This document shows positions 1 to 64,000 of a stretch of 64,000 nucleotides of DNA, piece by piece (within the stretch, counting starts at the first letter, position 1; every line of letters begins with the position of its first letter). A program made the translations under genes and the position numbers. Source of the DNA: an uncultured Gammaproteobacteria bacterium (GTDB lineage Bacteria; Pseudomonadota; Gammaproteobacteria; Arenicellales; JAANXG01); assembly GCA_947259705.1 (NCBI GenBank), contig CAMYNL010000013.1:75073-139072 (forward strand). The letters are read 5' to 3'. The notes beneath the pieces are model-generated. The model did no database searches. It was not told where the DNA came from and was given only the letters and a program-made list of their open reading frames with translations.

Positions 1-71
1 TTCCGTCGGGCGATAGAATGTAGTAGATGCCACCCCTCCGATGAACCGCCAAATTCTGAAAGGAGTTCACC

Positions 72-495
72 ATGAAAGCGTGGCAAAGCCAGTCTCATCG
101 GAGATGGTACTGCAAATATCACGTTGTGTTTGCACCGAAGTGTCAGAAGCGTTCGATTTCGGTGCGCCACGGCGGAATATTGGGAATTTGCCGAGGGCTT
201 AATGCGGTCAGCACGGAGTAGCGCTCGTGGAAGGACAAGAGATGTCGGATCATATCCGCCGACGCTTGAGTATTCCACCGCCGTATAACGTGGCGCGCAC
301 GGTAGGGTTCATGAAGGGGAAGTCGGCCGCTCGGATCCACCGGCAGTATCCACATCGAGAGTATCAGTCTACGGGGTTCCATTTCGGGGCCAGGGGTCAC
401 TGCGTCAGCACGATCGGGCTGGACGAGCAGTTTGTTCGGCAGTAGATCAGAAACTTGAGGAACAGGAGTGGGCACCAGGAGAGTTTGCGGTTTGA
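72..495 (+). mobile_element. tnpA: IS200/IS605-family Y1 (HUH) transposase gene, degraded
   Basis: ATG at 72 behind an AAAGGAG RBS gives MKAWQSQSHRRWYCKYHVVFAPK, a typical IS200 TnpA N-terminus. The frame hits TAG at 219-221. Homology continues in another frame (ORF 227-445: SDHIRRRLSIPPPYNVARTVGFMKGKSAARI...FGARGHCVSTIGLDEQFVRQ). TAG at 443-445 sits where the conserved Tyr of ..IR.YIRNQ.. is expected. Confidence 0.75.
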
Positions 496-510
496 GGGCC
501 TTTAGGCCCT
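495..510 (+). other. Perfect 6-bp stem / 4-nt loop hairpin (AGGGCC-ttta-GGCCCT) at the 3' end of the IS200 remnant
   Basis: Inverted repeat read directly from the sequence. IS200/IS605 elements end in structured hairpins, so this may be the element end or a terminator. Confidence 0.35.
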
Positions 511-641
511 TTCCTGGGCGGACTGCGCCGCCGGGGGGGTCTCAAATCACCCTCTCTGCGGGTGGTAGGCAATTCAGCCGCTTAGCGAATAAGGTGGCAG
601 CGACCTTCCGCTTCGGTACGAGCAGTGCGGGAGTTTTCGCC

Positions 642-900
642 CTACATCCGGCTGGTCGTGGCAATCAGGTTGCCGATCTTGGCCGCGAAGTAATTTGTGG
701 TAGTCCGTCCCGATCTATATCCCAGCAGGTCCCGGCGGTCCTCGAACGACACACCCACCGCCATCGATCGGCGGCCGGAGGTGTGCTTGAGGTGATACAC
801 CCTCACCGGCGGCAGCGCCGCCCGCTTCCCTAGCGACCGCGTTTTGCCTGGGTTGAGGCACCCGCAGAGGCCGCGGATTGCCTCCTTCACCTGGCATCCG
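642..900 (-). pseudogene. Tyrosine recombinase (phage-type integrase) C-terminal stub
   Basis: The minus-strand ORF ends ...LPPVRVYHLKHTSGRRSMAVGVSFEDRRDLLGYRSGRTTTNYFAAK. This matches the R-HxLRH...LGH...Y catalytic tail with the histidines replaced by Tyr. The N-terminal ~250 aa are missing because the GntR gene begins at 1008. Confidence 0.45.
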
Positions 901-1007
901 TGTCTGGTCGTTTGTCCGGGTGCGGCGCTGGAAGTGCGCGCCGCCGGCACGGGAGAACTGGACCATGTAGTCAGGCGATCGAGGTCATCCGGCGCGTTCG
1001 GCAAGCA

Positions 1008-1700
1008 TTACGCGGTTGCTGACTCCGCTACGGTCTCGTGCTTGGGCGCGGCGTTGATCATCGATACTAGATCTGCGAAACGTTCTCCCTGGATCAGCAC
1101 ATGGTTCTTCAGGAGTAATTCCGCGTTCTGTTCGTTGCCACCAAGGATCGCGTCTACGATTGCTTTGTGTTCTTCAAAGGACGATCGCATCCGTTGTGGC
1201 ACACGCAGCTGGAGGCGCCGGTACGGCTTTAGTCGGTTGCGTAGTTGTTGGGCCTGGTCGGCCAAGAAACGGTTATAGGAGAGTTCGTAGATAACACCGT
1301 GAAACTGTTCGTTCTCATAGTAATAATCATCGGAGTTGCCGGCCTCGGCGGCGGCGCGGCAGGTGTCCAGTTTTTCGAGTAAGCGGGTGCGCTGTTCCGC
1401 CGCTATGCGCCGTGCTCCGAGTCGGCCGCACATGCCCTCGAGTTCGGCCATGACCTCAAACATTTCGATGATCTCAGGCAGGCCGAGATTGGCCACGAAA
1501 GTGCCGCGCCGCGGAATCGTCTCCACCAGACCGGTGGCGGCGAGCTGCCGGAGCGCCTCGCGGATCGGGGTCCGAGATACCGCGAACCGCTGACTGAGGC
1601 GGACCTCGTCGAGGCGCTCGCCCTGCGCGATACGCCCGTTGACGATGTCGTCCTCCAGCGCATCGCGCAGGTGTTGGATGCGGTGTTGTGGCTTGTTCAC
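1008..1700 (-). CDS. GntR-family transcriptional regulator (FadR/FCD subfamily), MatR-like by context
   Basis: Winged-HTH signature RLSQRFAVSRTPIREALRQLAATGLVETIPRRGTFV followed by a helical FCD-type C-terminal domain. Transcribed divergently from the TRAP/malonyl-CoA decarboxylase operon. Confidence 0.9.
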   Translation of the reverse strand: MNKPQHRIQHLRDALEDDIVNGRIAQGERLDEVRLSQRFAVSRTPIREALRQLAATGLVETIPRRGTFVANLGLPEIIEMFEVMAELEGMCGRLGARRIAAEQRTRLLEKLDTCRAAAEAGNSDDYYYENEQFHGVIYELSYNRFLADQAQQLRNRLKPYRRLQLRVPQRMRSSFEEHKAIVDAILGGNEQNAELLLKNHVLIQGERFADLVSMINAAPKHETVAESATA

Positions 1701-1769
1701 GGTCTATGACGATGTTTGGTCTGCAGCTGCTGGTCGCGATCCCGTGACTCGATCATGTGAATACCACCA

Positions 1770-1825
1770 TTGACACATTGTATCCTGAACGAGTATTCTT
1801 GTATACAATTTATAATAACTTGTAT
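1770..1825 (+). promoter_or_regulatory. Candidate sigma70 promoter plus GntR-type operator array
   Basis: TTGACA at 1770-1775 and TATTCT about 18 bp downstream. The perfect palindrome TTGTATACAA lies at 1799-1808. TTGTAT half-sites occur at 1778, 1799 and 1820, exactly 21 bp apart. AGGAG RBS precedes the ATG at 1861. Confidence 0.4.
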
Positions 1826-1860
1826 CTTACCCCCATAGGCACACCATAGGAGAATCATTC

Positions 1861-2856
1861 ATGAAATCATGCCGCGTTGCGTCTTCGTTATGTGTACTTG
1901 CTTCGCTCCTCGTGGGCGGATCGGCGTTCGCCGCCGACGTTAAGTTGAAGGCCTCCCACCAGTGGAACAATAAGGACGTGCGCCACCAGATGGTACAGCT
2001 CATCGCCGACGAGGTGGCTAAAGCCGGCGTCGGACTGGAGGTGCAGGTTTATCCTTCCAAGTCCCTGTACAAACCGAAAGAGCAGTGGACGCCTCTGACC
2101 CGCGGTCAGCTTGCGATCTCCGCGTTTCCGCTGGCGTATGCCGCCAGCCGTCATCCCGAATTCGACGCCACTTTGATGCCCGGCCTGGTCAAGAACCACG
2201 ATCACGCCGCCAAACTCAACGATTCGGAGTTCATGCAAGACATCAAGAAAATCATCAATGACGCCGGGGTGATGGTACTTTCCGATACCTGGCTGGCCGG
2301 GGGGTTTTCATCCAAGAAGAACTGCATTCTCGAGCCCGATGACGTCAAGGGACAGGTAACGCGAGCCGCGGGCAAAGCTTTCGAACAGATGATGGCCGGC
2401 GCCGGCGCATCCATCGCCTCGATGCCGTCATCGGAAATATATACGGCGATGCAGACCGGCGTGCTGGACGCCGCCAACACCAGTTCTGGCAGCTTTGTGT
2501 CGTATCGCATCTACGAGCAGGTCAAGTGCCTGACTGCTCCCGGTGAGCACGCCCTATGGTTCATGTACGAACCGATCTTGATGTCCAAGAAGGTTTTTGA
2601 CGGCCTGACCAAAGAACAACAGGATGCCTTGCTGGCGGCCGGACAGAAAGCCGAGGAGTTCTTCGACGCCGAAGCGCGTAAGCTCGACAAGACTTTGGAA
2701 GAGACCTTTAAAAAGGCCGGCGTCGAGGTCGTAACCATGAATGCCGAGCAAGCGGCGAAATGGCGTGAAATTGCCAAAACCACTTCTTACGCCGAGTTCA
2801 TCAAAAAAGTGCCAAGCGGCAAATCCCTCATCGATAAGGCGCTCGCCGCCCAGTAA
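1861..2856 (+). CDS. dctP: TRAP transporter substrate-binding protein (DctP family)
   Basis: Signal peptide MKSCRVASSLCVLASLLVGGSAFA, about 330 aa. It is followed by DctQ- and DctM-type permeases. Confidence 0.9.
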   Translation: MKSCRVASSLCVLASLLVGGSAFAADVKLKASHQWNNKDVRHQMVQLIADEVAKAGVGLEVQVYPSKSLYKPKEQWTPLTRGQLAISAFPLAYAASRHPEFDATLMPGLVKNHDHAAKLNDSEFMQDIKKIINDAGVMVLSDTWLAGGFSSKKNCILEPDDVKGQVTRAAGKAFEQMMAGAGASIASMPSSEIYTAMQTGVLDAANTSSGSFVSYRIYEQVKCLTAPGEHALWFMYEPILMSKKVFDGLTKEQQDALLAAGQKAEEFFDAEARKLDKTLEETFKKAGVEVVTMNAEQAAKWREIAKTTSYAEFIKKVPSGKSLIDKALAAQ

Positions 2857-2939
2857 GCTGCATGCAGCCGGGACAGCGGCCCCCATCTTGCCGGGGCCGC
2901 CGTCGGGCGCTCGAATCGAACCCGTTGACGGGAGGCCTT

Positions 2940-3455
2940 GTGCACGGAATTGTCATGTTCATCAACCAGTTGTCTCGGTTATGCGGGGTTATCGCGACGG
3001 CGCTGATTGCGATCTCGATCCTGATCGTGTGTCAGATGGTCATTTTACGCTACGGGTTTGCCGCCTCGACCACGTGGCAAACCGATGTAGTGATCTTTGG
3101 GCTGGTGGGCGCGACCATGATCGGCAGTCCCTATCTACTTCACAGAGGGGCGCACGTCGGGGTCGATCTCATTACCAATATGTTTTCGACGAAGATCCAG
3201 CGCTGGTTCAAAGTGATTTCTGGAGTTGCGATCTTCCTCGTCGGCGCCTCGTTAGCATGGACCGGTACGGAGCTCACTTGGGAGGCTTACGAGGGTAACT
3301 GGCTGTCAGAAACCGTCGCCGAAATTCCGCTATGGATCGCATACTTTGCCATGCCATTCGGTTTTGGCCTGCTCGCTCTACAGGCAGTTGCCGATGTGAT
3401 TGCCGTACTCATGGGTTTCGATGACGCGTTACCCGAAGGGTCGTCCTCCCACTAA
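2940..3455 (+). CDS. dctQ: TRAP transporter small permease (DctQ family)
   Basis: Four-TM hydrophobic ~170 aa protein between dctP and dctM. GGGAGG RBS lies 4 nt before GTG 2940; ATG 2955 is an alternative start. Confidence 0.8.
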   Translation: MHGIVMFINQLSRLCGVIATALIAISILIVCQMVILRYGFAASTTWQTDVVIFGLVGATMIGSPYLLHRGAHVGVDLITNMFSTKIQRWFKVISGVAIFLVGASLAWTGTELTWEAYEGNWLSETVAEIPLWIAYFAMPFGFGLLALQAVADVIAVLMGFDDALPEGSSSH

Positions 3456-3485
3456 TTCCCTTTACGACTGCCTAGAACTCCACTC

Positions 3486-4799
3486 ATGTCACCGATAACG
3501 ATTGGTATCCTGATCGGAGTTACCATGCTTCTGTTTTTGGCATTAGGTATTCCGGTTGCCTTCACCCTGGCTCTGGTCGCGCTGATCTTCTTGATTACTT
3601 TTGAGGGTGTGGGAGTATTCGGCGTGCTGGCCGAGACGTTTTTCTCGGGCCTTGCCGAATTCACCCTGTTATCGATCCCAATGTTCGTGGTTATGGGTAC
3701 GGCGGTGGCGGCGTCGCCCGCCGGCAGGGATTTGTACGAGGCGCTGGACCGCTGGCTAAACCGCGTACCCGGTGGATTGATCATTTCGAATATCGGCGCC
3801 TGCTCGATCTTTGCCGCATTGTCGGGTTCTTCCCCGGCGACTTGTGCGGCGATCGGTAAGATGGGCATTCCCGAAATGCAAAAACGCGGTTATCCGGATG
3901 GTCTCGCCACCGGCGCCATCGCCGCGGGCGGTACCCTGGGGATCCTGATTCCGCCGTCGATCACCATGATTGTTTACGGTATTGCCACCGAGACCTCCAT
4001 TGGTCGCCTGTTTATCGCCGGCCTGCTCCCAGGTCTGATGCTGACCGTGCTGTTCATGACCTGGTCTCTGTATACCAGTTGGCGCAGCGGCCACAGTTTG
4101 TCTGGAAGGAACGACATTACCTGGCAACATCGCTTCGCAGCATTGCCCCGTGTACTGCCGTTTCTACTGATAATCGCCGGGGTGTTGTGGGCCTTGTACG
4201 GTGGCGTTGCCACCCCGTCCGAGGCCGCCGGAGTTGGGGCGTTCTTGTGCCTGTTAATGGTCGCGGTGGTCTACCGCATGTGGCGCCCGAAACAACTCTG
4301 GAAAATCATTTCCAGCTCGATGAGCGAGAGCGTGATGATCCTTATGATCATCGGTGCAGCGGCATTGTTCTCTTACGCGCTCTCGTCTCTGTATGTCACT
4401 CAGACTATCGCTCAGTCGATTGCCGACGCCGGTCTCAACAGGTGGGTATTGATGGGCACGGTCAACGTATTTCTCCTGGTGGCAGGATTTTTTCTGCCAC
4501 CGGTGGCGGTGATCTTAATGACTGCCCCGATCTTATTGCCGATCATCACTGACGCGGGTTTTGACCCTTACTGGTTCGCGGTCGTACTCACTATCAATAT
4601 GGAAATCGGACTGATTACCCCTCCGGTGGGACTAAACCTCTATGTTATCAACGGTATTGTCCCCAATGTGTCGCTCGCAACGATCTTAAAGGGCGCGCTG
4701 CCATTTGTGGTGTGCATGGTCATCGGCATCGTCATCCTGTGCCTGTTTCCGCAGATTGCAACGTGGTTGCCGGATTATTTGATGGGTCGGGCAGTATGA
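3486..4799 (+). CDS. dctM: TRAP transporter large permease (DctM family)
   Basis: 437 aa polytopic protein with typical DctM blocks (SGSSPATCAAIGKMGIPEM, ITPPVGLNLYV). Its stop overlaps the next start in an ATGA. Confidence 0.92.
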   Translation: MSPITIGILIGVTMLLFLALGIPVAFTLALVALIFLITFEGVGVFGVLAETFFSGLAEFTLLSIPMFVVMGTAVAASPAGRDLYEALDRWLNRVPGGLIISNIGACSIFAALSGSSPATCAAIGKMGIPEMQKRGYPDGLATGAIAAGGTLGILIPPSITMIVYGIATETSIGRLFIAGLLPGLMLTVLFMTWSLYTSWRSGHSLSGRNDITWQHRFAALPRVLPFLLIIAGVLWALYGGVATPSEAAGVGAFLCLLMVAVVYRMWRPKQLWKIISSSMSESVMILMIIGAAALFSYALSSLYVTQTIAQSIADAGLNRWVLMGTVNVFLLVAGFFLPPVAVILMTAPILLPIITDAGFDPYWFAVVLTINMEIGLITPPVGLNLYVINGIVPNVSLATILKGALPFVVCMVIGIVILCLFPQIATWLPDYLMGRAV

Positions 4800-6145
4800 G
4801 CCGCGCGTTTCTGCATGACCTTCTGACTTCGATCGGGCAGAAAAGCCGCGAGCTGGTGCATGGCGGACCCGTGGCGCTCACCGACGGGGTGGAGATCGCG
4901 GACCTGGCAGAAACAATTCTCTCACAGCGTGGCGAGGCTTCCGGCATCGCACTGGCCGAAATGATCCTGGCGCGCTTCCGATCGATGGACCCCACCCAGA
5001 AACTCGAATTCTTCAAAGTGCTGACCGAGCATTTCGGTGCGGAGCAAGGTCGGCTGCAGGCGGCGGCCACTGACTACCTGGCGGCACCCAGTGACCAGTC
5101 TGCGATTGTTCTGCACGACGCCGCTGAGCCCCGGCGCCAGGAACTCATTCGCCGCCTCAATCTACCTGATGGAGGCACCGGGGCCCTGGTAGCGATGCGC
5201 TCGGACTTGCTTGATCTCATGTCCGACCATCCGGAACTTGCCGCGGTGGATCATGATTTCGATCATCTTCTCAGTTCCTGGTTCAATCGCGGATTTCTGG
5301 TATTGAAAAGAATCGAATGGGACACCCCCGCGTCTGTGTTGGAGAAAATCATCGAGTATGAGGCTGTACATGCGATCCAGAGCTGGGACGATCTGCGTCG
5401 TCGGATCGAGCCTCTGGATCGGCGCTGCTATGCATTCTTTCATCCCGCCTTGAGAGATGAGCCATTGATCTTCGTAGAAGTTGCGCTGGAGCGGGAAATC
5501 CCCGGCGCGATCGCGCCGTTGTTGGCTGACGACCGCGTCCCCACTCAATCCGATCAAATGACGACAGCGGTTTTCTATTCGATTTCCAATTGTCAGCGCG
5601 GCTTACGCGGCGTTTCGTTTGGAAATTTTCTGATCAAACAAGTGGTTCAAGAGTTGGCCCGCGACCTTCCGCGGCTCAAGAACTACGTCACGTTGTCCCC
5701 GGTAGTGGGCCTCTTGCACTGGGTCAGACAGCTAGGCCGCGATGGTCCCCTGCAGGACAATGAGCGATATCAGCGGATATCGAAGCTGCTCGAGCATACC
5801 GGCTGGCACCAGAACGAATCCATCGCCGCGGAACTGCAAGAGATGTTATTACCCACGGCGGCTGTGTACTTCCTGAATGCAAAGCGGGGCGACGGGATGC
5901 CTGTCGATGCAGTAGCGCGCTTCCATCTAGGTAACGGCGCGCGTTTGGAACGCATCAACTGGCTGGGTGACTTGTCGGACGTCGGACTGAACCAGGCCGG
6001 AGGTTTGATGGTCAATTACCTATATAAACTGACCGACATCGAAAAGAACCACGAGGCCTTCGTCAACAATCGCCGGATCGCTGTTTCGAACGAAATCCGC
6101 AAGATGGCGAAGAAATGGCAGCAGGAATTCGGTTTCGATAAATAG
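4796..6145 (+). CDS. Malonyl-CoA decarboxylase (MCD/MatA family), lower-GC copy
   Basis: Conserved MCD blocks [52 protein letters not shown] and [28 protein letters not shown] 4796 overlaps the dctM stop. Confidence 0.9.
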
Positions 6146-6171
6146 ATAACGGGCGGTTTCGGCGTGACGAA

Positions 6172-7401
6172 ATGGATAAGACGAGACCGCTTGACGGACT
6201 TATTGTAATTGATCTGAGCCGCGTTCTGGCCGGTCCGTATGCAACCATGCTGTTGGCTGACCTCGGGGCTCGGGTGATCAAGGTGGAAATGCCGGAGTTC
6301 GGTGATGACGGGCGTTATTTCGGTCCGTACTTCGATGGGAAATCCGCGTAGTTTTCCTCGCTGAATCGCGGCAAGCGAAGTATTGCTTTGAACCTGAAGC
6401 AGACGACTGATCGCGGTATTTTTGAACAGCTGGTGTGTAAGGGGGATGTTCTAGTCGAAAACTTTCGGCCTGGAACGATGGACAAATTGGGATACGGCTG
6501 GGAGGCCCTGCAGGCGCTCAACGAAAGATTGATCTATGCTGCGGTGTCCGGTTTTGGCCATACCGGCCCGTATCGACAGCGTCCTGCTTATGACATGGTC
6601 GTGCAGGCTATGGGCGGCATAATCAGCGTGACCGGTCAGGAAGACAGCGCGGCCCCGACGCGGGTCGGCACTTCGGTGGGTGACATCACTACCGGTTTGT
6701 TCGGTGCAACCGGTATTCTTGCTGCATTACACGACCGTCAGCAAACAGGGGCGGGCATGATGATCGATGCCGGTATGTTCGATTGCCAGGTAGCGATACT
6801 CGAAAATGCCGTGTCGAGATATCTGGCAGATGGCGAGATTCCCAAGCCGCTCGGGGCGCGCCATCCATCGATTACACCGTTCGAGGCGTTCCGCACACAA
6901 GACGATTATGTCATCGTCGCCGCCGGAAATAACGCGTTATTCGAAAAATTTTGTGTTGCGCTCAAGCGCGATGACTTGTTGCAAGCTCCCGAGTTCTCCA
7001 GTAACGATCTGCGCACCAAAAACCATGCGCGTTTAAAGCAGGAGCTGGAGGCGACGTTGGCCCAAAAACAGGCCGCCGAGTGGCTCACCATTATTGCCGA
7101 TGCAGGCGTACCATGTGGACCGATCAACAACATCGAGCAAGTAGTTAATGATGAGCACATTGCCGCACGCAATATGATAATCAATACCAAGGGCTCGAAC
7201 GCGGGTGGGGTGCGTATGGCCGGTAATCCGATCAAGCTTTCCGCCTACGAGGATCCTGGCGAACGGCGGGCGGCGCCTGATCTTGATGCAGACAGGGACT
7301 GGATCATCAATTCCTTCTCTTGCCGGAGCGGAAAACGTGACACCATAGCAATGATAGGCCGGGGCCCTGGGTTACGCAGGTATACCCGCCGCCGCAACTA
7401 A
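6172..7401 (+). pseudogene. Class III (CaiB/BaiF-type) CoA-transferase interrupted by an in-frame TAG
   Basis: [39 protein letters not shown]...FDGKSA-TAG(6349-6351)-FSSLNRGKRSIALNLK...VLVENFRPGTMDKLGYGW. The reading frame stays the same across the stop. The TAG sits where family members have Tyr (..S.YF..NR.K.S). Confidence 0.8.
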
Positions 7402-7655
7402 AGTGTCTCCCCGCGATATGACGTGAGTCTTCCCAGGCCCATGACGTCACCTGCGAGCGACCATCAGGAAATAATCGCAACGACAAAGCCGAGTATCTCC
7501 CGTGGCATATGCACCGACGTCCTGGCCTGATTTGTATGGCCGCGAAAAAGCAAGGCTTGCATTGGAATCTGCGCCAAGAGTTCCCGTTTCAGAACCTGCC
7601 CCGGTTAGATGGACACCTTAAGAATGTCGTAGGCATCTACGGCAGGAGCTGTGCG

Positions 7656-7872
7656 ATGAATAGAAGAAGGGGCTATAAGCGATACCGAGCGGAATTCAAT
7701 CGTGGGGTTTGAAGCAAGCCAGCGAAGATGGGATGACAGTCGAGGTGGTCCCTGAGTAGCTGGGGATCAGTGGGCGTCAACTGGCTCGTCGGGGGATGGG
7801 TTGAGGTTATTGGGGGATAATGCGTTTTTAGGCAAGGGTCAAACCCGCAGCGATGAAGTGACGCGGCTGTAG
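7656..7872 (+). mobile_element. IS3-family orfA (HTH transposase subunit) 5' stub, multiply broken
   Basis: AGGAG RBS then MNRRRGYKRYRAEFNRGV-stop. LGISGRQLARR and DNAFLGKGQTRSDEVTRL-stop follow in shifted frames. These match the IS3/IS911 OrfA pattern (RR.YS.EFK..AV, LGIS...L..W, AFPG.G....E..RL). The stub ends at the junction with the dctM remnant. Confidence 0.55.
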
Positions 7873-9051
7873 CGGGGGCTGGCGGATACGCTGTTTGGCG
7901 GGCTGGATGAATTAGCCCTGCTTTTCCTGCCCATGTTCCTACTGATGAGGCGGCTGTGGCCGCTTCGCGTGCCGGCAGCGATCTCTACGAGGCCCCGGAC
8001 CGTTGGCTTTACCGGGTGTGCCGGGTGGTTTGCTCATCTGCAACGTAGGTGCCTGCGGCGTAGTCGCTGGGCTCACGGGATCATCACCCGCGACCTGTGC
8101 CGCGGTAGTGAAGGATGGGCACATTGGAGATGCGCATGCGCGGCTATCCGGCGAGCCTGGCCACCGGCGCCATCGCTGCCGTCGGCACCCTGGGTATCCT
8201 GATCCCATCCGGTATCACCATGAATTTCGTTGGTATCGCGACAGAGACGTCGATCGGACGCCTGTTCATCGCCGGGCTACTGCCAGGCATCGTGCTGACG
8301 GGGTTGTTCATGGCGTGGGCATGGATCTATGTCTCCAGTCGCGGGGTTCGGTTCACCGAGGATAACAAGAGTTTCAGCCTGTGGGACAAGTTGATCATCC
8401 TGCCCAAGGTGATCCCGTTTCTCAGTATCATCGGGACTGTGCTGCGGACTTTGTATGGCAGCGTGGCTACGCCCTCCGCGGCAGGTGGTGTGGGGGCGCT
8501 GCTCTGCATCGTGCTGGAGATGGCGATCTACCAGGTATGGCGGCCACGCGCTGTGTGGGAGATCATAAGTACGGCTATGCGCGAATCGGTCATGCTGTTG
8601 CTCATCAATGGCATGGCCGCAATATCCAGTTACACGATGTTGACCCTTTACATCACCCAGGGAATTGCAGGGTGGATCGCGGTGATGGAGGTGACTCGCT
8701 GGTTACTGTTATTTTTCGTGAACATCTTTACTTCTGGTCGCGGGCTTTCTTCTGCCCGTGGCGGCGGTAATCCTGATGACCACCCCGACGCTGCTTCCTG
8801 TTATTACCCATGTCGGATTTGACCCGAGCTGGTTCGGCGTGTTATTCACGGTCAATATGGAGATTGGCCTCATCACCCCGCCCGTGGGCCTTGGTCTCTA
8901 TGTGATCAATGGCATCACGCCGAACGTCAAGATCCCGACCATGTTCTGGGGCGCATCGCCGTTCACGTTGTGCATGGTGCTGGGTATTTTTCTATTGTGC
9001 CTTTTTCCGGGCATCGCGACCTGGTTGCCCGATTATCTGATGGGGGAGTGA
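7873..9051 (+). pseudogene. dctM: DctM-family TRAP large permease, 5'-truncated with at least four frame changes (high-GC resident copy)
   Basis: Pieces in different frames align with the intact DctM at 3486-4799. LADTLFGGLDELALLFLPMF matches LAETFFSGLAEFTLLSIPMF. VPGGLLICNVGACGVVAGLTGSSPATCAA matches VPGGLIISNIGACSIFAALSGSSPATCAA. RGYPASLATGAIAAVGTLGILIP, IATETSIGRLFIAGLLPG and ITPPVGLGLYVINGI also align. About the first 45 codons and any dctPQ are absent. Confidence 0.85.
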
Positions 9052-9056
9052 TCTAG

Positions 9057-10454
9057 GTGCGGCAGCTTTGGCTGGACCGGCTGCTCGACGCGGTCGCCGA
9101 CCGTGGCCGCGACCTGCTGCACCCTCACGGCAGTCGAGGCTCCCGGCAGTCCGTCGACGAGCTGTGCCGGCGGCTATTGGCGGGTCATGGCGAGGCCTCT
9201 GCGATCGCCCTGGCGCGGGACATCCTGCGGCGCTACCAGGGCATGGACCACGGGACGCGCGCCGAATTCTTCCATACCCTGTTGCGGGACTTCGGCCCCG
9301 ACCCGCAACAGATCAGGGAATGCGCCGACCGCTATCTGGCGTCGCCGAACGACGGTCACGCGCTGATGCGTCTTGTCCAGGTGGTAGAGCCGCCGCGGCA
9401 GGAACTGTTCCGGCGCCTGAACATGGCGCCTCGTGGCACTGCGAGCCTGGTTGCCATGCGAGCGGATCTGCTGCGCCTGTTGGGCGACCATCCGGTCTTG
9501 CTCGCGGTGGATGCCGATCTTCGGCACTTGCTGGCATCGTGGTTCAATCGGGGATTCCTGCGCCTGGAGCGAATCGATTGGCGAACCCCGGCCCAGGTTC
9601 TGGAGAAATTGATCCAGTACGAATCCGTCCACGAGATCAAGGGCTGGAACGACCTGCGCCGCCGGCTTGCGCCAGATCGGCGCTGCTTTGCGTTTTTTCA
9701 TCCCGCACTGCCGGACGAACCACTGATCTTCGTCGAGGTGGCCCTGAGCCGGGAAGTGGCTGCAGAGATCGGCCCGCTCATCTCACAGGATGCGCCAGTG
9801 CAGGACGTGCATGACACTGACACCGCCGTCTTCTATTCCATCAACAATGCCCAGGAGGGGCTGCGGGGGATCTCTTTCGGCAATTTCCTGATCAAGCAGG
9901 TGCTGACCGAGCTGCGGACCGAACTTCCGCACCTGAGGACCTTCGTCACCCTGTCTCCCATGCCCAGATTTACGCAGACCATCGAGGAGATGCTGTCCGG
10001 TAGATCGGACCTGGGCGTGAATCGCGCACAGCTCGATCAGGTACTGCAGGATGACATGCGCGATGTAATGGTTCCCGACCGCGACGGACCCCTTGCATCA
10101 CTGGCGGTGCTGGCGGAAAAGATGGATCGTCCGGATCCCAGGCTGTATCCCCCTATGCGCCATGTCGCGCTGGCCTACCTGACGCTGATGCGCTGCGGCG
10201 GCGACATCTGTGATCCCGTGGCGGCTTTCCACCTTGCCAATGGGGCATCTTTGGAGTGCATCAACCCGTTCGCGGATGTTTCCGTTCATGGCCGCGCCCA
10301 GAGTTTCGGTTGCATGGTCAACTACCGCTACGAGCCGGACAGGTTGGAGGAAAATCACGAGGCCTACATCAATGAGAGCCGGATCGTCATGTCGAAGACT
10401 GTGGCCAGGGATCTAGACGGGCTCAAGGACCGGATCGGCTCGCGGACCGGCTGA
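9057..10454 (+). CDS. Malonyl-CoA decarboxylase (MCD family), high-GC copy, apparently intact
   Basis: Same MCD blocks as the first copy ([78 protein letters not shown]). Identity to the 4796-6145 copy is only about half by eye. Confidence 0.9.
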   Translation: MRQLWLDRLLDAVADRGRDLLHPHGSRGSRQSVDELCRRLLAGHGEASAIALARDILRRYQGMDHGTRAEFFHTLLRDFGPDPQQIRECADRYLASPNDGHALMRLVQVVEPPRQELFRRLNMAPRGTASLVAMRADLLRLLGDHPVLLAVDADLRHLLASWFNRGFLRLERIDWRTPAQVLEKLIQYESVHEIKGWNDLRRRLAPDRRCFAFFHPALPDEPLIFVEVALSREVAAEIGPLISQDAPVQDVHDTDTAVFYSINNAQEGLRGISFGNFLIKQVLTELRTELPHLRTFVTLSPMPRFTQTIEEMLSGRSDLGVNRAQLDQVLQDDMRDVMVPDRDGPLASLAVLAEKMDRPDPRLYPPMRHVALAYLTLMRCGGDICDPVAAFHLANGASLECINPFADVSVHGRAQSFGCMVNYRYEPDRLEENHEAYINESRIVMSKTVARDLDGLKDRIGSRTG

Positions 10455-10496
10455 CATACTGCACAGACCGCCGGGGCAGGAAGCGTCGCCCGCGGT

Positions 10497-10838
10497 TCAG
10501 TCGCGAGCGGGCCCGGGGGGGGGCACGGGAATGGGGAACGGCGTAACCTTACCCGCATTCTCGCCGGTGGCCAGGATCTTGTTTTGGCCCTCCTTGTCGA
10601 CCTCATCGATGCGCACCACGCTGTGCAGGGGTATGTAGGTACGCTTGACGCCCGCGAATTGCGCCTTGAGCTGTTCCTCCGACGGGTCAACCACGAGTTT
10701 CGAGCGTTCACCGAATATGATGTCGGCCACTTCGATGAATGCATACATACTGGCCTGAGTTACTTCGCGGGCATACAGTTCATAGATGTTGCCCTGATTA
10801 TGGAAAATCACCCGGTAGATGTTTTTTTTCGTGCTCAT
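10497..10838 (-). CDS. DUF1820 family protein
   Basis: IYRVIFHNQGNIYELYAREVTQASMYAFIEVADIIFGERSKLVVDPSEEQLKAQFAGVKRTYIPLHSVVRIDEV matches my memory of the DUF1820 family pattern. Confidence 0.75.
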   Translation of the reverse strand: MSTKKNIYRVIFHNQGNIYELYAREVTQASMYAFIEVADIIFGERSKLVVDPSEEQLKAQFAGVKRTYIPLHSVVRIDEVDKEGQNKILATGENAGKVTPFPIPVPPPGPARD

Positions 10839-10841
10839 GAA

Positions 10842-11210
10842 TCAACAAGTCAAGTGCAAGGCCGCTGCGACACTGGCATCCCGTTGCTGCAGCCGGTTAA
10901 ATTCAGCAACGGCTTCCGTGGTGCGCAGGCAGCGAATCTCGATACCCCGTGAAGACAGTTCCAGCTCCGTCGCCTGAGGTATCTGCATGCGGCCGTGCAA
11001 GCCGGTGCCCACCACGAGTATGTCGGGTGATTCCTGCAATATCTCGTGCAGATCCTCCACACAGAGGCTGTGTCCGGTCCGGCGCCTCCATTGATCACGC
11101 ACCCCGCGGCAGGTGATTAGCAGGTCTGAACAATAGCTGCGGCCGTTGATCGTCACCCGGCCAAAGCTGTAGTTGGAAATATACGTAGTTGCGCAAGTAG
11201 AAACGGACAT
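10842..11210 (-). CDS. Mth938-like (DUF498) domain protein
   Basis: FGRVTINGRSY..DLLI....W.....H.L..EDL..IL...PDILVVGTG....QIP......L...GIEI....T.EAV..FN.L......AAALHLTC, including the family-typical C-terminal H.TC. Confidence 0.7.
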   Translation of the reverse strand: MSVSTCATTYISNYSFGRVTINGRSYCSDLLITCRGVRDQWRRRTGHSLCVEDLHEILQESPDILVVGTGLHGRMQIPQATELELSSRGIEIRCLRTTEAVAEFNRLQQRDASVAAALHLTC

Positions 11211-11299
11211 ATTGGCTATTCTAAGAGCAAATGAGATCCCAATGAAGGAAAATAAAGGTCCCGCTAGAGAAGCGCCGGTCGATTTGGTATGTTGCCGCG

Positions 11300-13006
11300 A
11301 TGACCGGTGATGCCTTGTCGCAGCTTACTGATTTCCTGGTCCGGCTGCGTGCGGGTCACCGTTCAGTTGCCGGTTCTGACGATGACGACGGCCCATCCGC
11401 CGTCTATACACTATCGCTGTGCGTGGCAGCGCTCGAAGACCTGGTGTTTTATGCGTCTAGTTCCCGGCACCGCGTTCCCCAGGTCGTCGTCATGGGGCCC
11501 ACCCAGGTCGGCAAAAGCACGCTGGTGAATCTGCTGCTGGAGCGTGATGCCGCCCGGCCCAGTCCGCTCGCGGGATTTACGCGCAGCCTCCAGGGTTTTG
11601 CTGTCAATGTGGCGGACACCAGCATGGACGCCCTGCGAACATTTATGTCCAAGGGGGGCGACGTCGACGGAGAGGTGTCAGTGGCAGACTTCACCGGCGG
11701 GCGCGGTGGACCGGTTCTGGTCTGGGACACGCCCGATTTCGACTCCCATGCGTCGCGCGAATACCGGACCCTGCTGCCCCGGGTGGCCGGCGTGGCGGAC
11801 GTGCTGCTGTTGGTGTTGAGCAAGGAGAAGTATGCCGACCTGTCGGTGTGGACCATGCTCGACCCTATCAGGATGCTGCAAACGCCACTGGTAGTGTGCC
11901 TGAACAAGACCGACCAGCCCGAGCAACTGTTGGCCCCCTTGACAAAGCACATCGTGGAGTCGGGGTTCGACCCCGGGCAGGTGGCGATATATAGCTTGCC
12001 CTATGTAGGTAGCGCCCAGCTCGAAGAATTGAATGCACTGTCGGCCGCCGCCGACCTGCGCCGCACGGTCATGGAGCACGTCGTCCCGCGTGATCGAACC
12101 GCCCGCGTCGCCGGCGCGAAGCGGCTCATGGAAAAGTATTGGAATGTCTGGATCGCCCCTGTTCGGGAGGAACTCGCGGGCCTGGACGCATGGCAACGGG
12201 ACATCGATGAGGTCTTGGCCGGGGCGCTGGCCGTTTACCGCGAGCAGTATCTCGACCATGCGCGGTACGAGAACACCTTCAACCGCGCCGTGTTGCGGTT
12301 ACTGGAGTTGCTGGAGATTCCGGGCATCGCCGGTGCCATGACGCAGCTGCGGCGGGTCCTGACCTGGCCGCTGCGGCGCCTGCGGGTAGCCGGCGTTGAC
12401 CGCCAGCCCTGGTCCGGCGAAGACGCGGAGACCGAGGTACTGACGGAGCTGTTCGACCATTTATGGCTGGTCCTCGAGCGGCGGTTGAATGACCGTATCG
12501 GCGATGATCATGCCGGTCGTTGGTGTCGGGCCCTGCGCGATGCGCTACCGCCGACCGCGGAGATAAGGCGTGATTACTTATCGGCGGTCGGCGGCTACCA
12601 GAAATCGTTTCAGCCGGAGGTGGAACAGGCCGGCGAGCGACTGTATGACCGCTTGCAGGAGAGCCCGCTGACGCTGAATACGCTGCGCGCGGGACGGGTC
12701 GGCGCTGATGCCGCGGGCGTGGTTGTCGCCCTGAAGACCGGCACAGTGGGGATCACCGAGGCGGTATTGACGCCGGCCATGCTCTCGCTGACGTCGGTGC
12801 TGACCGAGAGCGCCGTGGGCAGGTACGTGGACAGCGTCCGCGATGATCTCAGGCAACGCCAGTACTTGCAGGTCGAGAAGCTCCTGGACGGTCTGCTGCG
12901 GGCGAAGCTGCTGGCGGTTCCGGAAAACATGGATGAGCGGGGTTTGTTCAACATCGACGCCGAAGCGCTCACAGCCGCCGACGCTGCGCGCAGGGCGCTG
13001 ACGTGA
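11300..13006 (+). CDS. Dynamin-like / HSR1-type GTPase, partner 1 (568 aa)
   Basis: P-loop GPTQVGKST, switch-II-like VLVWDTPDFDS and NKTD (G4). A ~360 aa Arg/Leu/Glu-rich helical region follows, then a hydrophobic patch AAGVVVALKTGTVGITEAVLTPAMLSLTSVL. Its stop overlaps the GTG of the next gene. Confidence 0.8.
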   Translation: MTGDALSQLTDFLVRLRAGHRSVAGSDDDDGPSAVYTLSLCVAALEDLVFYASSSRHRVPQVVVMGPTQVGKSTLVNLLLERDAARPSPLAGFTRSLQGFAVNVADTSMDALRTFMSKGGDVDGEVSVADFTGGRGGPVLVWDTPDFDSHASREYRTLLPRVAGVADVLLLVLSKEKYADLSVWTMLDPIRMLQTPLVVCLNKTDQPEQLLAPLTKHIVESGFDPGQVAIYSLPYVGSAQLEELNALSAAADLRRTVMEHVVPRDRTARVAGAKRLMEKYWNVWIAPVREELAGLDAWQRDIDEVLAGALAVYREQYLDHARYENTFNRAVLRLLELLEIPGIAGAMTQLRRVLTWPLRRLRVAGVDRQPWSGEDAETEVLTELFDHLWLVLERRLNDRIGDDHAGRWCRALRDALPPTAEIRRDYLSAVGGYQKSFQPEVEQAGERLYDRLQESPLTLNTLRAGRVGADAAGVVVALKTGTVGITEAVLTPAMLSLTSVLTESAVGRYVDSVRDDLRQRQYLQVEKLLDGLLRAKLLAVPENMDERGLFNIDAEALTAADAARRALT

Positions 13007-14550
13007 CTGCGGAACTGGAACCGGCCTTCGCCAGGCTTCATGAATGGGCGCGTCAGGCGCAGCAGGGCGGATGGCTGAGCAGGGCGGACGTGCAGGAGAT
13101 GGGGCGTATAGAACGCCAGAACGCGGACGAGTTGTTTGCCGCCGGCAAGCCGCGGCCGTTACTGGTGGGGCTGTTCGGCGGCACCGGGGTGGGCAAGAGC
13201 AGTCTGCTCAACCGCCTGGCCGGGGAGAACATCGCCCGGGTGGGCGCGGAGCGGCCGACGTCGCGGGAAGTCACGCTCTATCTGCACCAGGACCATGCCC
13301 TCGAATCATTGCCCCCGGAGTTTCCGCTGGCCCGTACCCGGATCCAGTATCATCACGACCGGCAACGCCGTGACATCGCCTGGATCGACATGCCGGACAT
13401 CGACAGCACGCACAGGGCGAACCGTGAACTTGTGTTCGCCTGGCTGCCGTACATCGACTGGCTGATCTACGTAGTGAGCCCGGAACGGTATCGCGACGAC
13501 GCCGGTTGGAAGGTGCTGCGCGAGCGTGGACACAGGCACGAATGGCTGTTTGTCATCAACCACTGGGACACCGCCGAGCCGGAGCAGTATGACGCCTTCG
13601 TTTCCGACCTGGCCGGCGCCGGTATCGACCGGCCCAGGGTGTTGCGTACCAGCTGCACGATCGACTGTGAAGAGGACGAGTTTGCGCGGCTGGAAGAACT
13701 CATACGAAACGCCATCGAACAACATGGTCTGGAGGAACTCAAGCGACTCGGTATCCTGGCGAAACTGCGCGACCTGGCACAGCTGAGCGATGATTTCCGC
13801 TCGCGCCTGGGCAGCGAGGAGGCGTGGCAGACGGTTTGCGGGCGAATCCGGGAACGCTCGGGCAATATCCTGTCTCGCCTGCGGCAGTCGCTGGCCTGGT
13901 CGTTTGCGCTCATCTCCGGCCGGTTCCCGGAGCCCCGCCGCGGCTGGCGCGACAAGGGCGGTATGCGGCAGCGCAATATCCCGGCCGCGGATGAGCTGCG
14001 CGCGGCGATCTGGGGGCCGCAGGCGGATAGCTATGTTGCCGATGTGGTCAACGAGGCGGTGGTGGCCGCCGCGGAAAACGGCGTCCCGGTGGAGCCAGTG
14101 GAACGGGCAGTGGGGGTGATGGCCCGGCAGGTGCCCGGGTTGGTCACCGAGATTTCGTTGTCCCGCCTGCGGCAGGCGCTGCTGAAACCGGGACCTGCCT
14201 GGCAGCGGGCCCTGTTCCGGCTGACCGGGGCTCTGCGCAGGGTATTGCCCGCGGCGGCTGCTGCATGGGCGGTATATCACCTGGTAACCCGTTTTCACGC
14301 GGGAACCACGGGGCGGGGCGAGTTGCTGGGGCTGGACTTCGCGGTCCACAGTTTCGTGCTCATCTCCTGCGCCTGGTTGCTGCCCTACCTGATGCACCGC
14401 CTGTCCAAACCGTCACTGCGCAAGGCTGCGCGACGCGGCCTGGAACAGGGCGCCGCCGCTGCCATTCAGCAGTCTGAACAGGAGTTGGCCTCAGTACTGG
14501 AGAAGCTGGGAGAGGAGCGCCGGCAGCTGCTGCTGCAACTCAAGGATTGA
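13003..14550 (+). CDS. Dynamin-like GTPase, partner 2 (515 aa) with C-terminal hydrophobic hairpin
   Basis: P-loop GGTGVGKSS, IAWIDMPDIDS and NHWD (degenerate G4). Helical stalk, then predicted membrane hairpin AAAAWAVYHLV...FAVHSFVLISCAWLLPYLM and a terminal coiled segment. Paralogous to partner 1 (shared D.PD.DS ... V.S.E.Y.D ... N..D spacing). Confidence 0.8.
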   Translation: MTAELEPAFARLHEWARQAQQGGWLSRADVQEMGRIERQNADELFAAGKPRPLLVGLFGGTGVGKSSLLNRLAGENIARVGAERPTSREVTLYLHQDHALESLPPEFPLARTRIQYHHDRQRRDIAWIDMPDIDSTHRANRELVFAWLPYIDWLIYVVSPERYRDDAGWKVLRERGHRHEWLFVINHWDTAEPEQYDAFVSDLAGAGIDRPRVLRTSCTIDCEEDEFARLEELIRNAIEQHGLEELKRLGILAKLRDLAQLSDDFRSRLGSEEAWQTVCGRIRERSGNILSRLRQSLAWSFALISGRFPEPRRGWRDKGGMRQRNIPAADELRAAIWGPQADSYVADVVNEAVVAAAENGVPVEPVERAVGVMARQVPGLVTEISLSRLRQALLKPGPAWQRALFRLTGALRRVLPAAAAAWAVYHLVTRFHAGTTGRGELLGLDFAVHSFVLISCAWLLPYLMHRLSKPSLRKAARRGLEQGAAAAIQQSEQELASVLEKLGEERRQLLLQLKD

Positions 14551-15826
14551 GAATGCGCGCGCGCAAGGTCCCGTCGACGTGCTTCAGTTGTTCCAGCCGT
14601 TCGGCATCGAAGCCATCGGCAGCCTCGAAATCGATCACGACGTAGCCGATCTGGTCGTCCGTCTGCAGGTACTGACCGGATATGTTGACCCCGCTCTGAG
14701 AGAAGACGGCATTAAGCGCGGCCAGCACGCCAGGCTGGTTTTGGTGTATGTGCAGCAGACGGTATGTGCCGGCATGAGGTGGCAACGATACTTGGGGAAA
14801 ATTTACCGCGGACACGGAGGACCCATTGCCATCATACTTGATGAGCTTCTCCGCCACCTCGACCCCGATGCTTTGCTGCGCTTCCTGCGTGCTGCCACCT
14901 ACATGGGGCGTCAACAGCACATTGTCGAGCCCGCGCAGCGGGGAGATGAACTCGTCCTGGTTGGATTTCGGTTCCTCGGGAAAGACGTCCACGGCCGCGC
15001 CACGCAAGCGTCCTTCCTGCAATGCTTCCACCAGCGCCCCGATATCCACGACCGTGCCGCGCGAGGCGTTGATGAAGGCCGCGCCATGCTTCATCTTGGC
15101 GAAGGCGCCATGGCCCATCATGTTGCGGGTGTCGGGTGACTCGGGCACGTGCAGGGTCACTACATCAGCCGTATGCAGTAACGCCGCCAGGCTGCGCACA
15201 GGCGTGGCATTGCCCAGGGCCAGCTTGGTCTCGATATCGTAAAAGAAAACACGCATTCCCAGTGCTTCCGCCAGCAGACCGACCTGGGTGCCGATATGCC
15301 CGTAACCGACGATCCCCAGGCTCTTGCCGCGCACCTCGAAGGCGCCGGTTGCCGACTTCATCCACTGCCCCTGGTGCGCCAGGGCACTCTTGCGCGGGAT
15401 GTCCCGGAGCAACAGGATGGCTTCCGCCAGGACCAGCTCGGCGACGCTCCGCGTGTTGGAGAAAGGCGCATTGAACACCGGTATGCCGCGCGCCCGGGCA
15501 GCGACGAGGTCAACCTGGTTGGTGCCGATGCAGTAACAGCAGATGGCCCTCAACTGGGGCGACGCGTCAAGTACCCGTTCGGTGACCTGGGTACGCGATC
15601 TGATGCCAAGGTAGTGCGTGTCCCGCACGGCCTGCAGTATTTCTGCCTCGGGGAGCGCGCCGTCTCGTTGCACCACCTGTGAATAACCGGCTTCCAGCAG
15701 GGTGTCGGCGGCACTCTGGTGGATGCCCTCCAGTAACAGCACGTTGATCTCCGTCCTGGGGCGCGAGAACCGCACGGGTGCCGAATTGGTTGACCGTTCT
15801 TCTGTGCTGGTGCTGTTCATGGCCAC
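14540..15826 (-). CDS. serA: D-3-phosphoglycerate dehydrogenase with C-terminal ACT domain
   Basis: About 410-428 aa E. coli-type SerA: INVLLLEGIHQSAADTL N-terminus, NAD-binding GIVGYGHIGTQVG, and an ACT-like tail (HIHQNQPGVLAALN). Confidence 0.9.
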   Translation of the reverse strand: MAMNSTSTEERSTNSAPVRFSRPRTEINVLLLEGIHQSAADTLLEAGYSQVVQRDGALPEAEILQAVRDTHYLGIRSRTQVTERVLDASPQLRAICCYCIGTNQVDLVAARARGIPVFNAPFSNTRSVAELVLAEAILLLRDIPRKSALAHQGQWMKSATGAFEVRGKSLGIVGYGHIGTQVGLLAEALGMRVFFYDIETKLALGNATPVRSLAALLHTADVVTLHVPESPDTRNMMGHGAFAKMKHGAAFINASRGTVVDIGALVEALQEGRLRGAAVDVFPEEPKSNQDEFISPLRGLDNVLLTPHVGGSTQEAQQSIGVEVAEKLIKYDGNGSSVSAVNFPQVSLPPHAGTYRLLHIHQNQPGVLAALNAVFSQSGVNISGQYLQTDDQIGYVVIDFEAADGFDAERLEQLKHVDGTLRARILNP

Positions 15827-15969
15827 ACGTGCCGGGAACCGGGGCGCGTAGACTAACGTCGATGACCGGCTGTTCGCAACCGCGGGAACGCGGCGCTGCC
15901 GGCAAAGCGCGGGTCGCGATCGGTTGCGGGGTGGGTATGCGGGTCCGCTGCAGTTACAATCGAGGCGTC

Positions 15970-16770
15970 ATGTCGCGCTCGATTGAAGACCTGCTCGCGA
16001 TCATGTCCCGGCTGCGGGATCCCGAGCATGGCTGTCCCTGGGACCTGGAGCAGGATTTCTCCTCCATTGCACCGTACACCGTCGAGGAGGCCTACGAGGT
16101 GGCTGATGCCATCGAACGCGGCGCCCTCGACGAGTTGCGCGGGGAACTCGGAGACCTGCTGTTGCAAGTGGTGTTCCATGCCCAGATGGCCCGGGAACAG
16201 GGCAAGTTCGACTTCGGCGACGTGGTCGAGGCCATCTGCGAAAAAATGATATGCCGACATCCGCATGTTTTCGCTGACTCGAGCGTGTCCGGAAGGCAGG
16301 AACTGCATCAGGCATGGGAACAGCACAAGGAGCGAGAGCGCGACCAGAGGTCGCCGCGGCAAAGCGCCCTGGACGGCGTGGCGCTGGCGCTGCCCGCGCT
16401 GCTGCGATCCGAGAAACTGCAGCGCCGCGCCGCGCGGGTGGGCTTTGACTGGGACCAGGTGGCAGGCGTGATCGGGAAGTGCAGGGAGGAACTGGCTGAA
16501 CTGGAAGCGGAGCTGGCGTGCCCGGGCGACGGGTCGGCGGTGGCCGAGGAGCTTGGTGACCTGTTGTTCAGTTGCGTCAATCTGGCCCGCCACGCGGGCG
16601 TTGCAGCGGAGCAGGCGCTGCAGGCCTCCAACCGCAAGTTCGAGCGACGGTTTCACGCCATGGAGCGCCTGCTGCAGGGGACGGACAAGAAGATGCAGGA
16701 CCTGTCGCTGCCAGAACTCGATGCCTTGTGGAAGCAGGTCAAGCGAGCCGGCCACTGTGACAGCGGTTGA
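15970..16770 (+). CDS. mazG: Nucleoside triphosphate pyrophosphohydrolase MazG
   Basis: LLAIMSRLRDPEHGCPWDLEQDFSSIAPYTVEEAYEVADAIE plus a second EELGDLLFSCVNLARH MazG repeat. Start chosen at ATG 15970. Confidence 0.9.
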   Translation: MSRSIEDLLAIMSRLRDPEHGCPWDLEQDFSSIAPYTVEEAYEVADAIERGALDELRGELGDLLLQVVFHAQMAREQGKFDFGDVVEAICEKMICRHPHVFADSSVSGRQELHQAWEQHKERERDQRSPRQSALDGVALALPALLRSEKLQRRAARVGFDWDQVAGVIGKCREELAELEAELACPGDGSAVAEELGDLLFSCVNLARHAGVAAEQALQASNRKFERRFHAMERLLQGTDKKMQDLSLPELDALWKQVKRAGHCDSG

Positions 16771-16931
16771 CGGGGTGCGCGACGGGTGAACTGCCGTGTT
16801 TTGAATCCGGTGACCGCGCGCAGTTTGAGCGGCGCCGACCGGCGGTGCCCGCGAACGGCCCGCCGGGGTTGGCGTCGCCGTGCACCAGCCGCATCCGAGG
16901 CCGGATAAACAGCAATCTAGGAGTCTGTCTC

Positions 16932-17327
16932 ATGTTCATGCCATTGACGATACCTTTCGGGGCAGTAATGCTCTACAACGTGGTCAAACTAAAGCCCGCT
17001 GTCACCATGGACGAGGTCGAACTGGCGATTGGCGAGATGTGCAATGTAGTCAAGAACGCCTATGGGGACGATGTCGGGGGGTTCATCGGTGGCCAGGTGT
17101 TCAAGTTCTCCGGGTTCATATCCGACGAAGGAACGGTGGATGCCGACCAGAGCACGGACGCGCATGTCGCCATCGTCACATACTGGAAGTCCTTTGAACA
17201 CCACGAGCGTTCACACGCCGATCACGTGTTCAAGGATCGTTTCGAAGCGCTCGCGCAGTACTGCTCGGAAACCTACGAAATCGGCTACGAGATGCTGTGG
17301 CAGGGAGAGCCGGAGGAGGATCGATGA
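16932..17327 (+). CDS. Hypothetical protein, possibly ABM/Dabb ferredoxin-like fold
   Basis: High-GC3 coding frame. IVTYWKSFEHHERSHADHVFKDRFEAL resembles antibiotic-biosynthesis-monooxygenase-like domains. Start is uncertain (16932 or 16965). Confidence 0.5.
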   Translation: MFMPLTIPFGAVMLYNVVKLKPAVTMDEVELAIGEMCNVVKNAYGDDVGGFIGGQVFKFSGFISDEGTVDADQSTDAHVAIVTYWKSFEHHERSHADHVFKDRFEALAQYCSETYEIGYEMLWQGEPEEDR

Positions 17328-17575
17328 AAACCGCAGTGGTCTTGCGGTCCCGGACAGTACATCGGCCTGTGTAACCGGCCCTATGGCGGTCCGTGACCTC
17401 CCTGTCTGGTGGGGCCGGGGACAGAGCGGTGCGTGCGACCAAGACCGATTGAAGCACTTGTCAACCGATAAGCCCTGGCAGCACCGCCGCGGCGCGCCGG
17501 TGCAATACCCGGTTACAATGAAGCGCTCTGAAGGGTGTGCTCGTATGCCAATGTGCTGCCGCCGCTGTATGCCGT

Positions 17576-18889
17576 ATGAACGATCCCGCTGCTGAGCCGC
17601 CGACCGGAAGCGGTCTCCTTGAGCGGATGGTCTCGCTCAGAGCCGGTGAGGGCCGCATGGTGGCACTGAGCTGCGCCTACTTCTTCTGTCTGCTTTGCGC
17701 CTACTATGTACTGCGGCCGGTGCGCGACGAAATGGGTATACAGGGCGGCATCGAGAACCTGCAGTGGCTTTTCACCGCGACCTTCGTGGCGATGCTGTGC
17801 CTGGTACCCCTGTTCGGCTGGATCAGCTCTCGTTACCCGCGCCGTCGCTTTGTCCCCGCCATTTACGTTTTCTTTCTGGCTAACGTCCTGCTGTTCCACC
17901 TCCTGTTCGATTCAGGCATCGAAAAGGCCATGGTAGCGCGTGTCTTTTTCGTCTGGTTGAGTGTGTTCAATCTGTTCGTGGTGTCCGTTTTCTGGTCGTT
18001 CATGGTAGACGTGTTTTCCAGCGAGCAGGGCAGGCGCCTGTTCGGCCTCATCGCCGCAGGTGGCAGCGCCGGGGCCGTCGCCGGTCCGGCACTGACGTCC
18101 CTGCTGGTCGTGCGCCTGGGGCCGGTGAACCTGCTTCTTGTATCGGCTATTTTCCTGGCGGCGGCCCTGTGGTGCGTTGTACAGCTGGGAAAGCAGGCGG
18201 CGGTTTCCGCCGATCCCGAGCCGGTCATCGGCGGCGGCCTGCTGGATGGCGTCAGGCGGGTGGTCCGGTCCAGGTACCTGCTCGGCGTGGTCCTTTACAT
18301 CGTGCTGTACACGACCCTGGCCACCTTCCTCTATTTCACCCAGGCCTATATCGTCAGGGAAGCGTTTACCGACGGCGCTCAACGCACCCAGGTATTCGCG
18401 CTCATGGATCTTGCTACCAACGTGCTTACGATCTTCCTGCAATTGTTTGTCACCGGGCGGCTGGCAAGCCGCTTCGGCGTCGGCTTCACACTGGCACTGG
18501 TGCCGGTGCTGCTGCTGATCGGGTTCATCGCGCTGGGGTTTGCGCCCGTGCTTGGGGTGCTGGTGGCGGTACAGATACTGCGCAGGGCGGGCAACTATGC
18601 CATCGCGCGGCCGAGCCGGGAAATGCTGTTCTCGGTGCTGGGCAGGGAAGACAAGTACAAGTCCAAGAACTTCATCGACACGGTGATCTACCGAGGCGGT
18701 GATGCTGTTAGCGGTTGGTTCTATGCCGCTCTCACGGCCGTGGGCATGGGCACCGGGGCCATTGCCTGGCTGGCGGCGCCGCTGGCGCTACTGTGGGCGG
18801 TCACCGGCTGGCGGCTGGGATCGAGACGAGATGAAATGGAGCGGACGCACCCCGCTGCGGCAGTCATCCGCCCGGGGGGCGCCCGGTGA
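17576..18889 (+). CDS. MFS-type membrane transporter with TLC (ATP/ADP translocase)-like N-terminus
   Basis: About 12 TM segments. CAYYVLRPVRDEMG and the IYRGGDAVSGW motif recall NTP/NDP-exchanger-like MFS proteins. Substrate is unknown. Confidence 0.7.
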   Translation: MNDPAAEPPTGSGLLERMVSLRAGEGRMVALSCAYFFCLLCAYYVLRPVRDEMGIQGGIENLQWLFTATFVAMLCLVPLFGWISSRYPRRRFVPAIYVFFLANVLLFHLLFDSGIEKAMVARVFFVWLSVFNLFVVSVFWSFMVDVFSSEQGRRLFGLIAAGGSAGAVAGPALTSLLVVRLGPVNLLLVSAIFLAAALWCVVQLGKQAAVSADPEPVIGGGLLDGVRRVVRSRYLLGVVLYIVLYTTLATFLYFTQAYIVREAFTDGAQRTQVFALMDLATNVLTIFLQLFVTGRLASRFGVGFTLALVPVLLLIGFIALGFAPVLGVLVAVQILRRAGNYAIARPSREMLFSVLGREDKYKSKNFIDTVIYRGGDAVSGWFYAALTAVGMGTGAIAWLAAPLALLWAVTGWRLGSRRDEMERTHPAAAVIRPGGAR

Positions 18890-19848
18890 CCGCGCAGCGA
18901 CCGGGGGCCGCCATGCTGCCAGCACGCCGCCGCCTGCTACGGTTGCTGGCGGCGGCTCTTGGTTGGGGCGGGGCCGGTGCCGCGGTCCGCGCGGGCGTGG
19001 TGAGGTCGTCGGCGATCGGCGGGCAACTGCGCCGGGCGATACCGGTTTCCGGCGAACAGCTCCCCGTCATCGGGCTGGGTACCGCGCGCAGCTTTGACGT
19101 CGGCATGGCGGCGGAAAGGAGAATCCCGCTGCGGGAGGTCGTGCGGGCCTTCGTGGAACAAGGGGGCGCCGTGGTGGACACCTCACCGATGTACGGCAGC
19201 GCCGAGTCCGTGGTCGGGCGAGTGGTGGCGGAGACCGGCGTGTCGGGCCGCATCTTTCTCGCCACCAAGGTTTGGACCGAAGGCCGCGACGCCGGCGTCC
19301 GCCAGATGGAGAGTTCCATGCGAAACTTGGGGACGGATGTCATCGACCTGATGCAGGTGCACAACCTGGTCGACACCGCGACGCATTTGAAAACCATGAG
19401 GGAATGGAAGGCGCGGGGTCGCATCCGTTACCTGGGGATTACGCACTACACCAGCTCGGCCTTCGGCGAACTGGAGCGCTGGATGCGCAACGAACGCCCG
19501 GACTTCGTCCAGTTTCCTTATTCGATTGCCAACCGGGCGGCGGAGGACCGATTGCTTCAGGTGGCCGCGGAACATGGTGTGGCCACCATCGCGCACCGCA
19601 ACTTTGAGCGCGGCAGACTGTTTGAAAAGGTGAAGGACAGGCGCCTGCCCGACTGGACGGCGGAGTTCGAGTGCGCGAGCTGGGGCAACTTCTTTCTCAA
19701 GTACCTGATCGCGGACCCGCGTCTGGGCTGCGTCATCCCGGCAACTGGCAAGCGCCGGCATCTGCTGGACAACATGAATGCCGGACGCGGACCACTTCCC
19801 GATGCACGTCAACGCCGGCGGATGGCCCGCATGATCGACTCCCTGTGA
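18886..19848 (+). CDS. Aldo/keto reductase with putative Tat signal
   Basis: PARRRLLRLLAAALGWGGAGAAV leader, then AKR blocks (GLGTARSF, DTSPMYGSAE, IDLMQVHN, YLGITHY). Its GTG overlaps the upstream stop. Confidence 0.85.
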   Translation: MTAQRPGAAMLPARRRLLRLLAAALGWGGAGAAVRAGVVRSSAIGGQLRRAIPVSGEQLPVIGLGTARSFDVGMAAERRIPLREVVRAFVEQGGAVVDTSPMYGSAESVVGRVVAETGVSGRIFLATKVWTEGRDAGVRQMESSMRNLGTDVIDLMQVHNLVDTATHLKTMREWKARGRIRYLGITHYTSSAFGELERWMRNERPDFVQFPYSIANRAAEDRLLQVAAEHGVATIAHRNFERGRLFEKVKDRRLPDWTAEFECASWGNFFLKYLIADPRLGCVIPATGKRRHLLDNMNAGRGPLPDARQRRRMARMIDSL

Positions 19849-19849
19849 G

Positions 19850-20158
19850 GTGGTGACGATGCCGGATGATATCGCGCGGGATGCCTGGCTGCGGACGACC
19901 GCGGCCGGCCGGCGTTGTTACCTGTCGGTGGCGGCGCCCGGTTCAGAATCGACGGCGCTGGCTAGCGAGTTGCCGGCGCATCTGAAGCAGCGCAACCCCG
20001 ACGATGCCGAGAGCAAAGCGGGGTTCGAAAACTTCGTCGTCATCCTCGGCCGGGTTACCGAGATCGACTGGCTGTGGCTGCGAGCGCAGGGCCATCGGCG
20101 GGCCTTATTCAGGTGGACGGAAACGGGTATGCTTCAGGCCGGGTGGTTGATTCCCTGA
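19850..20158 (+). pseudogene. C-terminal half of a PNPOx-like (pyridoxamine 5'-phosphate oxidase family) protein, probably a 5'-truncated remnant
   Basis: AWLRTTAAGRRCYLSVAAPGS...GFENFVVILGRVTEIDWLWLRAQGHRRALF matches only the C-terminal part of ~190 aa PNPOx-family proteins. The ORF starts 2 nt after the AKR stop. Confidence 0.4.
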
Positions 20159-20179
20159 CCAGCGGTGAGAAGACTGACC

Positions 20180-21115
20180 ATGAACATGAGGATCGGTGTA
20201 TTCGGCATGGGAGGCGTCGGCGGGTACTTCGCTGGCCGCCTGGCGGAGGGCAAGATGAACGTCGTCTGTATCGCCCGCGGCCCCCATCTCGCTGCCATCC
20301 GCCGCGACGGCCTGCGGGTGGACAGCATCGACGGAGACGTTACCGTGGAGGAACTCCCGGCGTTCGATGATCCGGCCGCGGCCGGAGTGGTGGATGTGCT
20401 GCTGGTGGCGGTAAAGAGCTGGCAACTCGCGGACGCCATCGGCGCCATGGCGCCGATGGTCGGGTCGGACACTGTGATCGTCCCGCTGCTCAACGGCGTG
20501 GAAGCGCCGGAGCAGATCGCGAGCCGTTATGGTGAGGAACGGGTGCTGGGTGGTCTGTGCGGATTGATCAGCATGGTGTCGGCGCCGGGTCACATACGCC
20601 ACACCGGGGCCAGGCCGTTCATCAAGTTCGGTGAGCCGAACGGCGTGCGCAGCAGCCGGGTCACCAGGCTGGCTGAGAGTCTGCAGGGGCTGCGCGGCAT
20701 GACGGTGGAGGTACCCGCAGACATCAATGTTGAGATGTGGAACAAGTTCCTGTTCATCACCGCTTTCAGCGGTGTCGGCGCGGTGACCCGGTCGACGATC
20801 GGCGAGCTGCGTGAGTTGCCGGCGACCCGGGCCCTGCTGCAGTCGGCCATGGCGGAGGTGGAGGCGGTAGGCAGAGCCCGCGGAATTACTATGACCAACG
20901 ACGTAGTCGCCAATGCCATGGGCTTCATCGATGAGCTGCCGCCGGGGTCCACCGCTTCCATGCAGCGCGACATCATGGCGGAACGGGTCTCCGAGCTGGA
21001 GGCCCAGACCGGTGCCGTGGTTCGGCTCGGCCGCCAGGGCGGTGTCGAGGTGCCGGTCAACGGGTTCATATATGCCAGCCTGCTGCCACAGGAACAGCGC
21101 GCCGTTCGCGACTGA
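20180..21115 (+). CDS. panE: 2-dehydropantoate 2-reductase (ApbA/PanE family)
   Basis: MRIGVFGMGGVGGYFAGRLAE Rossmann N-terminus, LVAVKSWQL, and the ketopantoate reductase C-terminal domain (SMQRDI..ER.SELEAQTGAVVRLG). Confidence 0.85.
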   Translation: MNMRIGVFGMGGVGGYFAGRLAEGKMNVVCIARGPHLAAIRRDGLRVDSIDGDVTVEELPAFDDPAAAGVVDVLLVAVKSWQLADAIGAMAPMVGSDTVIVPLLNGVEAPEQIASRYGEERVLGGLCGLISMVSAPGHIRHTGARPFIKFGEPNGVRSSRVTRLAESLQGLRGMTVEVPADINVEMWNKFLFITAFSGVGAVTRSTIGELRELPATRALLQSAMAEVEAVGRARGITMTNDVVANAMGFIDELPPGSTASMQRDIMAERVSELEAQTGAVVRLGRQGGVEVPVNGFIYASLLPQEQRAVRD

Positions 21116-21226
21116 TCACGGGACGCGGGCTGCGCCCGGAAACTTGCGGTGATCTGTCAGCAGACCATCCCGATCTCCAGCCATCGAATCCTGCTGCCGG
21201 CGCGACCGGCTCGCGGCAGCCGGTCG

Positions 21227-22180
21227 GTGTTGCGTTGCGCGCCAGTCAGTCTGACCGCCATCGTCTTGATGGCGGCGCTGCTTGGTGGCTGCAGCCTCAC
21301 GGCGCTGGTCAATGCGTTGACACCGACTTCAGGGTACTCCACGTACTCCGATCTGGACTACGGCGGCGGCGCAAGGCAGCGCCTGGATGTCTACGTCCCT
21401 GAGGAGCTGCAGGAAAGGGCGCCGGTGGTGGTCTTTTTCTACGGCGGACGCTGGCAGCGCGGCGACAAGGAACGGTATCGGTTTGTTGGCCAGGCGCTGG
21501 CGAGTCGCGGCCTGGTCACCGTGATCGCGGACTATCGCCAGTACCCGGAGGTGAAATTCCCCGGCTTCGTCGAGGATGGGGCCCGGGCGCTTGCCTGGAC
21601 GCGATCGAACATCTCACGGTACGGCGGTGATCCGCGTGCCATGTTCGTCATGGGGCACTCCGCGGGCGCGCACATCGCGGCGATGCTCGTGTTCGACGAG
21701 CGATATCTTCACGCGGTGGGCGGCAGCGGCGAGTGGCTGCGGGGCATGATCGGTCTTGCCGGACCCTATGATTTCCTGCCGCTGACGGACGATGTTCTCA
21801 AGGACCTCTTCGGGCCCCCGGATCGTTATACGGAATCGCAGCCCATAGCCTTCGTGGACGGCACGGAACCCCCCCTGCTGCTGCTGCATGGTCTTAAGGA
21901 CGAGACGGTACTCGTCCGCAATACCCGCAACCTGGCGCAACGGGTGCTCGAACAGGGCGGCAGGGCCGACACCATCCTGTATCCGCAACTCGATCACATA
22001 AAGATCATCGGCGCGCTGGCGGCTCCCGTGCGCGGGATTGCCCCGGTCCTGGATGACACGGTGTCATTTATCCGCGCTACAATCGAAGCGCCGGACCGGT
22101 GTGAAGCGCCATCCCGTGTCGCGAAGTTCTCAGCGGTCCTGCGCGCCGGGAATCTTCCGGGCACGGCAACGTCAAATTGA
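21227..22180 (+). CDS. Alpha/beta hydrolase (esterase/lipase fold-3 type), probable lipoprotein
   Basis: Lipobox LLGGC, FFYGGRWQRGD oxyanion region, nucleophile elbow GHSAGAH, late HG..D and H. Start is uncertain (ORF opens at 21149). Confidence 0.8.
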   Translation: MLRCAPVSLTAIVLMAALLGGCSLTALVNALTPTSGYSTYSDLDYGGGARQRLDVYVPEELQERAPVVVFFYGGRWQRGDKERYRFVGQALASRGLVTVIADYRQYPEVKFPGFVEDGARALAWTRSNISRYGGDPRAMFVMGHSAGAHIAAMLVFDERYLHAVGGSGEWLRGMIGLAGPYDFLPLTDDVLKDLFGPPDRYTESQPIAFVDGTEPPLLLLHGLKDETVLVRNTRNLAQRVLEQGGRADTILYPQLDHIKIIGALAAPVRGIAPVLDDTVSFIRATIEAPDRCEAPSRVAKFSAVLRAGNLPGTATSN

Positions 22181-22210
22181 CATATGCTGCCGACTAGGAG
22201 GCACTGCGTG

Positions 22211-22801
22211 ATGAGAATTCTACTTGCCTTGGCCGTGTCGTTTCTCGCGGGATGCCATTCGTATTACCAGGAACGCATTTACGGTAACGAGAATTCGCCC
22301 TACTTCAGCGTTCCGATCGACTCCACGGTGGTCCTCAGGCGGGACCTAGAGGTGTCCTCGAGATCGGACCGGATATTCTTCCAGGACGGCACGATCGTGC
22401 CCTTGCGTGAAGTCAACCGCTATCTGCCGTACTGCTTCCTGAAGCTGGACATTTGGAAGGAAACCCCGCAGCGGGTGGCGCCCGACACCTTTACCGTGCG
22501 CAGGGTCTATGACGAGATGCGCTACCAGCTTGCGGTGCACGGAATCCGCCTTGCCCAGCTGGATCGCAGTGGTACCGACTACCAGGTGGTGGCCAAGGTG
22601 CACGAGCTGGCGTCGGAGCGGCAACCCGATGTGCGCGATCTGGTCTGTGCGGCATGGGGATTGCCCCAGGACATGTCCCGCGTCACCATCAAGCTGATGC
22701 GCGAGCAGCTGGGGGACTATTTCGACCTGCAACTTGCCTTGGCGCCGGCGGACAGCGGGCCGTCCTCACGCGGGGCCGGCAGCGGCCGGCGCGGTTACTG
22801 A
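22211..22801 (+). CDS. Hypothetical lipoprotein
   Basis: MRILLALAVSFLAGC lipobox and a good GC3 frame. I recognise no family. Confidence 0.6.
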   Translation: MRILLALAVSFLAGCHSYYQERIYGNENSPYFSVPIDSTVVLRRDLEVSSRSDRIFFQDGTIVPLREVNRYLPYCFLKLDIWKETPQRVAPDTFTVRRVYDEMRYQLAVHGIRLAQLDRSGTDYQVVAKVHELASERQPDVRDLVCAAWGLPQDMSRVTIKLMREQLGDYFDLQLALAPADSGPSSRGAGSGRRGY

Positions 22802-22981
22802 GTGCGGTGACGGGATCGATCGAGCGCATGAGCCGTGTCGATCCGCACCACGCGGGATTCGGGTCGCCAGCGGGTGCCGAACGGGATGGAAAGTAACCGC
22901 TGCCCTGATGCCAGGTTGGTTGCCGGCCGCGCCGGAACTCCGGTTGCTCGACGCCGCCCGGCGCGGCGTTCGCGCTGAGTG

Positions 22982-23725
22982 ATGGCGCTGCTGTGGCGCC
23001 ATCAACGGGGCGATGTAATCTACGAGGTCCGTAGCGCCGGACACAGTCTGCGTCTTTACACCAACGGCGTGCTGCATAGCCAGGCCAATAGCCGGCGCGG
23101 TTTTTCCGGGGGGGTGTGGGATCTGCTGGCGCTGCCTACCTTGTTTCGCGCCCCAGGTTCCATCCGCCGGGTGCTGCTGCTCGGGGTCGGCGGCGGGGGC
23201 GTCATTGCCGCACTGCGTCAATACGCAGCGCCTGAACGTATCATTGGTGTCGACATCGACCCGGTCCACCTGATGGTGGCGGAGGAATTCTTCCGCATCC
23301 GCGGGCCGGACCTGCAACTGGTGCATGACGACGCGGTGAGCTGGCTTGCCGGGTACCGGGGAACGCCCTTCGACATGATCGTCGAGGACCTGTGCGGGGC
23401 GGGCCGTGGCGGCGCCCGACGCAGCGTCGCCGCGGATAGCGAGTGGTTCGGTCGTTTGCGCGACCGTCTCGGCACAGGGGGGTTGCTGGTGATGAATTTT
23501 CTGGGCCGTGACGGGCTGCGGGCCAGCGCTTACCTCCGCGACAAGCGGGTCAGCGCCAGTTATGCCTGCGCCTACCAGTTGACCACTACGTACTATGATA
23601 ACCGCGTGGCGGCCTGCCTGACCCACCAATCGACGCCGCGGGAGCTACGCCGCAACCTGCGGCGCATGCCGGGCGTCCGGAGCCCGGTCCGGTTCCGTGT
23701 CAGCGCGCTTAACGGGCCTCGCTGA
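22982..23725 (+). CDS. Spermidine synthase-like SAM-dependent methyltransferase-fold protein
   Basis: IYEVRSAGHSLRLYTNGVLHSQ (spermine/spermidine synthase-like N-terminal beta motif) and VLLLGVGGGGVIAAL...IIGVDIDP (SAM motif I and post-I). Confidence 0.7.
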   Translation: MALLWRHQRGDVIYEVRSAGHSLRLYTNGVLHSQANSRRGFSGGVWDLLALPTLFRAPGSIRRVLLLGVGGGGVIAALRQYAAPERIIGVDIDPVHLMVAEEFFRIRGPDLQLVHDDAVSWLAGYRGTPFDMIVEDLCGAGRGGARRSVAADSEWFGRLRDRLGTGGLLVMNFLGRDGLRASAYLRDKRVSASYACAYQLTTTYYDNRVAACLTHQSTPRELRRNLRRMPGVRSPVRFRVSALNGPR

Positions 23726-24479
23726 AGAACAGAGCGATGGTGGGATAGCTACGCATTAGATGGCTCAGGAACACCACCAGGAACAGGGTCATGGCGAACA
23801 TCTCCAGTGTCTCTTCGATGGACTTGGAGAAATGGCTGATCAGATCTTCGGTGACATCGTAGTTCTGCAGGATCCACCAGTACCGGTCGTCGAGTCCTTC
23901 CACGAAATCGAGGAACACAGCCAGCGCCAGGAAGCCGAAGGCCGCCAGCACGCCGGCCCGGTGTTTCCAGTCGTCGAGTTCGCGCCACAGGAAGAACAGC
24001 ATGAACAGGCCCATGGCGCCGAGCACCGGGCCGACGACCAGTTGCCAGGCGTAGCTGGGATAAGCGTTGAGTACATCGCTGGTGGCGTCGAAGGATTCCG
24101 ACCAGGTTCCCAGCCGCTCGTGCACCTTGGCGCCGTCGTCCACCGACAGATAGGTGAACAGGATGGCCACGAACATCCATCCGGCGCGCCGGAAAGCGGA
24201 TGCCTGGCTGGCGCGACTGGCGATAACCAAGGCCCAGGCCACCAGCGCCACCGCGAAGGTCTGCATGATGGCGAACCAGGAGGCTAGGCTGTCCTCGCGG
24301 GCGGTGTTGAACAGGCGCCGTATCGCCCCGGTCTCGCTGAAACGCTGCCAGTTGATGGTCAGGTCCAGCAGGAACAGCAGGATCTCGGTGGCGATGCAGA
24401 CGAAGAACACGGTGGCCAGGAGCCGGCGTGTATCGACGTTGACGCGCGTGACGCGGTGATCATCCATGGTCGGCCGCAC
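23709..24479 (-). CDS. Hypothetical polytopic membrane protein
   Basis: Six or seven hydrophobic segments in a consistent coding frame. No family recognised. Confidence 0.6.
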   Translation of the reverse strand: MRPTMDDHRVTRVNVDTRRLLATVFFVCIATEILLFLLDLTINWQRFSETGAIRRLFNTAREDSLASWFAIMQTFAVALVAWALVIASRASQASAFRRAGWMFVAILFTYLSVDDGAKVHERLGTWSESFDATSDVLNAYPSYAWQLVVGPVLGAMGLFMLFFLWRELDDWKHRAGVLAAFGFLALAVFLDFVEGLDDRYWWILQNYDVTEDLISHFSKSIEETLEMFAMTLFLVVFLSHLMRSYPTIALFFSEAR

Positions 24480-24565
24480 AAGAAAAGGCGCCGGACGCTG
24501 TCGCGCCCGACGCCATCTTCAAGGAGTTATGACTACTGTTATTTTCCCAACTCGAGTCAATCCCC

Positions 24566-25276
24566 TCAGACAGACTGGCTGGCGCCGTTGTCGTTTGCCG
24601 TGGTGTCGCCACCCGTGCCGGGGTCGGTATTGTCGTTGTTGGCCGCACTTGTGTTGTCGTCGGAGCCCGAATCATCATCGCTGCTGGCAGTGCTGACGCT
24701 GTCCTCGGAGAAACTGTCGTCGTCGCCAGCGACATTGTCATTGCCGTTGACGTTGTCGTCAACGCCGTCATCTACCGTTCCGCGAACTGTGAGTGTCTCG
24801 CCAACCACCTCTCCAGCCGCAACGGTAACATTGATATTGACGACAGAGCCTGCCGCTGCCTCAAACTGGGTAGCCGGGACGTCATTGACGGATATGGCGC
24901 AGGTAGCGGGCGGGACGCCGGTGAACATAAACTCACCGTTTACATCGGTCGTCGTGGATGCGTTGAAACTACCATCGCCGCCACAACTCAGGTCGACGGT
25001 TGCCCCGACAACGGGGGCCGCGAGGGCCGGTTTCGACATCCACTTGGCCAGGCTGGCTACCAGTTTCTCGCTGGTGGTGGCGCTGCCGCCGTTCCAGATG
25101 TCGAGGCTGGCCAGACCACCGTTGTCCACGACGCCCGCCACGGTCGCGGTGCCGGCCGCGCCGCCGCCGGCGCTGGAGGAGGTGCCGCCGCCGCCACCGC
25201 AGGCGGCGATGGTAAGTACGGCCGCGGTGGTTACCGCATAGAAGCTGAAGACTTTGCTATTGATGTTAAACGCCAT
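24566..25276 (-). CDS. Lipoprotein with carboxypeptidase-regulatory-like beta domain and Asp-rich acidic tail
   Basis: Lipobox LTIAAC followed by a Gly linker. VDLSCGGDGSFNASTTTDVNGEFMFTGVPPATCAISV is a CarboxypepD_reg-like motif. The C-terminal ~70 aa are dominated by D/S/N/G. Confidence 0.7.
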   Translation of the reverse strand: MAFNINSKVFSFYAVTTAAVLTIAACGGGGGTSSSAGGGAAGTATVAGVVDNGGLASLDIWNGGSATTSEKLVASLAKWMSKPALAAPVVGATVDLSCGGDGSFNASTTTDVNGEFMFTGVPPATCAISVNDVPATQFEAAAGSVVNINVTVAAGEVVGETLTVRGTVDDGVDDNVNGNDNVAGDDDSFSEDSVSTASSDDDSGSDDNTSAANNDNTDPGTGGDTTANDNGASQSV

Positions 25277-25503
25277 AAGATTGACTCCCGATGTTGATCT
25301 TGGAACTCCGTCGAGCTTTTATTAAGAACTGATTAAGTTGATCCTTCGTCGTCACTGGTCTTTGTTTAGCAAAGGGATGAATGCATTTGCATGAAGGTGA
25401 GATTAAATTCTTCAACACACGCCGAACCGAATCATGCGACCGATAAACGGTGTTAGAGTTGTGAGATTACTTAAGTGTTTTCCCTTAGAGGCATGAAGAA
25501 GAC

Positions 25504-26310
25504 GTGAAGACTGGACGCAAGAAGGCCTACGAGAACATGGAGTTCATTCGCAGCCGCGATGCCCGCGCGCTTCGGATACTGTCGGAGTACCTGGAGCCCG
25601 CTGCACGCTTCGAGCACCACGGCGTCGACGACACCATCGTATTCATGGGTTCGTCGCGCATCGTCTCGCGCGACCAGGCGCAGACCGACATGGAACGGGC
25701 CCGTGACGGTGGCCGTGACCTGGCGCATGCGGAACAGCGTCTGCTTATGTCAAAGTATTATGAAGCCGCGCGTGAACTGGCCCATCGGTTCACCGTGTGG
25801 TCGAAGCAGCTGCCCGATGATCATCGACGCTTCGTGGTCTGTACCGGCGGGGGGCCGGGCATTATGGAGGCGGCCAACCGAGGCGCGGTGGAGGCCAACG
25901 GTACCTCCGTGGGCCTGTCCATATCACTGCCGCACATGGAGCAGAGCAATGCGTATACCAGCCGCGACCTGGCGTTCGAGTTCCATTACTTCTTCATGCG
26001 CAAGTTCTGGTTCGTTTACCTGGCCAAGGCGGTGATCCTGTTCCCCGGCGGGTTCGGCACGCTGGACGAGCTGTTCGAGATCCTGACCCTCAGGCAGACC
26101 GGCAAGCTGCGCAAGCACCTGCCGCTGGTGTTGTTCGGGAGGGAATACTGGGAAAGCGTGGTGGATTTCGATGCCCTGGTGCGACACGGCAGCATCCGGG
26201 CGGAGGACCTCAAGCTGTTTCTGATGACGGACTCCCCAGATGAGGTGTTTCGGCACGTGACCGGGGAACTCACCCTCTACGGGCTGCAGAAGCCAGGCGC
26301 GACGTTGTGA
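25504..26310 (+). CDS. LOG family / TIGR00730 Rossmann-fold nucleotide-binding protein
   Basis: GGGPGIMEAANRGA and PGGFGTLDELFE signature motifs. Confidence 0.85.
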   Translation: MKTGRKKAYENMEFIRSRDARALRILSEYLEPAARFEHHGVDDTIVFMGSSRIVSRDQAQTDMERARDGGRDLAHAEQRLLMSKYYEAARELAHRFTVWSKQLPDDHRRFVVCTGGGPGIMEAANRGAVEANGTSVGLSISLPHMEQSNAYTSRDLAFEFHYFFMRKFWFVYLAKAVILFPGGFGTLDELFEILTLRQTGKLRKHLPLVLFGREYWESVVDFDALVRHGSIRAEDLKLFLMTDSPDEVFRHVTGELTLYGLQKPGATL

Positions 26311-26663
26311 TGTCGCGCTGGCGGGGCGGCACGCCGGTGGGCGGGGTCAACGCATGGTCGACGTTGGATCGGCTCCGGCGGCCGGCGAGGCGCGTATGCG
26401 CTGCCCGGGGAACAGTCGATGGCTGACGGCGAACCCGAGGTCAGGTTCGCGGTGGTAAACGGATCGAAGCGCCGGCGCAGTCGCGTTTCCGCAGGCTGTG
26501 TGCACGTGCTCGACGACGCGGCGGCAGCCCGGGATGCCAGTGACCCCGATGCGGGCTGTTTCGCTGCCCGGGTACTCGGTCCCTCACGCTCCGCGGAGGG
26601 CCAGTTGATGTATTACCTGCTAGAATGGCTCGACTGAACCGCGTTGATCGAAAGGGAGCAGAC

Positions 26664-27512
26664 GTGGCCTTGTTCCGACAGCAGCATGCGCAGGTGATCG
26701 TCCTCGGCAACGAGAAGGGCGGCACCGGCAAATCCACCACCGCCATGCACGTCACCGTGAGCTTGATGGCGCGGGGTCACAAGGTCGCCGTAATCGACCT
26801 CGATCCTCGCCAGAAGACCCTGACCCGCTACCTCGAGAATCGGCGTGCCTATGCCGAGCGGCACGACCCGGAGTTGAGTTTTCCGGACAGCTATGTGATC
26901 GAGCCGTCCGCCCTGTCGGTGCCGGCGGAGCGGGAGCGGGACGAGGCCGCCTGCCTCAATCAACTGGTGGATGATCTGGATGCGGGCAATGACTTCATCG
27001 TCATGGACTGCCCCGGCAACGACACGCACCTGGCACGCCTCGCCCACTCACTGGCATCCACCCTGATCACTCCCGTAAACGACAGTTTTGTCGATCTCGA
27101 TCTGCTGGGGCAGGTGGATGCGGAAACCTATGATGTCAGGCAATTGAGCCTTTACAGCGAAGCGGTCTGGGAGGGCCGTAAGCGGCGCGCGCTGGCAGGC
27201 AAGCGGGGATTGGACTGGTTGGTCCTGCGCAACCGGATGTCCGGCACCGATTCCTACAACAAGCGCAGGGTCGACCGCGCGCTGCGCCAGTTGCAGGAAA
27301 AGGTGGCGTTTCGGTACGTCCCGGGCCTGTCCGAGCGGATGATCTACCGGGAGTTGTTCCCCCAGGGATTGACCCTGGTGGATTATTCGCATCCCGCGCG
27401 CCGCAGGGCCATGACCATGTCGCATCTTGCGGCGCGCCACGAGTTGCGGGCGCTGATGGACAATCTTCGACTGCAGGATGACCAGGGGGGCGCGCTGGCG
27501 GAGGTGAGCTAG
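26664..27512 (+). CDS. MipZ-like ParA/MinD-superfamily ATPase (orphan)
   Basis: AGGGAG RBS then GTG 26664. Deviant Walker A VLGNEKGGTGKSTT, then VIDLDPRQKTLTRYLENR, MDCPG and TPVNDSFVDLDLLG, as in MipZ-family proteins. No parB, minC or minE neighbour. Confidence 0.8.
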   Translation: MALFRQQHAQVIVLGNEKGGTGKSTTAMHVTVSLMARGHKVAVIDLDPRQKTLTRYLENRRAYAERHDPELSFPDSYVIEPSALSVPAERERDEAACLNQLVDDLDAGNDFIVMDCPGNDTHLARLAHSLASTLITPVNDSFVDLDLLGQVDAETYDVRQLSLYSEAVWEGRKRRALAGKRGLDWLVLRNRMSGTDSYNKRRVDRALRQLQEKVAFRYVPGLSERMIYRELFPQGLTLVDYSHPARRRAMTMSHLAARHELRALMDNLRLQDDQGGALAEVS

Positions 27513-27518
27513 CCGCCG

Positions 27519-28391
27519 CTAGACGATCTTGCGCAGTTCCGATTCCAGTATGCCCTCGGCGCCGGCGGCGCGCAGGCGAGGGATCAGCTCGCGCACCCGG
27601 TCGCTGTCCACCACGGTTTCCACCGCCAGCCAGCCCTTTTCGTAAAGGTGGTTCACCGTGGGCGCATGCAGGCTGGGCAACAGCTGCACCACGGCGTCCA
27701 GCTTCTGTTCCGGCACGTTCATGCTCAGCGCCACCTTGTGATGCGCGTTCAATGATGCCTGCAGCAGCAGTGCGATCTGATCGATCTTGTCCTTTTTCCA
27801 GGGCACCTGCAAGGCCGCCTTGTTGGCGATGAGGCGGGTGTGGGTATGCAGCAGGTCGCAGACAATGCGCAGTCCGTGGGCACGAATGGTGCTGCCGGTT
27901 TCAGTGATCTCGACCACGGCATCCACCAGTCCTTCCACGGCCTTGGCCTCGGTGGCGCCCCAGGAGAACTGAACCTCGGCGTCGACATTTCGCTCCGCCA
28001 GGTATCTGCGCGTGAAGTTCACCAGTTCGGTGGCGATCTTCTTACCCTGCAGGTCCTCGATCGATTGTATGGGGGAGTCCTTCGGTACCACCAGCACCCA
28101 CCGGCACGGCTGATCCGAGCTCTTCGAGTAGACCAGGTCGCAGACCTCGGCCACCTCGGCGCCGGTCTCCAGGATCCAGTCGAGACCGGTGAGCCCAAGG
28201 TCCAGTGTCCCATTGGCGACGTAGACCGCCATCTCCTGCGAACGCACCAGGGCACAAGTTATTTCCGGGTCGTTGATGCTGGGAAAATAGTTGCGGGAGC
28301 GGGACCTGATCTTCCAGCCGGCTTGATCGAACAGGCTGATTGTGGCCTGTTCAAGGCTGCCCTTGGGCACACCGAGTTTGAGGATGTTCAT
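27519..28391 (-). CDS. hisG: ATP phosphoribosyltransferase, long form
   Basis: MNILKLGVPKGSLEQATISLF...DLGLTGLDWILE...; 290 aa including the C-terminal regulatory domain. Start verified at 28391. Confidence 0.9.
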   Translation of the reverse strand: MNILKLGVPKGSLEQATISLFDQAGWKIRSRSRNYFPSINDPEITCALVRSQEMAVYVANGTLDLGLTGLDWILETGAEVAEVCDLVYSKSSDQPCRWVLVVPKDSPIQSIEDLQGKKIATELVNFTRRYLAERNVDAEVQFSWGATEAKAVEGLVDAVVEITETGSTIRAHGLRIVCDLLHTHTRLIANKAALQVPWKKDKIDQIALLLQASLNAHHKVALSMNVPEQKLDAVVQLLPSLHAPTVNHLYEKGWLAVETVVDSDRVRELIPRLRAAGAEGILESELRKIV

Positions 28392-28480
28392 CGATTCAAC
28401 CGTGGTGAGTTTTTTCGACAGCTTATACGCGTTTTGCCCTGCCGCATGCAAGAACGCACCCGCCCGGAGCTGGTTGGTGG

Positions 28481-29383
28481 CTACAGGAGGTAGTCCAGAA
28501 TACCGTCCAGGAAACTCCCGGCCCTGGCCGAGCCGCCCACGGGTGTGTCCCACTGCTGCCGGGTCTTGCGCATATTGTCCATCATCGAGTCGAGTCGCTG
28601 CTGCGCGGACTGCTGCTGCTGCTCCCACTTCCTGGCGTCGCCGAGGCCACCGGCCTTCACCCAGTGTATGATCCGGTCAAGCTCCTCCATGTCGAACCAC
28701 ACGCCGTGCTCACCACAAAGGTCGATCAGTACGCCGCTGCGCATGCCGTAGTTGCGGCGGTGCATCAGCGTGCCGCAGACAGGGCACGCCCGGTAATAGC
28801 GCCCGTGCGGGTCCCGCCCTGGTGTCGGGCGGCCGCGCAACTGCTGATGCAGCCGTATCTCGCCGGAACTGGCCGCCGAACTGGCCCGCTGCTCGAGCAG
28901 TTGGAACACACTGTTGTGCAGCCATAAGCCGCCGCAGGCGCCGCACTCCAGGATCGACACAGGCGGGGTGCCCAGTGAGCGGCTTTGCAGTTTCTGGGTG
29001 TCGCCGCAGGCCGGGCAGCTCTGATCGGTGTTGTCGCCGGCACTGCCCTGCACGGTGATCGGTGTCGCGCAGTAGTGGCAGAATCTGGCACGATCGCTGA
29101 TCCGTGCCATGCACTGGGGGCAAACCGTGTGCAGATCGCGTTCATGCAGGGTGAAGTCGGAACCGCAATAAGAACAGCTGGGTCTGCCATCGAGGCGCGC
29201 ACCCCCGCAGGAAGAGCAGCGAACCACGGCAGCGTCATGGGCATGGACCTCGCCTACTTCCACTCTCTCGCCGCAGACGCAGCGAAAGTGACTGCCTGGC
29301 GGTCGGTGCGATGCGTCGTATTGCCGCCGGCATTGCTGGCAAGCCACCAGCAGCCGCAGGGTGTCTTGGTGTCGGTTTTCCAT
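28481..29383 (-). CDS. Multi-zinc-ribbon protein with two TFIIB-type zinc-finger modules
   Basis: Five successive CxxC...CxxC units (CQQC..CVCG; CSSCG..CSYCG; CPQC..CHYC; CPACG..CGACGGLWL; CPVCG..CGEHGVWFD). The last two have the zf-TFIIB-like GxWxD signature. Confidence 0.7.
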   Translation of the reverse strand: MENRHQDTLRLLVACQQCRRQYDASHRPPGSHFRCVCGERVEVGEVHAHDAAVVRCSSCGGARLDGRPSCSYCGSDFTLHERDLHTVCPQCMARISDRARFCHYCATPITVQGSAGDNTDQSCPACGDTQKLQSRSLGTPPVSILECGACGGLWLHNSVFQLLEQRASSAASSGEIRLHQQLRGRPTPGRDPHGRYYRACPVCGTLMHRRNYGMRSGVLIDLCGEHGVWFDMEELDRIIHWVKAGGLGDARKWEQQQQSAQQRLDSMMDNMRKTRQQWDTPVGGSARAGSFLDGILDYLL

Positions 29384-29475
29384 GACTGCGACAAATATAG
29401 CAGTCCCCCGCAGGCCCTGCGCGACGCAGGGCACACTGGTTGGGTGCCGGCAGAGTACAGGCGGCAGGGAAGCGC

Positions 29476-30423
29476 ATGAACGCCGTGATCGACATCGCCG
29501 GACCCGTGTTCCTGCTGGCCGCGCTGGGTTATCTGGCGGCGCGGCTGGGCTGGGTGTCAGACCGTGCCGCGGAGGGGCTGGCGCGCTTCGTTTTCGACTG
29601 GGCGGTGCCGGTACTGCTGCTGCGGGTCTTCGCCAGCACGGAACTGCCGGCGGGCTTCCCCTGGCGCCTCCTGGTTGCGTTCTACGGTCCCGCGGCCACC
29701 GTATACCTGTTGGGTGTCTTCGTGGCCCGGCGCTGGTTCAGGGTCGGGTTCATGGAACAGGTAATCAGCGGGTTCGGTGCCGCTTTCGGCAACTCCATCC
29801 TGGTCGGGTTGCCGTTGGTGCTGCTGGCGTTCGGCGATAGCGGCACGGTCCCCTATTTCATGCTGCTTTCGGTGCATGCCCTGAGCTACTTTTCCGTCAC
29901 CACGGTGTTGCTCGAAACCGGGCGCCGGGGGTCGGGCCGGTCACGACGGCTGTCCGCGGACATCCTGCGCGGGCTGGTCACCAATCCCATCCTGATCGGG
30001 CTCGCATCCGGCCTGCTCCTCAACTGGCTGCAGGTGCCGCTTCCCGGACCGGTGGACCGCGCGGCTTGGCACATGCAGCAGGCCGTGGCCGCGTGCTCCC
30101 TGTTTTCGCTGGGCGCCTCCTTGACTCACTACCGCATCGCCGGCGAACTGCGGCACGCGGTCGTGATCGTCGCCCTCAAGAACATGCTGATGCCCGCACT
30201 GGTATGGCTGCTGTCGGACGCGGTATTCGCGCTGCCGCTGATGTGGTCGATGGCGGCAACCCTGCTGGCCGCGCTGCCCACCGGCGTGAATGTCTATATC
30301 TTCGCGCAGCGCTATCATGCGGCGGCGGCGCTGGCGACCACGACGGTGTTCCTGTCGACCACGTTTTCCATGTTTTCCCTGAGCGTGCTGCTGTTCTGGT
30401 TCCAGTCCGCCGGTTTCCTTTGA
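29476..30423 (+). CDS. AEC (auxin efflux carrier) family transporter
   Basis: About 315 aa, 10 TM segments. N-terminus IDIAGPVFLLAALGYLAAR is typical of the family. Confidence 0.85.
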   Translation: MNAVIDIAGPVFLLAALGYLAARLGWVSDRAAEGLARFVFDWAVPVLLLRVFASTELPAGFPWRLLVAFYGPAATVYLLGVFVARRWFRVGFMEQVISGFGAAFGNSILVGLPLVLLAFGDSGTVPYFMLLSVHALSYFSVTTVLLETGRRGSGRSRRLSADILRGLVTNPILIGLASGLLLNWLQVPLPGPVDRAAWHMQQAVAACSLFSLGASLTHYRIAGELRHAVVIVALKNMLMPALVWLLSDAVFALPLMWSMAATLLAALPTGVNVYIFAQRYHAAAALATTTVFLSTTFSMFSLSVLLFWFQSAGFL

Positions 30424-30469
30424 GGGGCTTTCACGGTGAGTTCACGACAGATCATTAACGTTTGTACGG

Positions 30470-30925
30470 ATGAAAACACAGAATAACGATACAACTGCGG
30501 TTCCCAAGGCCGCACTACTGCTCGGCTATGCAGGCCTGTTCCCGTTCCTGGCGGGCGCTGTCATGCTGTGGCTGGTGGGCCCGGACCAGGAGGGGTGGTG
30601 GCTGCGCATGTTGACGGGTTACGCCGTGGTGATACTCGCATTCATGGGCGCCGTGCACTGGGGCCTGGCCATGGCCGGCTCCGGCGCCCATGCCGCTGGT
30701 CAGTACTCCTTCAGCGTCCTGCCGGCACTGCTGGGGTGGCTCGCTCTGGCCCTACCGCCGGTGTGGGGCTTCGCCTTTTTGATCGCCGGTTTCGTCGCGC
30801 TTTGCATCTATGACAGCGCGGCCGCGGCCCGCGGCGATGCCCCGGCCTGGTACCCGGCGCTGCGGGTACCGCTGACTGCCGTCGTCGTGCTGTGCCTGGT
30901 CGTCGCAGCACTGGCACTGCTTTGA
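30470..30925 (+). CDS. DUF3429 family membrane protein
   Basis: LLLGYAGLFPFLAGAVMLW...YAVVILAFMGAVHWGLAM matches the DUF3429 pattern. Confidence 0.75.
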   Translation: MKTQNNDTTAVPKAALLLGYAGLFPFLAGAVMLWLVGPDQEGWWLRMLTGYAVVILAFMGAVHWGLAMAGSGAHAAGQYSFSVLPALLGWLALALPPVWGFAFLIAGFVALCIYDSAAAARGDAPAWYPALRVPLTAVVVLCLVVAALALL

Positions 30926-31032
30926 CGTGTCGGTCCGGCTTGTCGAGAACGGCGCCGGGCAATTCCGACCGGCCCGCTGGGCGGGTCGACGTGAAGCGGC
31001 TACACGCGCCAGCTGGCCTGCGGCATTCGTGG

Positions 31033-31887
31033 TCAAGCCTCGAGCCGTGCCGCCAGACCGGACAACGCCGCCCCGCAGGGCGCGTTGAGTTTCAGCGCGA
31101 GCGAGTCGTCGGCGCGGGTCAGTCCAAGATTCACGGCTGCAACGGGCTTGCGCTGCTGCAGCGCCGCGCGGCAGAAACGAAAACCCGAGAACACCATCAG
31201 CGATGAACCCGCGACCAGCAACATGCGGGCCCGTTGCAGTGCGCTGAATGCCGCCTCCACCCGCCGCCGTGGCACTGAATCCCCAAAGAAAACCACCGCC
31301 GGTTTGAGCAGGCCCCCGCAATGCTGACAATCCGGGACCTTGAAATCCCCACTGTCCATGACTGCGTGCAGTACATCACCGTCCGGTCCCGTCGACGCGT
31401 CACTGTTGGCGGTGGCGGAAGGGTTCAGAGCCAGCAGCGCCCGCTGCATGTGGGCGCGGCTGCGGCGGCTTCCACAGACGAGACACTCAACGGCGTCGAC
31501 CCGGCCGTGCAGTTCAATGACATGGCGTTGACCGGCCTTGTGGTGCAGGCGGTCCACGTTCTGGGTCACCACGCAGTGCACGACCCCGGCGGCTTCCAGC
31601 CGTGCCAGGGCAAAGTGGGCCGCGTTCGGCAGCGCCCCGTCCACTCGCGGCCAGCCCGCCAGGCTTCGTATCCAGAAGCGGCGCCGTGCGGCGGGGTCAT
31701 GCAGGAAATCCCGCCATTGAACGGGCTGGGCGTGTTTCCAGCCACCGTGCCGGTCGCGGTAATCAGGGATGCCGGATTCGGTACTGCAGCCCGCACCCGT
31801 GAGGACCAGTGCGGGGGAGTAGGTCCGCAACAGTTCGCCTAGACGATCCAAGGCCGCCTCGTTGATGATCTTAGAACCGGACTGCAT
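31033..31887 (-). CDS. cobB: NAD-dependent protein deacylase (sirtuin, CobB type)
   Basis: LTGAGCSTESGIPDYRD, QNVDRLH, and the Cys4 zinc module CLVCG...CQHCGG. Start set at ATG 31887 to avoid overlap with the divergent gene. Confidence 0.85.
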   Translation of the reverse strand: MQSGSKIINEAALDRLGELLRTYSPALVLTGAGCSTESGIPDYRDRHGGWKHAQPVQWRDFLHDPAARRRFWIRSLAGWPRVDGALPNAAHFALARLEAAGVVHCVVTQNVDRLHHKAGQRHVIELHGRVDAVECLVCGSRRSRAHMQRALLALNPSATANSDASTGPDGDVLHAVMDSGDFKVPDCQHCGGLLKPAVVFFGDSVPRRRVEAAFSALQRARMLLVAGSSLMVFSGFRFCRAALQQRKPVAAVNLGLTRADDSLALKLNAPCGAALSGLAARLEA

Positions 31888-31937
31888 ATCGTCAGCTCTA
31901 GCAGTACAATGCAGCCATTCTGCCACCACAGCCTGGA

Positions 31938-32258
31938 GTGTCAATCAAGATGCGCAGCGCCGAGAAAACCGCCAACGATTTTGACCAAGCGGCCGAGAAG
32001 ATCGTGGAATTGGGCAACCAGTTGCTGGACGAGAACGAGCAGGCGGACGAGTGGGAAGTTGCGTCCGGGCTGCTCGCGGGCGCGATTCAGTTCTGGTTGT
32101 TCACACGTCAGCCTTGTGGCGACCCTTCCTGTGACTCCTGTACCGAAATCAGCACCGCTGAACAGCGGTTGCGCACCCTGGTCGAAGAGGTTTCGGAGCT
32201 GGCCGAGGAGAGCGATTACTATCATTCCCCGCGTGATTCCAACGTAGGCACGGCATAA
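31938..32258 (+). CDS. DUF3144 family protein
   Basis: FDQAAEKIVELGNQLLDE....WEVASGLLAGAIQFWLF fits the DUF3144 pattern. Confidence 0.65.
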   Translation: MSIKMRSAEKTANDFDQAAEKIVELGNQLLDENEQADEWEVASGLLAGAIQFWLFTRQPCGDPSCDSCTEISTAEQRLRTLVEEVSELAEESDYYHSPRDSNVGTA

Positions 32259-32277
32259 ATCCGGAGAAACGAAACCC

Positions 32278-32892
32278 ATGTATATCGATTTCTCGGAACA
32301 GGAACCAACTCAGGTCTATTTCACCATGACTCAGACCGTCATTCCGCGCCCCATAGCCTGGGTGTTGTCGGAGCACGCGAACGGGACCCTCAACCTGGCG
32401 CCTTTTTCCTATTTCAACGCGGTATGCAGCGACCCGCCGTTGCTGCTGATCTCCGTCGGTAAGAAACCCGACGGCAGCCCCAAGGACACGCGTGTCAATA
32501 TCGAACAGCGCCGCGACTTCGTGGTCCACATTGCGCACCGTGAGCTGCTACCGCAACTCAACCAGAGTTCGGCGACCATGCCGGCCGGTGAGTCCGAAGT
32601 CGATGCGGCCGCCCTGCAGACCACGGCATTCGTCGGAGCGAGGCTGCCGCGCCTCGCATCAGCACGAATAGCGTTTGCCTGTCGGCTTCATGATATCCAG
32701 GAAATCGGCGGGATGCCGCAGGCGCTGATCCTGGGCCGGGTAGACCGGGCATACATCGACGATGCGGTGGTCAGTCACGACGCGAAAGGAAGATTGAAGG
32801 TCAACGCGGACCGCGTCGATCCGCTGGCCCGCCTGGGTGCCAGCGAATACATGTTCTGCGGTGAACTGGCTACCCTCAAGCGACCGGCTTGA
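32278..32892 (+). CDS. Flavin reductase family protein
   Basis: VIPRPIAWVLSEHANGTLNLAPFSYFNAVCSDPPLLLISV is the classic flavin-reductase-like FMN-binding domain. Confidence 0.85.
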   Translation: MYIDFSEQEPTQVYFTMTQTVIPRPIAWVLSEHANGTLNLAPFSYFNAVCSDPPLLLISVGKKPDGSPKDTRVNIEQRRDFVVHIAHRELLPQLNQSSATMPAGESEVDAAALQTTAFVGARLPRLASARIAFACRLHDIQEIGGMPQALILGRVDRAYIDDAVVSHDAKGRLKVNADRVDPLARLGASEYMFCGELATLKRPA

Positions 32893-32931
32893 TGCAGCGC
32901 CATCGGCGTCGCGGCGTCGCGCGCGATCGAG

Positions 32932-33153
32932 TCAGGCCTGGCCGGACAGCCCGCGCTCCACTTTCGTTACCGTCTGCGCCGGCGTATCACCGTCGCGATA
33001 GTACGGCAGACGGCGCTGAAGGTCCTCGCACGCGCGGTCGCGTTCGCGTTCACTGTGATACCAGCGGAATGCTTCCCAGTCTTCCCCCAGCAGGTGGGGA
33101 AGCCGCAGTGGATTTTCAGGCGACAGCGTGATCCTGATACCGAAACGTTTCAT
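32932..33153 (-). CDS. Small hypothetical protein (73 aa)
   Basis: Clean GC3-rich frame, charged and Trp-containing (EDWEAFRWYHSERERDRACEDLQRRLPYY). No family recognised. Confidence 0.45.
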   Translation of the reverse strand: MKRFGIRITLSPENPLRLPHLLGEDWEAFRWYHSERERDRACEDLQRRLPYYRDGDTPAQTVTKVERGLSGQA

Positions 33154-33258
33154 GGTCTGTTGGCGAACAGCTCGATCAGCCCGGCCGTTGGGCGGCGGCC
33201 GATGCGAAAGTCGGAAGCATGCGGAGCGGTCTGATGCAGCAGCGACGAATGCCGCGCG

Positions 33259-33918
33259 TCAGCCGAGCTTCTTGGCCTGCTGCACCCACTTGTCGCGCTT
33301 TATGCGGCCGGGGAACTTGATGACTTTCTGCTCCAGTCGAGCGATGTCTGACTTGGTGAGGGAAGCGATCTGCCTGAAGCGGTAGATGCCTTCGGCGTTG
33401 AGCTTCTTTTCCAGACCGGGACCGATGCCCGAGATGCGCTTTAGGTCATCGTGTTCAGCACCCGCCTGGGCGCCGGGTGCGCTGTCGTCTTGCGACCCCA
33501 GCGCCATCTCGACCTGTGGCACCGTGCCGGACTCCTTGCGTGACGGCCTTTTCAATCGCAGGGCCTTGGCTGAGCTTGCGCCGGGAGTGTTCGCCGCGCC
33601 GGCTGAAAAACACCAGTCCCATGCCTGTTCCTGTACGTCGAGCCAGGTCAGGTAACTCTCGGTGAGCTGCTTTGTCCACTGCAGGTACCAGGACTGACCT
33701 ATAGTCATGAGCTGTGCCCGCTCCAGCGCAATGGTGGCAAAGCTCAACGGCAGCACCCCGGTCTGCCGTACCATGGCATCGATGCCCTGGGTTGTCTTGG
33801 TGGCGTAGGTCGGCGTCCAGTCGCGCCAGGCATTGCCCGCATAGCTCCAAGGGTTCTGGCCCAAGTTTGAGAAGCTTAGGGCAAATTCCTCCCAGTCGGT
33901 CATCATATTCGTGTACAT
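33259..33918 (-). CDS. Hypothetical protein: Trp-rich N-domain, low-complexity linker, C-terminal helix-hairpin-helix
   Basis: The C-terminus LKRISGIGPGLEKKLNAEGIYRFRQIA is an HhH motif. The N-terminal 110 aa contain 11 Trp. Confidence 0.6.
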   Translation of the reverse strand: MYTNMMTDWEEFALSFSNLGQNPWSYAGNAWRDWTPTYATKTTQGIDAMVRQTGVLPLSFATIALERAQLMTIGQSWYLQWTKQLTESYLTWLDVQEQAWDWCFSAGAANTPGASSAKALRLKRPSRKESGTVPQVEMALGSQDDSAPGAQAGAEHDDLKRISGIGPGLEKKLNAEGIYRFRQIASLTKSDIARLEQKVIKFPGRIKRDKWVQQAKKLG

Positions 33919-33988
33919 GTCACTCCCGTTCGGTGCGATGGCGTTGTTACGGATCGCTCAATGATAACAACAGTTTTTGTGCATTGCA

Positions 33989-35437
33989 TCAATTTTTCGC
34001 CGGACGCGGCACTGGCCGGCGCCGTTCTCGGCCCCGCCGGGACGATGCCAGCAGATCAATCACCTGTCCCGTCTGCGCGACCGTCGCCACGGCACCGAAC
34101 CGGCGTCCGATCAGCTCACGCAGGGTGTCTGAGGTTTCGCTCTCGCCGTGCACCAGGAACACTCGCGGCCGGTTCGCAAATGCGCCGTACCAGTGCAGCA
34201 GGTCGTTCTGATCGCCGTGGGCGGAGAGTCCCCCGATGGTGTGAATCTGCGCATTTACCTTTATCGCTTCGCCCTGGATGCGCACGAACTGCCGGCCGTC
34301 CACGAGCTGCCGCCCCAGCGATCCCGCCGCCTGATAACCGACGATGACGACATGGCATTCCCTGCGCCACAGGTTGTGCTTGAGATGGTGGACGATACGG
34401 CCGCCATTGCACATACCGCTGCCCGCGATGACGATGGCGCCGTTCCTGACACGGTTTATGACCCTGGATTCCTCCACGGTTTCGGTCAGATGCAGATTGC
34501 GAAGGCGCGGCATTTCATTGATCCGGTGCCGCAGCATCGTTGCCTCATCGTCGTAGAGATGCGAGTAGTTCCAGTAGACCTCACTGGCGTCTATCGCCAT
34601 CGGGCTGTCGAGGAAGATGTGCCACCTGTCGAGATCCCATTCATCGTAGTGCTTGCCCAGCATATAAAGTACTTCCTGGCTGCGCCCGATGGCGAAGGCG
34701 GGTATGAGTATGTTACCGCGGTCGCGCTCGGCGCTGCGGATGATCTCACCCAGCTCCTGCACGGTCGCGTCCCGTGACCGATGGGCACGATCGCCGTAGG
34801 TGCTTTCCATGATCACCGTGTCCGCATGCTCCGGCACGGCCGGATCATGCAAAATGGGCGCGCCACGGGGACCAAGATCGCCGCTGAACACCAGGGTGTG
34901 GCGTTCGCCGTCTTCGATCAGGGACAACTCGACGATGGCGGAACCCATGATGTGACCCGCATCGTGCAGGGTGAGGGTGATACCCGGCAGTATCTCGGTG
35001 GCTGAACGGTAGTGCAGTCCCTTCGCCAGCCTGATGACCGCGCGCGCGTGTTGACGCGTATACAGGGGCGCGACGGCGGGAAGGCCTTTGCGTTCGCGTC
35101 GCCGGTTCTCGGTGCGCGCATCGCGCTCACTGAGCTGCGCCGAGTCCTGTAGCAGGATCTCGCACAGGTCCCGGCTGGCATAGTGGGCGTATATCGGTCC
35201 CTGGTAACCGTGACGCACCAGCAGCGGCAGGCGTCCCGAGTGATCAATATGGGAATGGCTCAGCACCACCGCATCGATGTCGCTGACGCGGAACGGGAAC
35301 GGATCGTGGTTGCGCGCTTCGTCACGCCTGCCGCCCTGGATCATCCCGCAGTCGAGCAGGATCTGCCGATCCGCGGCACGAAGCACATGGCACGAGCCGG
35401 TGACTTCTCCGGCGGCGCCGTAGAATTCGAGCTGCAC
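33989..35437 (-). CDS. MBL-fold beta-CASP ribonuclease (RNA-specificity domain family)
   Basis: MQLEFYGAAGEVTGSCH..LLDCGM, HSHIDHSG, and the beta-CASP plus C-terminal RMMBL region (GGLSAHGDQNDL). Confidence 0.9.
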   Translation of the reverse strand: MQLEFYGAAGEVTGSCHVLRAADRQILLDCGMIQGGRRDEARNHDPFPFRVSDIDAVVLSHSHIDHSGRLPLLVRHGYQGPIYAHYASRDLCEILLQDSAQLSERDARTENRRRERKGLPAVAPLYTRQHARAVIRLAKGLHYRSATEILPGITLTLHDAGHIMGSAIVELSLIEDGERHTLVFSGDLGPRGAPILHDPAVPEHADTVIMESTYGDRAHRSRDATVQELGEIIRSAERDRGNILIPAFAIGRSQEVLYMLGKHYDEWDLDRWHIFLDSPMAIDASEVYWNYSHLYDDEATMLRHRINEMPRLRNLHLTETVEESRVINRVRNGAIVIAGSGMCNGGRIVHHLKHNLWRRECHVVIVGYQAAGSLGRQLVDGRQFVRIQGEAIKVNAQIHTIGGLSAHGDQNDLLHWYGAFANRPRVFLVHGESETSDTLRELIGRRFGAVATVAQTGQVIDLLASSRRGRERRRPVPRPAKN

Positions 35438-35525
35438 GCCTAGGCCGCGCCGGGTTCGCCGGCCTTCATCGCGTGAGGCGGCCCACCACCAGGGTTACAG
35501 CGACGATCGAGAAACGCCGCCGCGG

Positions 35526-35852
35526 TCACCGGCAGGCGTGCTGGGGCGCCTGCTTGATTACCTTTTGCGCCGTCAGCCGCGCCACCTGCTCGACGGCGAC
35601 GCCGTTCTTCTCGGCAATATCGGCGTAGGCCGCCCGTCTTTGGCTGTTGATGTTGTTGACCATCGGCGGCACATCGCCGGGTGCCCCCGGTTTGGCGACG
35701 CGCACGTAGCCGTCGCCTTGCTCGCAGACCCAACCGGCCGACTTGGCCTGGTTGAGGTCCATGGCCCAGGCGGCGACGGACAACAGAAGGGCGGCTGCGG
35801 CCGCCGCGAAGCGGTGCGTGCAGTGGTGATGTTTCATTTCGGGACTCCGCAT
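35526..35852 (-). CDS. ydbL: YdbL (DUF1318) periplasmic protein
   Basis: Signal peptide, then AKSAGWVCEQGDGYV...VNNINSQRRAAYADIAEKNGV. The start overlaps the ynbE stop (TGATG). Confidence 0.8.
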   Translation of the reverse strand: MRSPEMKHHHCTHRFAAAAAALLLSVAAWAMDLNQAKSAGWVCEQGDGYVRVAKPGAPGDVPPMVNNINSQRRAAYADIAEKNGVAVEQVARLTAQKVIKQAPQHACR

Positions 35853-36052
35853 CAAAACAGACCTTTTTGTTCCTGTAGCAGTTGATCAATGTCTCTTTCG
35901 ACCTTGACCCTGATCTCGTGTTCGATCTTGACGTTCATGTTGATCTCGATCGGCTTATCCGGTGCCTCGACCTTGACCTTGGGTGAACAACCGGCCGTCA
36001 GGACCAGCCAACCCACTGCCAGCAGACAGATTCCCAGCGGCGGTGTGGACAT
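35852..36052 (-). CDS. ynbE: YnbE family lipoprotein
   Basis: Lipobox LTAGC followed by KVKVEAPDKPIEINMNVKIEHEIRVKVERDIDQLL, very like E. coli YnbE. Confidence 0.8.
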   Translation of the reverse strand: MSTPPLGICLLAVGWLVLTAGCSPKVKVEAPDKPIEINMNVKIEHEIRVKVERDIDQLLQEQKGLF

Positions 36053-36117
36053 GTATTGCTCCTCTTCGATAATCGTCTCGATTGTAGCCGTTTCCTTCAT
36101 ATTACATGAGCCATTCT

Positions 36118-38412
36118 TCATTGACCTGCCGTGCCTTGTTCGCGCTCGAGCTGTTTCAAAACCGCGGCGCTGAAGTCACCGGTCAGCAGGCTTGCCTGCA
36201 ACAGGTCGGGCAAAACGCCCGAGAGGTTGAGGTTAAGCGCGATCGGGTAGCCATCGTACACTTGCGGGTTGTTTCCCTCCAGACGCAGGCGTACGGCGTA
36301 ATTCCCGTCAGAGCGGTAGGTCAGTGTCGCGTTCAAGACTTTATACCTTAAATCCCGCAAGGCCCTGAGGGCCAGGTTGTCGACACCGGGCGCATCGTTG
36401 TCGTTTGCTGGTCGATACCGGATGTGTCCAGGGACGGTGCTGAACAGCACGGCATGTTCGACCCTGGGCCCCTGTGGCGAGATTACGATTGGCAGCGAGC
36501 CGTCCAGGGTCCCCTCTCCGCTGAGGGCCTCCTGTCCCAGGAACTCAAGCAATTGCGACAGATCGATGCCCGCCAGGTCCACCACCGTGCGCGGCGTCTG
36601 CGAACCATCCAGCGACAGGCTGAAGGGCGCCAGCGACAGCGAGCCACCCAGCATCTCCACCCCCGCCTGGCTGACTCCCAATTCACCAGGGGACCAGCGT
36701 CCAGCCATATACAGGTTCCGCCAGGACGCACCGCCGGCCAGGCGACCCTGCTGCGCGGAAAGCCGAAATGCAGCGGCTGGAGGCAACAGCTCTGCCGAGG
36801 TTGCTTCCACGGTCATGCCGGAGAACTCCGATTCCACCAGCTTGCCATCGACCTGCCTGGCGCTGATGTTCGCCGCGCTGCGATACTTATCGTCATTCCA
36901 TTCGATGTCGATGCTGGCATTGAGTGTCCCGGCATTCAAGTTAAGGGTCCGCTTCGGTATCCCCGTCAGCGGCCGACCCCAGTCCAGCAATAACGGTGCC
37001 GGGGCCGTCAGGTTGACGCGCAGGCTGCCGTCGCGCTCGTGGACGTTGAGATGCCAGTCCGTCATGCCTGGCTGCGGGATATCCATGCTGCCGCTGGCCG
37101 CGATGGACTTGGGCGTCGACTGCCATTGTCCCTGCAGGCCGGCACCGCGTAGACCCGGCGGCCAGTTCGACAGGCGCAGGTTTGAGATCGAAACATCGCC
37201 CGACCAGTTCTGGAACGAGTCGTCCAGGCGCCGCAGCGTGGTGCTGAGCCGGGCGGCGACGACATCGGTGGTCTGCAGCTGCAGGGTGTTTAGCGATAAA
37301 CGGCCGGTGCTGGCATTGTCCCGCAGTTGCCAGTCGGGATTGCCGCCCCGCAGCACCATGCCGTCCTTGCGGATTGCATACAGGGTGCCGTCCCCGGTCC
37401 CCGCGATGTCCAGGCCGGCCTGCTGCGGCCAGCTTCCGGTGACCTCATAGCCGGTGGCCAGCCCCAGTTCGACTGCGATCACCTCGGAGCTGCGTGCCTG
37501 GTCAGCATCTGTCAGGATCACGCGCAGCGTACCTGGAGCCTGCGACCGCCATCGCCACTGTCCGATGCTGCCGGTGACGCCGCCCGCCAGCTCGCCACTG
37601 GACCGGTATTGCTGCCACTGCAGGTTTTGCCAGCCAAGCCGGCCGTCGATCGACCAGCGCTGGTCCGGTTTCACTTCACCGGTCGCGTGCAGCGAGCCCT
37701 CCTGCAGCTGCAAGGCCGCGATGGCGTCGCGGTATCCCGGCGGTAATAGGGACGTGTTCTGCGCCCATGCCAAGGTGGCGGGCAGGTCGGCATCGGCAAC
37801 GAAGCCGGTCGGCGAACTGCCATCCAGGGACAGCGTCCCTCTGAGGAAGGACCCGGCATCGCCGGCCTGTGCGATCTTGCCCTCGAGCACGGGCCCTGCG
37901 GCGTCATATCGCAGGCTCACAACGCCGAGTTCATCGCTGAGCCGCAGCTCAGCCGACCCCGCCGAGGCCTGACCACTGACAAGACCGTTGAAGCGCACCG
38001 GTCCCACCGGGCTGGTCAGGTCGATTCGCAGGTCGGCCACATTCAGGGGCGGCAGCAGCGGCAGCTGTGGCTCGGCCCGGTCCCGCGCGGCGGGCGGGGG
38101 ACGCACATCACCGGTTACCCTGACCTGCCCCGCCGCAATGCGTCGCAGTGAGCGAGACCACGGATCGTAGTCCACCTCCAGATCCTTGACCGCAAGGACC
38201 ACGTCGCCGAGGTCGGACCGTGTGGACAGATCCAAAGCCGTGATCTCCAGACGGTTCCAGTTGATCCTGCCGACATCCACGCGGGCAATGTCGATGCCCC
38301 GTGTCGCCGCGTCATAACGTATCGCATAGGCGACAAGCTCGGGGGCGTAGCGCCATACCCCCACCATGACACCGACCAGCAGAATTGCTAGGAGAAGGAT
38401 GACTTTACGCAT
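36118..38412 (-). CDS. ydbH: YdbH (AsmA-like, DUF748-type) intermembrane lipid-transfer protein
   Basis: N-terminal TM anchor MRKVILLLAILLVGVMVGVW, then a ~750 aa beta-rich repetitive body. Sits first in the conserved ydbH-ynbE-ydbL order. Confidence 0.8.
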   Translation of the reverse strand: MRKVILLLAILLVGVMVGVWRYAPELVAYAIRYDAATRGIDIARVDVGRINWNRLEITALDLSTRSDLGDVVLAVKDLEVDYDPWSRSLRRIAAGQVRVTGDVRPPPAARDRAEPQLPLLPPLNVADLRIDLTSPVGPVRFNGLVSGQASAGSAELRLSDELGVVSLRYDAAGPVLEGKIAQAGDAGSFLRGTLSLDGSSPTGFVADADLPATLAWAQNTSLLPPGYRDAIAALQLQEGSLHATGEVKPDQRWSIDGRLGWQNLQWQQYRSSGELAGGVTGSIGQWRWRSQAPGTLRVILTDADQARSSEVIAVELGLATGYEVTGSWPQQAGLDIAGTGDGTLYAIRKDGMVLRGGNPDWQLRDNASTGRLSLNTLQLQTTDVVAARLSTTLRRLDDSFQNWSGDVSISNLRLSNWPPGLRGAGLQGQWQSTPKSIAASGSMDIPQPGMTDWHLNVHERDGSLRVNLTAPAPLLLDWGRPLTGIPKRTLNLNAGTLNASIDIEWNDDKYRSAANISARQVDGKLVESEFSGMTVEATSAELLPPAAAFRLSAQQGRLAGGASWRNLYMAGRWSPGELGVSQAGVEMLGGSLSLAPFSLSLDGSQTPRTVVDLAGIDLSQLLEFLGQEALSGEGTLDGSLPIVISPQGPRVEHAVLFSTVPGHIRYRPANDNDAPGVDNLALRALRDLRYKVLNATLTYRSDGNYAVRLRLEGNNPQVYDGYPIALNLNLSGVLPDLLQASLLTGDFSAAVLKQLEREQGTAGQ

Positions 38413-38451
38413 CGGCGGACAAGTTAGGACCTCGCAGGCATAATAGCGCAC

Positions 38452-38862
38452 ATGCTGTCAGCCGGCGTAGTGGTCGTTCGCAACCTGGAGTCGGCGCCGT
38501 TGTTCCTGTTGCTGCGCAGTTACCGTTACTGGGATTTTCCCAAAGGCGAGATCTCTCTCGGCGAAGATCCACTTGCGGCGGCGGTGCGGGAAGTCCGCGA
38601 AGAAACGACCTTGACCGATCTGCTGTTTCGTTGGGGTCGGGTGTGCTGCGAGACGCCGCCCTACAGTGGCGGAAAGGTAGCGCGTTACTACCTCGCGGAA
38701 TGCGGCAGCGGGAAGGTGGAGTTGCCGGTCAACCCGGAACTGGGCCGACCGGAACACCACGAGTTCCGGTGGCTGCGCCACCATCAAGCCAGGCCCTTGC
38801 TGGTGGATCGTGTCGGCGCGGTGCTGGCCTGGGCGACGGGGTGCATCGAGGAGGTGGATTAG
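38452..38862 (+). CDS. NUDIX hydrolase
   Basis: Nudix box GEISLGEDPLAAAVREVREETTL (G.5E.7REVxEE.G-like). Confidence 0.85.
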   Translation: MLSAGVVVVRNLESAPLFLLLRSYRYWDFPKGEISLGEDPLAAAVREVREETTLTDLLFRWGRVCCETPPYSGGKVARYYLAECGSGKVELPVNPELGRPEHHEFRWLRHHQARPLLVDRVGAVLAWATGCIEEVD

Positions 38863-39738
38863 ATGACAACTGCTTTACCGCGCCACTTGGTGCGGGCGTC
38901 AAGACTACTGGTTTGTGCGTTGTTGGCGCCATCTGTCGCGACCGCTCAGCTCGCGCCGCAATTGATCGTCTCCGGCCCGGCCGAGCTTGCGCGGCCGCAT
39001 GATCTGGTGCTGGATCCGGCTGGGCGCTGGCTCTACGTGGCGGACATGAACAACGATTCGGTCGCCGTGCTGGACCCGGACTCGCTGGCCCTGGCGGGTC
39101 GAATCGGCGTCGGGGAGCTGGCGAAACCGCACGACGTTGCCTTTGGTCCGGACGGCCGGTTGCTGGTGGCCGACACGGCCAACAGCAGGATTGCCGTGTA
39201 TGAACTCAGCGGTACCACGGGGCTGCTGGTTGCGGAGATCACCGCGGGCCTGAACTGGACCGAAGGCGTGGCCGCGGCCCCGGGCGGGGACCTGTACGCA
39301 AGCAATGTGGGTGGCAGCGATGTGGCCAGGTTCCGCGCCGGTAGACTGATACGGAAGAACGGCGCTTCAGGAAACGCGCCGGGGCAGTTGATTCGCCCTC
39401 ATGACATCGACGTGGCGGCGGATGGGCGTCTGTTCATCGCCGATCCCGGCAACCACCGTATACAGATCTGGAACGCGGACCTGCAGCCGATCACCGAGCT
39501 GCGGCATGCGTTCAATGAACCCAAATATTTCGATCTCGCTGCGGACGGATGGCTTTATGTTGCCGATCAGCATAACAACGTGATCAAGGTGTTCGATGCC
39601 GGGCTGGAGCGGGTGGTCGAGTTCGGGGAGGGTATCCTGAACCTGCCGGAGGGGGTGGAGGTGGCCGGTCAACGGATATGGATTGCGGACACCTACAATG
39701 ACCGCGTGCGGCTTTTTCGGTGGGTCCGGCGGCCATGA
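38863..39738 (+). CDS. Secreted NHL-repeat beta-propeller protein
   Basis: Signal peptide, then 5-6 repeats of the form L..PHD......G.L.VAD..N..I.V(F/W/Y). Confidence 0.8.
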   Translation: MTTALPRHLVRASRLLVCALLAPSVATAQLAPQLIVSGPAELARPHDLVLDPAGRWLYVADMNNDSVAVLDPDSLALAGRIGVGELAKPHDVAFGPDGRLLVADTANSRIAVYELSGTTGLLVAEITAGLNWTEGVAAAPGGDLYASNVGGSDVARFRAGRLIRKNGASGNAPGQLIRPHDIDVAADGRLFIADPGNHRIQIWNADLQPITELRHAFNEPKYFDLAADGWLYVADQHNNVIKVFDAGLERVVEFGEGILNLPEGVEVAGQRIWIADTYNDRVRLFRWVRRP

Positions 39739-39935
39739 TGCGTCGTTCGAACCTGGCAGTACGCACGGCAGCGCCGACTGTGCGGACTGCTACACTACCG
39801 GTGGTCGGCGGTTGCGGTTCGCTGCGGGAGTCCGTGCAGGGCAACGCGCATCAGGGCAACTACCGTCGTCATCGCAGCCGCCAACTGGTGGTGGCCAGCG
39901 CACAGCGGGTTGAGCGGGCAAGCGGATAACGGTAA

Positions 39936-40283
39936 ATGACAATAGACTTAGAAGAGTTCGAACGATTGTTACGCCGCCGCCGTGAAGAGATCCTCCATAC
40001 TACCGAGTTGAGGGAGCAGGCGGCGCAGCCGGTGGAGCTTGACCAGTCGCGGGTGGGGCGCCTGTCACGCATGGACGATCTGCAGTCCCAGGCGATTTCG
40101 GTGGCTGCGAAGGAACGGGTCCGCCTCGAACTGGGCCGCATCGGTCAGGCCCTCGACCGTATGCGTAACGGTGAATACGGGCACTGCCTCGAGTGTGGCG
40201 AAGCGATCAGCGTCGGCAGGTTGCGGATAGAGCCCGCTACGCCGCACTGCATCGATTGCGCGCGCAAGCGGGAGAATGTATGA
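39936..40283 (+). CDS. TraR/DksA family C4 zinc-finger protein
   Basis: Coiled N-terminal part plus GHCLECGEAISVGRLRIEPATPHCIDCA. Confidence 0.8.
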   Translation: MTIDLEEFERLLRRRREEILHTTELREQAAQPVELDQSRVGRLSRMDDLQSQAISVAAKERVRLELGRIGQALDRMRNGEYGHCLECGEAISVGRLRIEPATPHCIDCARKRENV

Positions 40284-40311
40284 GACCCGGCCGCGGCCGG
40301 CCCGCACAGGT

Positions 40312-40518
40312 CTAGATGATTCTTACCCGATGCGCCTCGGCGGTTGCCCGATTGTGACTGATGGAGAAGGTGACGCGCTGGCCGCTATGCAGGCTCACAT
40401 CCGGGTCCGCTAAGTCCCGGGAACGCACCAAGATATCGTCACCGCTTTCCGGTCGTATGAAGCCGTAGCCTTTGTCGGGGTCAAACCAGGTGACCCTGCC
40501 GTAGTGCCGGTATGCCAT
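40312..40518 (-). CDS. Cold-shock domain protein (CspA family)
   Basis: GRVTWFDPDKGYGFIRPESGDDILV contains RNP1/RNP2-like motifs. Confidence 0.9.
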   Translation of the reverse strand: MAYRHYGRVTWFDPDKGYGFIRPESGDDILVRSRDLADPDVSLHSGQRVTFSISHNRATAEAHRVRII

Positions 40519-40679
40519 AGTCTCCTCCTTAAGTCTTCGGTTGACGGGTCGGGGCTGATCACCCCTGCGCGAGCGCTAAGTTACTGGCGGTGGTAGCGGC
40601 GGGCAAGGGAAATCGGACGAGCCAGCCTATCCGCTTCCGGACGGGCCGGTGGTGGTAAAGAGACCGAAAATCTGTCTGT

Positions 40680-40770
40680 CATGAGTCTAATGTAATTTAT
40701 CTTTATTATTAGATAACACACTATTATTTATATATATTTATAACAAGTTACGGTCCCGATTTCAGGCACG
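40680..40770 (-). promoter_or_regulatory. Extreme AT-rich island, probable csp promoter/UP element preceding a long 5' UTR
   Basis: About 90 bp at roughly 80% A+T in a ~65% GC genome, 160-250 nt upstream of the csp start. On the minus strand it reads TTGTTA-N17-TAGTGT, a weak -35/-10 candidate. Confidence 0.35.
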
Positions 40771-40827
40771 CGGGCCTAGCCGGGGTGACGCAATGGGGCA
40801 GGCTCCGGCGGTACCGTAAGTTCAGTT

Positions 40828-41316
40828 CTACGCCTCGGCGCTGCAGCGCGCGCAGACGCCGCGGACCTCGATGGTGCGGGTGCGCGGCAAGAAGCCAAGG
40901 CGCTCGGCGTGGCCCTGCAGCGCGTCGATCAGTGAGGGATCAGAGATTTCGGCGATGGCGTCGCAGCGTTCGCAGATAAAGAACTGACCGGCATGCCGGG
41001 CACCGGGATCGGCGCAGCCGACGAAGGCGTTGAGCGACTCGATGCGGTGTATCAGCCCGGCGCGCTCGAGAAAATCGAGTGCCCGATAGGCGGTGGGTGG
41101 CGCCGGTCGGTGTCCCAGCTCCTTGAGTCGTTCCAGGATTTCGTAGGCGCGCGCCGGTGTGTGGCGGTGCCAGACGAGCTCCAGTACTTGCCGGCGCAGC
41201 GGAGTCAGTCGCAGCCCGGCCGCAGCACAGACCTGCTCGGCCGCTTTCAGGGCGTCGTCCAGGCAACGCCGGTGATTGTGTTTACCCCGGAAGGGAGTGA
41301 TGACGCGGCTGCCCAT
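40828..41316 (-). CDS. zur: Fur-family metalloregulator, Zur-like
   Basis: LTPLRRQVLELVW......AYEILERL......PPTAYRALDFLERAGLIHRIESLNAFVGC...H...FFICERC and terminal GVCARC match proteobacterial Zur. Confidence 0.8.
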   Translation of the reverse strand: MGSRVITPFRGKHNHRRCLDDALKAAEQVCAAAGLRLTPLRRQVLELVWHRHTPARAYEILERLKELGHRPAPPTAYRALDFLERAGLIHRIESLNAFVGCADPGARHAGQFFICERCDAIAEISDPSLIDALQGHAERLGFLPRTRTIEVRGVCARCSAEA

Positions 41317-41406
41317 GATTGTCAGGTTCGTTGCAACTGTCGGCGGACATTCTAGCACTGCGACAGCGGCGCTCTCCCCCAGGCCGCGCCCGACGCGCAT
41401 ACACGA

Positions 41407-42711
41407 TCAGCGTTGCTGCAGATAACCCCAGGCCTGCAGACGTTGATAGGCATGCTGGGCTGCCTGGCCCTGATTGACGCTGCGCAGGTAGCGATAATAC
41501 TGCGCCGCCGCGCCACTCCGGTCCTGCATGCTTTCCAGGGCGATGCCCTTGAGAAAGACGGTATTCGGATTTCCCGGCAGCCGCTTTTCATAGCCGTCAA
41601 AGGCGCGGAAGGCCGCCGCATAGCGGCCCCGGGAGAGCTTGCTGATGCCGTCAAAGTGATGGGACTGCGCCTCTGCGGGATAGATTCCCTTCGCCTTCTC
41701 GAAGAACCGTTCCGCCTCGACCGTTCGCTCCTGCGCCAGCAGTGCCTTGCCGAGCAGCATGTTGCCGGTGTAGTCATCCGGCGCGAGTGCTACCGCCTCG
41801 CGTAAGTAGCCTTCAGCCTGCCGGTATTGTTTCCTGGCCATCTTCTGCTCGCCCTCCTGTTGTTTCTTGATCGCCGGCTTCAATTCGCGCAGCGCGGCCA
41901 TATTGTCCTGGAAACGTTCCCGCTGCAGGGGCAGGCGGGCGTCCTCGATATAGCGCGTGGCCACCGCCTGCTGGGCATAGCGGTAGCGTTCGTCGCTGGG
42001 CGGGTGGGTGGCGAACATCAGTTCCAGTGCGTTGGGGTCGCTTTGCCGTTGGCTGCGCAGCACGTCCATCAGGCCAACCATGCCCTCGGGGTTGTAACCG
42101 GCGCGTGTCATATATTCCAGTCCCAGCCTGTCGCTTTCCCGCTCGTTGTCCCGACTGTAATGGGCCAACAGGGCGCCGGCCCCTAGAGAGCCCAGCGTCG
42201 TCACCAGGTTGCCCAGCCCGGCATCCTTGCTTCCGGCGTAGATGCCCCCGCCCATGACCGCCGCCTGGGCGATCATGGTCTTGCCGGCCTGCTCCGCCGC
42301 ATGCCTGGCCGAGACATGACCGACTTCATGGCCAAGCAGCCCCGCCAGCTCTGCCTCGTTTTCCAGATCAACGAGAATCCCGCGGGTGACGCCTATGCTG
42401 CCGCCAGGGAAGGCATAGGCATTGACATGATTGGCGTTCACGGCACGGAACGAGTAGGGCATCTGCGGGCGGTGGGAGTTGGCCGCCAGGCTCTCGCCGA
42501 CGCCGGACAGATAATCGTTCACCGGCGCTTCCTGTACGGCGCCGTAGTCGGCCGAAAACTGATGTGGGGAGTTGCTTCGGTCGAGCTGGATCTCCTGTGC
42601 CTCGCTCATGCCTACGAGCACCGTCTTGCCGGTCACCGGGTCGGTTGCGCAGCCGTGCAGCAGCCCACCGCCGGCGACCGACATCAGCCATAGGAAATCC
42701 CGGCGAGTCAT
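41407..42711 (-). CDS. M48-family metalloprotease with C-terminal TPR repeats (BepA/YfgC-like), lipoprotein
   Basis: RRDFLW...LLHGC leader and lipobox, HEVGHVSARH zinc motif, and a TPR-like C-terminus. Confidence 0.85.
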   Translation of the reverse strand: MTRRDFLWLMSVAGGGLLHGCATDPVTGKTVLVGMSEAQEIQLDRSNSPHQFSADYGAVQEAPVNDYLSGVGESLAANSHRPQMPYSFRAVNANHVNAYAFPGGSIGVTRGILVDLENEAELAGLLGHEVGHVSARHAAEQAGKTMIAQAAVMGGGIYAGSKDAGLGNLVTTLGSLGAGALLAHYSRDNERESDRLGLEYMTRAGYNPEGMVGLMDVLRSQRQSDPNALELMFATHPPSDERYRYAQQAVATRYIEDARLPLQRERFQDNMAALRELKPAIKKQQEGEQKMARKQYRQAEGYLREAVALAPDDYTGNMLLGKALLAQERTVEAERFFEKAKGIYPAEAQSHHFDGISKLSRGRYAAAFRAFDGYEKRLPGNPNTVFLKGIALESMQDRSGAAAQYYRYLRSVNQGQAAQHAYQRLQAWGYLQQR

Positions 42712-42893
42712 AGACCGCCGGAACACCCGGTCCCCCAGCTCATGGGGCATATTCGGGTGTCCCGTTGTTCAACAATTTAGGCATGCTGCAGCGCATGGGA
42801 TTAAGGTTCCATAAGTGCCGGCAAAGTGCAAGGGTGGGGGGTGGTTATCAAGACTACGCAGCCGACGAAGGCGCGATATAATGCGCGGGGAGA

Positions 42894-43097
42894 ATGGATG
42901 GAGAGACCCAAGTGGAGCCACCCGAGATCGTTGATATTGAAGAACACGCCGAGTCCGTGAAATGCGACGGGGGTGAGATCTTTGGCCACCCCATGGTCTA
43001 CCTGACCTTCGGGGACGAGGACAGCGTGGATTGCTACTACTGCGGCCGCCGCTTCGTGCGATTGGTATCGGCGCAAGAGGACACGGATGTCGCGTGA
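42894..43097 (+). CDS. zf-CHCC zinc-finger domain protein
   Basis: [33 protein letters not shown] matches the zf-CHCC family pattern. TATAAT at about 42877 and GGGGAG RBS lie upstream. Confidence 0.7.
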
Positions 43098-43359
43098 GCG
43101 GCGCTCGCGGCCGGCCACCGCGCTCATGCGCGGCCTCGTGAAGGGTTACAAGTGGACCTTGTCGCCGCTGCTGGGTCCGCGCTGCCGCTATCTGCCCACC
43201 TGCGCCGACTATGCGGACGAGGCGCTGCAGCGGCATGGAGCTTTACGAGGCAGCTGGCTGGCCGTCAGGCGGATCGCGCGCTGCCATCCCTGGGGTAGCC
43301 ATGGCTACGACCCGGTGCCGCATAAGACCGCGTCCCGAACACCGGAGTCGCCGACCTGA
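43087..43359 (+). CDS. yidD: Membrane protein insertion efficiency factor YidD
   Basis: [58 protein letters not shown]. Overlaps the upstream gene by 11 nt. Confidence 0.85.
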
Positions 43360-43577
43360 GCGACCGCGCGCCGTTCCTCCGCGCATTTACCCGCCGCCAA
43401 GCACGCCACGCGTCGACGACGCCATCGCCATGCCCAAGGAGAGTCCCGTCGCCAGCCGCCGTGTCGCCGGCCTCTGGGTAGGGCCTTCCATATCTGCTGC
43501 CGGTATACTCAGAAAACGCTGGCCTGGAGCCTCGGGGGCACGGTCCGTACGCAGCAGAATTCACTAAAGATCCTGGC

Positions 43578-44702
43578 ATGAACACCAAGACCGTAACGAC
43601 ATTGGCGCTGATTTTCGCTACCGCCTGTGACACCACGCCGGCCGCCGACCCGGTCGGCTCGCAACAACACCGGTTCAGAGTCGAAGCCGTCGCGGACAAT
43701 CTGAATCATCCCTGGTCAATGGCCTTCCTGCCGGGCGGAGACATGCTGGTCACCGAGCGTCCGGGCCGACTGCGGCTGATCCGGGACGGCCGATTACTGC
43801 GTGAACCGGTCGCCGGAATACCGCCGGTCACGGCCGGTGGACAAGGCGGTTTGCTTGACGTCGCCGTGCATCCCGGGTTTGCGAACAACGGGTTGGTCTA
43901 CCTGTCCTATGCCGCCGCCCGAGACGGGGGTGTGGGCACCGAGGTAGCGCGCGGGGTGCTGGCGGGGGACCGCCTGGATCAGGTCGAGGTCATTTTTCGG
44001 GCGCTGCCCAAGCGGCGCGGCGGCCGGCATTTTGGCTCGCGCCTGCTGTTCGCAGCGGACGGTTCGCTGTTCATCTCGCTGGGTGACCGCGGCCATCGTC
44101 CCAACGGTCAGGACCAGGGCACCCACCCGGGATCGATGATCCGGCTGCGCGACGACGGAAGCGTCCCGGGCGACAATCCCTTCTTCGGCGCTGCGGGTGC
44201 GCGCCCCGAGATCTACAGTTACGGGCACCGTAATGTCCAGGGCATGGCGCTGCGGCCCGGCACCAACGAGATCTGGACCCACGAGCACGGACCCCAGGGC
44301 GGCGACGAGTTGAACCTGCTGCTCCCGGGCCGCAATTACGGCTGGGCCCAGATCACCTACGGCGCCAACTACGGTACGGGCACCGACATCGGAACAGGCA
44401 CCCACCAGGCAGGCATGGAGCAGCCGGCATGGTACTGGGTGCCGTCCATAGCCCCGTCGGGCATGGCATTTTATATTGGCGATCGCTTTCCTCGCTGGCG
44501 CGGAAACATCCTGCTTGGCGCACTCAAGTACCAGATGTTGGTGCGGCTGGAAGTCAGCGACGGCAAGGTACTCCACGAGGAACGAATGCTGAAAGAGAAG
44601 TTCGGGCGTATACGCGACGTCCGGGTGGGTCCGGACGGACTGGTCTACCTGTTGACCGACGAGAGCGACGGCGCGCTGCTGCGGCTGGTGCCGGCGGATT
44701 GA
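43578..44702 (+). CDS. PQQ-dependent soluble sugar (aldose/sorbosone) dehydrogenase, lipoprotein
   Basis: Lipobox IFATAC, then LNHPWSMAFLPGGDMLVTERPGRLRLI, HFGSRLLF and YSYGHRNVQG, typical of the YliI/Asd family. Confidence 0.85.
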   Translation: MNTKTVTTLALIFATACDTTPAADPVGSQQHRFRVEAVADNLNHPWSMAFLPGGDMLVTERPGRLRLIRDGRLLREPVAGIPPVTAGGQGGLLDVAVHPGFANNGLVYLSYAAARDGGVGTEVARGVLAGDRLDQVEVIFRALPKRRGGRHFGSRLLFAADGSLFISLGDRGHRPNGQDQGTHPGSMIRLRDDGSVPGDNPFFGAAGARPEIYSYGHRNVQGMALRPGTNEIWTHEHGPQGGDELNLLLPGRNYGWAQITYGANYGTGTDIGTGTHQAGMEQPAWYWVPSIAPSGMAFYIGDRFPRWRGNILLGALKYQMLVRLEVSDGKVLHEERMLKEKFGRIRDVRVGPDGLVYLLTDESDGALLRLVPAD

Positions 44703-44720
44703 ACGGCGGCTGGCGGCGGT

Positions 44721-45077
44721 ACTCCACTTCGTTCTCGCATACGGCGCCGCGGGAAACAGGGGTCGTTGCGGGTGCCGACCTCGTTCATCGACAAGGCCTG
44801 GCGTCCGTGTTTCACAAGGTCTTCAATTTGTTTTCGCGATCCATTCGCAGCAGGCGGTGCGCTAGCTCACGGAATAGCAGGTCGAGAGGAGAGTGAGAAC
44901 GTGGTCAGTTTCGCACTGGTGGAATTCAACCCGCTGGTCGATCCGACGTATGTCTCCGCCATCAATGCCAACCGCATAGTCCGCGAGTGCCTCACCGGCA
45001 TCGCGATGCGCAAGATGGTCCTCACCGACAAGTATCACCTGAGCCCACTGACAACTGACCACGGCCGACGCAGATAG
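44721..45077 (+). pseudogene. Ureohydrolase (arginase/agmatinase/formimidoylglutamase family) 3' remnant with frameshift
   Basis: One frame gives FSHTAPRETGVVAGADLVHRQGL (compare D.A.APGTGTP..GGLT.R..L). Another gives NVVSFALVEFNPLVDPTYVSAINANRIVRECL (compare vv.fDvvEv.P..D..g.Ta.lAa.l..e.l). The N-terminal ~180 aa are absent. Confidence 0.5.
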
Positions 45078-45294
45078 AGCGGGATCGCGGCGGGGAGCGC
45101 CGGGACATGGGACGGCCGGCCTTTCCCTCCGAACGCTCGCGGTGGTTTCGCCGCATGGGCCGTCCTGTGCCCGCAACGAACGGTGCTCCCGGGTCAGGTA
45201 AATTTTCGCTCAGGCGATGGCGCGGCTCGCGCCCGGCCGGCGCCACAGGCGTGATACAGTTGCGCATCCCGAATCTGGACCCGGTCGAACAAAA

Positions 45295-46497
45295 GTGACG
45301 AACCAGCCCTCTTCGCGCGCCACGGTTGTGTTCTCCTGCCTGGGACACCTGCTGATCCACCTGTGCACCGCGTTTTACTTCGTCATCGTGCTGGCGCTGG
45401 AGAAGGACTGGAGCCTCCCGTACCACGAACTGATCGGTCTGTGGACCCTGGGCGCCCTGATGGTGGGCGCCGCCGCCCTGCCCGCCGGCATGCTCAGCGA
45501 CCGCGTCGGCGCGCCGGTGATGATGGTGATGTTCTTCATCGGCATGGGGGTGTGCTCGGTGGGGGCTGGCCTGTCCGAGGGCAAGGTCGATCTATTGCTG
45601 TGGCTGACCGGCATCGGCATTTTCGCGGCCATCTATCATCCGGTGGGCATACCCTGGCTGGTGCGCAACGCGGGTGATGCCAAGGGCAAGGCCCTGGGTT
45701 TCAACGGCATCTTCGGTTCGCTGGGGGCGGCATCGGCGGGCATCACCGCCGGCCTGTTTATCGACCTGGTCAACTGGCGGGCGGCTTTCGTGGTGCCCGG
45801 GTTGATCTGTGTCGTGACTGGCATTGCGTTGTGGCTCTTCGTGCTGCGTGGCCGGGTGACGGACGCCCCGGCCAGCACCGAGGTCCGCAAGACCAGCGGC
45901 CGGGAGATGGCACGGGTGTTTGGCATCCTGCTGGTCACGATGTTCATGGCCGGCATGATCTTCAACAGCACCCAGACCGCGCTGCCGAAGGTGTTCGCGG
46001 TGCGCATCGACGGCTTCATCGGCGACGGGGCGCTGGGGGTGGGTCTGCTGGTGGCGCTGGTCTATGGCGCGGCTGGCGTCATGCAGGTGATCGGGGGTCA
46101 CATGGCCGACCGTTTCCCCGCCAAGTACGTCTACATTGCCGCGATCTGCCTGCAGGTGCCGCTGCTGTTCCTCGCCGCCGGCGCCGGGGGCTTTGCACTG
46201 GTGGTGGTGGCGACGCTGATGGTAGTAGCCAACGTGGGCGCGCTGCCGGCCGAGAACATGCTGCTCGCGCGTTACGCGCCGCCGCACAGACATGGGCTGG
46301 TGTTCGGGCTGAAGTTCGTCCTCGCCTTCGGCGCCGGGCCGCTGGCGGTACAGCTGGTGTCCCTGATACAGGGCAGGACCGGAGAGTTCTACTGGCTGTT
46401 CGTGGCGCTGTCGCTGTTTGCGGCGAGCGCGTTGGCGGCGGCGTTGCTGCTGCCCGCGGACCGGATGGAGGCGGTGGTATCGAAAGTCAGCGCCTGA
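45295..46497 (+). CDS. MFS transporter
   Basis: 12 TM segments and MFS loop motif (GMLSDRVGAP). Start is uncertain (ORF opens at 45217). Confidence 0.8.
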   Translation: MTNQPSSRATVVFSCLGHLLIHLCTAFYFVIVLALEKDWSLPYHELIGLWTLGALMVGAAALPAGMLSDRVGAPVMMVMFFIGMGVCSVGAGLSEGKVDLLLWLTGIGIFAAIYHPVGIPWLVRNAGDAKGKALGFNGIFGSLGAASAGITAGLFIDLVNWRAAFVVPGLICVVTGIALWLFVLRGRVTDAPASTEVRKTSGREMARVFGILLVTMFMAGMIFNSTQTALPKVFAVRIDGFIGDGALGVGLLVALVYGAAGVMQVIGGHMADRFPAKYVYIAAICLQVPLLFLAAGAGGFALVVVATLMVVANVGALPAENMLLARYAPPHRHGLVFGLKFVLAFGAGPLAVQLVSLIQGRTGEFYWLFVALSLFAASALAAALLLPADRMEAVVSKVSA

Positions 46498-46595
46498 GGG
46501 CGTTCTCCTGTCGGTGCACAAAGTTTCAGGGGATCCGCGCATCGGTTACAGTAGCACGATGACGAAAACGGGAGCCGAGGCCCACCGGCGGATGC

Positions 46596-48197
46596 GTGGG
46601 CCCGGCGCCGGCGATGCTTAGTCCGTCGGCAAGGTGTTTCAAATGTTCCGGCGACACTGACAGCAGCCGCCTGCGATCCCGGCTGGCGGGACATTTCGAT
46701 ATGGTCAGCGAGGGTGGGGGAGCGCTGCGTTTGACTTTCTACGATAGCTTCGACTGGCGGCTGCACCGCGCCGGTCTCAGCCTCCGTCTGGAGCAGCCGT
46801 CGCGGCGTCCGGCCAAACTCTGCTGTGCCCGGCAGGGGACCGGCGAGGAAGACTGCCAAGACGTGGCTGCTGTGCCCAGGTTCGCTGACGACCTGCCGGC
46901 AGGACGGCTGCGGACGCGGCTGCAGCAGGTAGGCGGGATCCGCGCCCTGTTGCCGCTGGTGACGTTGCGCGGGTGGCGCTATCGGTACGCGGTGCGCAAC
47001 GAGGACGGCAAGATGGTCGCACGTTGTTATCTCGAGCAGTGGCGGCCGGCCAGTCGGCGCTACGCCGGGTCAGCCCCGGTGGGTCTGGTGCGGCTGGAGC
47101 CGCTGCGCGGATACGAGGTGGATACCGCGGCGGTCGCTGAGCTGCTGCGCGGGGAGGAGCTGGAACGGACCGGTATCGACCTGTTGCAGACGGCCCTGGA
47201 GCTGGTCGGCCGCGTGGCGGACGATTATTCTTCCAAGTTGGACGTCAAGCTGCAACCGGAAGAGGATGCGGTGGTGGCGGTGAGGCGCTTGCTGCGCAGC
47301 CAGGTCGATGTCATGCGCGCCAATGAGGCAGGCATACGGCATGACCTGGATTCGGAATTCCTGCACGACTTTCGGGTCGCGGTGCGTCGCACCCGCTCAG
47401 CGCTGTCTCAGATCAAGGGTATCTTTGCCGAACCGGCGCTGGCCCCGTTCCGCGACGGATTTGCCTGGCTGGGGGCGGTCACCGGGCCCAAACGCGACCT
47501 GGATGTGCACCTGCTGCAGTTTCCCGAGCAGCAACGGCTGCTGGCGCCAGGGCAGTCTGCCGACCTGCTTCCGCTGCGGCTGCTGCTCGAGCAACAGCAG
47601 GCGGCTGCGGGGGCAGAGGTGGTCGCGGCCCTGAAGAGCGCGCGCTATCGCCGGCTGATGCGGTACTGGCAGACCTTTCTTGACCAGGGCGGAACCGAGT
47701 TCGATGGGGCGAATGCGAGGCAGCCGGCGGCGGGGGTGGCGAACAGTCGCATCTGGCGCGTGTACCGGCGGGTACGCCGCGAGGGTCGCGCCATCAGCGC
47801 TGACTCACCGCCGGCGGACCTGCACGAACTTCGCAAGAGCTGCAAGAAACTGCGCTACTTGATGGAGTTTTTTCAGAGCCTGTATCCGCGCAACAAGATG
47901 CGACGCGCCATCTCCCACCTCAAGGACCTGCAGGAGAACCTGGGTCAATATCAGGACCAGACGGTACAGCTGGCAAACCTGCGCAGGCACAGCGAGGAAC
48001 TGGCGGCGCGAGGGGGCGAAATTCCGGTGCCGACGCTGCTGGCGATTGGCGCCCTGATGGACCGGATCGCCGGGGCACATCAGCAAACCCGCGCCGGCTT
48101 TGCGCGCCGTTTTGCTGCCTTCTATACGCCGGCCAATCATCGTCTGTTCAGGGAGTTGTTCCACACCAGGGGGCCATCGATGGCAGACCAGCCGTGA
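46596..48197 (+). CDS. CHAD domain protein with degenerate CYTH-like N-terminal domain
   Basis: Central-to-C-terminal CHAD helices (FLHDFRVAVRRTRSALS, LHELRKSCKKLRYLMEFF, LQENLGQYQD). The N-terminal ~200 aa is a beta-rich CYTH-like region (LRLTFYDSFDWRLHRAGLSLRLE) in which I see no ExExK motif. Start is uncertain. Confidence 0.8.
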   Translation: MGPAPAMLSPSARCFKCSGDTDSSRLRSRLAGHFDMVSEGGGALRLTFYDSFDWRLHRAGLSLRLEQPSRRPAKLCCARQGTGEEDCQDVAAVPRFADDLPAGRLRTRLQQVGGIRALLPLVTLRGWRYRYAVRNEDGKMVARCYLEQWRPASRRYAGSAPVGLVRLEPLRGYEVDTAAVAELLRGEELERTGIDLLQTALELVGRVADDYSSKLDVKLQPEEDAVVAVRRLLRSQVDVMRANEAGIRHDLDSEFLHDFRVAVRRTRSALSQIKGIFAEPALAPFRDGFAWLGAVTGPKRDLDVHLLQFPEQQRLLAPGQSADLLPLRLLLEQQQAAAGAEVVAALKSARYRRLMRYWQTFLDQGGTEFDGANARQPAAGVANSRIWRVYRRVRREGRAISADSPPADLHELRKSCKKLRYLMEFFQSLYPRNKMRRAISHLKDLQENLGQYQDQTVQLANLRRHSEELAARGGEIPVPTLLAIGALMDRIAGAHQQTRAGFARRFAAFYTPANHRLFRELFHTRGPSMADQP

Positions 48198-48961
48198 AAA
48201 CCATCGCCATCTACAGTATCAAGGGCGGCGTCGGGAAGACCGCGGCGGCGGTCAACCTGGCCTATCTTTGCGCCCAGGACGGCGCCCGCACCCTGCTCTG
48301 GGACCTGGACCCTCAGGGCGCCGCGTCGTTCTACTACCGGGTGAAGGCGAAGGTCAAGGGGGGCGCCCGGGGGCTGCTGCAACGCAACGGAGAACTGCCT
48401 GGTCGTATCAAGGCCACCGACTTTCCCAACCTCGACTTGCTACCCGCCGATCTTTCCTATCGCCACATGGACCTGTTGCTCGATGAATCGAAAAAGAGAA
48501 AACGCGCATTCGGCCGCTTACTGGAACCCCTTACCGACGACTACGACTACATCTTCATGGATTGTGCGCCGAGCGTGACCCTGGTGTCGGAGAATGTCTT
48601 TCGTGCCGCCGACCTGATCATCAGCCCGGTGATACCGACAACGCTGTCGGTGCGGACATTGAACCAGTTGTCCGCTTTTATGGAACATCCCAAGCTCCGC
48701 GATGTGCGGGTAATGAGCTTTTTCTCCATGGTGGACGGGCGCAGAAAACTGCACCGCGAGATCATGGAGAATCTGTCGCAGCGCCGCAAAGGCATCCTGC
48801 GGAGCTATATTCCGTATTCCAGCGACGTTGAGCGGATGGGGATACGGCGTGCGCCACTGCCCGAATTCGCCGGCCGCAGCGCGGGCGGGCATGCCTTCAG
48901 GCTGCTGTGGCGGGAAATCAAGGCCCGGATAGAAGACGGTGGCGACGGAAATAGAGCGTAA
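48194..48961 (+). CDS. ParA/MinD-family P-loop ATPase
   Basis: Deviant Walker A IYSIKGGVGKTAAAVNLA, LLWDLDPQGAAS and Walker B IFMDCAPS. Its GTG overlaps the CHAD gene stop (GTGA). Confidence 0.9.
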   Translation: MKTIAIYSIKGGVGKTAAAVNLAYLCAQDGARTLLWDLDPQGAASFYYRVKAKVKGGARGLLQRNGELPGRIKATDFPNLDLLPADLSYRHMDLLLDESKKRKRAFGRLLEPLTDDYDYIFMDCAPSVTLVSENVFRAADLIISPVIPTTLSVRTLNQLSAFMEHPKLRDVRVMSFFSMVDGRRKLHREIMENLSQRRKGILRSYIPYSSDVERMGIRRAPLPEFAGRSAGGHAFRLLWREIKARIEDGGDGNRA

Positions 48962-49409
48962 ATTCCTCGTCGTGGGCGAGCACTGGAGAGACCAGGCGTC
49001 GCGCAGTGAGCGCTACCGCCAGGGATATCTTGCGGTCAACGAGCACTGCGGGGTGCGGGTGCGCATGGCGGGGAAATCGGCGACCTTGAACGTCAAGAGC
49101 GCGGGCCTGGATATCTGTCGGCAGGAATTCGAATATGCAATACCGCCCGGGGACGCACGGGCCATGCTAGACCAACTGTGTGGTGGCATGGAGCTCAGCA
49201 AGACGCGGTACATCATCAGGCATGCAGGGCATACCTGGGAGGTGGACGAATTCGACGGCGCCAATGCAGGACTGGTGCTCGCGGAGATCGAATTGCGGAC
49301 CGCGGATGAACAGTTCGCGCGGCCGGATTGGCTGGGGGAAGAGGTGTCGGGTGACGCACGTTACCTGAATTCCAACCTGGTTCGGAACCCATACCGTCAA
49401 TGGCGGTGA
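48939..49409 (+). CDS. Stand-alone CYTH (triphosphate tunnel metalloenzyme) protein
   Basis: N-terminal EIERKFLV is the catalytic ExExK motif, within a ~155 aa CYTH fold. Its GTG start overlaps the ParA gene by 23 nt. Confidence 0.85.
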   Translation: MATEIERKFLVVGEHWRDQASRSERYRQGYLAVNEHCGVRVRMAGKSATLNVKSAGLDICRQEFEYAIPPGDARAMLDQLCGGMELSKTRYIIRHAGHTWEVDEFDGANAGLVLAEIELRTADEQFARPDWLGEEVSGDARYLNSNLVRNPYRQWR

Positions 49410-49577
49410 CGCGTGCCACCGATCGGCGAGGGAGTTTTGAATCAGCGTCGAAGGCCTTAAAATATCGCAGCCGGGCGGGGACCGCCGCGGTTATCGTCGA
49501 CTGGACCTTGTTGCAGGGACGACAAACAAGAACTTTCGCGATGAGCGCCGGTGGTGCACGCTGGCGGGAGTAACCTG

Positions 49578-50222
49578 ATGAGCTACGAGAATCTTCGCGG
49601 AGCCCGATTCCTGGGCGCGTACGCATTACCATTGTTGCTGTTGTCGGGCGCGGCCGCGCACGCCACGCCCGGGGGGTTCTACCTCGGCGGCTCGATTGGT
49701 CAGGCCGAACTGTCGGATCTCGGTGAACTCGAAACCGCCTGTGTTGTCGCCGGTGTCCAATGCGTGACCGACGACAGTGATACCGCGTATCGGATCTTCG
49801 CCGGCTACCAGTTCGGGGGTTACTTTGCCCTCGAAGGCGGTTATGTGAATCTCGGTGAACAGCAGACCGGCGTAGATGCGCCCGTACTGGCTGATGCGTC
49901 GCTGGAGACCAATGGCGGTTTTCTGGCCCTGTTGCCGCAGTTCCCCGTCGGACAGCTCGGCGCCGTCTATGGCCGGCTGGGACTCTACGTCGGGGACGCG
50001 ACCCTTACCGCGCGGGTGCCTGCGTTCGGGTTCGACGAGAGTGACGGTGGCACGGTGGCGGGGGTGTCGTTCGGATTCGGAGGTGCCCTTAACTTCGGCC
50101 GTGTCTCCGTCCGTGTCGAGTGGGAGCGGTTCAGTTTCGACGAGGCATTCACCATCGCCGGGGAGGACATCGATGCGCCGGACCTCGACGTCATAACCGG
50201 GAGCGCTCTGGTGCGCTTCTGA
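49578..50222 (+). CDS. Outer-membrane beta-barrel (OmpA-N / porin-like) protein
   Basis: Signal peptide ending AAHA, alternating beta-strand pattern with YRIFAGYQF and GGYVNLG, and a C-terminal ...ALVRF with terminal Phe. Confidence 0.75.
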   Translation: MSYENLRGARFLGAYALPLLLLSGAAAHATPGGFYLGGSIGQAELSDLGELETACVVAGVQCVTDDSDTAYRIFAGYQFGGYFALEGGYVNLGEQQTGVDAPVLADASLETNGGFLALLPQFPVGQLGAVYGRLGLYVGDATLTARVPAFGFDESDGGTVAGVSFGFGGALNFGRVSVRVEWERFSFDEAFTIAGEDIDAPDLDVITGSALVRF

Positions 50223-50429
50223 CCCCGCTGCCGGTCGCCCGGCACGCTGGCTGGTCCGGCCGCATGGCAGTGCCCGCTGCCCCGACGCGCGGGAGGTGCG
50301 AGTGTGCCGTGGCGGTGGGGTATCGCCCGGGCATACGTGGGCCGCGCAATGCCGCTACAATAGCGCTTCCGAGCGGCCCACACGCCGCGTCCACCATGTT
50401 CAAAACCGTATACGTACTGGCAGGTTCCG

Positions 50430-53400
50430 TTGGCCATTCATGTCGCTATCCATCACCAGACCGAGTACCGGTATGACCGGCTGATAAAACTGTCGCCGCA
50501 GGTGATGCGCCTGCGTCCGGCGCCCCACAGTCGCACCCCGATTATTTCCTACTCTCTGAAGGTGGAACCCGCGGACCACTTCGTGAACTGGCAGCAGGAC
50601 CCGTTCGGTAACTTCGTCGCCCGCTTCGTGTTCCCCGAACGCACCCGGGCCCTGCGCATAGACGTGGACCTGGTGGCCGACATGACGGTCATCAATCCTT
50701 TTGATTTCTTCATCGAGGAATACGCCGAGACGATGCCTTTCCGGTACGAGGCGCAGCTCGCGCGCGAGCTGGCGCCGTACCTGGAGATCCGCGAGCGCGG
50801 TCCGCTGCTGCAGCAGTGGCTGGGCGCCACGGACCGCAGCGAGCAGCACGTAGTGGATTTTCTGGTCGCACTCAATCAGAGACTGCAGGGAGACATCGGC
50901 TATCTGATCCGCATGGAACCCGGCGTACAGAGCTGCGAGCACACGCTCGAGTCCAGTTCCGGATCTTGTCGTGATTCGGCCTGGCTGCTGGTGCAGATAC
51001 TTCGCCACCTGGGTCTGGCTGCCCGCTTCGTCTCCGGTTATCTGGTTCAGTTGACCGCTGACGTCAAGGCGCTTGACGGGCCCTCGGGACCGGAACAGGA
51101 CTTCACGGACCTACACGCCTGGGCGGAGGTCTACGTGCCGGGCGCCGGCTGGCTGGGACTGGATCCGACCTCCGGTCTGTTCGCCGGCGAGGGCCACATC
51201 CCGCTTGCCTGTACGCCGGATCCATCCGGTGCCGCGCCCATCACCGGGGCCGGCGATCCCTGCGAGGTGGAGTTCTACTTTCACAACCGCGTCACCCGGA
51301 TACACGAAGACCCGCGGGTCACCAAGCCTTACCGGGAGGAGCAGTGGCGGGCGATCGACGAGCGGGGCGCCGCGGTGGATGCAGATCTGCAGCAGGCAGA
51401 CGTGCGCCTGACCATGGGTGGTGAGCCGACCTTCGTTTCCATCGATGACATGGAGGGTGCCGAGTGGAACACCGCCGCCCTCGGTGACGACAAACGACAC
51501 CTGGCAGGGAAGCTCTTCGACCGGTTGTGCGCGTGTTTCGCACCGGGCGGACTGCCACAGTTCGGGCAGGGCAAATGGTATCCGGGGGAACCGCTGCCGC
51601 GCTGGGCCATGTCGTGCTACTGGCGGGAGGACGGCGTTCCACTGTGGAACGACCCGCGCTGGCTGGGCCGCCCGGCCGCAGCCGGTGTTGGCAGTGGAAT
51701 CGATGAAGCCGAGCGAATGCTGCGCGCCATTGCCGCGCAGCTTGACCTCAGCGAACGCTTTGTGATCCCGGCCTACGAAGACCCGGCTCATCAGCTATGG
51801 AACGAGGGCAACTTGCCGGTCAATCTCGATCCCACCAGGGCAGGTCTCACGGATTCCCTGGAACGGCGCCGGCTGGCACGGCTGCTGGAACAGGGGTTGG
51901 ACCGGCCGGCAGGCCTGGTACTGCCGCTCAAGTATCGCGATCGATGGATGAGCAGCCGCTGGCCGCTGCGCCGCGAGCATTTGTACCTCATCCCCGGCGA
52001 TTCGCCGCTGGGCCTGCGCCTGCCGCTGGACAGTCTGCCGTGGCTGGCGCCGGCGGCGCGCGAGCTGGTGCCGGAGACCGACACCTTCGCGGTGCGCGAC
52101 CCGCTGCCGGTACCCCACGCCGATGCGGCGCCACATCGGCCGGCGCAAGAGCCTGCGCATGAACCGCCGCCGCCGGCCGAGGTGGTGCACACCGCGGTCT
52201 GCGTGGAGCCCCGCGGCGGCTGTCTGTACGTGTTCCTGCCGCCGTTGCAGGAGCTGGAGGAATTCGTAGCCCTGGTGGGTGCCGTCGAAGCCGCGGCCAG
52301 GGAGCAGCAGTTGGCGGTGGTGCTGGAAGGCTACCCGCCGCCCGCCGATACGCGCTTGAAAAGGTTTTCCATCACCCCTGATCCGGGGGTAATCGAGGTC
52401 AACGTGCAACCGGCGGCAAGCTGGCGCGAACTGGTGGAGAACACGCGGGTGCTCTATCGGGAGGCGCGCGAGAGCAGGCTGGGCACCGAGAAGTTCATGC
52501 TGGACGGCCGCCACACCGGCACCGGCGGCGGCAACCACGTGACGCTGGGCGGGCCGACCGCCGCGGACAGCCCCCTGCTCAGGCGGCCCCACCTGCTGCG
52601 TTCACTGGTTACCTACTGGCAGCACCATCCGGCGCTGTCCTACCTGTTCTCCGGGGCCTTCATCGGCCCCACCAGCCAGGCACCCCGGGTCGACGAGGCC
52701 CGCGACGACAACCTCTATGAACTGGAAATCGCCTTTCAGCAGCTGCCGGCCGGGGACTGCGATCACCCCTGGCTGGTTGACCGGGTGCTGCGCAATCTGC
52801 TGGTGGACCTGAGTGGAAACACCCATCGTACCGAGTTCTGCATCGACAAGCTCTATTCGCCCGACGGTCCGTCGGGGCGCCTGGGGCTGCTGGAGTTCCG
52901 TGCCTTTGAGATGCCGCCGCATTGGCAGATGAGCGCAGTGCAGATGCTGCTGCTGCGGGCACTGGTGGCGCTATTCTGGGGCTCACCGTATCACCATGAC
53001 CTGATTCGCTGGGGCACGGAACTGCACGATCGCTTCATGCTGCCTCACTACGTTGCGTCAGACCTGCGCGAGGTGGTGGCGGATCTGCAGGGCAAGGGGT
53101 TAGATTTTTCGCACGGCTGGTTCGCGCCGTTTCTGGAATTCCGCTTCCCGGTTTACGGTCGGATCACCGCCATGGATATGGAACTGGAGCTGCGCTATGC
53201 GCTGGAGCCCTGGCACGTGCTGGGCGAGGAGGTGAGCGCGCAGGGCACGTCGCGCTTCGTCGACTCCTCGCTGGAGCGCCTGCAGGTGCGTGTCAACGGC
53301 ATGGTGCCGGATCGCTATGTGGTGGCCTGCAACGGCCGCCGGGTGCCGTTGCGGCCGACCGATCGCGAGGGCGAGTACGTGGCGGGGGTCCGTTACAAGG

Positions 53401-53684
53401 CCTGGCGCCCGTCCTCGGGACTGCATCCCACCATCGACGTGCATGCGCCGCTGGTGTTCGATATCGTGGACGCCCGCAACCAACGGTCCGTGGGTGGCTG
53501 TACCTATCACGTGGCGCATCCGGGCGGGCGCAACTACGAGACCTTCCCGGTCAACGCCAACGAGGCGGAGGCGCGCCGGGTGGCCCGGTTTTGGAACCAT
53601 GGGCACACCCCGGGGCGGATGGCGGTGCCGGAGGACCGGCCGCCCGCTGACCATCCATATACCCTGGACCTGCGGCGTGGTTGA
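50430..53684 (+). CDS. Large transglutaminase-family protein (Bact_transglu_N + transglutaminase core + DUF2126)
   Basis: IHVAIHHQTEYRYDRLIKLSPQVMRLRP N-domain and catalytic Cys region GSCRDSAWLLVQILRHLGLAARFVSGY. A ~750 aa DUF2126-type extension follows. The apparent start is TTG. Confidence 0.9.
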   Translation: MAIHVAIHHQTEYRYDRLIKLSPQVMRLRPAPHSRTPIISYSLKVEPADHFVNWQQDPFGNFVARFVFPERTRALRIDVDLVADMTVINPFDFFIEEYAETMPFRYEAQLARELAPYLEIRERGPLLQQWLGATDRSEQHVVDFLVALNQRLQGDIGYLIRMEPGVQSCEHTLESSSGSCRDSAWLLVQILRHLGLAARFVSGYLVQLTADVKALDGPSGPEQDFTDLHAWAEVYVPGAGWLGLDPTSGLFAGEGHIPLACTPDPSGAAPITGAGDPCEVEFYFHNRVTRIHEDPRVTKPYREEQWRAIDERGAAVDADLQQADVRLTMGGEPTFVSIDDMEGAEWNTAALGDDKRHLAGKLFDRLCACFAPGGLPQFGQGKWYPGEPLPRWAMSCYWREDGVPLWNDPRWLGRPAAAGVGSGIDEAERMLRAIAAQLDLSERFVIPAYEDPAHQLWNEGNLPVNLDPTRAGLTDSLERRRLARLLEQGLDRPAGLVLPLKYRDRWMSSRWPLRREHLYLIPGDSPLGLRLPLDSLPWLAPAARELVPETDTFAVRDPLPVPHADAAPHRPAQEPAHEPPPPAEVVHTAVCVEPRGGCLYVFLPPLQELEEFVALVGAVEAAAREQQLAVVLEGYPPPADTRLKRFSITPDPGVIEVNVQPAASWRELVENTRVLYREARESRLGTEKFMLDGRHTGTGGGNHVTLGGPTAADSPLLRRPHLLRSLVTYWQHHPALSYLFSGAFIGPTSQAPRVDEARDDNLYELEIAFQQLPAGDCDHPWLVDRVLRNLLVDLSGNTHRTEFCIDKLYSPDGPSGRLGLLEFRAFEMPPHWQMSAVQMLLLRALVALFWGSPYHHDLIRWGTELHDRFMLPHYVASDLREVVADLQGKGLDFSHGWFAPFLEFRFPVYGRITAMDMELELRYALEPWHVLGEEVSAQGTSRFVDSSLERLQVRVNGMVPDRYVVACNGRRVPLRPTDREGEYVAGVRYKAWRPSSGLHPTIDVHAPLVFDIVDARNQRSVGGCTYHVAHPGGRNYETFPVNANEAEARRVARFWNHGHTPGRMAVPEDRPPADHPYTLDLRRG

Positions 53685-53771
53685 GCCCGAAATACGCGGC
53701 GGCGGGAGTTGTATAGGCGGCCGCGAATGTGTTGTAAACTTATCAGAGTTTGGGGAGTGGAATCTGCCTTT

Positions 53772-54527
53772 ATGACGTACTGCGTCGCTATCACCGTAAA
53801 CCGGGGTCTGGTCTTCGCCTCGGATTCGCGCACCAATGCGGGTGTCGACCAGCTCAGCACCTATAGCAAGATGTTCACCATCTGCGTTCCCGGGCAGCGC
53901 GCGTTCGTGGTACTGACGGCCGGCAACCTGGGTACCACGCAGGCGGTCATCAACCGGGTGAGGGCGGATATCAAGAAGGGCGCGCCGACCAGCCTGCACA
54001 CCGTCGAAAGCATGTCCGAGGCCGCGGAATACGTCGGCGAAATCAGCCTCAACCGGCAGCACAAGACCACCGGTGTCTCCGCGGGCCAGCTGGATTCCAG
54101 CGCCAGTTTCATCCTTGGCGGCCAGATCCGCGACCGCAATCCAAAGGTGATGATGATCTATCCGGAAGGGAACTTCATCGTCGCCACGCGGGAAACCCAG
54201 TACCTGCAGATAGGCGAAGTGAAATACGGCAAGCCCGTCCTCGACCGCATCATCACGCCGGAAACCAGCCTGGAAGAGGCCGCGCTTTGCGCCATGGTCT
54301 CGATGGACTCCACGATGCGCTCAAATGCCACGGTCGGCCCGCCGGTGGAGGTACTGATATACGAGAAAGACAGCTTCCAGCTGGACCAGCATTTCACCTT
54401 CGGTACCGACGATCCTTATCTTTTGGATCTCAAGCTGGCCTGGGATCGCAAAATCAAGGAGGCCTTCTCGGAACTCACACGGTTCAACTGGCAGCGCGCC
54501 GAACGCCGGCGAGCCGAAGGTGAATGA
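53772..54527 (+). CDS. Anbu (ancestral beta-subunit) proteasome-type peptidase
   Basis: MTYCVAITVNRGLVFASDSRTNAGVDQLSTYSKMF: Thr directly after the initiator Met, in an Ntn-hydrolase proteasome beta fold. Confidence 0.9.
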   Translation: MTYCVAITVNRGLVFASDSRTNAGVDQLSTYSKMFTICVPGQRAFVVLTAGNLGTTQAVINRVRADIKKGAPTSLHTVESMSEAAEYVGEISLNRQHKTTGVSAGQLDSSASFILGGQIRDRNPKVMMIYPEGNFIVATRETQYLQIGEVKYGKPVLDRIITPETSLEEAALCAMVSMDSTMRSNATVGPPVEVLIYEKDSFQLDQHFTFGTDDPYLLDLKLAWDRKIKEAFSELTRFNWQRAERRRAEGE

Positions 54528-55512
54528 AACGCAGTTTCTCCGTCACGACGTCGTTGATAACGAAGGGGTAGGCGTCACGCAGCCCCATGCTGCGGTTGAG
54601 TTCGTTTAACACCACGGCGAAGCGCCGCCAATCGTCCATCCAGGTTTCGACAAGGAAGGGCTCGTCGTCCAGTCGTATCAGCTCATGTGCCGCCGCCGTC
54701 TGCAGACAATCCGTAATGTGCAGGTAATGCGCCCAGGTCTCGGCCCAGTCCTCGTGGGGGTGGGCGGCGGCGTAGGCGCTCAAGTGGCGGTCGCGCCAGT
54801 CCGCAGCCGGCCCGGAGCCGTAATACCCTTCCAGGGCCGCGTCGTAATCGCTACGTTCGTCGCCGAATAACGAGCGAAACGCGTTCAGCGCGTCATCGTC
54901 GTTGATCAGGTAGTCGAAGTAGTAGTGCCCGCTCTCGTGCCGCAGATGGCCTAGCAGAGTACGGTACTGCTCGTTCATGTGCTTGCGGGCCATTGCCCGC
55001 AGTACGTCGTCGGCCTCGGTGACGTTGATGGTGATGATTCCGCCCTCGTGGCCAGTCACCACCCGTTCTTCCTCGACCGCCGGGTTGCCGCGACGGTCTT
55101 CGATGAAGTCGAACGCCAGGCCGAAGGGCCAGCCGCGGGCCTTGCTCTGAATGGGCAGCCCCAGTTCCAGCAGCGAAAACAACAACCTGCGTTTCGCCAC
55201 CTCCAGGCTGTTCCAGTATTCTTGGTTGGCCGGCGCAGTCAGGTTGGGGATGGTGCGGTTCAGGCGGCACGAGACGCAATACGCGTCGCGATCCTCGACC
55301 GTGACCAGCCAGTTGCAGTTGGAGAAATCGAGTCGGTTCTTGCAGTGGCGGAACCGGCGCCCGGCACTATCCGCCAGTACCCCGCCGTCAATCGTTAGCA
55401 GGGAGAGCAGATTGCGGGTGGCGGGGTCGAAACCGATCGTGGTGCCGCAGGCGAGGCATTCAGTGTTCTCGAAGAAGATTTGTTCGCCGCAGCGACAGCT
55501 AAACCGCTTCAT
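54484..55512 (-). CDS. Putative zinc-binding metallopeptidase with N-terminal zinc ribbon
   Basis: MKRFSCRCGEQIFFENTECLACG zinc ribbon and an HESGH (HExxH) motif. Its start overlaps the alpha-E gene end by 14 nt. Confidence 0.85.
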   Translation of the reverse strand: MKRFSCRCGEQIFFENTECLACGTTIGFDPATRNLLSLLTIDGGVLADSAGRRFRHCKNRLDFSNCNWLVTVEDRDAYCVSCRLNRTIPNLTAPANQEYWNSLEVAKRRLLFSLLELGLPIQSKARGWPFGLAFDFIEDRRGNPAVEEERVVTGHEGGIITINVTEADDVLRAMARKHMNEQYRTLLGHLRHESGHYYFDYLINDDDALNAFRSLFGDERSDYDAALEGYYGSGPAADWRDRHLSAYAAAHPHEDWAETWAHYLHITDCLQTAAAHELIRLDDEPFLVETWMDDWRRFAVVLNELNRSMGLRDAYPFVINDVVTEKLRFIHLRLAGVRRAAS

Positions 55513-56343
55513 GCAACTCCGGCAGGAACCAGGCCTCCGTGATCAGCCGGTGGACCTGTCCGAGTTCTTCCTGCAGTTCATCGAGGAACCGATGACTGTC
55601 CCCGCCTACCACCGCCGCGCTGTAGGTTTCCGCCACGATGCGTTCCAGGCGCGCCACCGCGCGCAGAGGGGCATCGTTGTGTGGCAGTTTTTCCAGACAG
55701 TCCTGGATCTGCAGCAGACTGTGGGCGAAGGCGCGGGGGAACCCGGTGTCGTGGAGCAGGAAGCCGAAAACGCTGTCACGGCGGATGCGGCGCCGTATGT
55801 TCTGCCGATACATCTGGTGGCCGCTCACCGCGCGCAGGACATTCATCCACAGACGGTTCTCCAGGCGCTCCAGTTCGCCGCCGGGGGCCACCAGGGTGGC
55901 GGAACCGACGTCCAGGATACGGGTGGTCATGTCGGCACGTTCCAGATTGCGGCCCAGGCGCACGAAATGATATCCGGCGCCGTGACTCATGGTGCCCGTC
56001 AGCAGCCCGGTGATCTGCTGGCAGTGCATGACGATGCTGGACATGACCTCGTGCAGGTTCTGGCGCAGTCCGCCGCCGCGGTGAGGCTGTTCAACAACGA
56101 ACCGGGGTTTCTCTCGTCCACCAGGACGAACTTGATGATGCGCTGCTCGCCCGCACGGTCATACGCCTTGCCAAACACTTCGCGGCTGCCGGTGATGTCG
56201 ATGACCTGACGCCAGTGCAGGCCCACACCCCTGGGCAGGTCCAGCATGAGGTTGCCGTACACGTTGATGATACGCGCAGTATTCTCCGCCCGTTCCAGAT
56301 ATCGCGCCATCCAGTACAGGCGCTCGGCTACGCGCGAAAGCAT
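55499..56343 (-). pseudogene. Alpha-E (DUF403) domain protein, split by one frameshift
   Basis: The N-terminal part (56343-~56085) reads MLSRVAERLYWMARYLERAENTARIINV...SLLNSLTAA. The rest (GGLRQNLHEVMSSIVMHCQQITGLLTGTMSHGAGYHFVRLGRNLERADMTTRILDV...) continues in another frame. The switch lies in the GCGGCGGCGG run near 56070-56085. Confidence 0.8.
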
Positions 56344-57794
56344 CAGGCGGGTTCCGTGTCCACGATCCAGGTGTCTTTGCTGCCGCCACCCTGAGACGAA
56401 TTGACCACCAGCGAGCCGCGCGTGAGCGCGACCCGGGTAAGGCCGCCCGCCGTCACGTAGCTGCGTTCACCCTGGAGTATGAATGGCCGCAGGTCGACGT
56501 GGCGGGGTTCCAGCCTTCCCTGGCACAAGGTGGGCGCGGTGGACAGGGAGAGCACCGGCTGCGCGATATAATTGCGCGGTGAGCGCTTGATCAGACCGGC
56601 AAACTTCTTGCGCTCCGCCGGCGTCGAGTGGGAGCCCACGAGCATGCCGTAGCCGCCGGACTCGTTGGCCGGCTTGACCACCAAGTCCTTCAGGTTGTTG
56701 ATAACGTACTCCCGTTGCTGCTTGTCCTGGCAGCGATAGGACGGCACGTTGGGGATGATCGGGTCCTGGTCCAGGTAATACTTTATGATGTCGGGGACAA
56801 ACGTATACACCACTTTGTCGTCGGCGACGCCGGCGCCTGGTGCGTTGGCCAGCGCCACCTTGCCGGCCTTCCAGGCGCGCAGCAGCCCGGGCACCCCCAG
56901 CGCGGAGTCGGGAACAAACGCGTCCGGATCCAGGAACTCGTCGTTGATGCGACGGTAAATCACGTCCACCTGCTGCGGTCCGTCAACCGTACGCATGTAA
57001 ACACAGTCGTCGTCGCCGACGGTCAAGTCACTACCCTCCACCAGTTCGGCGCCCATCTGCTGCGCCAGGTAGGAGTGTTCGAAATAGGCCGAGTTGTAGA
57101 TACCCGGGGTGAGTACGACTATCTCGGGATAGTCCAGCGGCCGGGGCGACAGCGACGCCAGCATGTCGAACAGGTGGGCCGGGTATTCGTCGACCGGCAG
57201 TATGCGTTGTTGACGGAACAGTTCCGGGAATACCCGTTTGGTCACGCTTCGGTTTTCGATCATGTACGACACACCCGAGGGCACGCGCAGATTGTCCTCC
57301 AGTACGTAAAAGGTTCCATCCTTGTCGCGTACCAGGTCGGAACCGCAGATGTGGGCCCAAACACCGTAACGGGGTTTGGCGCCGCGGCATTGCTTCAGGA
57401 AGTGTTTGGAGGTCTTGAGGATCGCGGTCGGAAATACCTTGTCCTTGACGATGCGCTGATCATTGTAGAGATCGTCGATGAACATATTGAGCGCGGTCAC
57501 CCGCTGTTCGAGACCTTCGGATACCTGCTTCCACTCTTTCAGGGAGATAATGCGGGGGATGATGTCGAACGGCCAGGCGCGGTCGATGTTTTCACCGTCG
57601 CTGTATACGGTGAAAGTGATCCCCATCTCGGCGATCGCCAGGTCCGCGGCGCGCTGACGGCGGTTCAACTGCTGGTCGCTCAGGGAGCGGAGATATTTCG
57701 CCAGCCCGCGCGAAGGCGCGCGCGCATAGCCGGGGGTACTGATGGTCTCATCATAGCATTCACCAGGTTTGTAACTGGTCCAGTCGATGCGCAT
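56343..57794 (-). CDS. Circularly permuted ATP-grasp type 2 protein (DUF404/DUF407)
   Basis: 483 aa with family-typical blocks (RPLDYPEIVVLTPGIYNSAYFEHSYLAQQMG, VDVIYRRINDEFLDP, ALANAPGAGVADDK). Its stop overlaps the alpha-E start (ATGA). Confidence 0.9.
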   Translation of the reverse strand: MRIDWTSYKPGECYDETISTPGYARAPSRGLAKYLRSLSDQQLNRRQRAADLAIAEMGITFTVYSDGENIDRAWPFDIIPRIISLKEWKQVSEGLEQRVTALNMFIDDLYNDQRIVKDKVFPTAILKTSKHFLKQCRGAKPRYGVWAHICGSDLVRDKDGTFYVLEDNLRVPSGVSYMIENRSVTKRVFPELFRQQRILPVDEYPAHLFDMLASLSPRPLDYPEIVVLTPGIYNSAYFEHSYLAQQMGAELVEGSDLTVGDDDCVYMRTVDGPQQVDVIYRRINDEFLDPDAFVPDSALGVPGLLRAWKAGKVALANAPGAGVADDKVVYTFVPDIIKYYLDQDPIIPNVPSYRCQDKQQREYVINNLKDLVVKPANESGGYGMLVGSHSTPAERKKFAGLIKRSPRNYIAQPVLSLSTAPTLCQGRLEPRHVDLRPFILQGERSYVTAGGLTRVALTRGSLVVNSSQGGGSKDTWIVDTEPA

Positions 57795-58024
57795 AGAGAC
57801 AGGGCCTTAGCGGATAGTGAGTTGGATCGACTGTAAGCGGTCATGGCAGGCTTCGCAAGCGCCACCGCTGGAGGTGCGGGGGCGCACCAGGCGGTCGCGT
57901 CATGCCGGGCGGGGAAGCGACGCCGCCACCGGTGAACGGATGGACCACGGCCGCAGTCCAAGCCGTGGGGGCGGATGGTTTTGGCGATGGTGCACGGTCG
58001 GAGACGGAAATCGAGTGGTGAGGA

Positions 58025-59308
58025 ATGAAGCAACAGGCTGAACGCCCCAAGGCGGCCGAACTGCGGGAGCGTGGCGGCTACAGCGTCGTGGACGGCAGTG
58101 CGCTGGCCGCTATGCTGCCGCGATGGCAGGGCGTCACGCGACCGCGGCCCGGGCCGCAGGCCGTGCTGGAAGCGGTGGTGCGCCTGCGCGGCGCGGCGCT
58201 GCCGTTCTCGGCGCTGGAGCGTGACATCCTGAGCGCCCGGGTGTTGGAGTATGCGCCGGAGTATCTGGACCGGCTCTGCGCTGACGGCATCATCACCTGG
58301 CAGGGTTGCGAACGCATCGGGGAACGCGACGGCCGTGTGGCGCTTTACCTGCGCGGCGACATGCCGGCACTGGGGCGGATCCGGGTGCCGGAAGCGGGGA
58401 AGCCCGCCGCCGCCATTCGCGATCTGCTGGCGCGGCAAGGCGGGATGCTGTTCGCCGAAATCACTGCAACGCTGGGCGGGTTTCCCCCTGACCTGCTGCG
58501 GGCGTTGTGGAGGCTGGTGTGGAACGGAGAGGCGAGCTGCGACACGCTGGCGCCGCTGCGCTCATTGCGCGGCATCCGTGGCCGGCGCAGGGCTCACAGG
58601 GCCGGATCACGGTCCCGTCGCGTCGCCGCAGCGGGATCCGACGGGCGCTGGTCTCTGATCGCGGGTCCTGATCGGGGTTTTGCCGCACCCGAGGCGCGCA
58701 TGGCGGCGCTCGCGCGGTCACTGCTCGACCGTTACGGGGTGCTGACGCGGGAGCTGATCACCGCCGAGGATGTTCCCGGCGGCATCGGCAGCCTGAGGCC
58801 GGCGCTGGAGCGGCTGGTGGATGCCGGCGAGCTGTGGCGCGGGGAGTTCATCGCCGGCGCGGGCGCTGAGCAGTACGCCCTGCCGGCGGCCTGCGCAAGC
58901 CTGCAACCATCGCAGTTGGATGATGACGTAGAGCTCGTCGTCCTGGCGGCCACCGATCCAGCCAATGCGTACGGCACCGCCCTGCGCTGGCCGCACACCG
59001 CGGCTGTGCTGAAACCGCAACGGGCGGCGGGCGCACGGGTGATACTGCTGGGAGGCGAGTTGCTCGCCTACCTCGATCGGACCGGCCATTCGCTGCTGAC
59101 ATTTGTCGATGAAACGGATCCGCGGCGGGGTCGCAAACTGGCCCGACTGGCCGGGGTGCTCGCGCGGTTGGCGCGAAACGGGGAGGCCCTGTTGATAGAA
59201 CAGGTGAACGACACCTCGCCGGACACGACGGCGCTGGGTGGCCCACTGCGCGAGGCAGGATTCAGGGCGTCGAGCCGGGGGCTGCTGTGTCGGCCGCGGC
59301 GGGACTGA
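58025..59308 (+). pseudogene. lhr: C-terminal ~420 aa of an Lhr-type large helicase (helicase core missing)
   Basis: LPRWQGV...LRGAALPFSALERDILSARVLEYAPEYLDRLCADGIITWQG...DGRVALYL, LRALWRLVWNGEASCDTLAPLRSL and LLDRYGVLTRELI...LERLVDAGELWRGEFIAGAGAEQYALP match the post-helicase WH/CTD regions of Lhr. No DEAH/RecA domains lie upstream; the ATP-grasp gene starts at 57794. Confidence 0.65.
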
Positions 59309-59468
59309 GCCGCCGTACCGGGTCACCGCGGCCCAGCTCGAGCAGGGGTGTTGGCGTGTTGATTGGCAGACGACAGCAAGCCCGCGCGCAGCGGCGCGTG
59401 CAGCCATGATGGGGACGGCGGGCCGTTCGTCGCGTTGCCGCGAGAAATGCCTTGCGTTTGCCAGCATA

Positions 59469-59516
59469 ACCCACTATCTTTGGTTCTGTGGCTGCTGGAA
59501 ACACTATATGTTGGGT
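59469..59516 (+). promoter_or_regulatory. Tandem NrdR boxes
   Basis: acCCACTATCTTTGGTt (59469-59485) and aaACACTATATGTTGGg (59499-59515) both resemble the acaCwAtATaTwgtgt NrdR consensus. Their cores are 30 bp apart, about 180 nt upstream of nrdJa. Confidence 0.6.
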
Positions 59517-59691
59517 TTCCGGTTCGAAGAGAGAAAATGAATCAAGAGGGCCCGGGCAACGACCCGGCAGGGCAGGCAGCGAGGGCAAAGGCAACGGTCG
59601 CGGGCAGGGGTAGGCCGCACGCGACCGGCTGCGAGATTCCGACGCCGCCCCGGGCTCCGCGCATGGCAGTACCGGGGAGGGGCTCGCGGCA

Positions 59692-61857
59692 GTGATGAAA
59701 AGTGTGCATGTCAACGTAACGACCAACGACAATAATACGACGCCGGGCATAGCCCTTCAGGATGCGTCCTACGACATCTGGGACAAGAAATACCGGCTGA
59801 AGACCAAGGAAGGCGTGGCCGTGGATGCGGATATCGACGACACATTCAAACGCGTCGCCGGTACGCTGGCGCAGGTCGAGGAAGGTGCGGAGCAGCAGGC
59901 ACACTGGGCCGAGCGGTTCCTGTGGGCGCTGCGTCACGGTGCCATTCCCGCGGGACGCATCACTTCAAACGCGGGTGCACTGGACCACAAGCCTGCCACC
60001 TCCACTATCAACTGCACGGTTTCCGGCACGGTTCGGGACTCCATGAAAGACATTCTCGGCAAGGTGCACGAGGCCGGTCTCACGCTCAAGGCGGGGTGTG
60101 GCATCGGTTACGAATTCTCCACGCTGCGACCCAAGGGGGCCTATGTATCAGGAGCGGGTGCCTATACCTCGGGACCGCTGTCGTTCATGGACATCTACGA
60201 CAAGATGTGTTTCACAGTATCCTCCGCCGGCGGTCGTCGCGGAGCACAGATGGCCACTTTTGACGTCGGCCACCCGGACGTCAAGGAGTTCATCCGTGCC
60301 AAGCGCGAGAATGGGCGCCTGCGTCAGTTCAACATGTCCTTGTTGATCTCCGAGGATTTCATCCACGCGGTGAAGCAGAATGCGATCTGGCACCTTGCCT
60401 TTCCGGTCACCGCTGCGGAAGCAGACAGCGAGGCCATGGATCTGGCGGACGCGGCGAACTATGTCTGGCGGGAGTGGCCGTACTCGGAAGGCTACGTCGT
60501 CAATGACGCGGGCCTGGTGGCCTGTAAGATCTACAGCACGGTGCCGGCGCGACGGCTGTGGGACATGATCATGGCCTCCACCTATGATTTCGCGGAGCCC
60601 GGGTTCATTCTGATCGACAAAGTCAACGAGATGAACAACAACTGGTTCTGCGAAAACATCCGTGCTACCAATCCCTGCGGCGAGCAGCCGCTGCCGGAAT
60701 ACGGCGCCTGCCTGCTGGGCTCGGTGAACCTGACCAAGTTTGTGCGCGAGCCGTTTACCGAGAACGCCAGGTTCGACTGGGACGAGTACCGCGAAGTCGT
60801 CGCGGTGTTCACACGTATGCTTGACAACGTGGTGGAGATCAACGGGCTGCCGCTCGGCAAGCAGCGCGACGAGATCATGCAGAAACGCCGCCATGGCATG
60901 GGTTTTCTGGGATTGGGCTCGACCCTCACCATGCTGAGAATGAAGTACGGATCACCGGAATCACTTGAATTCACGGAGCGGGTTAGCCGGGAGCTGGCGT
61001 TGACGGGGTGGCGCCAGTCGCTGGCGCTGGCGCGGGAAAAGGGCGCGGCGCCGATCATGGAACAGCAATTCACCATCACCCAGGATATGCTGCGTCGCCG
61101 GCCGGAGATGCGTCGCGACGGCTTCAAGGCCGGCGACAAAGTGGCGGGCAAGGTATTGCTCGCCCGCTACAGCCGCTACATGCAGCGGGTTGCCGAGGTG
61201 GAGCCCGAACTGGTCAATGAATTGGCTGCGGCCGGCGGCCGCTTCACCCACCACAGCTCCATTGCGCCGACGGGCACCATATCTCTGTCGCTGGGCAATA
61301 ACGCCAGCAACGGCATAGAGCCGAGTTTCGCACATATGTATTCGCGCAATGTCATCCGCGAAGGGCGTAAAACTAAGGAGAAAGTGGACGTTTATTCCTA
61401 CGAGTTGTTGGCATACCGCGAACTCGTTAATCCGGACGCGCAGCCGTATACGGACAATGTAGGGGAAATGCTGCCCGATTATTTCGTGACTGCGGAGGAT
61501 ATCAGGCCGACGCAACACGTTGACATCCAGGCCGCGGCGCAGAAGTGGGTAGATTCGTCTATTTCGAAGACCGCCAACGTGCCGACGGACTTTCCCTTCG
61601 AGGAGTTCAAGGACATATATATGTATGCCTATGAAAAAGGCCTCAAAGGATGCACCACTTTTCGTTTCAACCCCGAGGCATTTCAGGGCGTACTGGTCAA
61701 GACACAGGATCTGGAAAACACCGTGTACGAGTTCACGCTCGAGGACGGCTCCAAGGTGGCGGTACGCGGCAACGAGAACATTGAATATGACGGTGAAACC
61801 CATACCGCGGCCAATTTGTTCGATGCCTTGAAAGAGGGTTATTACGGAAAATTCTGA
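59692..61857 (+). CDS. nrdJ: Class II (adenosylcobalamin-dependent) ribonucleotide reductase, large N-terminal polypeptide NrdJa
   Basis: RNR barrel motifs (INCTVSG, NPCGEQPLPEYGACLLGSVNL, SIAPTGTISL, SKTANVP). It ends before the C-terminal region carried by the next ORF. ATG 59695 is the likely start. Confidence 0.9.
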   Translation: MMKSVHVNVTTNDNNTTPGIALQDASYDIWDKKYRLKTKEGVAVDADIDDTFKRVAGTLAQVEEGAEQQAHWAERFLWALRHGAIPAGRITSNAGALDHKPATSTINCTVSGTVRDSMKDILGKVHEAGLTLKAGCGIGYEFSTLRPKGAYVSGAGAYTSGPLSFMDIYDKMCFTVSSAGGRRGAQMATFDVGHPDVKEFIRAKRENGRLRQFNMSLLISEDFIHAVKQNAIWHLAFPVTAAEADSEAMDLADAANYVWREWPYSEGYVVNDAGLVACKIYSTVPARRLWDMIMASTYDFAEPGFILIDKVNEMNNNWFCENIRATNPCGEQPLPEYGACLLGSVNLTKFVREPFTENARFDWDEYREVVAVFTRMLDNVVEINGLPLGKQRDEIMQKRRHGMGFLGLGSTLTMLRMKYGSPESLEFTERVSRELALTGWRQSLALAREKGAAPIMEQQFTITQDMLRRRPEMRRDGFKAGDKVAGKVLLARYSRYMQRVAEVEPELVNELAAAGGRFTHHSSIAPTGTISLSLGNNASNGIEPSFAHMYSRNVIREGRKTKEKVDVYSYELLAYRELVNPDAQPYTDNVGEMLPDYFVTAEDIRPTQHVDIQAAAQKWVDSSISKTANVPTDFPFEEFKDIYMYAYEKGLKGCTTFRFNPEAFQGVLVKTQDLENTVYEFTLEDGSKVAVRGNENIEYDGETHTAANLFDALKEGYYGKF

Positions 61858-61904
61858 CCCGCTGGCGGGAGTTCGGCCGGTCATCATGCATAGAGGTCAA
61901 ACAG

Positions 61905-62603
61905 ATGTCGATCAAGATTGAAAAGCGGATTGTCGATTACCAGGTGATCCCGGAACTGCCGGAGGCGGAGCAGACGGTCGCGGGCGCGCAGGAAAAGCCC
62001 AAGGCCGATGTCATACATATGCATGAGCAGGTGGAACGCCCGGCCATGCTGCGCGGCTCCACTTACAAGATCAACAAGAATCCCGCCACCGATCATGCTC
62101 TGTACGTGACCATCAATGACATCGTGCTCAACGAAGGCACGGAGCATGAACTGCGGCGTCCGTTCGAGGTCTTCATCAACTCCAAGAACATGGATCACTT
62201 TCAGTGGATCGTGGCGTTGACCCGGATCATGTCCGCGGTGTTTCGCAAGGGTGGCGACGTGACGTTCCTGGTCGAGGAATTGCACGCGGTGTTCGATCCC
62301 AAGGGCGGTTACTTCCAGAAGGGCGGAAAGTACATCCCGTCACTGGTGGCTGAGCTGGGCGACATCATCGAGCGACATTTGAAATACATTGGGATGCTGG
62401 AAGAGAACGGGCTCGATCAGCGCCAGCAGCAGCACGTGCGCGAGGCGCGTGCCAAGTACGAGACCACCAAAGGCTTCGCCGCCTGCGACGATGAACAGTT
62501 TCCCGACACCGCGAACTGGTGCGGCAAGTGCAGCACCAAGGCGGTGGTGCAGATGGACGGCTGCATGACCTGCCTTAACTGCGGCGACTCGAAGTGCGCT
62601 TGA
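61905..62603 (+). CDS. nrdJ: Class II RNR C-terminal polypeptide NrdJb with terminal Cys-rich zinc ribbon
   Basis: RPAMLRGSTYKI....HALYVTINDI....FEVFINSKN and C-terminal CGKCSTKAVVQMDGCMTCLNCGDSKC. Lies 47 nt downstream of nrdJa, as in split nrdJab loci. Confidence 0.85.
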   Translation: MSIKIEKRIVDYQVIPELPEAEQTVAGAQEKPKADVIHMHEQVERPAMLRGSTYKINKNPATDHALYVTINDIVLNEGTEHELRRPFEVFINSKNMDHFQWIVALTRIMSAVFRKGGDVTFLVEELHAVFDPKGGYFQKGGKYIPSLVAELGDIIERHLKYIGMLEENGLDQRQQQHVREARAKYETTKGFAACDDEQFPDTANWCGKCSTKAVVQMDGCMTCLNCGDSKCA

Positions 62604-62647
62604 ACAACGGCTTCCTCCTCCTCAACGCAAGGACGCGGCAAGTCTTT

Positions 62648-62680
62648 CTCCCTCCCTCTTGCCATATCGGGGGGAGGGAG
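62648..62680 (+). terminator. GC-rich hairpin after nrdJb (9-bp stem CTCCCTCCC / GGGAGGGAG, 15-nt loop), no U-tract
   Basis: Inverted repeat read directly from the sequence, 45 nt after the nrdJb stop. Confidence 0.3.
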
Positions 62681-62765
62681 CAGGGACGGCAGGGGGAACG
62701 CGGCGCACTGCGGCGGTGCCGGTCTTCGGGGCCGCCAGGCCGAGCCGGGGCCCGGGAACCGGGTC

Positions 62766-63044
62766 ATGCTTGACATCCAGTTCCTGATCGGCGGGCGCAG
62801 GCTGGAACCGTGCTTTATCGGTGACAGCCCCGAGAAGACCGCGCTGCTCGATATCGCGCACCGGCTCAGGCAAAGGTTCCGGGCGATACGCATTCCCGAC
62901 CGGGAGGACCCGTTGCGGATCATTGTTCGCGGCGACGACATGAAACACCTGCACTGCGAGCTGCACGGAACACGTTCGGTCATGCGGCAGATCCAGGACA
63001 CGATGGGCATCGCCACCGCCCAGCGCCTGAACCTCGAAATCTGA
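62766..63044 (+). CDS. Small hypothetical protein (92 aa) immediately upstream of the dcd-like gene
   Basis: Strong GC3 codon bias typical of the real genes here. Its stop lies 4 nt before the next ATG. No family recognised. Confidence 0.45.
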   Translation: MLDIQFLIGGRRLEPCFIGDSPEKTALLDIAHRLRQRFRAIRIPDREDPLRIIVRGDDMKHLHCELHGTRSVMRQIQDTMGIATAQRLNLEI

Positions 63045-63048
63045 GCGG

Positions 63049-64000
63049 ATGCCCGTGGAGAACCCACAGCACAGGGCTACGGCAGCCGCGGGACGCCCCG
63101 GGGTCGTCCCGTCGCAGGGTCTGGTTGAACTCATCCACGCCGGCGCGATACGCGCGGCCGAGCCCATCCGGGAAGATCAGATTCAACCGGCCAGCATCGA
63201 CCTGCGCCTGGGAGCGAAGGCGTTCCGGGTGAGAGCAAGCTTTCTGCCGGGCCGGGAACGCACCGTCATGCAGCGGGTGGAAGGTCTGACCATGCACGAG
63301 TTCGAGATGGGTGACGGTGCGGTGCTGGAAAAGGGCTGCGTGTATATTGTTCCCCTGCTCGAGGACCTCAGGCTGGGCCAGGAGTACGCGGCGGTAGGTA
63401 ACCCGAAGAGTTCCACCGGACGGCTCGACGTGTTCACGCGACTGATCACCGACTTCGGAGTCGAGTTCGACCAGGTGCCGGCAGGTTACCACGGGCCGCT
63501 GTATGCGGAGATCGCGCCGCGCACGTTCAGTGTCCTGGTGCGCAAGGGATCGAGTCTCAACCAGCTGCGGCTGCGCAACGGAGAGCCACTGCGCTCCGAT
63601 GACCATCACAAGCATTTGCAGCGCCAGCACCGACTGGTGGATGCGGCGCTGGCGGAGCGCGATATCAAGAACGGTGTGCCGATCACGGTGGACGTGCGTG
63701 GTGACCCCGAGACCGGTCTCATCGGTTACCGCGCCAAGGCCCATGCCGGCCTGATCGATATCGACCGTAAACAACACTACGAGATCGCGGATTTCTGGGA
63801 GCCGGTGCACAGCGACAACGGCTCGGGCCTGATCCTTGACCCCGGCGAGTTCTACATCCTGGCGTCCAAGGAGGCGGTTCGCGTGCCACTGGACTACGCG
63901 GCCGAAATGGTCGCCTACGACACGCTGGTGGGGGAGTTTCGGGTCCACTACGCCGGGTTCTTCGACCCCGGCTTCGGCGCGCCCGAGGCCGATGGTCAGG
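63049..64000 (+). CDS. dcd: 2'-deoxycytidine 5'-triphosphate deaminase (long DCD-family type), 3'-partial at window end
   Basis: Open frame from ATG 63049 to the window end; it is absent from the ORF track because it has no stop. IQPASIDLRLGAKAFRVRASFLPG, GNPKSSTGRLDVFTRLI and EFRVHYAGFFDPGFG match the dUTPase-fold DCD family. Confidence 0.85.
   Translation, partial: MPVENPQHRATAAAGRPGVVPSQGLVELIHAGAIRAAEPIREDQIQPASIDLRLGAKAFRVRASFLPGRERTVMQRVEGLTMHEFEMGDGAVLEKGCVYIVPLLEDLRLGQEYAAVGNPKSSTGRLDVFTRLITDFGVEFDQVPAGYHGPLYAEIAPRTFSVLVRKGSSLNQLRLRNGEPLRSDDHHKHLQRQHRLVDAALAERDIKNGVPITVDVRGDPETGLIGYRAKAHAGLIDIDRKQHYEIADFWEPVHSDNGSGLILDPGEFYILASKEAVRVPLDYAAEMVAYDTLVGEFRVHYAGFFDPGFGAPEADGQ

Follow-up and report, generated by a model that had tools for sequence, protein, structure and literature searches.

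Does the cluster of ATP-grasp, alpha-E, transglutaminase and Anbu genes on contig CAMYNL010000013.1 of an uncultured gammaproteobacterium depart from the known organization of the Anbu system, and what might such a cluster do? Anbu has been known since 2008 and several of its crystal structures have been solved; to our knowledge, no substrate, partner or function has been assigned to it. Iyer et al. 2009 is reportedly the primary comparative-genomics description of the system, and the Pfam family Peptidase_Mx is said to derive from the same work. A sequence-only reading of the window, i.e., of the whole 64,000-nucleotide stretch analyzed here, described the cluster as an unusual convergent layout to which a second peptidase and a giant transglutaminase had been added.

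The families themselves are readily recognized. All four canonical families lie within 50430-57794, alpha-E as two fragments, and Pfam searches confirm the five gene families of the sequence-only reading, including the Zn-peptidase, at the coordinates of Table 1; in NCBIfam, none of the five proteins received a name at the family level. The canonical co-directional four-gene order is absent: the genes form two convergent units, with the Peptidase_Mx (hereafter Mx) gene inserted after alpha-E. The proposed translational coupling on the minus strand is real, as the ATP-grasp stop and the alpha-E start have one base in common in TGATG, and the end of alpha-E overlaps the start of Mx by 14 nt. Equally real is the proposed overlap of the 3' ends of the two units.

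Table 1. Features of the Anbu locus, in window coordinates
Feature	Positions	Strand	Product or extent	Basis
Transglutaminase-DUF2126 fusion	50430-53684	+	1084 aa, TTG start	Pfam
Anbu-1	53772-54527	+	251 aa, ATG start	Pfam Proteasome and PDB matches
Overlap of Anbu (+) and Mx (-) 3' ends	54484-54527		44 nt	
Zn-ribbon and Peptidase_Mx, putative zinc metallopeptidase	54484-55512	-	342 aa	Pfam
Alpha-E, C-terminal part	55499-56073	-	Listed ORF 55499-56044, 181 aa	Pfam 9e-43
Alpha-E, N-terminal part	56074-56343	-	ORF 55999-56343, 114 aa	Pfam 1e-29
Alpha-E gap junction	56074/56073		97-nt gap relative to near-identical contigs	
Circularly permuted ATP-grasp	56343-57794	-	483 aa	Pfam and PDB 3n6x

The plus-strand ORF at 53709-54527 belongs to the Proteasome family (Pfam); its true start is the ATG at 53772 (MTYCVAIT...), as called in relatives. 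In phmmer searches of the PDB, the protein matches 5loy (E 2e-73, query residues 2-240), Pa-Anbu 5lox (2e-62), and the further Anbu structures 5nyw, 5nyj and 5nyf, with E-values overall from 2e-73 to 4e-60. Alignment of MTYCVAITVNRGLVFASDSRTNAGVDQLSTYSKMF to Pa-Anbu places a Thr right after the start Met, with no propeptide, and identifies the catalytic residues Thr1, Asp17 and Lys32 (for the roles of the catalytic Thr, Asp17 and Lys32/33, see PMC5666114, PMC6376114); the claimed Anbu identity and the Thr after Met are thus borne out. An open split ring or helical dodecamer would be the assembly expected of such a protein. The S1 pocket, T20/Y30/T48/L52/T55, is of the Anbu-1 type and differs by two conservative changes from that of Pa-Anbu, T20/F30/T48/L52/S55 (PMC5666114). 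An apparent Anbu-kinase "fusion" (P0123), found on a 1.8-kb contig at 1.2x coverage, was rejected as probably chimeric.

The ATP-grasp matches the CP_ATPgrasp_2 profile over its entire length (1e-163, positions 1-374 of 374) and CP_ATPgrasp_1 at 2e-133 (PF04174/PF14403). Its closest solved relative, PDB 3n6x (E 6.5e-154), was deposited as a "putative glutathionylspermidine synthase"; the only activity reported is the release of phosphate from ATP by the Y. bercovieri protein (PMC6376114). In the sampled loci the ATP-grasp is always paired with alpha-E, the two being fused in six (L015, L026, L066, L085, L106, L154). The 1084-aa protein is confirmed by Pfam as a transglutaminase-DUF2126 fusion (Bact_transglu_N 4e-27, Transglut_core 4e-17, DUF2126 1318 bits). 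Residues ~1-270 form a transglutaminase-like cysteine-peptidase module, in which Cys180, His229 and Asp245 are invariant across 18 homologues. For this module, PDB 3isr (a putative cysteine protease) was matched at Foldseek E 5e-8 and profile E 5e-4; in the canonical operon its counterpart is the short transglutaminase-like protein. DUF2126 (~276-1082) is matched over its full profile and described by Pfam as a putative amidoligase; it gave no Foldseek or PDB profile match, and the AlphaFold model of the whole protein is of low confidence (pLDDT 61). The 1084-aa length is also called in same-species contigs. Calling this protein a notable giant is unwarranted, since it is very common: it has at least 8000 relatives, of which the best 120 are 63-71% identical.

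The zinc-peptidase claim holds at the family level. The Mx protein combines an N-terminal double zinc ribbon (Zn_ribbon_DZR_6, 4e-24) with a Peptidase_Mx domain (PF15887, 9e-95 over 1-234 of 236), and its motifs H192-E-S-G-H196 and H251-P-x-E254-D-W-A-E258 are retained across 16 homologues; H192, H196, E254 and E258 do not vary, and E193 is present in 15 of the 16 sequences. No PDB relative was found by sequence or profile search. The AF2 model (pLDDT 85) best resembles M34 zincins (anthrax lethal factor and PPEP-1), and this match is weak (Foldseek E 0.02, probability 0.63). Judging by these alignments, the catalytic residues of Anbu, the transglutaminase module and Mx are intact.

How exceptional is the layout? 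The comparison of gene order that the sequence-only reading had recommended was run on 80 species genomes centered on Mx and on 80 metagenome loci centered on Anbu. Mx and Anbu occur together at one locus in 20 of the former and 25 of the latter, and in all 45 shared loci they are convergent, 42 times directly tail-to-tail and mostly with overlapping 3' ends. A 44-nt overlap recurs in eight other loci (L011, L014, L017, L018, L038, L042, L052, L091), other overlaps measure 4-65 nt, and the shared segment encodes the C-terminal ends of both proteins, which are not conserved. Two layouts prevail, each tracking its own clade in the Mx phylogeny. Type 1, ATPgrasp>alphaE>Mx> <Anbu, is complete in at least 12 loci of the genome sample and present in 11 metagenome loci, while the sister type 2, Mx> <Anbu ATPgrasp>alphaE>, accounts for 17 further loci. 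Even the exact five-gene order of the window recurs, in GCA_024644045.1 (L168), where Mx is only 60% identical and the flanking genes are different. Thus, the departure from a co-directional operon is true of this locus, but it is common among relatives, and the epithet "unusual" does not stand. Mx, likewise, is not an addition but a regular component, found with the system in several phyla whether Anbu is present or not. Gene order across these samples points to the tail-to-tail layout with a zinc peptidase as a common inherited arrangement in Gammaproteobacteria, and to linkage of the two convergent halves as conserved across genera. Because the layout is common to dozens of genomes, the window adds nothing categorically new.

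The association is not obligatory for Mx. About half of its homologues in the Mx-centered genome sample are solitary genes, ORFs at six such loci included no obvious conserved partner, and Pseudomonas species carry an unlinked Mx homologue. Text searches of two Anbu structure papers (PMC5666114, PMC6376114) found no mention of a metallopeptidase. As for shared control of the two halves, a search for sigma-54 promoters (TGGCAC-N5-TTGCW, up to 2 mismatches) found no match in either upstream intergenic region and a window-wide count at chance, so we make no claim of NtrC/sigma-54 control. Predicted sigma-70 promoters and terminators in 49400-58600 did not exceed shuffled controls; co-regulation of the halves is therefore not supported here.

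The state of alpha-E calls for separate consideration. Its family identity is secure for both parts (Table 1), but the sequence-only reading missed a frameshift. The PF04168 match is divided between two ORFs in different frames (profile positions 1-94 and 124-294) instead of forming one continuous full-profile protein of ~310 aa, and past the junction the N-terminal frame reads unrelated residues until a stop at 55999. Alignment to near-identical contigs reveals a missing segment of 97 nt (~32 codons) that shifts the frame. Thus, the gene measures 845 nt in the window versus 942 nt in five same-species metagenome contigs (L002-L006, ~99.6% identical to the window), which encode an intact 313-aa protein. 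Up to the junction, the N-terminal part is identical to L001 and L002. In a MAG 99.99% identical to the window, the ends of contigs L001 and L007 fall inside the missing segment. Alpha-E is broken in this particular sequence, and this copy may therefore be non-functional. Given the intact near-identical contigs and the position of the MAG contig ends, the gap reflects either a deletion at the strain level or an artefact of joining.

If the deletion is real, the module would be decaying in this strain: alpha-E would be a pseudogene and the ligase arm lost (perhaps Mx translation too, through its coupling), with the remaining genes retained. We regard this as possible but rather doubtful. The gap removes ~32 conserved residues, and no other indel interrupts the ~19.5 kb compared, which is otherwise clean. 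A population mixed at this site would be expected to produce a contig break, and an independent, near-identical MAG breaks at this very position; that break, however, fits equally well a window made by the faulty join of two contig ends. Five same-species assemblies retain the intact gene, and the other genes of the module are all intact. Moreover, an exact-product look-up found the 114-aa product on record nowhere else, and the deletion allele thus gains no independent support. A genuine break would provide a natural loss-of-function allele in an environmental population.

In our opinion, the locus is somewhat more probably than otherwise a chromosomal copy of the ATP-grasp/alpha-E/transglutaminase/Anbu system in the "type 1 Mx" arrangement, inherited as a stable module; the transglutaminase-DUF2126 gene directly upstream of Anbu preserves the canonical transglutaminase-then-Anbu order. 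A mechanism can be outlined tentatively, with about one chance in three of being correct: ligation by ATP-grasp/alpha-E, followed by dismantling of the product by three hydrolases. The ATP-grasp, acting with alpha-E, would use ATP to form an acyl-phosphate and join an amino acid or a short peptide to a carboxylate on a protein or peptide, with a second step of amide formation perhaps contributed by DUF2126. Removal or trimming of the adduct might fall to the transglutaminase-like Cys peptidase and to the Mx zinc peptidase; TGL domains have been predicted to reverse peptide tags made by ATP-grasps (PMC3495828). Oligomeric Anbu would then degrade the marked polypeptide. The setting is probably protein and nitrogen turnover, because in P. 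putida nitrogen limitation induces the homologues: on nitrate versus ammonium, PP_2685 (Anbu) and PP_2688 (ATP-grasp) show ~16-fold induction (PMC8050072; also PMC3235984). Counting against the mechanism are the weak Mx fold match, the lack of a structural match for DUF2126, the promoter and terminator scans at chance level, the many solitary Mx homologues, the broken alpha-E of the window, and the module's content, which includes no AAA unfoldase, tag gene or precursor gene. We also know of no substrate, tag or product for any member of the system, which weighs on the same side. Purified Anbu, furthermore, has displayed neither peptidase activity nor a stable complex with its operon partners (PMC5666114, PMC6376114). 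The view that the system's function is still unsolved agrees with the literature, as none is given in PMC5666114, PMC6376114 or PMC8665760.

Some of these observations would suit a different product. The module might make and break down a small non-ribosomal amide or peptide metabolite (e.g., a gamma-glutamyl or polyamine conjugate, or a nitrogen reserve) in place of a protein tag, its peptidases recycling the compound. The name under which 3n6x was deposited, the amidoligase description of DUF2126, the absence of a tag or substrate gene, the response of homologues to nitrogen limitation (PMC8050072), and the inactivity of Anbu on standard proteasome substrates (PMC6376114) are all consistent with such chemistry. 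Nevertheless, we consider it unlikely: Anbu assembles into large oligomers bearing many active sites, and Pa-Anbu binds peptide-like proteasome inhibitors at Thr1 (PMC5666114), both of which point to polypeptide substrates, and a single small molecule would hardly call for three types of peptidase. The ATP-grasp family of the window presumably includes Rv2567 and Rv2411c of Mycobacterium tuberculosis. Neither enzyme produced the single metabolite assayed (bioRxiv 10.64898/2026.04.15.718621), a result that says little generally; the study concerns a different ATP-grasp (Rv1722), assigns the family no function, and was set aside as a source of function. It is also conceivable that the two convergent units are functionally unrelated neighbors brought together by chance, since no shared promoter or regulator site was found and members of each family also stand alone in other genomes. 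This we judge very improbable, as Mx and Anbu keep one relative orientation in 42 adjacent loci from many genera, the module is conserved amid different flanking genes, the layout tracks the Mx phylogeny, and the canonical operon also joins ATP-grasp and alpha-E to Anbu (PMC3235984, PMC6376114).

If, as we prefer, the locus is an inherited Anbu module, the place of Mx in it deserves attention. By gene neighborhood, Mx is the tightest and most invariant neighbor of Anbu-1 in a broad gammaproteobacterial set, tighter than the transglutaminase gene. It could be a dedicated working partner of Anbu-1 (a processing enzyme, activator or substrate-delivery factor), a notion that we consider quite improbable at present; if so, the omission of Mx from all in vitro studies would account for the inactivity of purified Anbu. 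The tail-to-tail overlap, itself conserved, may couple Mx and Anbu expression via antisense transcription or transcriptional interference. The Mx-Anbu linkage is in any case a concrete lead, suggesting proteins to co-express in attempts at Anbu reconstitution and cultured carriers in which to work, such as Marinimicrobium locisalis or a Gilvimarinus sp.

Type 1 Mx-Anbu modules (L008-L018, L029, L030, L038, L052, L054, L168-L170) agree with the window in gene order and orientation and in many cases in the 44-nt overlap, and the five-gene order of L168 is identical; most type 1 loci, however, have no DUF2126 gene next to Anbu, and L013 and L076 place it between Mx and Anbu. In type 2 modules (L021, L050, L068, L102-L138), unlike in the window, the ATPgrasp-alphaE pair is divergent from Anbu. 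Anbu-less clusters of DUF2126, ATPgrasp-alphaE and a short transglutaminase (Burkholderiales and Bacteroidota loci L041, L044, L053, L066, L085) contain the same ligase and transglutaminase families, often with Mx adjacent, but their genes are mostly co-directional and ATP-grasp and alpha-E are often fused. We take the mycobacterial Rv2566-Rv2569c region to be of this type. The Pup-proteasome of Actinobacteria combines the ATP-dependent amide ligase PafA, a mark-reversing hydrolase and a proteasome-family Thr peptidase. The module resembles it by analogy only, its chemistry being predicted from genes; it has no Pup-like tag gene, AAA ATPase or alpha subunit, and its ligase is an ATP-grasp, not a glutamine-synthetase-like PafA.

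The closest reference remains the canonical Anbu operon (ATP-grasp COG2308, alpha-E COG2307, transglutaminase COG1305 and Anbu), as in P. aeruginosa PA1733 and P. putida PP_2685-PP_2688 (PMC3235984, PMC5666114, PMC6376114, PMC8050072). In the window, by contrast, ATP-grasp and alpha-E are encoded on the strand opposite to Anbu and run toward it, with a Zn-ribbon/Peptidase_Mx gene placed after alpha-E; the transglutaminase makes up the N-terminal part of a 1084-aa DUF2126 fusion, and alpha-E is frameshifted. Common to both are the four families, the Anbu-1 type with its catalytic residues and a near-identical S1 pocket, the translational coupling of ATP-grasp to alpha-E, and a transglutaminase module directly upstream of Anbu.

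The module comprises five genes at 50430-57794, as delineated by the ORF listing and Pfam scans (see the table), and no second copy of any component is present elsewhere in the 64-kb window. Two genes, for a transglutaminase-DUF2126 protein and for Anbu, a proteasome-like Ntn hydrolase, lie on the plus strand; ATP-grasp, alpha-E and Mx, a putative zinc metallopeptidase, are encoded on the minus strand. The sequence-only reading had described such a five-gene cluster and assigned the families correctly, as judged by Pfam scans and PDB matches. The cluster is real, but that reading overlooked a frameshift in alpha-E. The stop codon of ATP-grasp and the start codon of alpha-E have one base in common, alpha-E extends 14 nt into Mx, and the 3' ends of Anbu and Mx overlap by 44 nt. 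The Anbu gene begins 87 nt 3' of the transglutaminase-DUF2126 gene. For Anbu, the ATG (MTYCVAIT...) is the biologically sensible start and is preferred over the listed TTG; the resulting 251-aa protein matches the length given by gene callers in relatives, and Thr1 directly follows Met, as had been claimed.

Module genes in the window, with coordinates and supporting matches
Feature	Coordinates	Strand	Evidence
Transglutaminase-DUF2126 protein, 1084 aa	50430-53684	+	Bact_transglu_N 4e-27; Transglut_core 4e-17; full-length DUF2126, 1318 bits
Anbu, proteasome family, 251 aa	ORF from 53709 (TTG); preferred ATG 53772	+	Pfam
Mx (Zn_ribbon_DZR_6 + Peptidase_Mx)	54484-55512	-	Pfam 9e-95; HESGH at residue 192
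Alpha-E, two ORFs between the ATP-grasp and Mx genes	55999-56343; 55499-56044	-	Pfam, profile 1-94 and 124-294, respectively
Circularly permuted ATP-grasp	56343-57794	-	CP_ATPgrasp_2, 1e-163

Several neighboring loci deserve mention. Just upstream of the module, genes for CHAD-domain, ParA-like (AAA_31) and CYTH-domain proteins (46596-49409) are followed by a gene for an OmpA-like barrel (49551-50222). This run is kept only in contigs of the same species and therefore probably does not belong to the system. A gene at 58025-59308, in divergent orientation to the ATP-grasp gene, encodes a stand-alone 427-aa protein that has Lhr helicase winged-helix domains WH3 and WH4 only and lacks the helicase core. 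Farther away, in the region 3486-10454, a DctM TRAP-transporter gene (3486-4799) is accompanied by two paralogous genes for malonyl-CoA decarboxylase (4712-6145 and 9057-10454). A tandem pair of genes for large GTPases (MMR_HSR1; a match to dynamin-like families is weak) occupies 11300-14550, their ORFs overlapping by 4 nt.

The gene arrangement was compared across relatives in two samples. The Mx-centered sample was obtained by scanning an alignment of Mx homologues against one genome per species, which gave 80 loci, annotated by phmmer with the window's proteins as queries; the Anbu-centered sample was obtained by scanning an Anbu alignment against metagenome contigs (80 loci, 42-66% identity). 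Mx and Anbu occur together in 20 of the 80 loci of the former and 25 of the 80 of the latter. In every one of these shared loci the two genes are convergent, and they are directly adjacent in 17 and 25 loci, respectively. Their 3' overlaps are typically 4-65 nt, the exact 44-nt overlap of the window recurring in at least eight other loci. The convergent layout, which the sequence-only reading considered unusual, is thus recurrent and clade-wide.

Two arrangements dominate the sampled loci. Type 1 (ATPgrasp>alphaE>Mx> <Anbu) is found in the window, in 12 complete genome loci, including those of Marinimicrobium, Gilvimarinus, Pseudohongiella and Woeseiaceae, and in 11 loci from metagenomes; Marinimicrobium locisalis ISL-43 and Gilvimarinus sp. 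E3M09 are cultured carriers of it. Type 2 (Mx> <Anbu ATPgrasp>alphaE>) is found in three genome and 14 metagenome loci. In a neighbor-joining tree of Mx each type has a clade of its own, solitary Mx genes falling between the two, and therefore each layout is a module passed on by inheritance and not an isolated rearrangement. The co-directional "textbook" order is seen in 2 of the 80 Anbu-centered loci, a sample biased to relatives of the window's Anbu.

In many type 1 genomes Anbu faces the operon alone, with no transglutaminase nearby. DUF2126 beside Anbu is common in the Anbu-centered sample, mostly on its downstream side (Anbu>DUF2126>, about 13 loci), and in two loci (L013 and L076) it sits between Mx and Anbu. 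All five genes at one locus are rarer; the exact order of the window recurs in GCA_024644045.1, with Mx 60% identical and entirely different flanking genes, and L169 and L170, the relatives that come next in closeness, show type 1 with four genes. Among Burkholderiales and Bacteroidota without Anbu, Mx lies alongside ATPgrasp-alphaE fusions, short transglutaminases and DUF2126. Mx, previously taken for an added second peptidase, accompanies related gene sets repeatedly, with or without Anbu.

About half of the loci in the Mx-centered sample, Pseudomonas among them, contain a solitary Mx. Seven Pseudomonas loci (L056, L063, L069, L071, L073, L074 and L083) have a Peptidase_Mx about 45% identical to that of the window and lack ATP-grasp, alpha-E and Anbu up to 10 kb away; this Mx is a candidate partner for P. 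aeruginosa Anbu. A contig assigned by binning to a Methanomethylophilaceae archaeon (L058) carries ATPgrasp-alphaE-Mx, its Mx being 46% identical to the window's, which reflects either misbinning or horizontal transfer. In a 421-aa protein (P0123, locus L171), protein-kinase domains are linked to an Anbu segment that shares 98% identity with the Anbu of the window across 73% of the query; the contig encoding it is 1.8 kb long, its coverage is 1.19x, and chimeric assembly is the most likely origin.

Individual proteins conform to known families. Anbu matches the designed consensus Anbu-1 (5loy, 2e-73) and P. aeruginosa Anbu (5lox, 2e-62) over almost its full length, and has Thr1, Asp17 and Lys32. 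Its S1 pocket (T20, Y30, T48, L52, T55) differs from that of Pa-Anbu (T20, F30, T48, L52, S55; Fuchs et al., PMC5666114) by conservative changes at two positions. For these reasons it appears from its sequence to be an ordinary Anbu-1. ATP-grasp matches 3n6x (6.5e-154). C180/H229/D245, the triad of the transglutaminase module, does not vary among 18 homologues, and this module corresponds to 3isr, a short transglutaminase-like "putative cysteine protease" (Foldseek 5e-8, profile 5e-4); therefore, the 1084-aa protein is the transglutaminase of the canonical operon with DUF2126 fused to it. This fusion, called giant in the sequence-only reading, has a very widespread and highly conserved architecture, with at least 8000 matches, the best 120 of which share 63-71% identity over the full length. 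The AlphaFold model of this protein is of low confidence (pLDDT 61), and structure and profile searches gave no PDB match for the DUF2126 part. Mx conserves four Cys pairs, HExxH and an HPxEDWAE motif among its homologues; its model is good (pLDDT 85), but the closest structural neighbors, M34 zincins, match weakly (E 0.02), and a sequence search found no PDB relative. Mx is therefore likely, not proven, to be a zinc peptidase.

The two alpha-E ORFs are in different frames. Exact-protein look-ups traced the same locus to five metagenome contigs from JGI (3300041024/41081/41083/41086/41087; identity to the window about 99.6%), all of which have an intact 313-aa alpha-E, and to two contigs of MAG GCA_945787095.1 (99.94% and 99.99%). 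Alignment to the intact gene shows that 97 nt are absent from the window, with the junction between 56074 and 56073, and this gap is the sole indel over about 19.5 kb compared. One MAG contig (L001) ends, and the other (L007) starts, inside the missing segment, the two overlapping each other by only 8 nt (AAAAAACT). These ends indicate either a polymorphic population with a real strain-level deletion or an artefact in which the window wrongly joins two such contig ends. An exact-product look-up found no record of the shortened protein elsewhere. At the species level, alpha-E is intact.

Previous studies found no peptidase activity of Anbu and no stable complex with operon partners (PMC6376114, PMC5666114), and a survey from 2021 still gives the function of Anbu as unknown (PMC8665760). 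Proteasome inhibitors modify Pa-Anbu at Thr1 (PMC5666114), the Y. bercovieri ATP-grasp hydrolyzes ATP to phosphate (PMC6376114), and in P. putida nitrogen limitation strongly induces the genes for Anbu and ATP-grasp (PMC8050072; PMC3235984, note added in proof). Transglutaminase-like domains are predicted by the Aravind group to be peptidases reversing peptide tags made by ATP-grasp (PMC3495828). In the sampled loci, ATP-grasp and alpha-E are always adjacent, often fused, and behave as one unit, followed by a peptidase gene (Mx, transglutaminase, or both). The whole is best, if tentatively, read as a cycle in which a ligase and hydrolases act on polypeptides. ATP-grasp and alpha-E, perhaps together with DUF2126, would form an adduct held by an amide bond; this would be trimmed or removed by Mx and the transglutaminase module; Anbu would degrade the marked substrate; and the cycle would serve protein and nitrogen turnover. 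We consider this outline less likely than not to be right. Its main rival is that the module makes and breaks down a small amide or peptide metabolite. Sigma-54, promoter and terminator signals around the module, and sigma-54 signals window-wide, do not rise above chance, and thus co-regulation of the two convergent halves is inferred from conserved linkage alone.

In our opinion, the transferable result is that Mx and Anbu are invariably paired tail to tail and show the most rigid linkage of any pair in the comparative data; this nominates Peptidase_Mx as a candidate partner for Anbu biochemistry. The module is a further example of a known, functionally unsolved system. Unlike the canonical Anbu operon, in which ATP-grasp, alpha-E, transglutaminase and Anbu are co-directional, it is organized in the window as two convergent units, with Mx following alpha-E.
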